Shown here: one piece after another, positions 1-32,000 of the stretch
How the letters are laid out: the number at the start of each line of letters is the position of its first letter
How positions within the stretch are numbered: position 1 is the stretch's first letter
Notes under the pieces: model-generated
Databases searched by the model: none
Told to the model about the DNA's origin: nothing
Seen by the model: the letters and a program-made list of their open reading frames with translations, nothing else
DNA from: Mycolicibacterium smegmatis
GTDB taxonomy: Bacteria; Actinomycetota; Actinomycetes; Mycobacteriales; Mycobacteriaceae
DNA: 32,000 bases
Assembly (NCBI RefSeq): GCF_001457595.1
Contig: NZ_LN831039.1
Location: 5,040,001-5,072,000, forward strand
Direction: 5' to 3'
Made by a program: the position numbers and the translations under genes

Positions 1-109
1 GCAGCGCGTTGAACAGCTCGGGCACAGAGCCACGCGGGAATTCGACGTCCACCACCGGGCCGGTGATGCGGACTACGCGACCCGCGGTCTTTTCTGCAGT
101 AGCAGTCAT
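1..109 (-). CDS. atpD: F1 ATP synthase beta subunit, first 36 codons only (gene continues past the window start)
   Basis: The reverse complement of 1-109 reads ATG ACT GCT ... = [36 protein letters not shown], a typical AtpD N-terminus. It lies directly downstream of atpG in canonical operon order. Confidence 0.85.
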
Positions 110-146
110 TCTCTCTTCGCTTCCTGAAAGGGGCTTGCTTCTCAGC

Positions 147-1070
147 CTATTTCGAGCCGGCCAGCGCGTTGGCGCCGCCGACGATCTCGCTGATTTCCTG
201 GGTGATCTGTGCCTGGCGCTCGCGGTTCGCCGCCAGCGTCAGCGCCTTGATGAGGTCGTCGGCGTTGTCGGTGGCCGACTTCATGGCGCGCCGGCGCGAG
301 GCCGACTCGGACGCTGCGGCCTCGAGAAGTGCGGCGTACACGCGGGTCGCGATGTAGCGCGGCAACAACGCGTCGAACAGCGTCTCCGGATCCGGTTCGA
401 ACGAGTAGAGCGTGCGCGGCCCGGTCTCGACCTCGCCGACGTACTCGACCTCCATCGGCGCGGCACGACGGGCGACCGCGGTCTGCGAGAGCATCGACCG
501 GAACTCGGTGAACACGATGTGCAGTTCGTCGACCCCGAGGATGCCGTCGGCGCCCGCGTCGTCACCCTCGTCGTCGGCGCCCGCCATGAAGGCGTTCACC
601 AAGGTGTCGGCGATCTCCCTGGCGTTCTCGTAGGTCGGGCGCTCGGAGAAGCCGGTCCACGACTCGACCACGGTGCGCTGCCGGAAGCTGAAGTAGCCCA
701 ACGCCTTACGGCCGACCACGTACAGCACCGGGTCCTTGCCCTCGTCGCGCAGCAGCGAGAACAGCTCCTCGGCGCGGCGCAGCACGTTGGCGTTGTAGGC
801 ACCGCACAGGCCGCGGTCCGACGACACCACCAGCACGCCGGCCCGCTTGGGCTGCTTGCGCTCCACGAGCAGCGGGTGGTCCAGCGCACTGGCACCCGCA
901 AGTTCGGTGAGCATGTTGGTGATCTCGGCGGCATAGGGACGGGCTGCTTCGACCCGTGCCTGCGCCTTGGCGATCCGCGAGGTCGCGATCAGCTCCTGGG
1001 CCTTGGTGATCTTCTTGATCGACCCGGCGGAGCGGATGCGCCCGCGTAGTTCGCGCAGTGTGGCTGCCAT
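147..1070 (-). CDS. atpG: F1 ATP synthase gamma subunit
   Basis: 307-aa ORF with [37 protein letters not shown] at the N-terminus and [15 protein letters not shown] at the C-terminus, both gamma-chain signatures. It sits between atpA and atpD. Confidence 0.95.
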
Positions 1071-1077
1071 CTGTTAC

Positions 1078-2724
1078 CTAGGCCTTCTTGGGTGCCGGCT
1101 TGCGGACCTTGACGGATTCCTTCTCCAGGTCCTCGGGATCGAGGGCCTCGGCGTTCTCGGAGACGACCACCGAGCTGCCGTCAGAGGCCTGGAAGCCCTT
1201 CTTGAATTCGTTGATGACCGAGACCAGCTTCTCCTCGGCTTCCTCGGAGAGCTTCTTGGTCTCACGGATGCCGTCGAAGATGTCGGAGTGGCTGGCCTTC
1301 ACGTGCTCCAGCAGCTCGGACTCGAAGCGCTGAACGTCTTCGACCGGAACGGAATCCAGGTGGCCCTGGGTGCCGAGGAAGATCGCGACGACCTGCTCCT
1401 CGACGGCCAGCGGGCTGTACTGCGGCTGCTTGAGCAGCTCGACCAGGCGGGCACCGCGGTCCAGCTGGGCCTTCGACGCGGCGTCGAGGTCCGAGGCGAA
1501 GGCCGCGAAGGCCTCCAGCTCGCGGTACTGCGACAGGTCCAGACGCAGCGAGCCTGCGACCTCTTTCATGGCCTTGATCTGGGCGGCGCCACCGACGCGG
1601 GACACCGACACACCGACGTTGATGGCCGGCCGCACACCCTGGTTGAACAGGTCGGACTCCAGGAAGCACTGGCCGTCGGTGATCGAGATGACGTTGGTCG
1701 GGATGAACGCCGAGATGTCGTTGGCCTTGGTCTCGATGATCGGCAGACCCGTCATCGAACCGCCGCCGAGTTCGTCCGACAGCTTCGCGCAGCGCTCCAG
1801 CAGGCGCGAGTGCAGGTAGAACACGTCACCGGGGAACGCCTCGCGGCCCGGCGGGCGGCGCAGCAGCAGCGAGATCGCGCGGTAGGCGTCGGCCTGCTTG
1901 GACAGGTCGTCGAACACGATCAGGACGTGCTTGCCGTTGTACATCCAGTGCTGGCCGATGGCCGAGCCGGTGTAGGGGGCCAGCCACTTGAAGCCTGCGG
2001 CGTCAGAAGCCGGGGCGGCGACGATGGTCGTGTACTCCATGGCGCCGCCCTCTTCCAGCGCGCGCTTCACGCTGGCGATGGTGGTGCCCTTCTGGCCGAT
2101 GGCGACGTAGACGCAGCGGACCTGCTGCTTGGGGTCGCCGGTCAGCCAGGCCTCACGCTGGTTGAGGATGGTGTCGACGCAGACGGCGGTCTTGCCGGTC
2201 TTGCGGTCGCCGATGATCAGCTGGCGCTGACCGCGGCCGATCGGGGTCATGGCGTCGATGGCCTTGATGCCGGTCTGCAGCGGCTCGGACACGCTCTGGC
2301 GCTGCACCACCGAAGGCGCCTGCAGCTCGAGGGCGCGGCGGGTCTCGGCGGCGATGTCGCCCTGGCCGTCGATCGGCTGGCCCAGCGGGTTGACGACGCG
2401 GCCCAGGAAGGCGTCGCCGACCGGGACCGAGAGCACCTCGCCGGTCCGCTTGACCTGCTGGCCCTCTTCGATCTTCTCGAACTCACCCAGGATGACGGCG
2501 CCGACGCTGTGCTCGTCGAGGTTCAGTGCCACGCCGAGGACCCCGCCGGGGAACTCGAGCAGTTCCTGCGTCATGACCGAGGGCAGACCCTCGACGTGGG
2601 CGATGCCGTCACCGGCGTCGATGACGGTGCCGATCTCTTCACGCTCGGTGTCGGCGGAAAACGAGGATACGTAGTCCTCGATGGCACCTTCGATATCAGC
2701 AGCCGAGATTGTCAACTCTGCCAT
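1078..2724 (-). CDS. atpA: F1 ATP synthase alpha subunit
   Basis: 548-aa ORF with the Walker A motif GDRKTGKT and alpha-subunit blocks ([28 protein letters not shown]). Confidence 0.97.
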
Positions 2725-2770
2725 GGTTTTTCGTCTTCCTACCTAGTTCTTGGGTGGTTCGTGGATCAAG

Positions 2771-4108
2771 TCAGTCCGGCAAGCCGGTCTGCGCGGCGGC
2801 CAAACGGGAGGCGATGGAACCGTCGATCACTTCGTCACCGACCGTGATCGACAGGCCACCGAGGAGTTCCGGGTCGACGTGGAGTTGCACGGACACCGGA
2901 CGGCCGTAGATGCGGGAGAGCACCTCGGTCAGACGCGTGCGCTGTGCGTCGCTGAGTTCGGCCGCGGCCGACACATGCGCCACAACCTCGCCTCGCCGGG
3001 ACACCGCGAGTTCGGCGAGATCGATGACGGCCTCGTCGGCGCGCTCGCCGCGGAGCAGTCCGACGGTCTGCGACAGCAGGGCCGCTGCCGTCTGGTTCAC
3101 GCCGGGGCGACCGGTGAGCGCCTTGTCCAGCAGCGCGACACGACCTTCCGCGGGGGTGGTGTAGTCGCTCAGCAGTGCCGACAGGCGCGGCTCGGCGTCG
3201 AGGACCCGGCCGAAGCGGAACAGCTGCTCCTCGACCTCGTCGACCTCACCGGCGATCTCGGCGCGCTTGAGCAGGGCCAGGCGTGCGGTGTGCTCGACGG
3301 CGTCGATCAGGTTCGACTCGGTCGACCAGCGGTTCGACACCGCGGTGCGCAGCAGGTCCAGCGTGGTGGCGCTGACCTTGTCCGACAGCAGACGCTCGAG
3401 CAGGCGCACCTTGGGAGCGCTGTCGTCGGTGGGCTCGGCCAGGTGCTTGTTGAGCGCGGTCTCGCTCAGCAGCAGCTTCGCGACCGAGGCCAGTTCGTCG
3501 GCGAGGTTGGTGAGCCCGTCGGCGTCGAGGCCGCCCGCGACCGAGTCGAACTTCTCGACCAGCGCCGCGAGCGATTGGCGGCTCGCGGCACGCAGCCGGC
3601 TCGTCGCGGCGGTGTCGATGACGACGCTCGACGGCGCCATCTGCTCGAGTTCGCTCAGGAAGCGGTCGACGGTGGCCGACTGTGCCTGCGGATCGGCGAC
3701 GTGCGCCCGGACGATCTCGGCGGCCTTGTTCACGGCCTCCGCGCCGAGCCCGGTGCGCAGCTGACGGATGAGCTGCTGGCGCATCAACTGGATCTGCTGT
3801 GCGCCTTGGGCCTTGATCCGCTCCGCCTCGGAGCCGGCCTGTTCGGACAGCTGCGCGGCGATGCGCTCGGAGTCCTGCTTGGCCTCCTCGGTGACCTTCT
3901 CCGACTCGGCCTTGGCGTCGGCAAGCGCCTTGGCGTGCATCGCGTCGGCATCAGCGAGCTTCTTGGCTGCCTCGGCACTCTCGGCGAGCGCCGCACGCAC
4001 GGCCTCCTGCTGGTTACGCATCAGGGTCCGTACGGGTGGCACCACCCACTTGACGATGATGAACGCGATGACGGCAAAGCCGATCAGCTGTCCGATGAAA
4101 ATCGACAT
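2771..4108 (-). CDS. atpH: ATP synthase b/delta fusion subunit (mycobacterial-type AtpH)
   Basis: 445-aa ORF. The N-terminus has a TM helix plus a b-like coiled coil ([27 protein letters not shown]...). The C-terminus is OSCP/delta-like ([10 protein letters not shown]...[27 protein letters not shown]). The start ATG directly abuts the atpF stop. Confidence 0.9.
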
Positions 4109-4621
4109 CTACTGTGTCCCACCTGAATTCACGTCGACGCCGAGGATCCTGCTGGCCAGCTTGGCTGACAGCCCGTCCACCGACGACTCGAGGCCACTGC
4201 GCACCTGATCACCCTGGGCGGACAACTGCTGGTCCGCCTGGGTCAGGGTCTGGGCCACCTCACCACTGGCTTGTGCACGCTTCTCGTCGACCACCGAGCG
4301 ACCGGCCGCGCGGGCCTCGTCGCGAAGCGCCGAGGCCTGGGCACGCGCCTCGGCCATTTCCTTCTCGTAGTCCGCCTGTGCCGCAGCGACCTGCTCGGCG
4401 GACTTGCGGTTGTCGGCTGCGGTCTTGGCCAGCATCGCTTCCCGCTCGGCCAGCACCTTGCTGATCGGTGGCACAACCCATTTCGAGATCACGCCGAGCA
4501 CGATCAAGAAAATGATCAGCACGGCGAAGAAGGTGCCGTTGGGGATCAGGAAGTTGCTTCCGCCCCCGCCTTCCTCGGCTGCCTGGCTGGCCGCCAGGAT
4601 CGTTGCGCTGAATTCACCCAT
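4109..4621 (-). CDS. atpF: F0 ATP synthase subunit b
   Basis: 170-aa ORF with a single N-terminal TM helix ([27 protein letters not shown]) followed by a charged, Ala-rich helix. Operon position fits. Confidence 0.9.
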
Positions 4622-4630
4622 GCCGGCGGA

Positions 4631-4936
<306 letters not shown>

Positions 4937-4992
4937 TCAGAGTTCGTGTCGATCGGGTCGTAGGGATTTGTTCGGTCCAGCAGGGTTGCTCG

Positions 4993-5769
4993 TCAGTGGT
5001 CCTCGTGGTCCAGTTCCATCGACTGGCTGAAGTACAGGATCGTCAGCAGCGAGAAGATGAAGGCCTGGATGAGGCCGACGAACAGGTCGAAGGTCTTCCA
5101 CACGGCGTTGGGGAACCACTGGATGTACCAGGGGAACATGGCGATCAGCGCGACCAGGATGCCGCCGGCGAAGATGTTGCCGAAAAGACGGAGGGCCAGC
5201 GAGATCGGCTTGGCGAGTTCTTCGACGATGTTGATCGGCGCGAGGAACGCGACGTGGCCCTTGACAACCTTGATCGGGTGGCCGACGATGCCGCGACGCC
5301 AGATGCCTGCCGCGTGGTAGCAGACGAACACGAACAGCGCGAGCGCCAGCACGAAGTTGATGTCGGAGGCGGGTGCCTTGTACAACTCGGCCGCGGCGCC
5401 GTCGGCTCCGCCGTACTGCAGCGGGAGCACCGCGAGCCAGTTGGAGATCAGGATGAACACGAAGATCGTCACCGACAGCGGCAGCACGAACGGGGCGATC
5501 TTCATGCCGATCGAGCCCTCGATCTGCTGACGCATCTGGATCGTCAGCGCCTCCCAGAACAGCTGCACACCGCTGGGCACCCCGGTGGAGGTGACCTTGG
5601 CCCGCAGGTAGAAGGCCAGCGCGATCACGATCACGGCGGTGACGGCAGTGGCGAGAATGGTGTCGCCATTGAACGTCATGCCGAACAGCTCGAACACGAG
5701 CGTGTGATGGCCGACGTGGATGGCTGCGCCACCCTCTTCAGCGGCCAGCACGGTCGTTGTCTGAGTCAT
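4993..5769 (-). CDS. atpB: F0 ATP synthase subunit a
   Basis: 258-aa polytopic membrane ORF containing the conserved [13 protein letters not shown] motif (essential Arg). Confidence 0.93.
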
Positions 5770-5779
5770 GGAGGTCAGC

Positions 5780-6226
5780 TCAACCCTTCGATTCCGTATC
5801 CAAGACGTCCAGGCCGGTCGAGCGGATCTTCCGCAGGACGGGGATGCTGGTGCTCATCACCAGCAGTGCCTGGAACACCGCCAGCCCGAACAGCACCGCG
5901 ATGCCGCCCGAACTCTTGAAGACAAACGCGATCGCGAGTGCGATCGCGGTGATGACGAGAAGACGGGTGGCCGAGTTGACGGCCATCTTCTTCTTGAGCG
6001 GGTGCTCCTCGGCCGTGATCGATTCGACGGCGCGACGCACGAGGAGGGCGTTGATCAAGCCCAGTCCCAGTCCGATGCCGAAGAACATGCCGAAGAGGAC
6101 GTGCCCGGTGAATCCGGCAGCAAGCAACGCAATGGCGGTGAGTGCGACGCAAACGACCAGCAAGCGCAGTGGCCGGAACGCCACCGACGGGAACACCAAC
6201 GGCGCATCGTGCGCTGGTGTCGTCAC
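5780..6226 (-). CDS. Small integral membrane protein at the head of the atp operon (AtpI-like, position of Rv1303 in M. tuberculosis)
   Basis: 148-aa ORF with about 4 TM segments, a GTG start preceded by GAGGTG, and a position immediately upstream of atpB. Confidence 0.7.
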
Positions 6227-6511
6227 TGATTCACCTCAATCCCGCTGTTACGGACGCAGAACCCTTGCTGGGGCATGGCTGCCTGGTAAAACCCTGTGCG
6301 TGCCCGACGAGCGTATCGGAGGGCGTTGGGCGCGCTGGAATCACCCAAGGGGTTAGCTCCCTTTGTCGGTCGTTTTTCGGCGCCGATCGGCTCTACGAAA
6401 TCCGATGGGCCGGGCCGGCAACCCGCGAGGTTTTTCGGGTTCTGCGAGCACGGTACCACATGGTAGGGACCCTAAAACCGCCCCTACTACTTTCCGTCGT
6501 ACTGAATCCGT

Positions 6512-7732
6512 TCACGGCTCCTGCGCACCGTCTGGACCGCGGCGCAACAGCGGGATCAGCGTGACCACGATCGCCACGACGATGGCCACTCCCATGACCA
6601 TCGCGGTCTGGCCCGGATCGAAGAAGATCGTGCTTGCCGCGCCGAACGCGATGATCCCGACCCACAGGTAGATCAGCAACACCGCGCGACGGTGGGAATG
6701 ACCGATCTGCAGCAACCTGTGGTGCAGGTGCATCTTGTCGGGACTCAGCGGGCTGCGGCCCGCGCGGGTGCGCCGCACGATCGCGAGCAGGGTGTCCAGC
6801 GCGGGCACCAGCATGACGGCGACCACCAGCAGGAACGGTGACAACAGTGCGAACACGTCGCGCGCGCCGTAGGCGTTCTGCGATATGGGGCCCGCGGCGG
6901 TGGTCGAGGCCGCGCCGAGCATCAGCCCGATCAGCATCGAACCCGAGTCGCCCATGAAGATCTTGGCGCGGTGGAAGTTGTGCGGCAGGAACCCCAGACA
7001 TGCGCCCGCGAGCACCACGGAGATCACCGCGGGCGGGTAGAACAGCACGTCGCCACCGTGGTCGCGCAGCAGACCCACCGAGAACACGCAGATGGCCAGT
7101 GCCGTGATGAGCCCGAGGCCGGCCGCGAGCCCGTCGAGGCCGTCGACGAAGTTCATCGCGTTGATGATCGACACGGTCAGCGCGAGCGTCAGCAGGATCG
7201 AGGAGACCTGGTCGAGCACGATCGTGCCCACTCCCCCGATCGGGATGTAGAGCACGCTCCACGCCACGCCCATGGTGACCAGCACGCTCGCGGCGGTGAT
7301 CTGGCCTGCGAACTTGGTCAGCGCGTCCAGGCCCCACCGGTCGTCGATCAGGCCGATCGCCATGATGAGCCCGCCCGCCACCACGACCGCGGGCATACCG
7401 GTCGAGTACACGAATCCGCGTGTCAGCGCGGGCAGTTGGGATGCCAGCAGCACCGCCGATGCGACGCCGATGTACATCGCGAGCCCGCCCATGCGGGGTG
7501 TGGGCTGCACGTGCACGTCGCGTTCGCGCGGGTAGGCCACGGCGCCGAAGCGGATCGCGAGCACCCGCACCCACCCCGTCGCGAAGTAGGTGATGATCGC
7601 GGCGGTGAGGCCCACAAGCGCCAGCTCACGCAGCGGAACGCCTGCGCCAGTGTCCGACAGCGCGAGGACCACCTGACTGTCCATGCCGGTCTCGCGGGTG
7701 GCCGTGATCACCGGAGCACCGTACTGCAGCAA
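6512..7732 (-). CDS. wecA: Decaprenyl-phosphate GlcNAc-1-phosphate transferase (WecA/Rfe, MraY-WecA family)
   Basis: 406-aa polytopic ORF with NFVDGLDGLAAG, IFMGDSGSMLIG and PDKMHLHHRLL motifs. It is collinear with my recollection of Rv1302. The start is apparently TTG. Confidence 0.9.
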   Translation of the reverse strand: MLQYGAPVITATRETGMDSQVVLALSDTGAGVPLRELALVGLTAAIITYFATGWVRVLAIRFGAVAYPRERDVHVQPTPRMGGLAMYIGVASAVLLASQLPALTRGFVYSTGMPAVVVAGGLIMAIGLIDDRWGLDALTKFAGQITAASVLVTMGVAWSVLYIPIGGVGTIVLDQVSSILLTLALTVSIINAMNFVDGLDGLAAGLGLITALAICVFSVGLLRDHGGDVLFYPPAVISVVLAGACLGFLPHNFHRAKIFMGDSGSMLIGLMLGAASTTAAGPISQNAYGARDVFALLSPFLLVVAVMLVPALDTLLAIVRRTRAGRSPLSPDKMHLHHRLLQIGHSHRRAVLLIYLWVGIIAFGAASTIFFDPGQTAMVMGVAIVVAIVVTLIPLLRRGPDGAQEP

Positions 7733-7739
7733 GTTGAGA

Positions 7740-8405
7740 TCACTCCGTGAGCGACGTGGTGAGTGTCGCGACTTCCACGTCCAGCACGCGTGCGACGTCC
7801 TCGGCGCTGATCGGTCCCGTTCGCAGGATGCGCGGATCGGATCCGGTCAGGTCGACGATCGTGGACGCGGCCTGCTGTTCGGCGGGCCCGCCGTCGAGGT
7901 ACACCTCGACCAGATCGCCGAGTTGTTCGCGCGCCTCGGCGGCCGTGCCCGCCGCGGGGCGGCCCGAGATGTTCGCGCTGGACACCGCCATGGGGCCCAC
8001 CTCGCGCAACAGTTCGATGGCGACGGGGTGCAGCGGCATCCGCAGCATCACGCTGCCCCGGGTGTCCCCCAGGTCCCACTGCAGTGACGGCGCCTGGTGG
8101 ACGACAAGGCTCAGCGCGCCCGGCCAGAACGCCCTGATCAGCTCGCGGGCGGCGCGGGGAACCGAGTACACCAGGCCGTCGATCGTGGTCCACGAGCCGA
8201 CCAGCACGCCGACGGGCATGTCGCGGCCGCGGCCCTTGGCCGCCAGCAGTGCCCCGACCGCGCCGGAGTCGAATGCGTCGGCGCCGATGCCGTAGACGGT
8301 GTCGGTGGGCATCACCACCAGCCGGCCGCCCTTGACCGCGCTGACCGCCGAGGCGATACCGATGGCGCGTTGTTCGGCGTCGGCACAGTCGAACAGCTGG
8401 GTCAC
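7740..8405 (-). CDS. L-threonylcarbamoyladenylate synthase, Sua5/YrdC/YwlC family
   Basis: Contains the YrdC-domain block GRLVVMPTDTVYGIGADAF...PVAIELL...GPMAVSSAN. The track ORF starts at 8474. I prefer the in-frame GTG at 8405 (MTQLFDCADAEQ...), which matches the homologue N-terminus as I recall it and avoids a 32-nt overlap with prmC. Confidence 0.85.
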   Translation of the reverse strand: MTQLFDCADAEQRAIGIASAVSAVKGGRLVVMPTDTVYGIGADAFDSGAVGALLAAKGRGRDMPVGVLVGSWTTIDGLVYSVPRAARELIRAFWPGALSLVVHQAPSLQWDLGDTRGSVMLRMPLHPVAIELLREVGPMAVSSANISGRPAAGTAAEAREQLGDLVEVYLDGGPAEQQAASTIVDLTGSDPRILRTGPISAEDVARVLDVEVATLTTSLTE

Positions 8406-8442
8406 ATCGACTCCTCGCGCGAGCGCTCGTCGGTCATACCCA

Positions 8443-9288
8443 TCAGCTTCGCGCAATCCGGGTCGCGGTGACAAAGCGGGGGCGACCTGTCAGGTCGTGG
8501 CGGGCGGTGACGTCGGTGAAATTGCCGTCGTGCGTGAACGCCTGGACCGTGCGGGCCGACGTGGTGTCGTCGTGTTCGACGGCGCATTTGCCGCCGTCGC
8601 GCAGCCAGCGGGCAGCCAGCGCCACGATGGGCCGGATGACGGCCATGCCGTCGGGCCCGCCGAACAGCGCGTGTGCCGGGTCGTGCTCGGCGACCTCGGG
8701 GTCCAGTTCGGCGCCTTCGGGGATGTAGGGCGGGTTGGACACCACGAGATCCACACCGCCGTCGAGGTCGGGCAGCAGGTCGGGGGCCGTGACGTCGGCG
8801 GCCAGCACCTCGACCGAGGTGCCCGCGGTGTTGCAGCGCGCGTATTCGAGCGCGGCGGGCGAATCCTCGACGGCGATGACGCGGGCCTGCGGGCGGTGCT
8901 GGGCCAGCGCCAGCGCGAGCGCCCCGGTTCCGGTGCACAGATCGACGATCACCGCGTCGCGGGGAAGTTGTTGTGCCACGGCCCATTCCAGTAGCGACTC
9001 AGTCTCCGGGCGCGGGATGAAGACGCCGGGACCCACCTCGAGCGTCAGCGGCCCGAACGCCGCGGTGCCGACGAGGTGCTGCAGCGGGATCCGTTTGGCG
9101 CGCGCGGCGACCAGGTGCTCGAACGCCGCGAGCGCCTCGGGATCTGGGTCGTCGACGAACATCAGCCTGCCGCGATCGACGCCCAGGGAGTGGGCGGCCA
9201 GCAGTTCGGCGTCGATGCGCGGGGTCGCCACGCCCGCGGCGGCGAGCGTGGCCGTCGCGGCCTCGATCGCGGTGCGCAGGCGCGTCAT
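8443..9288 (-). CDS. prmC: Release-factor glutamine N5-methyltransferase
   Basis: 281-aa ORF with the SAM motif VDLCTGTGALALA and the catalytic NPPY (VVSNPPYIP). It lies immediately downstream of prfA. Confidence 0.92.
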   Translation of the reverse strand: MTRLRTAIEAATATLAAAGVATPRIDAELLAAHSLGVDRGRLMFVDDPDPEALAAFEHLVAARAKRIPLQHLVGTAAFGPLTLEVGPGVFIPRPETESLLEWAVAQQLPRDAVIVDLCTGTGALALALAQHRPQARVIAVEDSPAALEYARCNTAGTSVEVLAADVTAPDLLPDLDGGVDLVVSNPPYIPEGAELDPEVAEHDPAHALFGGPDGMAVIRPIVALAARWLRDGGKCAVEHDDTTSARTVQAFTHDGNFTDVTARHDLTGRPRFVTATRIARS

Positions 9289-9298
9289 GGAAGCCGGA

Positions 9299-10378
9299 TC
9301 AGGCCTGCTGCAGGCGCGACTGTTTGTCGGCCGCGGCCAGCGCGTCGAGCAGCGCGTCCATATCGCCGTCGAGCACCTGGTCGAGGTTGTGCGCCTTGAA
9401 GTTGATGCGGTGATCGGCGATGCGGTTCTCGGGGAAGTTGTAGGTGCGGATCCGCTCGCTGCGGTCGACCGTGCGGATCTGGCTGGCGCGGTCGGCCGAC
9501 GCGTCGGCCTCGGCCTGCTCCTCGGCCAGGGCCTGCAACCGCGCGGCGAGCACCTGCATGGCGCGGGCCTTGTTCTGCAGCTGCGACCGCTCGTTCTGGC
9601 ACGTCACGACGATGTCCGTGGGCAGGTGGGTGATGCGCACCGCGGAGTCGGTGGTGTTGACGCCCTGACCGCCCTTGCCCGAGGAGCGGTAGACGTCGAT
9701 GCGCAGATCGGATTCGTCGATCTGGACTTCCTCGACCTCTTCGGGTTCGGGATAGACCAGGACACCCGCGGCCGAGGTGTGCACGCGGCCCTGCGATTCG
9801 GTGACGGGGACGCGCTGCACGCGGTGCACGCCGCCCTCGAACTTCAGCCGCGCCCACACACCGTCGGCGGAGTCGCCCTTGCTGCGGATCGACAGCGTCG
9901 CGTCCTTGTAGCCGCCCAGGTCGGACGTGGTCTCGTCGAGCATGGTCACGGTCCACCCGTGCCGCTCGGCGTAGCGGATGTACATGCGCGCCAGGTCGGC
10001 GGCGAACAGGGCCGATTCCTCGCCACCCTCGCCGGACTTCACCTCCAGCACGATGTCGTCGGCGTCGTGCGGATCACGCGGTGCCAGCAGGTCGGTCAGC
10101 TGGTTGTCCAGTTCGGCGACCTTCGCGGTGAGTTCTTCGACCTCGTCGGCGAAGCTGGCGTCGTCGGCCGCGAGCTCGCGGGCCGCCTCCAGATCGCCGC
10201 GGGCGGCCTCGAGCTTGCGGTAGCAGGCGACGATCGGCGACACCTGCGCGAACCGGCGGCCCACCTTGCGGGCAGCCCCGGCGTCGGCGTGCAGGGCCGG
10301 ATCAGCCAGCTGGCGCTCGAGGTCGGCGTGTTCGGCCAACAGCGCCTCAATTGCCGGTGCGGTATCCGTGCCGCTCAC
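9299..10378 (-). CDS. prfA: Peptide chain release factor 1
   Basis: 359-aa ORF with the GGQ motif ([20 protein letters not shown]) and the RF1-type PVT tripeptide ([10 protein letters not shown]). GTG start. Confidence 0.97.
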
Positions 10379-10473
10379 CGCCTACTCCTCTACTGATGAA
10401 TGAAATACCTGCTGAAACAGCAACAGCGCCCAAATCTGACGCATATGCGACAGATCGGGCGCCGTTGAGGTAG

Positions 10474-10701
10474 CTACTTGTCCGCAGCAGCCTTGTTGCG
10501 CTTGCCGTAGCGCTTCTCGAAGCGCGCCACGCGGCCGCCGCTGTCGAGGATCTTCTGCTTGCCGGTGTAGAACGGGTGGCACTGCGAGCAGACCTCGACG
10601 ACGATGGTGCCGCTCTGCTTGGTGCTACGGGTGGTGAAGCTGTGGCCACAACCGCACTGCACGGTCGTGTCGACGTACTCAGGATGAATGCCTGTTTTCA
10701 T
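10474..10701 (-). CDS. rpmE: 50S ribosomal protein L31 (Cys-containing, Zn-ribbon type)
   Basis: 75-aa [25 protein letters not shown]...[18 protein letters not shown] upstream. Confidence 0.97.
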
Positions 10702-10814
10702 GGTTCCTCTTCAATCGTGGACCCGGGTCGCCCAAATGCTGTACCGGACGTGAACCGGGACCGAGGGTCAGCGGTCCATTATGCCAGGGCAACCGCCAAT
10801 CCCCTAAACGCGGG

Positions 10815-12413
10815 CTATGCAGGGGATATTCCTGGCGCCGCGCCGGGGGCCGAGGCGGCGGAGAGGTCGGTGAACCGGGTGCCGTCGCGGTGCCACAGTA
10901 CGCGTCCGGCCGGGTCGGTACCCATGGCGACGAGCTCGCGTTTGAGGATCTTGTTGGTGGCGGTGGTGGGCAGGTCCTCGGCGATCCAGACATACCGCGG
11001 CCACGCCTTGGGCGACAGGTCGCGCTGGGCGGCCAGGAACTCCTCGAACTCCCCCGGCGTGAGCGTCGCGCCGTCCTGCAGCACGATCGCGGCCATGACC
11101 TGGTCGCCGACGTACTCGTCGGGCACCGGGTACACCGCGACGCGGTTGACGGCGTCCAGGCGCAGCAGGATCCGCTCGATGGGCGCGGCCGTGAGGTTCT
11201 CGCCGTCGACGCGCATCCAGTCGGCGGTGCGGCCGGCCAGGTAGATCCAGCCGTCGGCGTCGCGGTACGCGAGGTCGCCCGACCAGTACATGCCGTGGCG
11301 CATGCGCTGGTCGGTGGCGCCCTGATCGTTGTAGTAGCCGCGGAACAGGCCGCCGCCCGCGGTGTTGACCAGCTCCCCGATCGCCGCGTCGGGGTTGGCC
11401 AGGGCCCCGGTGGCGTCGAATTCGGCGACCGCGCATTCGGTCACGGTCTGCGGGTCGTAGATCGCGACGCCGGGGAACCCCTTGCCGATCGATCCGGGCG
11501 GGCAGTCGTCGGGCCGCGTGATGATCACCGCGGTCTCGGTCGAGCCGAACCCGTCCCACACCGTGCAGCCGAACCGCCTGCTGAAGGCCGCGATGTCGCG
11601 GTCGGCGGCCTCGTTGCCGAATGCGATGCGCAGCGGGTTGTCGTGGTCGTCGGGCTTTTCGGGCGTCGCCAGGATGTAGGCCAGCGGCTTGCCGACGTAG
11701 TTCATGTACGTCGCGCCGTACCGCCGGATGTCGGGCAGGAAGCCCGACGCCGAGAACGTCGCGGGCGCCATGGCCGCACCCGCGCCCACGGCCACGCTCC
11801 ATCCCGCGTACACGGCGTTGGAGTGGAACAGCGGCATCGCCAGATAGCACACGTCTTCGCAGGTCAGACCGTATCTCTCGACGAGTGCGCTGCCCGCGAA
11901 CAGCACCATGGCGTGCGGCACCTCGACGGCCTTGGGGTCGCCGCTGGTGCCGGAGGTGAAGATCATCATGAACGTGTCGTCGGGGCCTGCCTCGCGGTAC
12001 GGGGTCAGTTCCCCCGCTTCGGGGCAGATGTCGGAGGCGTCCAGCACGGTGACGCCGGGCAGTTCGAGTCCGTCGATCAGGCCGCGGTGTTCGGCGTCGG
12101 TGATCAGCAACTGGCAGTCGACGCGGGCGATGTCACGTGCCAGGCCCTCGCCGCGGCGGGTGGTGTTGATGCCGCACAGCACGTAGCCGCCGAGTGCGGC
12201 CGCGGCCAGCGCGGTGAGCATCTGCGGGGTGTTGCCCAGCAGCACCCCCACGTGCAGCGGACGGCCGTGATCGGCACGGGAGATCAGGAAGCGGGCCTGC
12301 GCCGCGGCTTCGGCGATGTGCTCGCGCCACGTCCACGTGCGATCGCCGTACTTCACCGCGACGGTGTCCTGCTCGGCGCGTGAGCGGAGCAATTGCTGCA
12401 GCGTATCGGCCAT
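10815..12413 (-). CDS. AMP-dependent acyl-CoA synthetase/ligase (FadD-like)
   Basis: 532-aa ORF with the AMP-binding P-loop-like motif IFTSGTSGDPKAV, the YWSGDLAYRDADGWIYLAGR block and the C-terminal KILKREL lysine. Confidence 0.85.
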   Translation of the reverse strand: MADTLQQLLRSRAEQDTVAVKYGDRTWTWREHIAEAAAQARFLISRADHGRPLHVGVLLGNTPQMLTALAAAALGGYVLCGINTTRRGEGLARDIARVDCQLLITDAEHRGLIDGLELPGVTVLDASDICPEAGELTPYREAGPDDTFMMIFTSGTSGDPKAVEVPHAMVLFAGSALVERYGLTCEDVCYLAMPLFHSNAVYAGWSVAVGAGAAMAPATFSASGFLPDIRRYGATYMNYVGKPLAYILATPEKPDDHDNPLRIAFGNEAADRDIAAFSRRFGCTVWDGFGSTETAVIITRPDDCPPGSIGKGFPGVAIYDPQTVTECAVAEFDATGALANPDAAIGELVNTAGGGLFRGYYNDQGATDQRMRHGMYWSGDLAYRDADGWIYLAGRTADWMRVDGENLTAAPIERILLRLDAVNRVAVYPVPDEYVGDQVMAAIVLQDGATLTPGEFEEFLAAQRDLSPKAWPRYVWIAEDLPTTATNKILKRELVAMGTDPAGRVLWHRDGTRFTDLSAASAPGAAPGISPA

Positions 12414-12437
12414 CCGGTGTAACCCCAGGAGCTAGTG

Positions 12438-12457
12438 GACAGATTGCGAAATCTGTC
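12438..12457. promoter_or_regulatory. Perfect 8-4-8 palindrome GACAGATT-gcga-AATCTGTC, a candidate TetR operator in the divergent fadD-like/tetR intergenic region
   Basis: The inverted repeat was read directly. It lies 25 nt upstream of the fadD-like ATG (12413) and about 100 nt upstream of the TetR start (12558). Confidence 0.4.
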
Positions 12458-12557
12458 TAGCACGGTTATGTCGCCGCCCGTTGGCGTTTGACCTTGGCAG
12501 AATCGGTGGGGCATCGCCGAACACTGCCCGAGCCCCACGACACCGAGGTCGCCGCAC

Positions 12558-13163
12558 TTGACCAACGCCACCGCACCGCGCAGCGTCCGTGATCGACTCA
12601 TCGACGCGGCTGAGACCTGTCTGCGGGCCAAAGGAATTCGCGCGACCACGGTTTCCGAGGTGGCCGAGGCCGCCGGGGTGTCACGCGGGTGGCTCTACCG
12701 GCATTTTCCCGACAAGGTCTCGCTGCTCGGCGCGGCGATCGTGCGTCTCAACGATGCGTACTGGTCGGACGCGCACGCGTTTCTCGCGGCGTACGACGGC
12801 CTCGACGAGAAGATCGCCGCAGGGATCCGGTACGGCAGGACGGCCTACGACGATCCGGGCGCGCTCCTGATGAAACTGCGCCTCGACGAACCCGAGGAGT
12901 TCGCGGCGTGCGCGGGCGCGGGCGTGCAGGGCCTGGTCCCCGATCTGGCGGCGTTCTGGACGCGGTATCTGCTCGCCGCGCGCGACACCGGCGAGATCCA
13001 TCCGAACACCGATATCGCCGAGGCTGCGGAATGGGTTGCGCGCGTGGTCATCTCCTTCGCGACGGTGCCCGGCGAGCAGCTCGACGCGAGTGATACCGGC
13101 GCCGTGCTGACCCACCTGCGCCGCTACGTCATGCCGGGGCTGCGCGCCGAACCGGCGAGCTGA
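12558..13163 (+). CDS. TetR/AcrR family transcriptional regulator
   Basis: 201-aa ORF (TTG start in the track). The N-terminal HTH is RDRLIDAAETCLRAKGIRATTVSEVAEAAGVSRGWLYRHFPDK. It is divergent from the acyl-CoA synthetase. Confidence 0.88.
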   Translation: MTNATAPRSVRDRLIDAAETCLRAKGIRATTVSEVAEAAGVSRGWLYRHFPDKVSLLGAAIVRLNDAYWSDAHAFLAAYDGLDEKIAAGIRYGRTAYDDPGALLMKLRLDEPEEFAACAGAGVQGLVPDLAAFWTRYLLAARDTGEIHPNTDIAEAAEWVARVVISFATVPGEQLDASDTGAVLTHLRRYVMPGLRAEPAS

Positions 13164-13173
13164 TCCTCAAAAG

Positions 13174-13205
13174 CACGAAACCCCCGCCGAAGCGGGGGTT
13201 TCGTG
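13174..13205. terminator. Bidirectional intrinsic-terminator-like hairpin between the convergent tetR and rho genes
   Basis: CACGAAACCCCCGC-cgaa-GCGGGGGTTTCGTG is a perfect 14-bp stem with a 4-nt loop. It lies 11 nt after the tetR stop and 13 nt after the rho stop. The A/T run sits inside the stem on both strands. Confidence 0.7.
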
Positions 13206-13217
13206 TGAGCCGTCGGA

Positions 13218-15224
13218 TCAGTCGACGTCCATCGAGCCGGGGGCCGTCTTGGACACCTGGACCAGGAACTCGTAGTTGGTCTTGGTCTTGCGCAGCTGGC
13301 TGATCAGCAGGTCGATGGCCTGGTGGGAATCCAGCCCGCTCAACACGCGACGCAGCTTGTGCACGATCGCGAACTCGTCCGGGGACAGCAGCAGCTCGTC
13401 CTTGCGGGTGCCGGACGGGTTGACGTCGACGGCCGGGAACACCCGGCGCTCGGCGATCTTGCGGTCCAGCTTGAGCTCGGCGTTACCGGTGCCCTTGAAC
13501 TCCTCGAAGATGACGGTGTCACCGGTCGACCCGGTCTCGACCATGGCGGTCGCGATGATGGTCAACGAGCCGCCGTGCTCGATGTTGCGGGCGGCGCCGA
13601 GGAAGCGCTTGGGCGGGTACAGCGCGGTGGAGTCGACACCACCGGACAGGATGCGGCCCGACGCGGGCGAGGCGTTGTTGTACGCACGGCCCAGGCGGGT
13701 GATCGAGTCCAGCAGCACCACGACGTCCTTGCCCTGCTCCACGAGGCGCTTGGCGCGCTCGATGGCCAGCTCGGCGGCCTGCGTGTGATCTGACGGCGGG
13801 CGGTCGAACGTCGAGGCGATGACCTCGCCCTTCACCGACCGCTGCATGTCGGTCACCTCTTCGGGCCGCTCGTCGACGAGCACGACCATCAGGTGGCATT
13901 CGGGATTGTTGCGGGTGATCGCGTTGGCGATGTCCTGCAGGATCGTGGTCTTACCGGCCTTGGGCGGCGACACGATCAGGGCGCGCTGCCCCTTGCCGAT
14001 CGGCATGATCAGGTCGATCACACGCGTCGAGAGGCGCTCGGGGCTGGTCTCCAGCCGCAGCCGCTCGTTCGGGTACAGCGGCGTGAGCTTGCCGAACTCG
14101 GGGCGCTTCTTGGCGTCCTCGACCGAGCCGCCGTTGACGGTGTCCAGACGCACCAGCGGGTTGAACTTCTGGCGCTGGTTCTGGCCGCCGCTGTCGCCTT
14201 CACGCGGCACGCGCACGGCACCGGTCACGGCGTCGCCGCGGCGCAGGCCGTTCTTGCGCACCATGTTCATCGAGACGTACACGTCGTTCGGCCCGGCCAG
14301 GTAGCCCGAGGTCCGCACGAACGCGTAGTTGTCCAGGACGTCGAGGATGCCCGCGACGGGCTGCACGACGTCGTCCTCGCGCAGTTCGGTGTCGTTGCCA
14401 CCCTCGCCGCCGCGCTCACCGCGCCTGCGGCGGTCACGGAACCGGCGGCCGCGACGGCCCTGGCGGCCCTCGCCGTCGTCGTCGGAATCGGCGTTGTTGC
14501 CCGAACCGCCACCGCGGTTCTGCTGGCCGCCGCCCTGCTGGTCCTGGTCACGCTCGGAACGGTCCTGCTTGCCCTGGTCCTGCTTGCCGTCCTGGCCGTC
14601 CTTCTCGCCACGGTCGGAGCGGTCCTGCCTGCCGGAACGCTCACGGCGCTGACGGGGCTGGGACTCCTGGGACTCGCCGGCCTCGGGTGCCTCGGCAGCC
14701 TTGGTCTGGGCTTCTTTGGCGGGCTTGTCGGCCTTTTCGGCGCGTTCGGTCTTGGCTTCGGCAGGAGCTTCGGCCTTGGCTTCGGGCTGCGCCTCGGTCT
14801 TGGCCTCGGGCTGCGCCTCGGTCTTGGCCTCAGACTTGGCCTCAGCCTTTTCGCCGGCCTCACCCTTCTCGGCGACAGGAGCGCCGGCCTGGCGGGTGGA
14901 AGCACGACGTTCGCGGCGACGCGGGGCGGGCGCCTCGGCGGCCTGCTCGCCGGTCTGGGCGTCGGCGGTCGCCGGGCTGCTGGCCTCAGCGGTCCGGCCG
15001 TTGGATTCGCCTCGGTGGGCGCGAATGGCGGCGATCAGCTCACTCTTGCGCAGACCGGACGCACCTTCAACACCGATTTCCTTGGCGAGTGCGCGCAGCT
15101 CCGGCAACACCATCGTCGAAAGCGACGCGGACCGGGCGCGCGGCGCGGTGTTCGATTTCACAGCACCCGACAAATCGCCAGTGTCGCTGGCATTGTCAGC
15201 TGTGAAGAGGTCCGTTTCAGTCAC
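13218..15224 (-). CDS. rho: Transcription termination factor Rho with a long actinobacterial N-terminal insertion
   Basis: The C-terminal two thirds are canonical Rho (Walker A PPKAGKTT, RNIEHGGSLTIIATAMVETGS, KLDRKIAERRVFPAVD). The track ORF starts at 15287. I call the in-frame GTG at 15224 (VTETDLFTAD...), which has GAAAGGAAA 5 nt upstream and matches mycobacterial Rho N-termini as I recall them. Confidence 0.95.
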   Translation of the reverse strand: MTETDLFTADNASDTGDLSGAVKSNTAPRARSASLSTMVLPELRALAKEIGVEGASGLRKSELIAAIRAHRGESNGRTAEASSPATADAQTGEQAAEAPAPRRRERRASTRQAGAPVAEKGEAGEKAEAKSEAKTEAQPEAKTEAQPEAKAEAPAEAKTERAEKADKPAKEAQTKAAEAPEAGESQESQPRQRRERSGRQDRSDRGEKDGQDGKQDQGKQDRSERDQDQQGGGQQNRGGGSGNNADSDDDGEGRQGRRGRRFRDRRRRGERGGEGGNDTELREDDVVQPVAGILDVLDNYAFVRTSGYLAGPNDVYVSMNMVRKNGLRRGDAVTGAVRVPREGDSGGQNQRQKFNPLVRLDTVNGGSVEDAKKRPEFGKLTPLYPNERLRLETSPERLSTRVIDLIMPIGKGQRALIVSPPKAGKTTILQDIANAITRNNPECHLMVVLVDERPEEVTDMQRSVKGEVIASTFDRPPSDHTQAAELAIERAKRLVEQGKDVVVLLDSITRLGRAYNNASPASGRILSGGVDSTALYPPKRFLGAARNIEHGGSLTIIATAMVETGSTGDTVIFEEFKGTGNAELKLDRKIAERRVFPAVDVNPSGTRKDELLLSPDEFAIVHKLRRVLSGLDSHQAIDLLISQLRKTKTNYEFLVQVSKTAPGSMDVD
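14775..14834. repeat. Tandem 24-bp coding repeat inside the rho N-terminal insertion
   Basis: CTTGGC(T/C)TCGGGCTGCGCCTCGGT occurs twice in tandem and is followed by a diverged partial unit. It encodes AKTEAQPE-AKTEAQPE-AKAEAPAE on the minus strand. Confidence 0.8.
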
Positions 15225-15457
15225 GGATTTCCTTTCTTTCCCCCGCTGATTTCGTCGGGCGAGGGCTCCCCAAAGGTCGATGCGCATTCAGCACGTCCGC
15301 TGAATGCGTGACTCACACCGTCGCCTGTGCAACGGCGATCGCCACGATCCGCGCCGCGATGCGGCGAACCATCAGTCCACGAGTAGAACACGAGAAGATT
15401 GGGTGGTCGTCCTGGTGTCGACGCAGGCGAGAACCCTGCGAGTGCTGGACGAGAGCG

Positions 15458-15486
15458 AGAATAGCCCTCTTCGGAGCAGGAATCAA
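15458..15486 (-). promoter_or_regulatory. Candidate sigma-A-type promoter for rho
   Basis: The minus strand reads TTGATT-N17-TATTCT (4/6 and 4/6 to consensus, ideal spacing). It lies 25 nt downstream of the thrB stop and about 225 nt upstream of the rho GTG. Confidence 0.3.
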
Positions 15487-15511
15487 GAAAAGTGGTGCTC
15501 CGCGTGTCCGC

Positions 15512-17557
<2,046 letters not shown>

Positions 17558-17561
<4 letters not shown>

Positions 17562-18877
17562 GAGTTCGTTCCTTCCAGTCGCAGAACGCTGTTGATGTTC
17601 TGCACGACGTCGAGATCGGCCAGCGCCTCGACGGTTTCCGACAGCGCGGCGTCGGTGGCCGAGTGGGTGACCACGACGATGCGGGCGCCGCACGGCTTGC
17701 CCACCTCGTCGACCATGCCCTCCTGGCGCACCTCGGAGATGCTGACCTCGCGCTTGGCGAATTCGGCTGCCACAGCGGACAACACGCCGGGCCGGTCGGC
17801 CACGTTCATGTTGACGTAATAGCGCGTCGGGATGAACCCGATGGGCGCGATCGGCAGCTTGGCGTACTTCGATTCGCGTGGGCCACGGCCGCCCTGGACA
17901 CGGTTGCGCGCCGCCATGACCACGTCTCCCATCACCGCAGAGGCGGTGGGGGCACCGCCGGCGCCTTGACCGTAGAACATGAGCCGCCCGGCCGCCTCGG
18001 CTTCCACCACCACCGCGTTGAACGCACCGTTGACCGCGGCCAGCGGGTGGGTCAGCGGGACGAGCGCCGGGTAGACGCGGGCCGAGACCCGGTCCTTGCC
18101 CTCGTCGGAGGTGAGCCGCTCGCAGATCGCGAGCAGTTTGATGGTGCAGCCCAGCGCGCGTGCCGACGCGAAGTCCTCGGCGCTGACCGTGGTGATGCCC
18201 TCGCGGTACACGTCGTCGGCGGTCACACGGGTGTGGAACGCGATCGAGGCGAGGATCGCGGCCTTGGCCGCGGCGTCGTAGCCCTCGACGTCGGCGGTGG
18301 GATCGGCCTCTGCGTAACCGAGGGCGCTCGCATCGGCCAGCGCGCTGGTGTAATCGGCGCCGGTGCTGTCCATCTCGGACAGGATGTAGTTGGTGGTGCC
18401 GTTGACGATGCCGGCCACGCGGCGCACCGTGTCACCGGCCAGCGACTGGGTCAGCGGGCGGATCACCGGGATGGCGCCGGCCACCGCGGCCTCGAAATAC
18501 AGGTCCACATGGGCCTTCTCGGCGGCCTGGGCGAGCTCGCCGGTGGACATGGCCATCAGCGCCTTGTTGGCGGTGACCACCGACTTGCCCTGCTCCAGCG
18601 CCGACAGGATGGCCTTGCGTGCCGGTTCGACGGGGCCCATGACCTCGACGACGATGTCGACGTCGTCACGCGACACCAGCGCGTCGATGTCGTCGGTGAG
18701 CAGTTCCGTGGGCACGCCGCGGTCGTCGGCCACACGGCGCACGCCGACGCCGCGCAGTTCCAGCGGCGCACCGATGCGCGCCGCGAGATCATCGGCGCTG
18801 TCGGCGATGATGCGCACGACCTCGCTGCCGACGTTCCCCAGGCCCAGTACCGCTACCCCGATGGGCTTCTTACTCAT
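17558..18877 (-). CDS. hom: Homoserine dehydrogenase
   Basis: The NAD-binding N-terminus is [18 protein letters not shown], and a C-terminal ACT domain is present. I call the ATG at 18877 (MSKKPIG...), which overlaps the lysA stop as ATGA. Confidence 0.93.
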
Positions 18878-20298
18878 TGACCCTTCACCTCCAGGCTCAG
18901 AAGATCCTCGACGGTCTCCCGTCGCAGCACCAGACGTGCCTGGCCGTCGGCGACGGCCACCACAGCGGGGCGGCACAGCAGGTTGTATCGACTCGACATC
19001 GAGTAGCAGTACGCGCCGGTCGCGGCGACACCGATCAGGTCGCCGGGCGCGATGTCGTCGGACACCCAGGTGTCGCGGACGACGATATCGCCACTCTCAC
19101 AGTGTTTTCCGACGATCCGCGCCAGTGCGGGCGGAGCGTCGCTGACGCGTGACACCAACCGGGCGTCGTACTGCGCGGCGTACAGCGACGTGCGGATGTT
19201 GTCGCTCATGCCGCCGTCGACGCTGACGTAGCGGCGGTGCGCGGTCTGGCTGACGGCCACGTCCTTGACCGTGCCGACCTCGTAGAGCGTGATGGTGCCC
19301 GGGCCCGCGATGGCGCGTCCGGGTTCCACCACGAGCTTGGGCGTGGGCAGCCCGACCGCGGCCGACTCGGTGCGCACGATCTCCAGCAGCTTGTCGGCCA
19401 GTTCCTTCATGGGCGGCGGATCGTCGTGCGGCAGGTACGAGATACCCAGTCCGCCACCGAGATCCACGATGGACATCTGCGAGGTCTTCTCCACGCCGAA
19501 CTCGGCGACCACGTCGCGCAGCAGCCCGATCACGCGGTGCGCGGCGATCTCGAACCCGGCGACGTCGAAGATCTGCGAGCCGATGTGGCTGTGCAGGCCC
19601 ACCAGGCGCAGGTTGTCGGTCGCGAAGACCCGGCGGATCGCGTTCATCGCCGCACCCGTGGCCAGCGACAAACCGAACTTCTGATCCTCGTGCGCGGTCG
19701 AGATGAACTCGTGGGTGTGGGCCTCCACGCCCACGGTGACGCGCACCAGCACGTCCTGGACCACGCCTGCCGCACCGGCGATCTGATCGAGGCGCTCGAT
19801 CTCGATCTCGGAGTCCAGCACGACGTGGCCCACGCCTGCCTGCACCGCGGCGGTGAGTTCGGCGACGGATTTGTTGTTGCCGTGCACCGTGATCCGCGAG
19901 GCCGGGAATCCGGCGTGCAGCGCGACGGCCAGTTCTCCCCCGGTCGCGACGTCGAGGGACAGGCCTTCCTCGTCGACCCAGCGCGCGATCTCCGAGCACA
20001 GGAACGCCTTGGCCGCGTAGTGCACGTACTCGCCGCCGCCGAACGCCGCGGCGATGTCGCGGCAGCGCGTGCGGAAGTCGTCCTCGTCGATCACGAACAG
20101 CGGTGTGCCGAACTTCGCGGCCAGGTCGGTCACCGGCACCCCGGCGATCGTCACCACCCCGTCGGCACCGCGAACCAGGTTGCGCGGCCACACGTTCGGG
20201 GCCAGCAGCATGATCTCGTCCGGGCTCTGCGGCTTGTCGGGCACATCCGCGTGGTGCAGTTCCTCGGCGTGCCTGGGCCCGGCCGGATGCGCGTTCAC
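18874..20298 (-). CDS. lysA: Diaminopimelate decarboxylase
   Basis: Contains the PLP-lysine block YAAKAF, then [15 protein letters not shown] and CESGD. I call the GTG at 20298 ([10 protein letters not shown]...), which overlaps the argS stop as GTGA. Confidence 0.93.
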
Positions 20299-21947
20299 AT
20301 CCGCTCCGGTGCGCTGACGCCGAGGATCGCCAGGCCGTTGGCGATCACCTGGCGGGTCGCGCGGCACAACGCGAGGCGCGCCGAGTGCAGATCGCCGGGC
20401 TCCTCGTCGCCCTGCGGCAGCACGCGGCACGAGTCGTAGAAGCGGTGGTAGTCGCCGGCCAGGTCCTCCAGGTAGCGGCAGACGCGGTGCGGTTCGCGCA
20501 GCGAGGCCGCGGTCTTGAGCACACGCGGGAACTCACCCAGGTTGCGGATGAGCGCGCCCTCTTTGTCGTGTGTGAGCAGGTCCAGGTGGTCGGTGCTCAC
20601 GCTCACGCCCAGATCGGCGGCGTTGCGCGCCAGCGCGCACAGCCGCGCGTGGGCGTACTGCACGTAATAGACCGGGTTCTCGTTGGACGCGCTCGACCAC
20701 AGTTCGAGGTCGATGTCGATCGGGGTGTCCACCGACGAGCGGATCAGCGCGTACCGTGCGGCGTCGACCCCGATGGCCTCGACGAGGTCGTCGAGCGTGA
20801 TCACGGTGCCGGCGCGCTTGCTCATCCGCACGGGCTGGCCGTCGCGCACGAGGTTGACCATCTGGCCGATGAGCACCTCGACGGTGTCCGGATCGTCGCC
20901 GAGCGCGGCCGCGGCGGCCTTCAGGCGCGCGATGTAGCCGTGGTGGTCGGCGCCCAGCATGTAGATACACAGGTCGAACCCGCGCTTGCGCTTGTCCAGG
21001 TAGTACGCGAGGTCGCCGGCGATGTAGGCGGCGTTGCCGTCGCTCTTGATCACCACGCGGTCCTTGTCGTCACCGAAGTCGGTGGTGCGCAGCCAGACCG
21101 CGCCGTCCTTCTCGTAGATGTTGCCGGTCTCGCGCAGCTGGGTGATGGCCTGGTCGACGCGGCCCGAGGTGTGCATCGAGTCCTCGTGCGTGTACACGTC
21201 GAAGTCGGTGCCGAAGTCGTGCAACGACTGCTTGATGTGGGTGAACATCAGGTCGACGCCGATGGCGCGGAACGTCTCGCGCTGCTGGTCCTCGGGGAGA
21301 CCGAGCACGTCGGGCGCCTTGGCGATGACCTGCTGAGCGATGTCGACGATGTAGTCACCGGCATAGCCGTCCTCGGGGGTCGGCTCCCCCTTGGCCGAGG
21401 CGATCAGCGAGTTGACGAACCGGTCGATCTGCGCGCCGTGGTCGTTGAAGTAGTACTCACGCGTGACGGCCGCGCCCTGCGTCGCGAGCAGCCGCCCCAG
21501 CGCGTCGCCCACCGCGGCCCAGCGGGTGCCGCCGATGTGGATGGGGCCGGTGGGGTTGGCCGACACGAACTCCAGGTTGACGTTGCGGCCCGCGTACTGG
21601 CCGGACGAGCCGTAGCCGCCGTCGGCGGCCAGCACGTTGGTGATGATGACGCCCTGCGCCGACGCCTCGATGCGCAGGTTGACGAAGCCGGGCCCGGCGA
21701 CCTCGGCCGCGGCGATGCCGTCGGCCGCGGCCAGCGCCGTGGCGAGCCAGCCGGCCAGCTCACGCGGGTTGACGCCGACCTTCTTACCGAGCTGCAGCGC
21801 GAGGTTGGTCGCGTAGTCGCCGTGCTCGGGGTTGCGAGGACGCTCGACCGTGACGGTGGCGGGCAGCGCGGCCACGTCCAGGTCGTGTTCGGTCAGCACT
21901 GCGGCAGCAGTGGCCTTGAGCAGCTCAGCAAGGTCGGCGGGGGTCAC
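20295..21947 (-). CDS. argS: Arginine--tRNA ligase
   Basis: 550-aa ORF with the class I HIGH motif ([13 protein letters not shown]), an MSKR (KMSKS-like) motif and an anticodon-binding C-terminus. GTG start. Confidence 0.96.
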
Positions 21948-22055
21948 GAGGGTCCATCCTATGGTCTGGGGTCGCCCAGCCCCGAATCCGTATTCGCCGA
22001 CGGATGCGCTACGCTATCGGAGCCCAATCGGCGCAGTCTGGTTTTCAGATCAAGC

Positions 22056-22131
22056 GCCCCCGTAGCTCAGGGGATAGAGCGTCTGCCTCCGGAGCAGAAG
22101 GCCGCAGGTTCGAATCCTGCCGGGGGCACCA
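22056..22131 (+). tRNA. tRNA-Arg, anticodon CCG, genomically encoded CCA
   Basis: Folded by hand. The acceptor stem is GCCCCCG/CGGGGGC. The D arm is GCTC-AGGGGATA-GAGC. The anticodon arm is TCTGC-CT CCG GA-GCAGA. The variable loop is AGGCC. The T arm is GCAGG-TTCGAAT-CCTGC, followed by the discriminator A and CCA. Confidence 0.95.
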
Positions 22132-22345
22132 CCTCAAAAACCGCCTCTCACCAGGAGATACGGTTTAATCCGACGGCCCTTCCCGGCAACCCTCAACAAT
22201 CATCGAACGATTTATCGCCTTCGCTGGAGTGTTGGATTCGTTAGCTGACTCCCACCCACCAGCCCTGGCGATTCGTTCGACGCTGCTGACAAGATCATGT
22301 GGAAGGATCGTCCGCGCCGAAGTACCGACGCCATGTGGGGGCCGA

Positions 22346-23935
22346 ATGAGCGATCCTATGCAAATCGCGCGACTTATTGATCGTGTGCTGCGTGGCGAAA
22401 TCCGCGTACCCGGCTTCCAGCGCGATTTCGTGTGGGAGCCCGACCGCGCAGCACTGTTGATGGATAGCATTTACAAGGAATATCCTTTTGGATCAATATT
22501 ACTGTGGCGAACTCGAAATCAATTGAAGACCGAGAAAAAGCTCGGAACGTTCGAGTTGCCCGAACCCGAAGCCGATTACCCCATCGACTACGTCCTCGAC
22601 GGACAACAACGAATCACATCAATATTCTCGACATTCCAAACCGTGCTGCCGCCATCTGACGAAGACCCAGAAGTATGGCTTCCGATATATTACGATTTCG
22701 GCGCTAAAGCGGACGCTCAAGACTCACAATTCCAAGCACTGTCGAAATCGCAAGTTGACGTTGCTAGACACTTTCCTCTGGCGGTGTTCTTTGACCCGGT
22801 TGAGTTCGCAGCGAAACAACGTGAATACGAACTTGACGACGATCGACTGAGAGAAATAGTAACCGTCCAATCTAGATTTTCTGGGGCCCTCATTCCGGTT
22901 GAGACTTTCTCGGGCGAGGATCGAACGAGCGTCGCCATAGTCTTCGAGCGGGTTAATCGGCAAGGCGTAAAACTCGACACTTTCCAACTGTTGACCGCAT
23001 GGACGTGGAGCGAGGAGTTTGATTTACAAGAGAAGTTCAAAGATCTGGCCGAACGTTTTGAGTCGTTCGGCTTTGAAGACATCGGCACGGATAACGATCT
23101 AATGTTGCGCTGCGCATCCGCCGTTTTGCGGGCAGACCCGTCGCCGACCGCATTGATCGACATCAATGGCGCAGAAGTTCGCGAGAAATTCGATGTGATC
23201 GTGAAGGCGCTCGACCGAACAGTCGACTACCTGAGAAATGAAATGCAAGTACGGCATCTCAAGTTTCTGCCGTACGCCGGTCTACTTATTCCACTTTGTG
23301 CGTACTTCTCCCGTAAACAGTCGACCGGCATCAGCGATGCGGACAATAGGGTCCTGCGACGATGGTTCTGGCGAACTACTTTCACCCATCGCTATAGCGG
23401 TAATCCGTCACGCAGCGTCAAGCGGGATGTAGAGGCCGCGATCGAATTGCGTGAAGGTAATGAGTCGTCGCTGGACAAGCTTGATGCCGAAATTGGGACG
23501 GACTTCTATCTTGGAAACACATTCAATAACCGAACTGTAGCTACTCGCGCCTTCATTTTGCAATTGGCGGCCCACTCCCCTAGATCGTTCATCAGTGGCG
23601 GAACGATCACACTGGACGACGTACTGTCTGAACCTAACCGACGCGAATACCACCATTGTTATCCGAAAGCGTATGTAGCCAACTCCGGGGCAACGTCGAT
23701 CTACGACGTCAACTGCCTTGCGAACTTTGCGTTTCTCAGCCGATCCGAAAACCGCGAGATTTCGGACAAAGCACCCTCGGTCTATCGCTCGCTCATGGCG
23801 GACAACGTAGACGACATCCTGGCCTCACAAGTCATTCATCAGAATCTGTTCAATGATGATTTCGACGAATTCCTGCGAGAACGCGCCCTGATGCTGGTGT
23901 TCGATGCGGGGAACTTGATGGACGTGAGTAACTGA
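22346..23935 (+). CDS. DUF262 (ParB/Srx-like NTPase) plus DUF1524-like His-Me finger nuclease; GmrSD-family type IV (modification-dependent) restriction candidate
   Basis: The N-terminus has IRVPGFQRDFVWEP and DYVLDGQQRITSI (DGQQR motif). The C-terminus has EYHHCYPKAY...NCLANFAFLSRSENREISDKAP (H-x-x-P ... N ... N pattern). The track ORF starts at 22229. I prefer the ATG at 22346 (MSDPMQIARLIDRV...) with a GGGGG run 5 nt upstream. The gene is AT-richer than the flanks. Confidence 0.85.
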   Translation: MSDPMQIARLIDRVLRGEIRVPGFQRDFVWEPDRAALLMDSIYKEYPFGSILLWRTRNQLKTEKKLGTFELPEPEADYPIDYVLDGQQRITSIFSTFQTVLPPSDEDPEVWLPIYYDFGAKADAQDSQFQALSKSQVDVARHFPLAVFFDPVEFAAKQREYELDDDRLREIVTVQSRFSGALIPVETFSGEDRTSVAIVFERVNRQGVKLDTFQLLTAWTWSEEFDLQEKFKDLAERFESFGFEDIGTDNDLMLRCASAVLRADPSPTALIDINGAEVREKFDVIVKALDRTVDYLRNEMQVRHLKFLPYAGLLIPLCAYFSRKQSTGISDADNRVLRRWFWRTTFTHRYSGNPSRSVKRDVEAAIELREGNESSLDKLDAEIGTDFYLGNTFNNRTVATRAFILQLAAHSPRSFISGGTITLDDVLSEPNRREYHHCYPKAYVANSGATSIYDVNCLANFAFLSRSENREISDKAPSVYRSLMADNVDDILASQVIHQNLFNDDFDEFLRERALMLVFDAGNLMDVSN

Positions 23936-23937
23936 AC

Positions 23938-24081
23938 GTGGGTACGGCCCGTCAGACCTCGAACAAGCCTTCCGCTTCCTCGGCTGCGGTGATCCGCGCG
24001 GCTCGTATCAACAACATCGGCACAGCCGGTCACGCACGACTGCACCGCCCACAGCGAGCGTTGCCGCGTGGCCGGTCATGA
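23938..24081 (+). CDS. Possible 47-codon ORF (GTG start 2 nt after the DUF262 stop) carrying the conserved peptide AVIRAARINNIGTAGHARLHRPQRALPRG; alternatively the 3' relic of a paralogue of the 29408-29876 ORF
   Basis: Read by hand: VGTARQTSNKPSASSAAVIRAARINNIGTAGHARLHRPQRALPRGRS*. Its 3' 86 nt match 29775-29860, with differences almost only at third codon positions. It is below the ORF-track size cutoff. Confidence 0.3.
   Translation: MGTARQTSNKPSASSAAVIRAARINNIGTAGHARLHRPQRALPRGRS
23969..24077 (+). repeat. Copy 1 of a dispersed direct repeat of about 110 nt (partner 29760-29871)
   Basis: Aligned by hand. The core 23986-24071 versus 29775-29860 gives 70 of 86 identical, ungapped. CTTCCGCT lies upstream and CCGGTC downstream in both copies. 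Confidence 0.85.
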
Positions 24082-25596
24082 GCCCGATTCGGCATCCGGT
24101 GAGTCAGCGTGCTCATTTTCGGCGTATAGGTTTTCGTCGGGCAAACCTGGCAAAAACGGGCCGTGATTCAAAATCATATCCTCAGGCACCTGGGCAAGGT
24201 GTTCGCGTGCCGATTGGCGCTGCTTAGGTGCCCTTCTTTTACTTGCTTTGACGGCGGCACGAAACTCGTCAAGCGTATAAATTGTATCGTCCGAGCCATA
24301 CATATAGTAGACCGGCGCCTTTTCTTCCATTCCGACCCGCTCGCCATTAACGGTTGCGCGATCATCAAGCATGATAAGCAACGGAACCTGGTAACCTACA
24401 ATGTATGAATGGTCCCAGTAGCGACCTTCATCCCAAGCATTATCAGCAAGCTGATCGTAATGGCCCATTAAGTCAACGACGTGCTGACGGCTCAAATATT
24501 CGCCAGAAGCGCGCCGTAAGAGAATGCGACGGCACGCATCACGCGCACCGTCGTGAAACGACCAGCAATAGAGCACAGCGGGGTACTTCTTATGAGGCAC
24601 CGTTTTGGCGATTGGTTCTGCGACTCGGATCTTTTTGTCATACTCCGCCACACGGGCGTAGCCCGCTTCGTCGATGAAACAGACACCGAGGTTAGCGCGC
24701 TTGAGCTCCTGTAAGAACTTCACACCACTAGTTTTCAGTGTAATTAGATTGAATTCCTTTACGTCATCTTCGTCTGCGCCAAACGGAGACACAAAATAGG
24801 CTGGCTCGGCATACTGTCCCATATCCTTAAGCAACGCTTTGTAAAGCCGCCGAAAGTTCCAGTCTTTAAGGGAGTATCCGACAAATACTAGTGTGCGGGT
24901 GGCTAGAAGCTCCGTCAGTAGCCCACCCAAGACACCTTCGCGCAACGACTTGAGACTTCGCTTGTAGTCACTTTCCGTCGCGACGATACTGCCGAGGTTT
25001 GTCATGCTTCCATGGATTTTCAAGACTCGGCGTCCGGGCATTTTCCATAGCGCGATGTCGTCACCCGTGACGAACGGAATAGCTGCACATTCTTCTTCGA
25101 AATACGTGTCCCAATTAGTAGTGACGATATCCTCTAGATAAGGCATGGCTGCTAGTTCCTGATGGAAACGTCGTGCGTAGTACCTAAGAGTCCAGAAGCT
25201 ATCGACGTAATCGAACTTCGCTCTTACCATCTGGATAAATTCGCGACGGCCAAATTTTTTCACGAATGCTTCAATAACCTCAGGGAAAGAACCGGGTTCG
25301 TCTAGCTGAAGCATTTCTACAGCACGCTGGTAGACCGTCTGCGGGAACACCGTAGGCACCTCGGTACTGATCCCAGCACCGGCGAAGATTACAACTTGTC
25401 GCATGTGGGCCGCACGCACCAGCTCTACGGGCAACTCGAAGTCATGATCGAGTCCACAGTGCGTGCATTGACAGATCTCTGCGTGCTGGGCACCGTCCCC
25501 AGCCCGAACTATCGCGCCTTCTCCCGCCATGTGTTCGATGGTCGCAGATGTACGGTTACTGGCTTCTGAGCGGCGCGCCTTTAGGCGTGCCGCCAT
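24076..25596 (-). CDS. SIR2_2-family (NAD+-consuming) domain protein with a C-terminal domain of about 200 aa that I cannot assign; candidate stand-alone abortive-infection effector
   Basis: Motifs present are VVIFAGAGIS (NAD-binding glycine motif), IVTTNWDTYFE (catalytic Asn), VLKIHGSMTNLGSIVATESDY (catalytic His) and LVFVGYSLKDWNFRRLY. An alternative start is the ATG at 25530 (MAGEGAIV...). The 25596 ATG lies in the GC-rich flank, inside the TauE-like remnant, so 25530 may be the native start. This is the most AT-rich stretch among the 60-nt lines I hand-counted. Confidence 0.85.
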   Translation of the reverse strand: MAARLKARRSEASNRTSATIEHMAGEGAIVRAGDGAQHAEICQCTHCGLDHDFELPVELVRAAHMRQVVIFAGAGISTEVPTVFPQTVYQRAVEMLQLDEPGSFPEVIEAFVKKFGRREFIQMVRAKFDYVDSFWTLRYYARRFHQELAAMPYLEDIVTTNWDTYFEEECAAIPFVTGDDIALWKMPGRRVLKIHGSMTNLGSIVATESDYKRSLKSLREGVLGGLLTELLATRTLVFVGYSLKDWNFRRLYKALLKDMGQYAEPAYFVSPFGADEDDVKEFNLITLKTSGVKFLQELKRANLGVCFIDEAGYARVAEYDKKIRVAEPIAKTVPHKKYPAVLYCWSFHDGARDACRRILLRRASGEYLSRQHVVDLMGHYDQLADNAWDEGRYWDHSYIVGYQVPLLIMLDDRATVNGERVGMEEKAPVYYMYGSDDTIYTLDEFRAAVKASKRRAPKQRQSAREHLAQVPEDMILNHGPFLPGLPDENLYAENEHADSPDAESGS

Positions 25597-25826
25597 ACGC
25601 GAATCGCTGAGAGCGCCAGCAGAGCGGCCAACAACGGCACGATGATCAGGCTCGGGATCACACCGAGAAGCAGAGCACCCACTACCGTCCCGGTGATCGA
25701 GCCAGCCGCCATGACGACCACAAAACGCATGTTGTGCCGCAGCACCACGAAACTCTGATCACGGCTGTGGGTCTGGACGCTACCGAAGAGACGCACTCTC
25801 GACACGTCGTCAGTAAGCCGTGGCAA
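25581..25826 (-). pseudogene. Remnant resembling the C-terminal TM hairpin of a TauE/SafE (DUF81) family permease
   Basis: RFVVVMAAGSITGTVVGALLLGVIPSLIIVPLLAALLALSAIRVW resembles a TauE C-terminus. No matching N-terminal 200 aa lies upstream, because that space is occupied by the 89-aa ORF. Confidence 0.4.
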
Positions 25827-26079
25827 TGCGCTTACCCGCCGTCACGCCGACGTAGTACTCCGCGCGGCGCTTGCGGGTCCGCAGCTTCACACCGGCCGAT
25901 ACGCCGTAGTACTCGCGGTTCGGACCGACGCGACCGAGCCGGACAGTGCTACCCGCCGAACCGCTGACATAGCGGGGACGGCGCGTCTTGATCTTGCGGG
26001 CAGTCCGCTTGACTGACGAGCCGCCGGTCGGAGCGAAGCGGCCTTTGCGGTCGCGCTTGTACGTCCGTCGTTTCGCCAT
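25810..26079 (-). CDS. Hypothetical 89-aa highly basic protein
   Basis: MAKRRTYKRDRKGRFAPTGG... has an internal EYY(G)V(S/T)AG(V)K duplication. Third-position GC is high, consistent with real coding. The ATG lies 3 nt after the stop of the 39-codon ORF upstream. Confidence 0.5.
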   Translation of the reverse strand: MAKRRTYKRDRKGRFAPTGGSSVKRTARKIKTRRPRYVSGSAGSTVRLGRVGPNREYYGVSAGVKLRTRKRRAEYYVGVTAGKRIATAY

Positions 26080-26082
26080 GGC

Positions 26083-26202
26083 TTAGTGCTTCCGTTTGCG
26101 CCGTGTGCGGCTCGCTGCGGCGTTTCCGACCTTGCTCGAACCCTTCGCCTTCGCCTGTCGTGCAAAGCGCTTCCGCGCTGCGGCCTGTTTCTTACTCGCC
26201 AT
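26083..26202 (-). CDS. Hypothetical 39-aa Lys/Arg-rich peptide
   Basis: Read by hand: MASKKQAAARKRFARQAKAKGSSKVGNAAASRTRRKRKH*. A GAAAGGA SD lies 6 nt upstream of the ATG. It is below the ORF-track cutoff. Confidence 0.35.
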   Translation of the reverse strand: MASKKQAAARKRFARQAKAKGSSKVGNAAASRTRRKRKH

Positions 26203-26212
26203 GGCGGTCCTT

Positions 26213-26345
26213 TCAATCGCTGAGCTTGATCGACGGTCCATCGGGCTTGCCCACGGTGCCCCGATTCACTTTCACGCGCGTTTCCCCCTTAGCCTCGATC
26301 CACCGATGAATTGGCTGGTCGCAGGGTGTCGTGACGAGGAAAGTG
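26213..26345 (-). pseudogene. 3' fragment of a minus-strand gene, apparently truncated by the IS1380-family insertion
   Basis: The frame reads ...TFLVTTPCDQPIHRWIEAKGETRVKVNRGTVGKPDGPSIKLSD* with about 70% GC3. The frame runs open into the IS with no plausible start codon. Confidence 0.3.
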
Positions 26346-27949
26346 CCTTCTGAGCTGTGATGATGAGTGTTCTCTAGGCACTTATCGGCACAACTTCGAA
26401 AGGCACTTCCGGTGAAAGTGTCCCATAGGTTCGCTGCGTCGTCGGCGGTCTTCGATGATGCCCATCTCGTGTCGTGCGCCGGTCTGGTGCCGGTAATGAC
26501 GCTGGCCACCCAGACCGGACTGTCACAGTTGCTGGCCGACAAGGTTCGTATCAGCGAACCACGGATCAAGTCCGGGTCGGCCAACCCGTCGCCGAAGCTG
26601 CTCACCGTGGTCGCCGGAATGTGCGCCGGCGCCGACAGCATTGATGACCTCGACCTCGTGCGTGGCGGCGGGATGAAGACGCTCTTCGATGGGGTCTATG
26701 CACCATCGACGATCGGAACACTGTTGCGGGAGTTCACCTTCGGACACGCCCGGCAGTTGGAGTCGGTCCTGCGTCATCATCTGGCCGCACTCTGTGCGCG
26801 GGTGGACCTGCTGCCCGGATCCGACACGGGGGCGTTCATCGACATCGACTCACTGCTGCGCCCGGTCTATGGCCACGCCAAACAGGGTGCCTCCTACGGG
26901 CATACCAAGATCGCTGGTAAGCAGGTTCTGCGTAAAGGGCTCTCCCCGTTGGCGACGACGATCAGCACCCCCGGAGCGGCGCCGGTGATCGCCGGGATGC
27001 GGCTGCGCGCCGGTAAGACCAGTTCCGGGAAGGGTGCGGGCCGCATGGTCGCCCAAGCCATCGCCACCGCCCGCGCCGCCGGCGTGCGCGGGCAACTGCT
27101 GGTGCGTGGCGATTCGTCCTACGGCACCCGGTCGGTGGTGGGCGCCTGCCGAGCCCACAATGCGCACTTCTCGGTGGTGATGACCCGCAATACCGCGGTT
27201 GATCGGGCCATCAGTTCGATCGACGAGCAGGCCTGGGAGCCGGTCAACTATCCCGGTGCAGTGCGTGATCCCGACACCGGTGACTGGATTTCTGATGCCG
27301 AGGTCGCCGAGGTCAGCTACACCGCCTTCGCCTCTACCAAAGATCGGTTCACCGCGCGGTTGGTGGTGCGGCGAGTCAAAGACGCGAGATTTCGGGACGC
27401 GCTGTTCCCGGTGTGGCGGTATCACCCGTTCTTCACCAACACAGACTTGCCGACCGCCGAGGCTGACATCACCCACCGCCAGCACGCGATCATCGAAACC
27501 GTCTTCGCCGATCTGATCGACGGACCCCTGGCCCACATGCCCTCAGGACAGTTCGGTGCCAACAGTGCGTGGGTGTTGTGCGCGGCGATCGCGCACAACC
27601 TGCTGCGCGCCGCCGGCGTGCTCGCAGGAGGTGCCCACGTGGTTGCCCGCGGCGCGACGCTGCGCCGCAAGATCGTCAACATTCCCGCCCGTCTGGCCCG
27701 ACCCCAGCGTCGACCGATCCTGCACCTCCCCGAGCACTGGCCCTGGACAGAGCACTGGCTCACGTTGTGGCGCAACACCATCGGATACAGCCCACCGCTA
27801 CCGGCAACGACCTGACCAACGCGCCGAACAGGCCCAACCGGAGCACACAGGAAAAGCTGGGCAGACCAGCAACTACCGCATGCCCGCAACACCGAACGCA
27901 GCAGAAACCACACACGGACACCTCAAGGAGGGCCGCTCCACGGATTCAG
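26346..27949 (+). mobile_element. IS1380-family insertion sequence (boundaries approximate)
   Basis: It holds a single transposase ORF. The right end is tentatively ...CCACGGATTCAGG (reverse complement CCTGAATCCGTGG, a CC-initiated terminus as I recall for this family). I could not find a convincing matching left inverted repeat or a target duplication. Confidence 0.5.
26367..27815 (+). CDS. IS1380-family DDE transposase
   Basis: 482-aa ORF. SSAVFDDAHLVSCAGLVPVMTLATQTGL...MCAGADSIDDLDLVRGGGM...FGHARQL...VRGDSSYG...HRQHAIIETVFADLIDGPLAHMPSGQFGANSAW matches actinobacterial IS1380-family transposases as I recall them. In-frame GTGs at 26412 and 26418 are alternative starts. Confidence 0.9.
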   Translation: MFSRHLSAQLRKALPVKVSHRFAASSAVFDDAHLVSCAGLVPVMTLATQTGLSQLLADKVRISEPRIKSGSANPSPKLLTVVAGMCAGADSIDDLDLVRGGGMKTLFDGVYAPSTIGTLLREFTFGHARQLESVLRHHLAALCARVDLLPGSDTGAFIDIDSLLRPVYGHAKQGASYGHTKIAGKQVLRKGLSPLATTISTPGAAPVIAGMRLRAGKTSSGKGAGRMVAQAIATARAAGVRGQLLVRGDSSYGTRSVVGACRAHNAHFSVVMTRNTAVDRAISSIDEQAWEPVNYPGAVRDPDTGDWISDAEVAEVSYTAFASTKDRFTARLVVRRVKDARFRDALFPVWRYHPFFTNTDLPTAEADITHRQHAIIETVFADLIDGPLAHMPSGQFGANSAWVLCAAIAHNLLRAAGVLAGGAHVVARGATLRRKIVNIPARLARPQRRPILHLPEHWPWTEHWLTLWRNTIGYSPPLPATT

Positions 27950-27962
27950 GCTTAGTGATCGG

Positions 27963-28060
27963 GTGGTAGTCGCGCGCCTGGCCCGCATCGCCGCTCAACT
28001 CACCGGGACCGACACGTCTAGGTTCGCCTCGCATCGCCGAATCCAGCGCAACCGCCAGCG
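27963..28060 (+). pseudogene. 5' part of a plus-strand ORF interrupted by the IS3-family element (continues at 29408)
   Basis: VVVARLARIAAQLTGTDTSRFASHRRIQRNRQR has very high GC3. Its reading frame (position mod 3 = 0) is the same as that of the ORF resuming at 29409. Confidence 0.35.
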
Positions 28061-28088
28061 TGAAACGCCCTGGGTTTCCCGGAGGCTC
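28061..28088. repeat. IS3-family terminal inverted repeat (orfB-proximal end)
   Basis: See the mobile-element entry. 25 of 28 match to the reverse complement of 29380-29407. Confidence 0.9.
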
Positions 28089-28091
28089 GGG

Positions 28092-28931
28092 CTATTGGAT
28101 TCCGATCAAGGGTTGGTCGGTCCGGTATGCATCGTAGAACGCAGCTTCGAACTCGGCAGGTGGGATGTCGCCGAGGTAGCTGTGTAGTCGGCTGGTGTTG
28201 TGCCAGTAGACCCAGCTGAGCGTCGCCAACTCGACGTCTTCGACGGTTTTCCATGGCCCGGTGCGGGCGGGGCCGTAGATCAGTTCGGCCTTGTAGTAGC
28301 CGTTGACCGTCTCCGCGAGAGCGTTGTCGAAACTGTCCCCGACGGTCCCGATTGACGGGACTGCGCCGATCTCAGCGAGCCTTTCCCCGTAGCGAATGGA
28401 GGTGAATTGCGACCCGGCATCCGAGTGACATCTCAAGCCTGGCAACATATTTCCACGTGACCACCGCGCCATCTCCAACGCGTCGAGCACCATCGAGGTC
28501 CGCATATGCGAGGCTACCCGCCAGCCCACGATCATCCGCGAATACGCGTCGATGATGAAGCACACATACGCCACCCCGGCCCAGGTCGGCACGAACGTCA
28601 GGTCGGTCACCCAGAGCTGGTTCGGGGCGGTCGCGGTGAAGTTGCGCTTCACCAAATCCGGATGCCGGGCCGCGGCCGGGTCGGGTTTGGTGGTGCGGAC
28701 CCGTTTGCCGCGCCGGACTCCCTCGATGCCGGCGGCCCGCATCAGCCGGGCCACCTGATCCCGGCCGACGTCATGACCCTCGCGGCGGGCGGTTTTCCAG
28801 AGCTTGCGGGCCCCATAGACGCAGTAGTTGTCTTTCCAGAGCTGACACAACGCCGGCCCCAGGACGGCGTCCCGCAGGGCCCGCGCCGACGGGACCCGGG
28901 CTTTGGTGTCGTAGTAGGTGCTCAGGGCCAC
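28092..28931 (-). CDS. IS3-family transposase OrfB (DDE catalytic domain), probably made as an OrfAB fusion by -1 frameshifting
   Basis: The DDE triad context is present: WVTDLTFV, CHSDAGSQFTS, NALAETVNGYYKAE. The orfB frame has no stop across at least the last 40 codons of orfA. Confidence 0.9.
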   Translation of the reverse strand: MALSTYYDTKARVPSARALRDAVLGPALCQLWKDNYCVYGARKLWKTARREGHDVGRDQVARLMRAAGIEGVRRGKRVRTTKPDPAAARHPDLVKRNFTATAPNQLWVTDLTFVPTWAGVAYVCFIIDAYSRMIVGWRVASHMRTSMVLDALEMARWSRGNMLPGLRCHSDAGSQFTSIRYGERLAEIGAVPSIGTVGDSFDNALAETVNGYYKAELIYGPARTGPWKTVEDVELATLSWVYWHNTSRLHSYLGDIPPAEFEAAFYDAYRTDQPLIGIQ

Positions 28932-29008
28932 CTGCAGGCCTGCGCTGCGCAGGACGGTGCAGATGGGCTCGACCCCGAACTCCTCGCGATTGGCGTCGAT
29001 GAACTCGA

Positions 29009-29353
29009 CTATTTCTTGTGTTGGCGGTCGAGCTCCGCCCCGAAGAAACTCGCTGCACGTTTCAGAATCTCGTTGGCGCGCTTGAGTTCTCGATTCTCCT
29101 GCTCGAGCTCCTGCACCCTTTTCGACTCCGCGGTCGTCACCCCGGGTGCCAGGCCTTCGTCGATGTCGGCCTGACGGACCCAGGTGCGCACCGATTCCAC
29201 TCCGTAGCCGAGCTGGCGAGCAACGCGCTGCACCGTGCCCTGCTCGGTGCCCAGCTCCGCCCGGAGCGTGCGGACCATCCGTACCGCGGCGGCCTTCTCC
29301 TCGGCACTGTATCGACGCGTCGTGGGTTTCCCGGGCGACTGTTCCTTCGGCAT
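29009..29353 (-). CDS. IS3-family transposase OrfA (HTH plus leucine zipper)
   Basis: 114-aa ORF with RRYSAEEKAAAVRMV...VQRVARQLGYGVESVRTWVRQ (HTH) and a heptad region VQELEQENRELKRANEILKRA. Confidence 0.9.
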   Translation of the reverse strand: MPKEQSPGKPTTRRYSAEEKAAAVRMVRTLRAELGTEQGTVQRVARQLGYGVESVRTWVRQADIDEGLAPGVTTAESKRVQELEQENRELKRANEILKRAASFFGAELDRQHKK

Positions 29354-29379
29354 ACCTGCATCCTCGTTTCCAAGGTCAG

Positions 29380-29407
29380 GAGCCTCCGGGATTTCCAGGG
29401 CGTTTCA
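29380..29407. repeat. IS3-family terminal inverted repeat (orfA-proximal end)
   Basis: See the mobile-element entry. Confidence 0.9.
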
Positions 29408-29876
29408 GCTCGACCGGGGTGGTTTGGGAGCCAAGACCGAAATCGAACTCAGCGCCAAGCCGTACGAACAGCTTTTGGACAAGATGCCGAAGTTGCAAAG
29501 CGGCAGCCGCGCCGAGTGGCGACGCTCCCAAGGCATCGCAGACGATTCCGACAAACCCCCACCCGCCCTGGTGGCTGCCAACGCTGACGAGCCGGTCGAC
29601 GTCGAGATCGTCTCAGAGAGCGATCAACAAAACGACGCCCACCCGATGACACCAGAGGATGACGATTGGCAGCCAGACGAAGCCACCGGGCCGGGAATCG
29701 ACGGCTACGACGATCAACCGAACCCGTTCGGCGAGAGCGACCCACCGCCTGACGGCTTGCTTCCGCTCGATGAGGCGGTGATCCGTGCCGCTCGCATAAA
29801 TAACATGGGCACCGCTGGGCATGCGAGACTGCACCGACCGCAGCGGGCGTTGCCACGTGGTCTCTCCGGTCGGTAA
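29408..29876 (+). pseudogene. 3' part of the IS3-interrupted ORF; an acidic, Pro-rich protein ending in the conserved basic peptide
   Basis: ...AKTEIELSAKPYEQLLDKMPKLQSGSRAEWRR...DDDWQPDEATGPGIDGYDDQPNPFGESDPPPDGLLPLDEAVIRAARINNMGTAGHARLHRPQRALPRGLSGR*. GC3 is about 70%. An internal ATG (MPKLQSG...) could still give a truncated product. Confidence 0.45.
29760..29871 (+). repeat. Copy 2 of the dispersed direct repeat of about 110 nt (partner 23969-24077)
   Basis: See copy 1. Here it forms the last 30 or so codons of the 29408-29876 ORF. Confidence 0.85.
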
Positions 29877-29908
29877 CCCGGCAGGGTCAAAACCTGCCGG
29901 GAAACACC
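29877..29908 (+). other. Hairpin CCCGGCAGG-gtcaaaa-CCTGCCGGG resembling the T-arm/acceptor 3' half of the tRNA-Arg; candidate relic att site, or simply a terminator hairpin
   Basis: 29881-29901 (GCAGGGTCAAAACCTGCCGGG) versus tRNA positions 22104-22124 (GCAGGTTCGAATCCTGCCGGG) gives 18 of 21 identical, including a 7-nt loop. CACC follows in both, with a 1-nt offset. Confidence 0.4.
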
Positions 29909-30011
29909 TGATTATGCAGGTCAAACCGTTGCACCCGAAGCGCTCAACAATGATTCACGCATCCGGTGCAGATGGGAAATTGGAATTTCCCTATGGCTCA
30001 ACTGTTTTCGG

Positions 30012-30989
30012 TCATGGACCGTCTCTGCGCGGCTGCACCCCAAAGAACGCGCCCCCACCCGAACCCGGTTGATTGTCAAAGCCGGTGTAGTCAAAAGTGA
30101 TTCCGTTTGTGTCCCACCCGCCAGGGTTGCCGATGGACGGACCCCAAATCCCGCCAGGCATCATGACGTAAGGTGTTGAAACCGTGAGCCTTTCGGCGAA
30201 CTGATCGAGCATGTCGGGTTCCTGTTGCCGCGCTTTCTCGAATAGCTCCGCTTGGCGTTGGCGGTCACTGATGTAAAGCCCGGTTCGGATCGCTTGGCCG
30301 GGCTTGTCGAGCACGACAGTCATCACGTTGTCGCCCACCTTGTCTGTGAGCGCGCTCGTTTCCAGTACGGCGTCCCTGAGAATGTCCCTCACTTGGTCGG
30401 GGACTTCATCGGCGGGGCAACTGAGCGCAGTCAATCGTGCCTTCGCACGGTCGATGATCGGGTTATTCACCATACCAACAGCATCGATGTAGAACGCTTT
30501 GAATTGCTGTGTATCAGGCCGCATTTCGATGCTTGTGACCGAATCACCTTGGGCCTTAGTGCGAAACATTACCTTGGTTACCATGCCGTCTTTGCGTTGC
30601 ACACCTGACGCGAGAACGATTGTCGCACGCTTCTTTTCACTGGCTAGCAGATGTGAGTAAGCGTCTCGCAGCGCGTTCTCCACGCGGTTGCGAATCTCTC
30701 GGTAATGCAAGTCCGGTGGCGGCTGCCAGAACGTCATCATGGCGGGCGCAAGCTCGTCGTATCCGCTGATCGCTTCTGCGATGAGTCGATCAGTCGGCTT
30801 GCCGTCGAGAAACGCCAGCCCGGTATAGCCCAGCACGACCCAACAGTCGATGCCCAGAACTACAACGGTCTTGTTGCTGTGCGGATCGTATTCGCCGGTT
30901 GGATTATCTGGCGTCGGCTCGACGCTAACGAATCGGTCGCTCGCATGGAACGCCCAATTTCCCACGACTGCGGCGACGATCAGCGTCAT
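30012..30989 (-). CDS. Hypothetical 325-aa protein, translationally coupled to the integrase; the N-terminus is reminiscent of Ntn-hydrolase/proteasome-beta/HslV folds
   Basis: The ATG overlaps the integrase TGA (ATGA at 30986-30989). The N-terminus is M-TLIVAAVVGNWAFHASDRFVS...SNKTVVVLGIDCWVVLGYTG. That gives Thr directly after the initiator Met, Asp at position 17 from that Thr, and a Lys-containing strand about 39 residues in. The C-terminal tail is Gly-rich. I recognise no other motif. Confidence 0.75.
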   Translation of the reverse strand: MTLIVAAVVGNWAFHASDRFVSVEPTPDNPTGEYDPHSNKTVVVLGIDCWVVLGYTGLAFLDGKPTDRLIAEAISGYDELAPAMMTFWQPPPDLHYREIRNRVENALRDAYSHLLASEKKRATIVLASGVQRKDGMVTKVMFRTKAQGDSVTSIEMRPDTQQFKAFYIDAVGMVNNPIIDRAKARLTALSCPADEVPDQVRDILRDAVLETSALTDKVGDNVMTVVLDKPGQAIRTGLYISDRQRQAELFEKARQQEPDMLDQFAERLTVSTPYVMMPGGIWGPSIGNPGGWDTNGITFDYTGFDNQPGSGGGAFFGVQPRRDGP

Positions 30990-32000
30990 GCCGACACGCC
31001 CACGCTGGCTGCCAACGTATCGGCCCGCAACGCCGAGAGAGCGTCGGCAACGGCGATGTCACGGCCCGACACCTGTTGCTGATAGATCAGGCTGGCTTTG
31101 TGGGTGGAATGCCGCAGCCGCGCCATCGTCTCGACCAGGTTGCCGACCTGAGCCGTCATGGTGCCCGCGAAGTGACGCAGATCGTGCACCCGCATATCGT
31201 TGTGCCCAACTGCACTCAGCGCCGGTTTGAAAACGTCTTTGGCGAACACCCGATCATTGACGTGGCACCCGCCGCGCGCGGGCGTGAACAGAAGCGAATC
31301 ACCCGCTTTATCAACGTGATTGGCTAGGTGCGCTCTTATGTCATCCCGAATGTGTGGAGGGATCACCACCTTGGCGGGCTTGCCGTCTTTAGGCGTGTCG
31401 ATGATGCATTCGCCGCTTCGGTGGGTTACACCACGCGCCACCGTGACCACAGTGCAATCGGCATCGAAGTCTTTTCGGCGCAGCTCCGACACTTCCCCGT
31501 ACCGCAGGCCGCACCACGCAGAAATCAACACCAGGGCGCGGAAGCGGGCGTTTTTGGTGTCGCCACCCAACTTGTCGGCAATGGCCTCAAGCTCGGGAAT
31601 CGTTGGCACAACGGCCTGGCGCTTGGTCTTCGGGTTCATTGCCCGTTCGATCATGCAGGGGTTGCGCTCAATCAATCCGTCTCGTACGGCGGTATTGCAA
31701 ACCATGTTGAGCAAACCGTACGCGTGAGCGTTGCGCGTCGGGTGCGTCGAGCCGAGGCCGGAGAACCACGTCCGCACCAAAGCAGGACTCAGGTCACGAA
31801 CCGCGTACTTGCCGAGCTTGGGCGCGATGTAGTTCGTCAGCGACGCCTCATAACCGATTCGGGTTCGCGGTTTGAGGTTGCGTTCACTGATCACCGCTTT
31901 CGCGTATTCGGCGACGGTGACCGCCACGGCCTTATTTTCCTCGGTGATCACTTCGGGCGGTTTCCACGACGACAGTCCCTCATCGCTCGCCGCGCACCGG
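30986..32000 (-). CDS. int: Tyrosine recombinase / phage-type integrase (the 5' end may extend beyond the window)
   Basis: The catalytic signature is present: CGLRYGEVSELRR (Arg I), VHDLRHFAGT (H-x-x-R) and RLRHSTHKASLIYQQ (His ... Tyr nucleophile). The frame stays open from the GTG at 31951 to position 32000. Confidence 0.92.
   Translation of the reverse strand, partial: RCAASDEGLSSWKPPEVITEENKAVAVTVAEYAKAVISERNLKPRTRIGYEASLTNYIAPKLGKYAVRDLSPALVRTWFSGLGSTHPTRNAHAYGLLNMVCNTAVRDGLIERNPCMIERAMNPKTKRQAVVPTIPELEAIADKLGGDTKNARFRALVLISAWCGLRYGEVSELRRKDFDADCTVVTVARGVTHRSGECIIDTPKDGKPAKVVIPPHIRDDIRAHLANHVDKAGDSLLFTPARGGCHVNDRVFAKDVFKPALSAVGHNDMRVHDLRHFAGTMTAQVGNLVETMARLRHSTHKASLIYQQQVSGRDIAVADALSALRADTLAASVGVSA

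What the first reader, a model, noticed from the sequence alone, without database searches (positions are those of the whole stretch)
22056..25600. Two AT-richer, convergent single-gene defence cassettes (GmrSD-like nuclease and SIR2 NADase) immediately downstream of tRNA-Arg(CCG)
Base composition changes right after the tRNA 3' end. My hand counts on 60-nt lines give 72% G+C at 20401-20460 (lysA/argS), 48% at 22501-22560 (DUF262 gene) and 42% at 24721-24780 (SIR2 gene). The two low-GC genes are separated by a GC-rich spacer of about 140 nt (23936-24075). The GC-rich flank returns near 25565. Both products belong to families known from anti-phage immunity (GmrSD/BrxU/SspE-type DUF262-DUF1524 nucleases; SIR2 NAD+ depletion effectors). 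No methyltransferase, HerA, TIR/ThsB, pAgo or STAND partner is present. They therefore do not fit the multi-gene systems I know (Thoeris, SIR2-HerA, SPARSA, Ssp, BREX). They could be two independent one-gene systems or an undescribed pairing.
Basis: partly seen in the sequence, partly recalled or inferred. Interest (0 to 1): 0.7.

Follow-up and report, generated by a model that had tools for sequence, protein, structure and literature searches.

The report
Two unrelated defence genes beside tRNA-Arg
A strain-specific island inserted at the end of a tRNA-Arg gene in some Mycolicibacterium smegmatis strains carries two low-GC single genes of known anti-phage types, a BrxU/GmrSD-like nuclease and a stand-alone SIR2 enzyme; they were acquired separately and do not form a new two-gene system.

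Summary
G+C falls from 0.68 (GC3 0.86-0.95) to 0.53 (GC3 0.55-0.58) exactly at the 3' end of tRNA-Arg(CCG). Homology to M. smegmatis mc2 155 (99%) stops at base 22130, and nothing from 22131 to 32000 is present in mc2 155. The low-GC pair is therefore only the tRNA-proximal 3.5 kb of an island of at least 10 kb that also holds IS1380, IS3, unknown genes and a tyrosine integrase.

Gene A (22346-23935, +) is a full-length BrxU/GmrSD-like protein. It has DUF262 with an invariant DGQQR motif, and a divergent C-terminal His-Me nuclease with HHC(Y/F)P where BrxU has DHIYP.

Gene B (24076-25530, -) has a SIR2_2 domain whose conserved Asn and His align with the catalytic residues of defence NADases (KomC, ThsA, DSR2). 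It is fused to an all-helical C-terminal domain found only in this family.

The pairing is not conserved. None of about 35 full-length SIR2 homologue loci outside M. smegmatis has the DUF262 gene, and none of 99 DUF262 homologue loci has the SIR2 gene. A related mycobacterium keeps SIR2 at the same tRNA but has other genes in place of DUF262. The "GC-rich spacer" is the last 31 codons of a gene truncated at the DUF262 junction.

Verdict: two independent single-gene defence candidates. Defence activity is inferred, not shown.

The parts
22056..22131 (+). tRNA-Arg(CCG). Its 3' end is the left junction of the island.
   Evidence: ARAGORN and Rfam. The 99% homology to mc2 155 (CP001663.1) ends at 22130. 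No second copy of the tRNA 3' end is present in the window or in the further 5.2 kb held in L014.
22346..23935 (+). Gene A: a 529-aa BrxU/GmrSD-like protein (DUF262, helical linker, divergent His-Me/DUF1524-like nuclease). The longest ORF starts at GTG 22229. The annotated start in other strains is ATG 22346, which follows a GGGGG run.
   Evidence: Pfam PF03235 at 1.6e-27. PADLOC PDC-M55C at 3.3e-60 full length, and HEC-05 (=BrxU) at 5.9e-31. AlphaFold model pLDDT 84. Foldseek to BrxU 7p9k at 1.4e-13 over 609 columns and to DndI 9jfl at 5e-4. Annotated as 529 aa in the complete genomes. G+C 0.517, GC3 0.58.
22598..22612 (+). DGQQR motif (D85-R89) of the DUF262 NTP-hydrolysis site. PGFQR lies at 22409-22423 and LMDS (RLFDS-like) at 22457-22468.
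   Evidence: Invariant in 26 homologues. Coordinates. Motif roles as described for BrxU/GmrSD in PMC8565348.
23645..23752 (+). C-terminal nuclease motif EYHHCYP...N460...N469 (His-Me finger, divergent DUF1524).
   Evidence: E434, H436, H437, P440, N460 and N469 are invariant. PF07510 GmrSD_C is the only Pfam hit for this segment but is sub-threshold (E 0.034, 14.5 bits against a cut-off of 23). BrxU has DHIYP at this position.
23986..24081 (+). The 'GC-rich spacer' is the relic 3' end (last 31 codons plus stop) of a gene whose 5' part is missing at the DUF262 junction. Its stop codon (24079-24081) lies just past the SIR2 stop codon on the other strand, so the two reading frames overlap by 6 nt. 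It contains a hairpin at 24047-24018 (-) just downstream of SIR2.
   Evidence: It is 81% identical in DNA to window 29775-29860. Of 19 differing codons, 17 are synonymous and 2 non-synonymous. The intact homologue (302 aa) is convergent with SIR2 in Mycobacterium sp. NAZ190054 (L015 4965-5873). Stop codons lie upstream in the frame. The hairpin is, where the number of terminator-like sites is not above chance.
24076..25530 (-). Gene B: a 484-aa SIR2_2 protein with a family-specific all-helical C-terminal domain. The longest ORF starts at ATG 25596 (506 aa). Homologues and the NCBI annotation start at M23 (25530).
   Evidence: Pfam PF13289 at 5.9e-21. P0001 is 100% identical, 'SIR2 family protein [M. 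smegmatis]', 484 aa. Model pLDDT 78. Foldseek top hits are DSR2, ThsA and KomC over the N-terminal ~280 aa only. The C-terminal domain has no Pfam hit and occurs only fused to SIR2_2. G+C 0.521, GC3 0.55.
25006..25122 (-). Predicted SIR2 catalytic residues: N139 in TTNWD (25108-25122) and H173 in KIHGS (25006-25020). The Rossmann motif FAGAGIS lies at 25366-25386.
   Evidence: Invariant in 22 homologues. In the HMM alignment, TTNWD aligns to TTNYD and kihGs aligns to KFHGD of KomC, at the position changed in the KomC H146N structure. Coordinates.
25581..25826 (-). Fragment of a TauE/SafE-type membrane protein gene (81 codons, matching profile positions 61-109 of 237). It is a remnant that marks the edge of the SIR2 cassette.
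   Evidence: Pfam PF01925 at 6.2e-06, below threshold, partial match. Nucleotide homology to the SIR2 locus of NAZ190054 ends at 25550.
25810..26079 (-). Small, very basic 89-aa ORF of unknown function, called as a gene in all assemblies.
   Evidence: A 65%-identical homologue lies directly upstream of the SIR2 homologue in Mycobacterium sp. 21AC1 (L001 7749-7937). No Pfam or PADLOC hit.
26293..27950 (+). IS1380-family insertion sequence, present in this strain and a few others but absent from CP089215.1 and CP082846.1.
   Evidence: NCBIfam transpos_IS1380 at 2.6e-99. The gap in the alignment to L006, L007 and L008 falls exactly at 26292/27951.
28092..29353 (-). IS3-family transposase (rve/HTH_21), annotated as 420 aa in other strains.
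   Evidence: Pfam and annotation of L007 4258-5519.
29424..29876 (+). 150-aa gene, a paralogue of the C-terminal half of the L015 302-aa gene. Its 3' end is the second copy of the 86-nt repeat.
   Evidence: blastp 49% identity, 2e-41. Repeat. No Pfam or PADLOC hit.
30012..30989 (-). 325-aa gene of unknown function, part of the island.
   Evidence: no family hit.
30986..32000 (-). Tyrosine integrase (396 aa in CP089215.1). Its 5' part runs off the window end.
   Evidence: Pfam Phage_integrase, Phage_int_SAM_3 and Phage_int_M. Integrase_N_phage plus Phage_integrase in L007 and L014.

Best explanation
The region is the tRNA-proximal end of a strain-specific genomic island integrated at the 3' end of tRNA-Arg(CCG), next to argS. 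The island is at least 10 kb and decayed: it carries IS1380, IS3, gene fragments and a distal tyrosine integrase. It is present in a subset of Mycolicibacterium smegmatis strains and absent from mc2 155. The first 3.5 kb holds two separately acquired, autonomous single-gene cassettes of defence type. (1) Gene A is a BrxU/GmrSD-family type IV restriction enzyme. Inferred mechanism: the N-terminal DUF262 domain binds and hydrolyses NTP (DGQQR motif), and this gates a C-terminal His-Me finger nuclease (HHCYP...N...N) that cuts invading, probably base-modified, phage DNA. (2) Gene B is a stand-alone SIR2_2 enzyme. Inferred mechanism: on infection its family-specific helical C-terminal domain (sensor or oligomerisation module) releases the SIR2 domain (N139/H173) to hydrolyse NAD+, stopping phage replication by abortive infection. 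Shown here: the composition break, the exact junction, absence from mc2 155, the domain architectures, conservation of the catalytic motifs, the lack of conserved partners, and the gene relic between the two genes. Inferred from family knowledge: the biochemical activities and the anti-phage role.
For: Island: 99% identity to mc2 155 ends at 22130, and none of 22131-32000 is in mc2 155. G+C is 0.53 against 0.68 and GC3 is 0.55-0.58 against 0.86-0.95. An integrase and IS elements are present. Independence of the two genes: DUF262 lies next to SIR2 only in M. smegmatis. SIR2 homologues in 21AC1 (72% identity), CBMA293 (55%), NAZ190054 (91%), M. heidelbergense, M. moriokaense, Cryobacterium, Microbacterium and about 25 loci from other phyla have no DUF262 gene within 10 kb. 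None of 99 DUF262 homologue loci has a SIR2 homologue, and no neighbour recurs in more than 5 of 99. The closest DUF262 gene (84%, Mycolicibacterium sp. CBM1) sits at a different chromosomal locus without SIR2. NAZ190054 has SIR2 at the same tRNA-Arg/argS site, with 384-aa and 302-aa genes in place of DUF262. The spacer is the last 31 codons of that 302-aa gene family, with 17 synonymous and 2 non-synonymous codon changes against its paralogue. Gene A identity: PF03235 at 1.6e-27, BrxU by sequence profile at 3.4e-13 and by fold at 1.4e-13 over the full length, invariant DGQQR and E/H/H/P/N/N residues. HEC-05/BrxU is an experimentally active defence system. Gene B identity: PF13289 at 5.9e-21; the nearest solved proteins are the defence NADases KomC (7.9e-15), ThsA and DSR2; the invariant Asn and His align with the catalytic positions. 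Accessory distribution: homologues are scattered across phyla, and both families also occur on plasmids, with a full-length SIR2 homologue on C. glutamicum pCGR2. DUF262 homologues also occur on IMG/VR viral contigs. Both families keep about 50% G+C in mycobacterial genomes of 65-69%.
Against: No experiment or expression data exist for either gene, so defence is inferred from homology. The DUF1524 nuclease domain is not recognised by Pfam at threshold (E 0.034), and the Asp of DHIYP is replaced by His, so nuclease activity is not guaranteed. The best PADLOC match of gene A is a component (C) of a multi-gene candidate, PDC-M55, whose other components are not present here. The SIR2 C-terminal domain has no known fold match or function. 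In strain CP082846.1 an ISL3 element interrupts the SIR2 3' end, which suggests the gene is dispensable. No att repeat was found, so the mechanism and extent of integration are unresolved. Co-occurrence was tested as adjacency (within 8-10 kb), not genome-wide.
Confidence: 0.72

Rival explanations
1. The two genes form a previously undescribed two-gene defence system in which the GmrSD-like protein and the SIR2 protein cooperate, for example as a nuclease sensor plus an NADase effector.
For: They are adjacent, both low-GC, and kept together in every M. smegmatis strain that carries the island. Both belong to defence-type families.
Against: They are convergent, not co-oriented. A truncated third gene lies between them. 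Adjacency occurs in one species only: 0 of about 35 full-length SIR2 homologue loci outside M. smegmatis and 0 of 99 DUF262 homologue loci show the partner. NAZ190054 keeps SIR2 at the same site without DUF262. CBM1 keeps DUF262 without SIR2. One strain tolerates an ISL3 insertion in SIR2 while DUF262 stays intact.
Confidence: 0.05
2. Gene A is an orphan component of a modification-dependent multi-gene system (PDC-M55-like, or SspE/DndI-like phosphorothioate sensing). It needs partners encoded elsewhere or is inactive here.
For: The best PADLOC hit is PDC-M55C, the third gene of a multi-gene candidate. Foldseek also finds DndI at 5e-4. SspE and DndI are DUF262 proteins that depend on host phosphorothioate modification (papers listed).
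Against: No neighbour of gene A, in the window or in the homologue loci, matches any PADLOC model. No neighbour is conserved across 99 homologue loci, so the family normally travels alone. BrxU, a self-sufficient enzyme, is a far better match than DndI (1.4e-13 against 5e-4). No dnd or ssp genes were seen in the island.
Confidence: 0.12
3. The genes are non-defence or decaying cargo. The SIR2 protein is a deacylase or ADP-ribosyltransferase with a cellular or mobile-element role, and the island is simply a degraded integrative element with no current benefit.
For: The island is littered with IS copies and gene fragments. SIR2 is interrupted in CP082846.1. No function has been shown. The C-terminal domain is unknown. 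In Rhizobiales the homologue lies next to a housekeeping gene, nrdJ.
Against: Both ORFs are intact, with all catalytic residues, and are identical or 99.95% identical across strains. The SIR2 domain is of the SIR2_2/NADase type: KomC, ThsA and DSR2 score at 1e-15 to 1e-9, against 0.099 for the canonical sirtuin 1ma3. Both families are conserved at 40-60% identity across actinobacteria, which indicates purifying selection.
Confidence: 0.1

Closest known systems
BrxU (PADLOC HEC-05) and GmrSD, type IV restriction enzymes
   Same: Single polypeptide of similar length (529 aa against 580 aa). N-terminal DUF262 with DGQQR and an RLFDS-like (LMDS) motif, a helical linker, and a C-terminal His-Me nuclease. 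Full-length structural match to 7p9k. Stand-alone gene in a variable region.
   Different: About 18% identity. The nuclease motif is HHC(Y/F)P instead of DHIYP, and Pfam DUF1524 is below threshold. The gene is not embedded in a BREX, Hma or type I R-M locus. The best PADLOC model is PDC-M55C, not HEC-05. Substrate specificity is unknown.
SspE / DndI (phosphorothioate-sensing DUF262 nucleases)
   Same: DUF262 plus C-terminal nuclease architecture. Foldseek to DndI 9jfl at 5e-4.
   Different: A much weaker match than BrxU. No ssp or dnd modification genes are nearby.
ThsA (Thoeris)
   Same: SIR2_2 NADase domain of similar total length. PADLOC ThsA1 at 5.4e-12, and PDB 6lhx/8bto at 2e-11 to 3e-10.
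   Different: The C-terminal domain is all-helical, not SLOG. No ThsB/TIR partner is present.
DSR2 / DSR1 (defence-associated sirtuins, single-gene)
   Same: A single gene with an N-terminal SIR2 NADase domain fused to a C-terminal non-catalytic region. Top Foldseek hits.
   Different: DSR proteins are 1000-1250 aa with large C-terminal sensor regions. This protein is 484 aa with an unrelated ~200-aa helical domain. NCBIfam Dsr2 scores 22.6 bits against a cut-off of 1400.
KomC (Kongming SIR2 NADase)
   Same: Closest solved SIR2 domain by sequence (7.9e-15), with aligned TTN(W/Y)D and (I/F)HG motifs.
   Different: KomC is a 264-aa SIR2-only protein that works with KomA/KomB. No such partners are seen here, and this protein carries an extra C-terminal domain.
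PADLOC candidate PDC-S25 (single-gene SIR2 candidate)
   Same: Best PADLOC hit for gene B (7.3e-15), of similar length (517 aa).
   Different: Only about 107 residues of the SIR2 core align (139-245 of 517). The rest, including the C-terminal domain, does not.

Membership tests
GmrSD/BrxU type IV restriction enzymes | N-terminal DUF262 (PF03235) domain | tested here: met
   PF03235 at 1.6e-27, 97 bits against a cut-off of 33, residues 48-258 of the 568-aa ORF.
GmrSD/BrxU type IV restriction enzymes | Nucleotide-binding and hydrolysis motifs RLFDS and DGQQR | tested here: met
   DGQQR (D85-R89) is invariant in 26 homologues. LMDS aligns as the RLFDS-like motif. Motif definitions from PMC8565348.
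GmrSD/BrxU type IV restriction enzymes | C-terminal DUF1524 (PF07510) HNH nuclease with DHIYP motif | tested here: inconclusive
   PF07510 is the only Pfam hit but is sub-threshold (E 0.034, 14.5 bits against 23). The motif is HHC(Y/F)P, with invariant E434, H436, H437, P440, N460 and N469. The Foldseek alignment to BrxU spans the full length (609 columns).
GmrSD/BrxU type IV restriction enzymes | Cleavage of modified (e.g. hmC or glucosyl-hmC) DNA, and phage restriction | not testable with these tools
   Needs biochemistry and plaque assays.
PADLOC PDC-M55 (multi-gene candidate) | Presence of the A and B components next to the C component | tested here: not met
   Gene A matches PDC-M55C at 3.3e-60. 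No neighbour, including SIR2, hits a PDC-M55 model. No neighbour is conserved in 99 homologue loci.
Ssp/Dnd phosphorothioate-sensing systems (SspE, DndI) | Linked sspABCD or dndABCDE modification genes | tested here: not met
   None among the island genes scanned with Pfam, NCBIfam and PADLOC. The rest of the genome was not examined.
Defence-type SIR2 NADases (SIR2_2, PF13289) | SIR2_2 domain with a Rossmann GAG motif and catalytic Asn and His | tested here: met
   PF13289 at 5.9e-21. FAGAGIS, TTNWD (N139) and KIHGS (H173) are invariant. The His aligns with the position changed in the KomC H146N structure.
Defence-type SIR2 NADases (SIR2_2, PF13289) | Phage-triggered NAD+ depletion | not testable with these tools
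   Needs NAD+ measurements during infection.
Thoeris (ThsA/ThsB) | C-terminal SLOG domain in ThsA and an adjacent TIR-domain ThsB | tested here: not met
   The C-terminal 200 aa are predicted all-helical with no Pfam hit. No TIR gene is in the neighbourhood.
SIR2-HerA, SPARSA (SIR2-APAZ/pAgo), AVAST/STAND-SIR2 | Adjacent HerA helicase, short pAgo, or a fused STAND NTPase | tested here: not met
   The neighbours are a TauE fragment, an 89-aa basic ORF, IS elements and the DUF262 gene. The protein has only SIR2_2 plus an unknown domain.
DSR1/DSR2 | Protein of about 1000-1250 aa with a large C-terminal sensor region; NCBIfam Dsr2 equivalog | tested here: not met
   The protein is 484 aa. NF041819 scores 22.6 bits against a cut-off of 1400. 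Foldseek aligns only about 280-320 columns.
Canonical sirtuin deacylases (PF02146) | Match to the canonical Sir2 family | tested here: not met
   No PF02146 hit. The canonical Sir2 1ma3 scores only E 0.099, against 1e-15 to 1e-9 for defence NADases.
tRNA-integrated genomic island | Strain-variable DNA starting at a tRNA 3' end, atypical composition, integrase, flanking att direct repeats | tested here: inconclusive
   Junction at the tRNA end, absence from mc2 155, the composition break and the integrase are all met. The att repeat was not found within the 15 kb available, and the distal end lies outside the window.

The most novel reading that the evidence does not exclude
The 484-aa SIR2 protein represents an uncharacterised stand-alone NADase defence family. 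Its fixed, family-specific helical C-terminal domain is found only fused to SIR2_2, in about 111 representative clusters out of 1.84 billion proteins. That domain could be a new kind of infection sensor, possibly reading nucleotide-pool perturbation, given the repeated placement of homologues directly downstream of nrdJ in Rhizobiales and the sequence proximity of the SIR2 domain to KomC. A persistently low G+C (about 50%) in high-GC actinobacterial hosts might keep such genes under Lsr2-type silencing until they are needed.
Probability: 0.3. Interest if true: 0.55.

Novelty: new member of a known kind. Interest (0 to 1): 0.3.

Why it matters
M. smegmatis mc2 155 is the standard host for mycobacteriophage isolation, and it lacks this island. 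Wild M. smegmatis strains that carry the island have two extra candidate barriers, a type IV restriction enzyme and an NAD+-depleting abortive-infection enzyme, which could change phage host range. Both genes can be tested directly by transplanting them into mc2 155. The locus also shows cassette turnover at a tRNA-Arg/argS hot spot in mycobacteria: SIR2 is retained while its neighbours are swapped. It also identifies a compact SIR2 family with an unknown C-terminal domain that has not, to my knowledge, been tested. It does not reveal a new type of multi-gene system.

Tried and rejected
- **att repeats:** I looked for direct repeats of the tRNA 3' end in the window and in the 5.2 kb beyond it. 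None was found.
- **Conserved partner of SIR2:** I clustered ORFs within 5 kb of about 32 homologue loci. The only recurrent neighbour is nrdJ, in Rhizobiales; actinobacteria show none.
- **Conserved partner of DUF262:** I clustered neighbours in 99 loci. Nothing recurred in more than 5 loci.
- **TauE link:** The closest DUF262 homologue (CBM1) sits next to an intact TauE gene. I tested whether the TauE fragment next to SIR2 is related to it. tblastn found no match, so this is coincidence.
- **Apparent SIR2 truncations:** Gene calls of 356 and 424 aa on Logan contigs looked like truncations. The DNA is 99.95-100% identical to the window, so these are start-codon calling differences, not real truncations.
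- **Literature:** PDC-M55 gave no papers and PDC-S25 only an incidental mention. Papers on M. smegmatis defence systems do not describe these genes.
- **Phage genomes:** No SIR2 homologue was found, only distant DUF262 homologues in non-mycobacterial phages.
- **Structured RNAs:** An Rfam scan of 21800-26400 found nothing in the leader or spacer beyond the tRNA and an IS-end match.
- **Promoter and terminator scans:** Counts were not above chance.

Full report
**1. Observation**

The window is Mycolicibacterium smegmatis. The SIR2 protein is 100% identical to an NCBI 'SIR2 family protein [M. smegmatis]'. The rho-thrB-thrC-hom-lysA-argS block is 99% identical to mc2 155.

ARAGORN and Rfam place tRNA-Arg(CCG) at 22056-22131. 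G+C runs at 0.66-0.75 up to about 22000, 0.48-0.55 over 22250-25400, and 0.62 or more afterwards.

The segment 22132-25580 has 0.530 G+C, against 0.682 +/- 0.021 for 1.5-kb windows of the core, about 7 SD. GC3 is 0.58 and 0.55 for the two genes, against 0.86-0.95 for six flanking core genes.

**2. The island is larger than the finding**

A look-up of the window's ThrB protein returned mc2 155 (CP001663.1) and related genomes. Their alignment to the window is continuous from 6396 to 22130 and stops at the 3' end of the tRNA. Nothing from 22131-32000 has a counterpart in the mc2 155 locus, which instead continues with unrelated genes.

Strains that share the window's exact ArgS protein all carry the two genes next to argS. 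These are CP089215.1, CP082846.1, GCA_029221905.1 and several SRA assemblies.

To the right of the SIR2 gene, the island holds:
- a TauE gene fragment and an 89-aa basic ORF;
- an IS1380 copy at 26293-27950, which is an insertion relative to other strains;
- an IS3 transposase;
- two genes of unknown function, of 150 and 325 aa;
- a tyrosine integrase that runs off the window end.

In CP089215.1 further non-core genes follow the integrase. So the 'return to GC-rich flank' at about 25565 is still island DNA (0.627 G+C). No direct repeat of the tRNA 3' end was found in the 15 kb available, so the distal boundary is unknown.

**3. Gene A (22346-23935, +)**

- **Family hits.** Pfam reports only GmrSD_N/DUF262, at 1.6e-27. 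The best PADLOC hit is PDC-M55C, full length at 3.3e-60, followed by HEC-05. According to the Payne et al. preprint, HEC-05 is BrxU.
- **Solved relatives.** A profile of 26 homologues finds BrxU (7p9k) as the only significant solved relative, at 3.4e-13. The AlphaFold model (pLDDT 84) matches BrxU over the full length by Foldseek at 1.4e-13. It also matches DndI more weakly, at 5e-4.
- **Motifs.** The family is highly conserved (mean column identity 57%). PGFQR and DGQQR are invariant, as is a C-terminal E434-x-H436-H437-x-x-P440...N460...N469 signature. BrxU and GmrSD are defined by RLFDS and DGQQR in DUF262 and by DHIYP in the DUF1524 HNH domain (PMC8565348). Here LMDS and DGQQR are present, and HHC(Y/F)P replaces DHIYP.
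- **Nuclease domain.** The C-terminal 116 aa hit Pfam GmrSD_C as the only family, but below threshold (E 0.034).

I therefore file gene A as a divergent GmrSD/BrxU-like protein. The nuclease domain is supported by motifs and fold but not by a curated model.

**4. Gene B (24076-25530, -)**

Homologues and the NCBI annotation start at the second Met, giving 484 aa.

- **Family hits.** Pfam gives SIR2_2 at 5.9e-21. PADLOC's best hits are PDC-S25 (7.3e-15, SIR2 core only) and ThsA1. NCBIfam Dsr2 scores far below its cut-off.
- **Solved relatives.** The nearest solved proteins are defence NADases. By profile these are KomC (7.9e-15), a ThsA-like protein (7uxt), ThsA and DSR2. By fold they are DSR2, ThsA and KomC, covering only the N-terminal ~280 residues.
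- **Catalytic residues.** FAGAGIS, TTNWD and KIHGS are invariant. In the profile alignment the His aligns with the position changed in the KomC H146N structure. A canonical sirtuin scores only E 0.099.
- **C-terminal domain.** Residues 285-450 are predicted as a confident all-helical domain with no Pfam match even at E 10. An exhaustive phmmer search of 1.84 billion representatives with residues 285-484 found only 111 clusters. In all seven full-length (448-509 aa) hits checked, the domain sits at about 290-460 behind a SIR2_2 domain. Two other checked hits lacked SIR2_2: the 1196-aa PKD-repeat outlier P0248 and a 209-aa fragment.

The architecture is therefore fixed and family-specific. It is not ThsA (no SLOG domain), not DSR (too short), and not a SIR2-HerA, pAgo or STAND type (no partner or fusion).

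**5. Is the pairing real?**

- **From the SIR2 side.** A scan of one genome per species returned about 34 full-length homologue loci, from Actinomycetota to Planctomycetota, Acidobacteriota, Pseudomonadota, Bacillota and Bacteroidota. tblastn with the DUF262 protein found a DUF262 gene beside a SIR2 gene only in the M. smegmatis loci. Its only other match was the 84%-identical CBM1 homologue in L005, which has no SIR2 gene.
- **Close relatives agree.** Mycobacterium sp. 21AC1 (72% identity) and CBMA293 (55%) have no DUF262 neighbour.
- **From the DUF262 side.** In 80 metagenomic and 19 IMG/VR loci there were no SIR2 homologues, and no neighbour family recurred in more than 5 loci. The closest DUF262 homologue (84%, Mycolicibacterium sp. 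CBM1) lies at a different locus (xerD...der, TauE) without SIR2.
- **Most telling case.** Mycobacterium sp. NAZ190054 has the 91%-identical SIR2 gene at the same argS/tRNA-Arg(CCG) site, also at about 0.51 G+C. Between the tRNA and SIR2 it has 384-aa and 302-aa genes of unknown function instead of DUF262.

**6. The spacer**

The 140-nt 'GC-rich spacer' contains an 86-nt stretch (23986-24071). It is 81% identical to window 29775-29860 and to the 3' end of the NAZ190054 302-aa gene.

In the + frame it encodes AVIRAARINNIGTAGHARLHRPQRALPRGRS*. The frame's stop codon (24079-24081) lies just past the SIR2 stop codon, so the convergent frames overlap by 6 nt. Against the paralogue at 29775, 17 of 19 differing codons are synonymous. 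The frame is closed by stop codons just upstream.

It is therefore the relic of a gene that was convergent with SIR2, as in NAZ190054. Its 5' part is missing from the point where the DUF262 segment (22131-23985) begins. This is consistent with an ancestral tRNA-g384-g302-SIR2 arrangement in which g384 and most of g302 were replaced by DUF262, that is, two separate acquisitions.

Nucleotide homology supports modular movement. Homology with CBM1 is confined to the DUF262 ORF (22337-23931), and homology with NAZ190054 to 23986-25550.

**7. Mechanism (inferred)**

Gene A most likely acts as a self-contained, NTP-gated type IV restriction endonuclease against modified phage DNA, by analogy with BrxU and GmrSD. 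Gene B most likely acts as an infection-activated NADase that causes abortive infection, by analogy with ThsA, DSR2 and KomC. Its helical C-terminal domain would be the regulatory or sensing module.

Neither activity was or could be tested here. Both families behave as accessory genes:
- they are scattered taxonomically;
- the DUF262 family occurs on viral contigs;
- both families occur on plasmids, including a 37%-identical full-length SIR2 homologue on C. glutamicum pCGR2, between mobF and a DNA methylase;
- they are strain-variable within M. smegmatis;
- they stay at about 50% G+C in mycobacterial genomes of 65-69%.

**8. Verdict**

The domain calls are essentially correct. The more exciting reading, a new pairing, is not supported. 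What is there is a typical hot-spot island with two independent single-gene defence candidates, each a new member or divergent variant of a known kind. The most interesting remaining item is the untested SIR2 family with its private C-terminal domain.

Noticed in passing
L033, L034, L035, L036, L038, L041, L046 (about 5800-11400 in each): In Rhizobiales (Rhizobium, Mesorhizobium, Aquamicrobium, Pseudolabrys) the full-length homologue of the SIR2 protein lies 80-360 nt downstream of the class II ribonucleotide reductase gene nrdJ, on the same strand. The downstream side is not conserved. This could be an insertion hot spot or a functional link to nucleotide metabolism.
   Followed up: partly
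window 26294-26400 (-): The Rfam family Ms_IGR-7 ('Actinobacteria sRNA') matches at 85.8 bits, but the match is the terminal ~107 nt of the IS1380 copy (26293-27950). The annotated sRNA may be an IS-end transcript.
   Followed up: partly
window 26293-27950: This IS1380-family copy is an insertion specific to this strain lineage. It is absent at this site in CP089215.1 and CP082846.1. Several assemblies (L009, L010, L012) break inside it.
   Followed up: yes
L006 (CP082846.1) 5447-7701, corresponding to window ~24236-24247: In strain CP082846.1 an ISL3 transposase plus a PRiA4_ORF3 gene are inserted in the 3' end of the SIR2 gene. The annotated protein there is 458 aa instead of 484. The DUF262 gene is intact.
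   Followed up: partly
window 23986-24071 and 29775-29860; L015 4965-5873: An 86-nt direct repeat marks the 3' ends of two paralogous genes: a relic next to SIR2 and a 150-aa gene next to the integrase module. The full-length 302-aa form in NAZ190054 has a Cys/His-rich motif (C..H......C...........C..HGG) and no Pfam family. Its role in the island is unknown.
   Followed up: partly
window 25810-26079 (-); L001 7749-7937: An 89-aa Arg/Lys-rich ORF upstream of SIR2 has a 65%-identical homologue immediately upstream of the SIR2 homologue in Mycobacterium sp. 21AC1. It is absent from the other SIR2 loci. It could be a small accessory or regulatory gene travelling with SIR2 in some lineages.
   Followed up: partly
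L001, L002, L005, L015, L017, L018 (gene against flanks): Both gene families stay at 0.49-0.52 G+C in every mycobacterial genome examined (backgrounds 0.65-0.69), even between homologues only 55% identical. There is little amelioration. This could reflect rapid turnover or selection for AT-richness, for example Lsr2 binding.
   Followed up: no
window 25456-25473 (-), SIR2 residues 10-25: A conserved His...CxxC motif precedes the SIR2 domain in nearly all homologues (C22 and C25 conserved in at least 90%). It may be a small metal-binding element, but this part of the model has low confidence.
   Followed up: no
L001 5466-7183: In Mycobacterium sp. 21AC1 the SIR2 homologue sits beside a truncated tyrosine integrase (197 aa) and a second, distant SIR2_2-like gene (375 aa). 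This is another small mobile or defence patch.
   Followed up: no

Follow-up and report, generated by a model that had tools for sequence, protein, structure and literature searches.

A compact SIR2 protein with an uncatalogued helical C-terminal domain in a tRNA-Arg island of Mycolicibacterium smegmatis, a candidate one-gene anti-phage system

The gene and its island

The DNA analysed here, hereafter the window, is a stretch of 32,000 nucleotides from Mycolicibacterium smegmatis (contig NZ_LN831039.1, positions 5,040,001 to 5,072,000). Next to a tRNA-Arg gene it holds an island that carries, besides the gene for a SIR2 protein with a family-specific C-terminal domain (CTD), a GmrSD-like gene, an integrase and IS elements (Table 1).

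Table 1. Features of the SIR2-CTD locus, in window coordinates
Feature	Position	Strand	Remarks
tRNA-Arg(CCG)	22056..22131	+	left boundary of low-GC, phage-derived variable island
DUF262/GmrSD_N protein gene	22346..23935	+	529 aa as annotated; convergent with SIR2 gene
Cassette (remnant and SIR2-CTD gene)	23986..25550	.	81.6% nucleotide identity with the tRNA-Arg island of Mycobacterium sp. NAZ190054
Terminase-small-subunit-like 3' coding remnant (..AVIRAARINNIGTAGHARLHRPQRALPRG..)	23986..24071	+	second copy at 29775-29860
Terminator-like hairpin	24018..24047	-	29 nt 3' of the SIR2 stop codon; consensus scan only
SIR2-CTD gene	24076..25530	-	484 codons and stop at 24076-24078
Family-specific CTD	24121..24675	-	residues ~286-470 (~185 residues); AF2 models, conservation counts
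SIR2_2 (defence-type sirtuin) domain	24676..25425	-	residues ~36-285; Pfam, Foldseek, conservation
N-terminal motif H16..C20-x-C22-x-x-C25..F31..P34	25429..25485	-	conservation counts
22-codon upstream extension of the ORF	25531..25596	-	overlaps TauE-like remnant, outside conserved cassette
TauE-like membrane-protein fragment	25581..25826	-	5' of SIR2 gene; 26.5 bits, below Pfam cut-off 32.6

The first-pass annotation had described an open reading frame at 24076..25596 on the minus strand and had suspected that its 5' end was an artefact. The frame is real and encodes 506 amino acids, and the suspicion was justified: every aligned homologue starts at its M23, the ATG at 25530, which is almost certainly the true start and gives a product of 484 aa. 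This product is identical to NCBI entry UGT74650.1, 'SIR2 family protein [Mycolicibacterium smegmatis]', and NCBI holds versions of 484, 506 and 458 aa. Several M. smegmatis assemblies share the identical protein sequence. The 22-codon extension is probably not translated. No homologue aligns to it, its GC content is 0.606 as against 0.521 for the gene, and its ATG at 25596 is placed outside the cassette because the nucleotide homology with the cassette of Mycobacterium sp. NAZ190054 (L010) ends at 25550. The gene had also been called the most AT-rich stretch counted by hand. Indeed its GC content is low against the 0.68 of the core genome, but it is not the sole extreme, since the adjoining DUF262 gene stands at 0.517. 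No promoter-like site was found upstream of the SIR2-CTD gene.

The DUF262 protein matches Pfam GmrSD_N (E 1.6e-27) and, over its full length, PADLOC PDC-M55C (E 3e-60). It is a separate defence-type gene and not a conserved partner; the two genes are convergent and therefore belong to separate transcription units. What had been read as a conserved spacer is a real element but no spacer; it is what is left of the 3' coding part of a terminase-small-subunit-like gene. Its two copies share 81% nucleotide identity and differ by 16 synonymous and 2 nonsynonymous codons, and an intact gene of this kind, matching phrog_10899, lies at 4965..5873 of the NAZ190054 locus, where the tRNA-Arg hotspot also holds a phage major head protein gene. 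No repeat of the tRNA-Arg 3' end (att) was found within the window, and a general repeat search within the cassette returned chance-level pairs only. Upstream of the SIR2 gene there is also a small basic ORF (25810..26079), which is common only to one other Mycobacterium and for that reason is not regarded as a partner of the family.

A defence-type SIR2 domain joined to a helical domain

The SIR2_2 motif strings on which the original assignment was based (FAGAGISTEV, VTTNWDTYF, VLKIHGSMT and VGYSLKDWNF) are all found in the translation, as are the C-terminal strings GVCFIDEAGYARV, YWDHSYIVGYQVPLLIMLDD and YYMYGSDDTIYTLDEF. Pfam SIR2_2 (PF13289) matches residues 157-278 of the 506-aa ORF with E 5.9e-21 and 75.5 bits against a cut-off of 24.5, while the canonical sirtuin family SIR2 (PF02146) gives no match at E<=0.1. 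The motifs comprise the GAGIS loop (G51, G53, S55), TTNWD with N139, KIHGS with H173 and GYSLKD with D223; the catalytic codons are 25114-25116 for N139 and 25012-25014 for H173. In 151 of 151 family sequences, N139, H173, D223 and the GAG-loop residues G51 and G53 are invariant. The nearest solved structures are the defence NADases KomC, BcThsA and DSR2 (Foldseek E ~1e-9, probability 1.0, ~280 columns), and a search of PDB sequences likewise returned DSR2 and KomC. Close to the N-terminus, C22 and C25 are conserved in 136 and 139 of the 151 sequences, and within the SIR2 domain so are C148 (134) and H123 (143). Judged by this conservation pattern, the four residues may form a putative Zn site.

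The last 200 or so residues had been called unrecognisable, and this description stands. The final 204 residues have no Pfam match even at E<=10; a profile search of PDB sequences with them gave nothing better than E 1.1; and the check proposed at the outset, structure prediction followed by Foldseek, yielded no match in PDB (best E 2.9) or BFVD (best E 1.8). Altogether, Pfam, PADLOC, NCBIfam, PHROGs, PDB sequences, and PDB and viral structures searched by Foldseek contained no match to this region. According to the AF2 models, the CTD is mostly helical and based on a four-helix bundle: four long helices are followed by a small beta element, two more helices and an HxPFL segment. A fixed arrangement of the two domains is predicted, since the full-length model has a pLDDT of 90 and a pTM of 0.87; the CTD modelled alone reaches a pLDDT of 89. 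Conserved CTD positions are P317, Y/F325, D327, G328, G343, Y358, Y376, G379, P406 and H456. The window protein matches the CTD family profile at about residues 280-460 and carries P317, D327-G328, G343, Y376, G379 and H456. The CTD diverges faster than the SIR2 domain (mean pairwise identity in a diverse set 27% vs 42%). This helical CTD, joined to a known defence-type SIR2 domain, is unlike anything catalogued.

Relation to known systems and distribution of the family

The protein is best placed by comparison with the SIR2 systems already described. It shares with ThsA of Thoeris (e.g. BcThsA, 8bto) an N-terminal defence-type SIR2 NADase domain with identical catalytic Asn and His, a similar size (~475 aa) and a two-domain layout of effector plus regulatory part, and of the PADLOC profiles that of ThsA scores best for the family as a whole (best E 1.2e-24). 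However, ThsA ends in a SLOG/STALD domain where the models predict a helical CTD here. The alignments extend over some 280-300 columns, those of Foldseek to BcThsA and SeThsA over 297-332, consistent with the SIR2 part only, and the CTD alone matched no ThsA chain in a Foldseek search of PDB. Together with the lack of any Pfam match to the CTD, this supports the earlier statement that the protein is not a ThsA. No gene for ThsB (TIR) was present among the scanned ORFs of the window, nor was one recurrent in 84 loci of the family.

DSR1 and DSR2 are, like the candidate system discussed here, single-gene SIR2 defence proteins, and their helical non-SIR2 region senses a phage protein; DSR2 is the closest PDB sequence match (8k98, query residues 57-285 of the 506-aa ORF). 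But they are 1000-1250 aa long with long HEAT-like sensors, whereas the present protein has 484 aa, scores 22.6 bits (Dsr2) and 11 bits (Dsr1) in NCBIfam against a cut-off of 1400, and has a CTD that matched no DSR2 chain in PDB by Foldseek. It was thus correctly separated from both. The best structural match to the SIR2 domain is KomC of Kongming (9v0g, 9xvc; TM 0.66-0.77 on target), which in contrast is a bare SIR2 of 264 aa working with KomA, KomB and a dITP signal, while here there is an additional CTD and no partner genes. In general, partners of the SIR2-HerA, Kongming and SPARSA type (HerA, KomA/KomB, short pAgo) were absent from the window and not recurrent in the 84 loci.

For the window protein itself the best PADLOC E-value (7e-15) belongs to PDC-S25. 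This is likewise a SIR2 candidate consisting of one gene, and its profile, at 517-528 positions, is of comparable length. This profile reaches E 4.2e-23 at best among 53 relatives. Nevertheless, only 107 of 517 profile positions (139-245) align, which correspond to the SIR2 core; the non-SIR2 parts are unrelated, and membership in PDC-S25 was rejected for want of a full-length profile match. AbiH, a compact lactococcal single-gene abortive-infection protein, has been reported to resemble sirtuins (PMC13064643), but it is a separate family, and Pfam AbiH gave no match at E<=0.1.

With the CTD profile, at least 337 clusters (50% identity) were found, which together make up the family. Among the 150 matches listed, all full-length ones have the CTD at approximately residues 270-460 of proteins of 420-510 aa; the architecture is SIR2 plus CTD in all inspected matches (~440-500 aa), and the SIR2 domain was present in 53 of 53 distant members scanned. 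One apparent second architecture, P0184, in which the CTD seemed to follow an N-terminal domain with an IDGNHR motif, proved to be a chimera: two neighbouring genes have been joined, each half matching a protein of its own at 98% identity, and it was therefore rejected as evidence of domain shuffling. A scan of 185,579 species genomes (GTDB) with the full-length family alignment found 149 relatives in at least 10 phyla, some archaea among them. At all 62 of 62 loci the GC content of the gene is lower than that of its flanks, by 11 points on average. Nucleotide and protein searches of 50,697 phage genomes gave 0 matches, and no description was found in the literature searched, which covered the family, PDC-S25, pCGR2 and mycobacterial SIR2 defence. 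The family is widespread, horizontally mobile and uncharacterised.

The initial proposal that the gene stands alone is borne out by its neighbourhoods, in that no neighbouring family recurs beyond lineage synteny in the 84 loci. Family members are found in type I RM loci with DndB-like, SLFN or Fic genes, next to BrxL (BREX) at another locus, next to serine recombinases, beside an N6 methylase on the C. glutamicum plasmid pCGR2, and, in one plasmid-borne case, beside a relaxase gene. The commonest nearest neighbour is an integrase (6 of 146). Many immediate neighbours are housekeeping genes (enolase, ribosomal S2, ThiC, Cpn60), and recognised defence genes number a handful. In our opinion, genomic context is suggestive rather than decisive for a role in defence. 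A DndB/DUF262 partner as a general rule was rejected, such genes being absent at the other examined loci except for a distant copy in L065.

A possible role in abortive infection

SIR2 NADases are recurrent effectors of prokaryotic immunity. Compared with 150 homologues our ORF has its full length, and it keeps all invariant positions of the family; we consider it an intact family member and a good candidate for a one-gene anti-phage system. The reading we prefer, with a probability of roughly 0.6, is that this one gene encodes a ligand-activated NADase by which infection is aborted. It would act alone as sensor and effector. In the uninfected cell the CTD, packed tightly on the SIR2 domain, would hold the enzyme off; a phage-derived cue, either a protein or a small molecule, would engage the faster-evolving CTD; a conformational change or oligomerisation would then open the SIR2 active site (N139/H173), as in ThsA, DSR2, Avs5 and KomC; and NAD+ would be hydrolysed, so that the infected cell could no longer support phage growth. 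From homology and context we infer the NADase activity, its trigger and autoinhibition, the oligomerisation, the phage phenotype and the CTD's function as sensor. The more specific idea, that these ~185 residues are an undescribed, self-contained sensor fold whose direct recognition of a phage component, or of a small molecule specific to infection, turns on the attached NADase, we hold only tentatively, at somewhat less than an even chance; the CTD could instead be a structural or oligomerisation scaffold.

It may be argued that the protein has no immune role. It could then be a sirtuin-like protein deacylase or an ADP-ribosyltransferase, or else a mobile element's selfish toxin or maintenance factor, and its CTD would choose the cellular substrate. 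Some sources do label relatives 'NAD-dependent protein deacylase', and the housekeeping neighbours and the relaxase-linked plasmid member would fit. We consider this unlikely, given that the matches are to SIR2_2 and to defence NADases and not to PF02146, that the spread is patchy (149 of 185,579 species) with strongly foreign GC, and that the gene recurs near RM, BREX and GmrSD-like genes and phage-derived islands. Alternatively, the protein could be an orphan effector of a signalling pathway, in the manner of Thoeris, CBASS or Kongming: its CTD would serve as receptor of a nucleotide-type second messenger that other parts of the genome supply, and the protein alone would not be the phage sensor. 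The ThsA profile and the closeness of the ThsA and KomC structures speak for this, and the invariant polar and aromatic residues D327, Y358, Y376 and H456 are compatible with a small-ligand pocket. However, the CTD is predicted to be all-helical and not SLOG/STALD, and genes of signal-producing partners are normally encoded adjacently, yet the neighbours at the 84 loci include no recurrent TIR, cyclase or KomA/KomB-type gene; we regard an orphan effector as rather improbable.

The adjacent ParB-fold protein (DUF262/GmrSD-like or DndB-like) might also be the other half of a two-gene system. The two genes lie tail-to-tail in the window, Clostridiales loci have a DndB-like 500-aa gene 10-70 nt upstream on the same strand, and on one contig the SIR2-CTD and DndB-like genes are fused. 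Apart from the distant copy in L065, however, such a gene is missing from the other examined loci: another gene takes its place in L010, the closest homologue, other Firmicute loci lack DndB-like and DUF262 genes, and two DndB-like genes are mutually only 28% identical. A two-gene system is thus very improbable in our view. Least credible of all is that the gene in the window is a non-functional, decaying remnant of a degraded island. It is true that this island is full of IS elements and gene fragments (TauE-like, TerS-like), that the annotation of the start was uncertain and that a promoter-like site is missing upstream; but decay is difficult to reconcile with a full-length ORF, retained invariant positions and the same protein in several M. 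smegmatis assemblies.

To our knowledge, every known SIR2 system depends on one of three things: a large sensor, as in DSR1/2 and Avs5, a signalling partner, as in Thoeris and Kongming, or a helper complex such as HerA or pAgo. If the CTD is a self-contained sensor of this kind, these ~450-aa proteins, present in many bacterial phyla and some archaea, would be the smallest SIR2 immune proteins to combine sensor and effector and to act alone. A protein of 450 residues that does both the sensing and the killing would offer a minimal model of how SIR2 activation is gated, and its sensor fold would be new to the repertoire. The family also lends itself to experiment: M. smegmatis has a member, a small plasmid of C. 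glutamicum carries another, and very large collections of mycobacteriophages exist, which makes it practical to map the trigger by escape mutants. Finally, the finding bears on mycobacterial phage therapy, as host range is shaped by defence islands that differ between strains, this tRNA-Arg hotspot being one example.

The gene and its two domains

ORF 24076..25596(-), within the low-GC block of the window, encodes 506 aa, and its translation contains all of the SIR2_2 motifs quoted in the first-pass annotation; Pfam places SIR2_2 at residues 157-278 of this ORF (E 5.9e-21). The protein is 100% identical to a "SIR2 family protein [Mycolicibacterium smegmatis]", of which NCBI has 484-aa, 506-aa and 458-aa versions. 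The annotation had doubted the start at ATG 25596, with good reason. In alignments of 42 and of 98 homologues the first aligned residue is M23 of the long ORF (ATG 25530), and the 22 codons 5' of it have a GC of 0.606, against 0.521 for the gene, and overlap a TauE-like fragment. Nucleotide homology with the closest cassette, from Mycobacterium sp. NAZ190054 (L010), covers positions 23986-25550; it therefore stops 20 nt upstream of ATG 25530, which excludes ATG 25596. Residues are numbered here in the 484-aa protein.

In the whole-protein AlphaFold2 model, built from 98 homologues (pLDDT 90, pTM 0.87), residues about 36-285 adopt the SIR2 fold. Foldseek against the PDB returned anti-phage NADases only, namely KomC (9v0g, 9xvc), BcThsA (8bto) and DSR2 (8wkn and others), at E about 1e-9 and over about 275-330 aligned columns, that is, the SIR2 half; DSR2 and KomC were also recovered by PDB sequence search. 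None of the 151 aligned relatives departs from the catalytic N139 and H173, the GAG loop or D223. C22, C25, C148 and H123 (codons 25456-25467, 25087-25089 and 25162-25164) are kept in 134-143 of 151 family sequences. The first two form an N-terminal CxxC (often CxCxxC) motif upstream of the GAGIS loop, and judging from sequence the four residues may bind a structural Zn that anchors the N-terminus on the SIR2 domain.

The C-terminal domain (CTD, residues about 286-470) had been called unrecognisable, and our searches agree. It has no Pfam match at E<=10, its profile finds nothing better than E 1.1 among PDB sequences, and matches in PADLOC, NCBIfam and PHROGs are limited to the SIR2 core. AlphaFold and Foldseek, proposed earlier as a check, gave a confident CTD-only model (pLDDT 89, pTM 0.84) with no significant neighbour: the best E was 2.9 in the PDB and 1.8 in BFVD, and generic helical bundles headed the lists. 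In the models a run of four long helices is followed by a small beta element, then by two more helices and the conserved HxPFL segment; P317, Y/F325, D327, G328, G343, Y358, Y376, G379, P406 and H456 are kept. Of the two domains the CTD diverges the faster, with mean pairwise identities of 44% versus 58% for SIR2 among close relatives and 27% versus 42% among distant ones.

The family and known SIR2 systems

The protein has 321 relatives in a word-indexed protein search, and for most of them the match takes in 87-95% of the query. A scan of GTDB species genomes confirmed 149, and among the 80 of these that were listed nearly all match query residues about 20-460. A CTD-only profile run against 1.84 billion representatives gave 337 clusters at E<=1e-3 (255 at E<=1e-10); in the best 150 of the 337, full-length members all measure 420-510 aa and carry the CTD at about residues 270-460, the others being fragments. 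One apparent alternative architecture, P0184, was rejected as chimeric: its two halves come from adjacent genes and are each 98% identical to a separate protein. The family occurs in Actinomycetota, Pseudomonadota, Bacillota, Bacteroidota, Planctomycetota, Acidobacteriota, Chloroflexota and Patescibacteria, and among archaeal GTDB species genomes in Bathyarchaeota and Nitrosopumilaceae; it was not found in any phage genome of the INPHARED set.

A PADLOC profile detects the SIR2 domain in 53 of 53 distant members. None of them reaches the score of a genuine PADLOC family member; the strongest hits (ThsA 1.2e-24, PDC-S25 4.2e-23) both fall on the SIR2 core. Like ThsA or DSR2, the protein joins SIR2 and a putative regulatory domain in one polypeptide. 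Unlike Thoeris ThsA, it has neither a SLOG domain, as the first-pass annotation had said, nor a ThsB partner. Its NCBIfam scores are 22.6 for Dsr2 and 11 for Dsr1 against a cut-off of 1400, and it aligns with 107 of 517 PDC-S25 profile positions. It lacks the partners of HerA, KomA/KomB and pAgo systems and matches neither the AbiH nor the canonical sirtuin profile. Thus SIR2-CTD fails the defining tests of every known family considered, and no description of it was found in the literature searched. SIR2 NADase effectors are a known class; what is new is the uncatalogued accessory domain.

The tRNA-Arg island

The window is high-GC actinobacterial chromosome, with GC about 0.68 over 1-22000 and about 0.53 from just past tRNA-Arg(CCG) to about 25560. 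The order is argS, tRNA-Arg, the DUF262/GmrSD_N gene, a 140-bp high-GC segment, SIR2-CTD and the TauE-like fragment, then a small basic ORF, two IS elements, a 325-aa ORF and a tyrosine integrase. A search of the window for a tRNA-derived att repeat was negative. The DUF262/GmrSD_N gene is convergent with SIR2-CTD and as AT-rich (GC 0.517). No other PDC-M55 components lie near it, and it probably represents a type IV-restriction-like defence gene in its own right.

Features of the island in window coordinates
Feature	Position	Strand	Remark
tRNA-Arg(CCG)	22056-22131		precedes low-GC block
DUF262/GmrSD_N gene	22346-23935	+	full-length match to PADLOC PDC-M55C, E 3e-60
Repeat, copy 1	23986-24071		
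SIR2-CTD gene	24076..25530	-	484 aa
Basic ORF	25810-26079	-	89 aa, very basic; upstream of SIR2 gene
IS element	26367..27815		DDE_Tnp_1_4
IS element	28092..28931		rve/IS3
Repeat, copy 2	29775-29860		
325-aa ORF	30012-30989	-	translationally coupled to integrase
Tyrosine integrase	30986..31951		

A conserved spacer had been noted beside the gene. A repeated sequence does exist, as two copies of an 86-nt direct repeat with 81% nucleotide identity, but it is not a spacer. Both copies are in frame and encode the same 29-30 aa peptide (..AVIRAARINN[I/M]GTAGHARLHRPQRALPRG..), and between them 16 codons differ synonymously and 2 nonsynonymously; therefore 23986-24071 is the 3' coding remnant of a gene. 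In L010 an intact 302-aa version (4965..5873) adjoins SIR2-CTD; its hit to a terminase small subunit PHROG (E 2e-8) makes the gene TerS-like. The copy at 24 kb is an orphan remnant, its gene body seemingly replaced by the low-GC DUF262 gene.

The L010 locus, which likewise sits at tRNA-Arg/argS, also encodes a phage major head protein (phrog_3990, E 1e-90), and in M. heidelbergense about 1.6 kb separates SIR2-CTD from a tRNA-Arg fragment. The TerS-like and head genes, together with this linkage, make SIR2-CTD the cargo of a phage-derived, tRNA-Arg-linked mycobacterial hotspot. The region downstream of tRNA-Arg(CCG)/argS (window 22132-32000; L010; the locus L012) is a variable hotspot of this kind common to several mycobacteria, and the slots beside SIR2-CTD differ by species, with DUF262 in the window and other genes in L010.

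As to the smaller ORFs, the basic one shares 65% identity with a small ORF of Mycobacterium sp. 21AC1 (L001 7749-7937), 49 nt upstream of SIR2-CTD, and is absent from all other loci, the closest included. The 325-aa ORF has no Pfam or PHROG match. Judged by eye from translations, its N-terminal region resembles a 357-aa ORF of L010 (2429-3502, -) that directly adjoins the SIR2 gene. Convergent with the TerS-like gene, it sits where SIR2 is found elsewhere, and so may be another cargo or defence candidate.

Genomic contexts and possible function

All ORFs within 3.5 kb of SIR2-CTD were clustered for 84 loci, and no recurrent partner gene emerged; the largest neighbour cluster, of 6 loci, is sphingomonad synteny beside the thiC neighbourhood. 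Integrases lie nearby in 5-6 of the 84, and Phage_integrase (6) is the commonest Pfam family among the 146 nearest neighbours. These neighbours include many housekeeping genes and a few defence genes (type IV restriction, PDC-S22, PD-T4-6, PbeA, mad3, AbiEii-type AAA, PIN). Wherever at least 5 kb of flank was available (62 loci in the range L001-L089; flank GC 41% to 74% among those listed) the gene has a lower GC than its flanks, 62 times out of 62 and by 11.3 points on average, the mark of a foreign gene almost everywhere.

Individual contexts include the end of a BREX locus, adjoining BrxL; serine-recombinase elements; DUF222 proteins and serine recombinases in Nocardioides and Blastococcus; an upstream Xre-type regulator; and pCGR2, a 24-kb mobilisable C. 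glutamicum plasmid, where a 1000-aa N6 DNA methylase is adjacent. The Clostridiales order is type I RM (hsdM-hsdS), a DndB-like gene, SIR2-CTD, then SLFN/AlbA_2 or Fic. In Clostridiales metagenome contigs (L091, 3790-4836; L092; L093) SIR2-CTD directly follows a 500-aa DndB-like/DGQHR gene within type I RM loci. The two DndB-like genes share just 28% identity. On one contig the N-half of the DndB-like gene runs in frame into the CTD half of SIR2-CTD, a fusion due either to a deletion or to chimeric assembly. About 1.4 kb upstream of SIR2-CTD in Mycobacterium sp. 21AC1, beyond an integrase fragment, lies the gene for a second protein (L001 5466-6593, 375 aa) that shows a faint SIR2_2 signal.

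In our opinion, the most economical reading is that SIR2-CTD is a single-gene abortive-infection NADase (probability about 0.6). The family-specific CTD, tightly packed and evolving faster, would act as the sensor or regulatory module of an intact defence-type SIR2. The two-domain architecture, the catalytic motifs, the lack of a partner and the mobility and contexts of the gene are observed; NADase activity, a trigger, autoinhibition and the phenotype are what we infer. The precedents are ThsA filaments, DSR2 tetramers, Avs5 and KomC filaments, and on their model activation would probably proceed via ligand-induced rearrangement or oligomerisation.

The many housekeeping neighbours and carriage on a plasmid would also suit a non-immune enzymatic or selfish role, to which we give limited weight beside the anti-phage NADases that alone match the SIR2 fold. 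An orphan receptor-effector, its signal made in trans, would fit the ThsA and KomC likeness of the SIR2 half; against it, no TIR, cyclase or KomA/KomB-type gene recurs beside SIR2-CTD in the 84 loci, and we think the orphan unlikely. A two-gene system with a ParB-fold neighbour has the Clostridiales order to recommend it and the 84 loci without a recurrent partner to answer, and is highly unlikely. A TerS-like remnant and IS elements surround the window copy, but its own catalytic residues are intact, and that it is a dead remnant is very unlikely.

Novel SIR2 fusions are by themselves no longer surprising; the worth of SIR2-CTD as a single-gene candidate is as an experimental lead.

Follow-up and report, generated by a model that had tools for sequence, protein, structure and literature searches.

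A divergent proteasome-like protein with a putative N-terminal threonine nucleophile, encoded behind the integrase of a tRNA-Arg island in Mycolicibacterium smegmatis

To our knowledge, no function is known for bacterial proteasome homologues beyond HslV and the 20S core. The 20S beta subunits, including Mycobacterium tuberculosis PrcB, and HslV are the reference members of the family (MEROPS T1, PF00227); HslV is about 175 aa long and is encoded beside the AAA+ ATPase HslU. Anbu and BPH are bacterial Thr1 homologues that stand alone, with no unfoldase dedicated to them, and the Anbu operon is typified by ATP-grasp and transglutaminase-like neighbours. Little protease activity is known for Anbu and BPH, connectase is an archaeal protein ligase, and the proteasome homologues PPH and AAH are borne by phages (PMC8665760). 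In 2021, Fuchs, Alva & Lupas catalogued the uncharacterised 'Distant Actinobacterial proteasome Homolog' (DAH; 77 sequences at nr90; representative WP_085249540.1), which is enriched in Actinobacteria, occurs also in Proteobacteria, other bacteria and phages, lacks a propeptide and carries an additional C-terminal domain resembling no known structure (PMC8665760). The same authors found no informative gene context for any of their 22 new proteasome-homologue families (PMC8665760).

The window analysed here is a stretch of 32,000 nucleotides of M. smegmatis (contig NZ_LN831039.1, positions 5,040,001 to 5,072,000). Its ORF325 (30012..30989, minus strand; 325 aa by ORF call and translation) begins with MTLIVAAVVGNWAFHASDR, followed by ...HSNKTVVVLG; the N-terminal Thr, the Asp (D18) and the Lys-bearing SNKTVVVLG strand (K40) are present as the original prediction had described them. 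The results showed that ORF325 is under purifying selection (dN/dS 0.07-0.14 against homologues of about 80% identity) and that an identical protein occurs on 23 contigs, and we regard it as almost certainly a real gene. Between ATG 30989 and the in-frame stop that precedes it there is no other start codon, and a longer N-terminus is therefore impossible. An internal start, which would move the Thr away from the N-terminus, is ruled out by the family, as 172 of its 191 full-length members begin with (M/V/L)-T.

The minus-strand junction between the integrase gene (int) and ORF325 reads ...TCG GCA TGA CGC TG, and the sequence confirmed the coordinates given earlier for the ATGA overlap (30986..30989) of the integrase stop TGA (30988-30986) with the ORF325 start ATG (30989-30987). 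This arrangement had been called unusual; a 4-nt overlap is, however, a common gene junction and unremarkable alone. The same int overlap was found in M. elephantis and M. asiaticum (L012/L013), with 57% identity for the ORF and 49% for the integrase. Through the overlap, ORF325 would be transcribed, and probably translated, with int. GGAGG, as a Shine-Dalgarno-like motif, was not found in the 17 nt 5' of the ORF325 start, which would fit termination-reinitiation at the overlap. A promoter and terminator scan of 29400-32000, not tuned for mycobacteria, gave nothing above shuffled expectation. The G+C content of ORF325 is 57.7%, compared with 59.3% for the island and 68.2% for the backbone, and the earlier hand counts were right (48.3% at 30481-30540 and 58.3% at 30121-30180).

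An island of about 10.3 kb is integrated at tRNA-Arg(CCG) (22056..22131, plus strand; ARAGORN), and ORF325 directly follows its integrase as the first cargo gene. The proximal att is the 3' end of this tRNA gene (22104-22131; direct repeat D3, L001 8567-8593 / 19462-19488), and its core occurs once in the window. The distal att repeat (25/27 nt) lies beyond the window at about 32397-32423, approximately 220 nt upstream of int, which places ORF325 inside the island behind int. The tyrosine integrase enters the window with its 3' 338 codons only (30986..32000, minus strand; Pfam Phage_integrase, SAM_3, Int_M; PHROG 1); the full protein has 396 aa (L001 8814-10004) and starts past the window end, at about window position 32176. 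Other cargo comprises a GmrSD-family type IV restriction gene (22229..23935, plus strand; Pfam GmrSD_N; PADLOC PDC-M55C / HEC-05) and a SIR2_2 (ThsA/PDC-S25-like) gene (24076..25596, minus strand; domain search and PADLOC), whose product is 91% identical to the SIR2 adjoining a 39%-identical ORF325 homologue in L017. An IS3-family element with 39-nt inverted repeats (28061..29407, minus strand; inverted repeat I1; Pfam HTH_Tnp_1, rve) sits within the gene convergent with ORF325, an HGG zinc-ribbon gene that persists as a 3' remnant (29424..29876, plus strand), and a second HGG zinc-ribbon fragment lies beside SIR2 (23986-24071). The original prediction had read these two pieces as copies of an att-relic repeat and had placed ORF325 between att and int. 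Both are instead the 3' coding end of the HGG zinc-ribbon gene, one in the IS3-truncated copy and one in the fragment beside SIR2, and the real att sites are the tRNA-Arg 3' end and the repeat upstream of int.

Searches with the single ORF325 sequence and two profiles gave no meaningful match in Pfam, PHROGs, PADLOC, NCBIfam or PDB sequences. PF00227 did not match ORF325 or 42 family members at E<=1, and no family of PADLOC-DB v2 matched ORF325 at that threshold. Matches to triosephosphate isomerase, enoyl-CoA hydratase and an efflux pump were weak, covered short helical stretches only and were dismissed as chance. A profile comparison of the HHpred type, which had been suggested for this protein, stayed below significance: the family profile had no significant hhalign match to a single E. 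coli HslV sequence, reached a probability of 12% (E 0.0024, not significant) against a 4-sequence proteasome/HslV alignment, three of whose sequences served as baits only, and reached 0.6% (E 0.1, not significant) against 120 PF00227 proteins plus HslV. The two profile alignments were register-consistent except for a slip of 1-2 residues at the Lys.

The AF2 model of ORF325 (pLDDT 85.3, pTM 0.87; last 14 residues absent) shows a four-layer alpha-beta-beta-alpha sandwich with the proteasome strand and helix order, its predicted elements running S1-S2-S3-S4-H1-H2-S5..S8-H3-H4-S9-S10-H5. Foldseek returned 70 PDB matches to the model at E<=1e-3, and the best 50 of these were only 20S proteasome beta subunits, Mtb PrcB or Anbu (best E 5.4e-7, probability 1.0, target TM 0.5-0.7; Anbu structure 5nyw, E 1.2e-5). 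The Ntn fold suspected from the first residues was thus borne out by the structural search as a proteasome-beta fold. In BFVD, similarly, the model best matched a protein of Gordonia phage Nymphadora (E 1e-13) and viral 'proteasome beta' proteins. In the predicted layout, an Ntn core of about residues 1-264 precedes a beta-rich C-terminal extension (~residues 265-325; 30015..30197, minus strand), delimited by secondary structure, pLDDT and conservation. The extension has short beta strands, conserved P273, P284 and GGW, and the tail Q-P-R-x-x-x-P, in which R321 is nearly invariant.

We next compared the active-site positions, with residue counts taken over the 191 aligned full-length members. 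Thr2 (codon ACG, 30984..30986, minus strand), the predicted nucleophile and Thr1 after Met removal, is T in 183/191, the remaining 8 being gaps, and is invariant in alignments A1, A2 and A3. Asp18 (codon GAC, 30936..30938, minus strand; D in 187/191) ends S2 and model strand E12-18, and hhalign aligns it with proteasome Asp17. Lys40 (codon AAG, 30870..30872, minus strand; K in 190/191), taken as proteasome Lys33, stands at the start of S3 directly before model strand E41-45 and is preceded by a 6-residue loop insertion relative to HslV. G54-Y55-T56-G57 (30819..30830, minus strand) ends S4, and conservation and hhalign point to Gly57 as the oxyanion-hole Gly47 (G57 in 189/191, Y55 in 178/191). 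R19 (186/191) and N39 (189/191) are similarly conserved. Neither an alignment of 42 sequences at 20-25% identity nor the phage homologues show any variation at T2, D18, R19 or K40. The Thr1/Asp17/Lys33-type arrangement proposed originally therefore holds up, with Thr2, Asp18 and Lys40 nearly invariant even though identity within the family falls to 20-25%.

The residue equivalences are supported by secondary-structure position and weak hhalign alignments, not by a 3D superposition. These alignments are collinear, begin exactly at the mature Thr1 of beta5, pair D18 with D17, G57 with G47, A59 with A49 and D67 with D51, and put K40 opposite K31-K32, 1-2 residues off K33. The ungapped N-termini of E. 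coli HslV and ORF325 agree at T1, I3, V4, A15 and D17. For Ser129, Asp166 and Ser169 of the proteasome, the matching positions of the family showed no invariant Ser or Asp; the invariant G129 and the V218-G219 pair of the family look structural. These missing counterparts, together with the failure of sequence models of the active family to detect ORF325, would suit a non-catalytic scaffold in which, as in proteasome alpha subunits, only the Ntn fold is kept. We consider such a scaffold barely credible, given the 96-99% conservation of Thr2, Asp18 and Lys40, the 99% conservation of Gly57 and a start that puts Thr at residue 2 in 172/191 members; such a pattern would not be expected to arise if catalysis were not under selection.

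These results support the view that ORF325 is very distantly related to the proteasome beta subunit and HslV and carries a putative catalytic Thr at its N-terminus, and in all likelihood it combines a proteasome-like fold with an intact triad. Its predicted membership in the proteasome-like Ntn hydrolases rests on the modelled fold and the active-site pattern. Like 20S beta subunits and HslV, the ORF325 model has the alpha-beta-beta-alpha fold with the same element order, and ORF325 has an N-terminal Thr, an Asp 16 residues on, a Lys starting S3 and a Gly ending S4; like HslV, it starts M-T-x-I-V and has no propeptide. It differs from both in its identity of 11-18%, in the lack of a PF00227 match, in the pre-Lys insertion of 6 residues, in a longer H1-H2 region and in the C-terminal extension of about 60 residues. 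Whereas HslV (~175 aa) is encoded with HslU, no HslU, other AAA+ partner or alpha subunit was found near homologues of the 325-aa protein, and an AAA+ unfoldase was absent from more than 30 homologue contexts. ORF325 resembles Anbu and BPH as a stand-alone protein but differs from them in its C-terminus and its mobile genomic setting, and no ATP-grasp or transglutaminase-like neighbour was found in any ORF325-family locus examined. Connectase likewise joins a proteasome fold to an added C-terminal domain and has a specific, unusual activity (PMC8665760); it is found only in methanogens and has neither H1 nor H2, whereas ORF325 retains both helices.

The ORF325 family comprises 1,115 clusters at 50% identity, with hosts in Mycobacterium, Mycolicibacterium, Nocardia, Streptomyces, Gordonia phages and scattered other phyla; a plasmid search found no homologue. 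It is probably the DAH group, compared here by description only: both are rich in actinobacteria, occur in phages, lack a propeptide and have an extra C-terminal region (265-325 in ORF325). They differ in size (77 nr90 sequences versus 1,115 clusters at 50%) and in the association with integrases and prophage lysogeny modules, which is absent from the description of DAH (PMC8665760). WP_085249540.1 was not among the family cluster members listed, and our literature search found WP_085249540 mentioned only in PMC8665760.

Related loci were searched with family alignment A1, and one IMG/VR prophage copy (L042) with 7 stop codons was left out. The results revealed that homologues adjoin tyrosine integrases in at least nine lineages. 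The integrase gene is directly upstream and co-directional in four lineages, one a Chloroflexota bin (the window, L012/13, L023 of Limnocylindrales and L029-31), and three of the four show a spacing or overlap of 0-4 nt. At least four more lineages (L015, L018, L037 and L051-59) have it adjacent in convergent orientation, and in phage Ruthy and L019 it lies within 3 kb. The integrase linkage that the original prediction had suggested surveying is thus recurrent, whereas the overlap with int is not fixed, the gene being convergent with int or far from any integrase in several lineages. Actinobacterial members of the family are mobile accessory genes carried by temperate phages and integrative islands, and ORF325 itself is very probably integrase-proximal mobile cargo. 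This linkage is also what would be seen if ORF325 served integration or excision of the element, for example by processing or degrading integrase, excisionase or repressor, because such a role would explain the frequent joining to the int transcription unit. We judge this role improbable: the convergent arrangements exclude obligatory co-expression, the integrase that accompanies the gene in Gordonia phage CarolAnn is a serine integrase encoded on the other strand, in Ruthy the gene is found five genes and 2.9 kb further downstream than int, and the closest homologue group (81% identity), which has a ThsB-like TIR gene 10 nt upstream and BREX near, showed no integrase in the sequence covered, 8 kb on its upstream side and about 4.5 kb on its downstream side.

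Other homologues have SIR2, AbiE or toxin-antitoxin clusters as neighbours. A conserved partner gene was rejected, as the small downstream ORFs are unrelated and the neighbours of 20 further loci heterogeneous. In three non-actinobacterial contexts no mobile or defence genes were found, and the neighbours were ordinary metabolic or membrane genes. These members are among the evidence for an active proteasome-like enzyme unrelated to phages, whether peptidase, amidase or connectase-like transpeptidase, whose target would be a small molecule or a protein of the host or the element, and which would travel on mobile DNA as a fitness gene. No PADLOC model matches, and the lack of informative context in the 2021 catalogue and the ligase activity of connectase would agree with it (PMC8665760): since connectase is a ligase and little protease activity is known for Anbu and BPH, a proteasome fold does not guarantee bulk proteolysis, and the chemistry of ORF325 could be other than proteolysis. 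We nevertheless hold a phage-unrelated enzyme to be rather unlikely, as the actinobacterial clade of ORF325 lies consistently by integrases, in lysogeny modules, or beside TIR, SIR2, AbiE or toxin-antitoxin genes.

Homologues of ORF325 in Gordonia phages (Ruthy gp33 and CarolAnn/Blino gp36) have 33-34% identity to it (E 1e-40). Ruthy gp33 and CarolAnn gp36 lie in a leftward block with repressor and integrase, that is, in the lysogeny module, and CarolAnn genes 34-36 are reported from RNA-seq to be expressed in lysogens, 'at somewhat lower levels' (PMC6426606). The earlier hint of a location near the integration cassette is thereby substantiated in temperate phages. CarolAnn has at least two defence systems, of which one, genes 43/44, has been identified (PMC6426606). 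Known prophage-mediated defence genes (CarolAnn gp43/gp44, Sbash gp30/31) occupy the same leftward repressor/integrase slot as gp33 and gp36 and share lysogenic expression with CarolAnn genes 34-36; the likeness concerns homologues at 33-34% identity and not ORF325 itself, and CarolAnn gp43/gp44 are unrelated in sequence to the ORF325 family. Our literature search found no report of phage-resistance assays on family members. Carriage by real temperate phages, the structural relative in phage Nymphadora and the precedents of phage-borne PPH and AAH (PMC8665760) could also be read as signs of counter-defence or an inter-element weapon, in which a protease carried by a phage or an island would destroy immune proteins of the host or of rivals. 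Such a weapon seems highly improbable, as the CarolAnn copy is reportedly expressed in lysogens from the leftward lysogeny block (PMC6426606) and not as an early lytic gene, and as the gene is retained in phage-less islands with host defence genes.

In the explanation we prefer, ORF325 is a predicted catalytically competent, highly divergent Ntn hydrolase of the proteasome-beta/HslV branch. Thr is a permissive P1' residue for methionine aminopeptidase, which in the absence of a propeptide would for this reason be expected to expose Thr2 as the nucleophile; Asp18 and Lys40 would complete a proteasome-type triad, and Gly57 would form the oxyanion hole. The C-terminal extension with its family-specific Q-P-R-x-x-x-P tail probably serves regulation, assembly or substrate choice. 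ORF325 may then act as a prophage- or island-expressed Thr peptidase that protects the pair of host and element, excluding phages or competing elements by cleaving a phage or host protein. A defence or exclusion role is possible but somewhat doubtful, and the explanation as a whole, with Ntn hydrolase, mobile cargo and exclusion combined, is offered tentatively as falling a little short of probable. A more specific form, in which the family is a prophage or island immune effector, a self-contained proteasome-type Thr protease held off by its C-terminal extension or tail and activated by infection, appears unlikely; in some lineages the adjacent TIR or SIR2 could supply a nucleotide signal that turns it on.

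If the immune-effector reading is true, the family would become the first anti-phage system based on a threonine protease, and an 'orphan' bacterial proteasome homologue would have a function for the first time; an exclusion protease would also bring a new catalytic class to bacterial immunity. CarolAnn gene 36 offers an existing experimental handle, as its block is reportedly expressed in lysogens and the second defence activity of the phage is not assigned to a gene (PMC6426606). Even if the exclusion role fails, a widespread family of about 1,100 clusters on which current databases are silent is now annotated, and one orphan proteasome-homologue family gains a consistent actinobacterial setting, namely the int of tRNA-linked islands, lysogeny modules, and TIR, SIR2, AbiE, BREX and GmrSD neighbours.

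ORF325, a 325-codon open reading frame on the minus strand (30012-30989), lies directly behind a tyrosine-integrase gene (int), whose open reading frame ends at 30986 and runs off the edge of the window. Complete genomes with an identical locus encode the full-length integrase, which has 396 aa and starts approximately 176 nt past position 32000. The original prediction held that the int stop codon overlaps the ORF325 start codon, and the minus-strand sequence at the junction (TCG GCA TGA CGC TG) confirmed that TGA and ATG share ATGA. The ATG at 30989 is the first start codon past the preceding in-frame stop, and the protein therefore has no start farther upstream. We infer that one transcript carries both int and ORF325 and that termination-reinitiation couples them. 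ORF325 is a real gene under purifying selection (dN/dS of 0.07-0.14 against approximately 80%-identical homologues), and the identical protein is found on 23 contigs. The G+C content was 57.7% in ORF325, 59.3% in its island and 68.2% in the backbone; the values predicted for two 60-mers were correct on recount (48.3% and 58.3%).

As modelled, ORF325 has a proteasome-beta fold. The AlphaFold2 model, which was made from 25 homologues and leaves out the last 14 residues, was confident (mean pLDDT 85.3, pTM 0.87), with the element order S1-S2-S3-S4-H1-H2-S5-S8-H3-H4-S9-S10-H5 followed by short beta strands. Foldseek returned 70 PDB matches at E ≤ 1e-3, and the best 50 of these were all 20S proteasome beta subunits, M. 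tuberculosis PrcB or Anbu (best match: E 5.4e-7, probability 1.0; target-normalised TM 0.5-0.7). Among predicted viral structures, the top matches comprised a full-length one (E 1e-13) to an uncharacterised Gordonia phage Nymphadora product, together with viral "proteasome beta" proteins. Residues ~265-325 formed a family-specific beta-rich extension ending in a conserved Q-P-R-x-x-x-P tail.

The active-site residues were strongly conserved. T2, D18, R19, K40, D67, G129 and P273 were invariant in a 42-sequence alignment reaching down to 20-25% identity, and M1, D35, N39, Y55, G57, A59, T66, V218, G219, P284, R321 and P325 were at least 90% conserved. Among 191 full-length members, T2 was present in 183 (the other 8 being gaps), D18 in 187, K40 in 190 and G57 in 189, and the N-terminus read (M/V/L)-T in 172. 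In the model, T2 opens S1, D18 closes S2, S3 begins directly after K40 and G57 closes S4, so that these residues are predicted to occupy the places of proteasome Thr1, Asp17, Lys33 and Gly47. Ungapped, the N-terminus matched that of real E. coli HslV at T1, I3, V4, A15 and D17; counterparts of proteasome Ser129, Asp166 and Ser169 were not found in the family. The HHpred-type profile-profile comparison with proteasome and HslV alignments fell short of significance (12% and 0.6% probability). These non-significant alignments were collinear over 165-175 columns, started exactly at the mature Thr1 after the beta5 propeptide, and paired D18/D17, G57/G47, A59/A49 and D67/D51, with a slip of 1-2 residues at the Lys. 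The fold and the conserved Thr/Asp/Lys/Gly support the predicted Ntn-hydrolase reading, and ORF325 is very probably an N-terminal-threonine hydrolase of the proteasome type that has an intact triad and lacks a propeptide, its enzyme class being predicted from the model. That it is a pseudo-enzyme is highly improbable, as the triad is 96-99% conserved. Methionine aminopeptidase would take off the Met to expose Thr1, and the enzyme would then cut peptide bonds, though it might instead perform transpeptidation as in connectase; the C-terminal extension may regulate or target it.

ORF325 had no match in Pfam, PHROGs, PADLOC, NCBIfam or PDB sequences with single-sequence or profile queries. A word-indexed search yielded 59 homologues, none with a functional name or domain, and all those with an organism name were from Mycobacterium or Mycolicibacterium. 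A profile run exhaustively against 1.8 billion cluster representatives recovered 1,115 clusters with E ≤ 1e-3, of which 521 had E ≤ 1e-10; most were 300-340 aa long and aligned from residue one. Among the 22 new proteasome homologues of Fuchs, Alva and Lupas (2021, PMC8665760) is DAH (Distant Actinobacterial proteasome Homolog), which is over-represented in Actinobacteria, also occurs in phages, lacks a propeptide and carries an additional C-terminal domain whose fold is unknown; informative gene context was reported for none of the 22 families. Compared by DAH's published description, the two agree in every describable respect, and the ORF325 family is likely to be DAH. ORF325 adds a new member to a functionally blank family of proteasome homologues that has probably been catalogued already.

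ORF325 is carried by a ~10.3 kb island. Its proximal end is the 3' end of tRNA-Arg(CCG) (22056-22131), and a distal att repeat of this 3' end (25/27 nt) lies beyond the window, at ~32397-32423 by extrapolation (8567-8593 in L001, a complete-genome copy of the locus), ~220 nt upstream of the start of the apparently intact 396-aa integrase. From the tRNA, the island comprises GmrSD (22229-23935; PADLOC PDC-M55C / HEC-05), SIR2_2 (24076-25596; ThsA / PDC-S25-like), an IS with a DDE_Tnp_1_4 transposase (IS 26293-27950, 1,658 bp; transposase 26367-27815), an IS3 element (28061-29407; 39-nt inverted repeats), a truncated gene, ORF325, int and the distal repeat. The DDE_Tnp_1_4 IS is missing from the otherwise identical loci of sister genomes CP082846.1 and CP089215.1, and a 5-bp overlap of its flanks would fit a target-site duplication. 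CP082846.1 carries a different insertion (PRiA4_ORF3 + ISL3, 2.25 kb), which separates GmrSD from SIR2. The truncated gene (29424-29876), cut by IS3 and convergent with ORF325, is an HGG zinc-ribbon gene, of which another fragment lies downstream of SIR2 (23986-24071); it is intact in Mycobacterium sp. NAZ190054 (L017, 7525-8433) and at locus L012 (19500-20321). Its product (~270-300 aa) combines a Cys/His "HGG" zinc-ribbon motif at the N-terminus (weak NCBIfam HGG_STG match) with an acidic disordered middle and the conserved C-terminal motif DEAVIRAARINNxGxAGHARLHRPQRALPRG. The supposed repeat copy or att relic proved to be the 3' coding end of this gene; ORF325 is therefore the first cargo gene behind int, inside the island, and does not sit between att and int as proposed.

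The same tRNA-Arg in NAZ190054 holds a different island with shared modules, in which SIR2 (8467-9921) is divergent from the proteasome-like gene across a 79-nt spacer. The SIR2_2 proteins of the two islands are 91% identical, whereas the proteasome-like proteins beside them share just 39%; in the window, a 4.4 kb stretch that includes two IS elements separates SIR2_2 from ORF325. This pattern would reflect either shuffling of modules or a SIR2 / Ntn-hydrolase association that recurs. Just outside the distal att repeat (L001 6922-8286), a 454-aa protein without Pfam, PADLOC or NCBIfam match has a 45%-identical homologue (464 aa, L029 4249-5643) ~2.4 kb from the M. paragordonae proteasome-like gene, and is a second recurrent neighbour without assigned function.

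Integrases at relatives' loci were detected with a locally built tyrosine-recombinase HMM. An integrase was directly upstream and co-directional in the window, in M. elephantis / M. asiaticum (again a 4-nt overlap), in a Limnocylindrales bin (1-nt gap) and in M. paragordonae (decayed int); convergent and adjacent in L015, L018, L037 and the soil-metagenome group L051-59; and within 3 kb in L019 and phage Ruthy. In the closest homologue group (P0005, 81% identity; L025-L028), five co-directional, close-packed genes (295, 213, 229, 261 and 329 aa; L025 4960-8990) adjoin the BREX genes brxB and brxC and end with a ThsB-like DUF1883-TIR gene (PADLOC PDC-S66) 10 nt upstream of the proteasome-like gene; this run could be a multi-gene defence operon. 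Other neighbours included a DUF222/HNH gene (4-nt overlap), AbiE, toxin-antitoxin arrays, IS elements and actinomycete integrative elements. No partner gene was conserved across the neighbourhoods compared, and three contexts outside Actinobacteria contained nothing mobile. On a non-actinobacterial metagenome contig (L070 2898-6007), the family gene overlaps the end of a 705-aa thioredoxin-domain (DsbH-like) gene by 4 nt, a different upstream partner with the same junction type. A prophage copy (L042 6001-6938; IMG/VR UViG 2740892321_000002; 50% identity in the best segment) has 7 in-frame stops and is apparently a decayed pseudogene.

Searches with tblastn revealed homologues in three isolated temperate phages of Gordonia, namely Ruthy (gp33), CarolAnn (gp36) and Blino (33-34% identity, E ~1e-40), and none in plasmids. 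The phage homologues retain T2, D18, R19, N39, K40 and G57. In both annotated phage genomes (Ruthy, CarolAnn), the gene shares a leftward central block with the integrase and the immunity repressor, and in Ruthy also with RelBE. The Nymphadora protein (BFVD A0A142KAQ6, 289 aa) matches the ORF325 model from end to end (Foldseek E 1.4e-13, 14% identity), which suggests that the family has a phage branch more distant still; phages of cluster CZ, to which Nymphadora belongs, are targets of CarolAnn gp43/gp44. That ORF325 regulates integration and excision is improbable: CarolAnn encodes a serine integrase, on the opposite strand, several gene arrangements are convergent, and no integrase was called in the TIR/BREX context within 8 kb upstream or ~4.5 kb downstream. 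CarolAnn genes 34-36 are reportedly expressed in lysogens (Montgomery et al., PMC6426606), so that its homologue belongs to a lysogenically expressed block; the same study credits the phage with two or more defence systems and identifies just one, 43/44, making the homologue a candidate defence gene. Taken with these contexts, ORF325 might tentatively have a defence role, in which it would guard both host and element from phages or competing elements. An enzyme whose role has nothing to do with phages is an unlikely reading, and a counter-defence protease a quite improbable one. This analysis adds the family size, the link to integrase and lysogeny modules in actinobacteria and a ready experimental system; a demonstrated threonine-protease immune function, if true, would make ORF325 of high interest.
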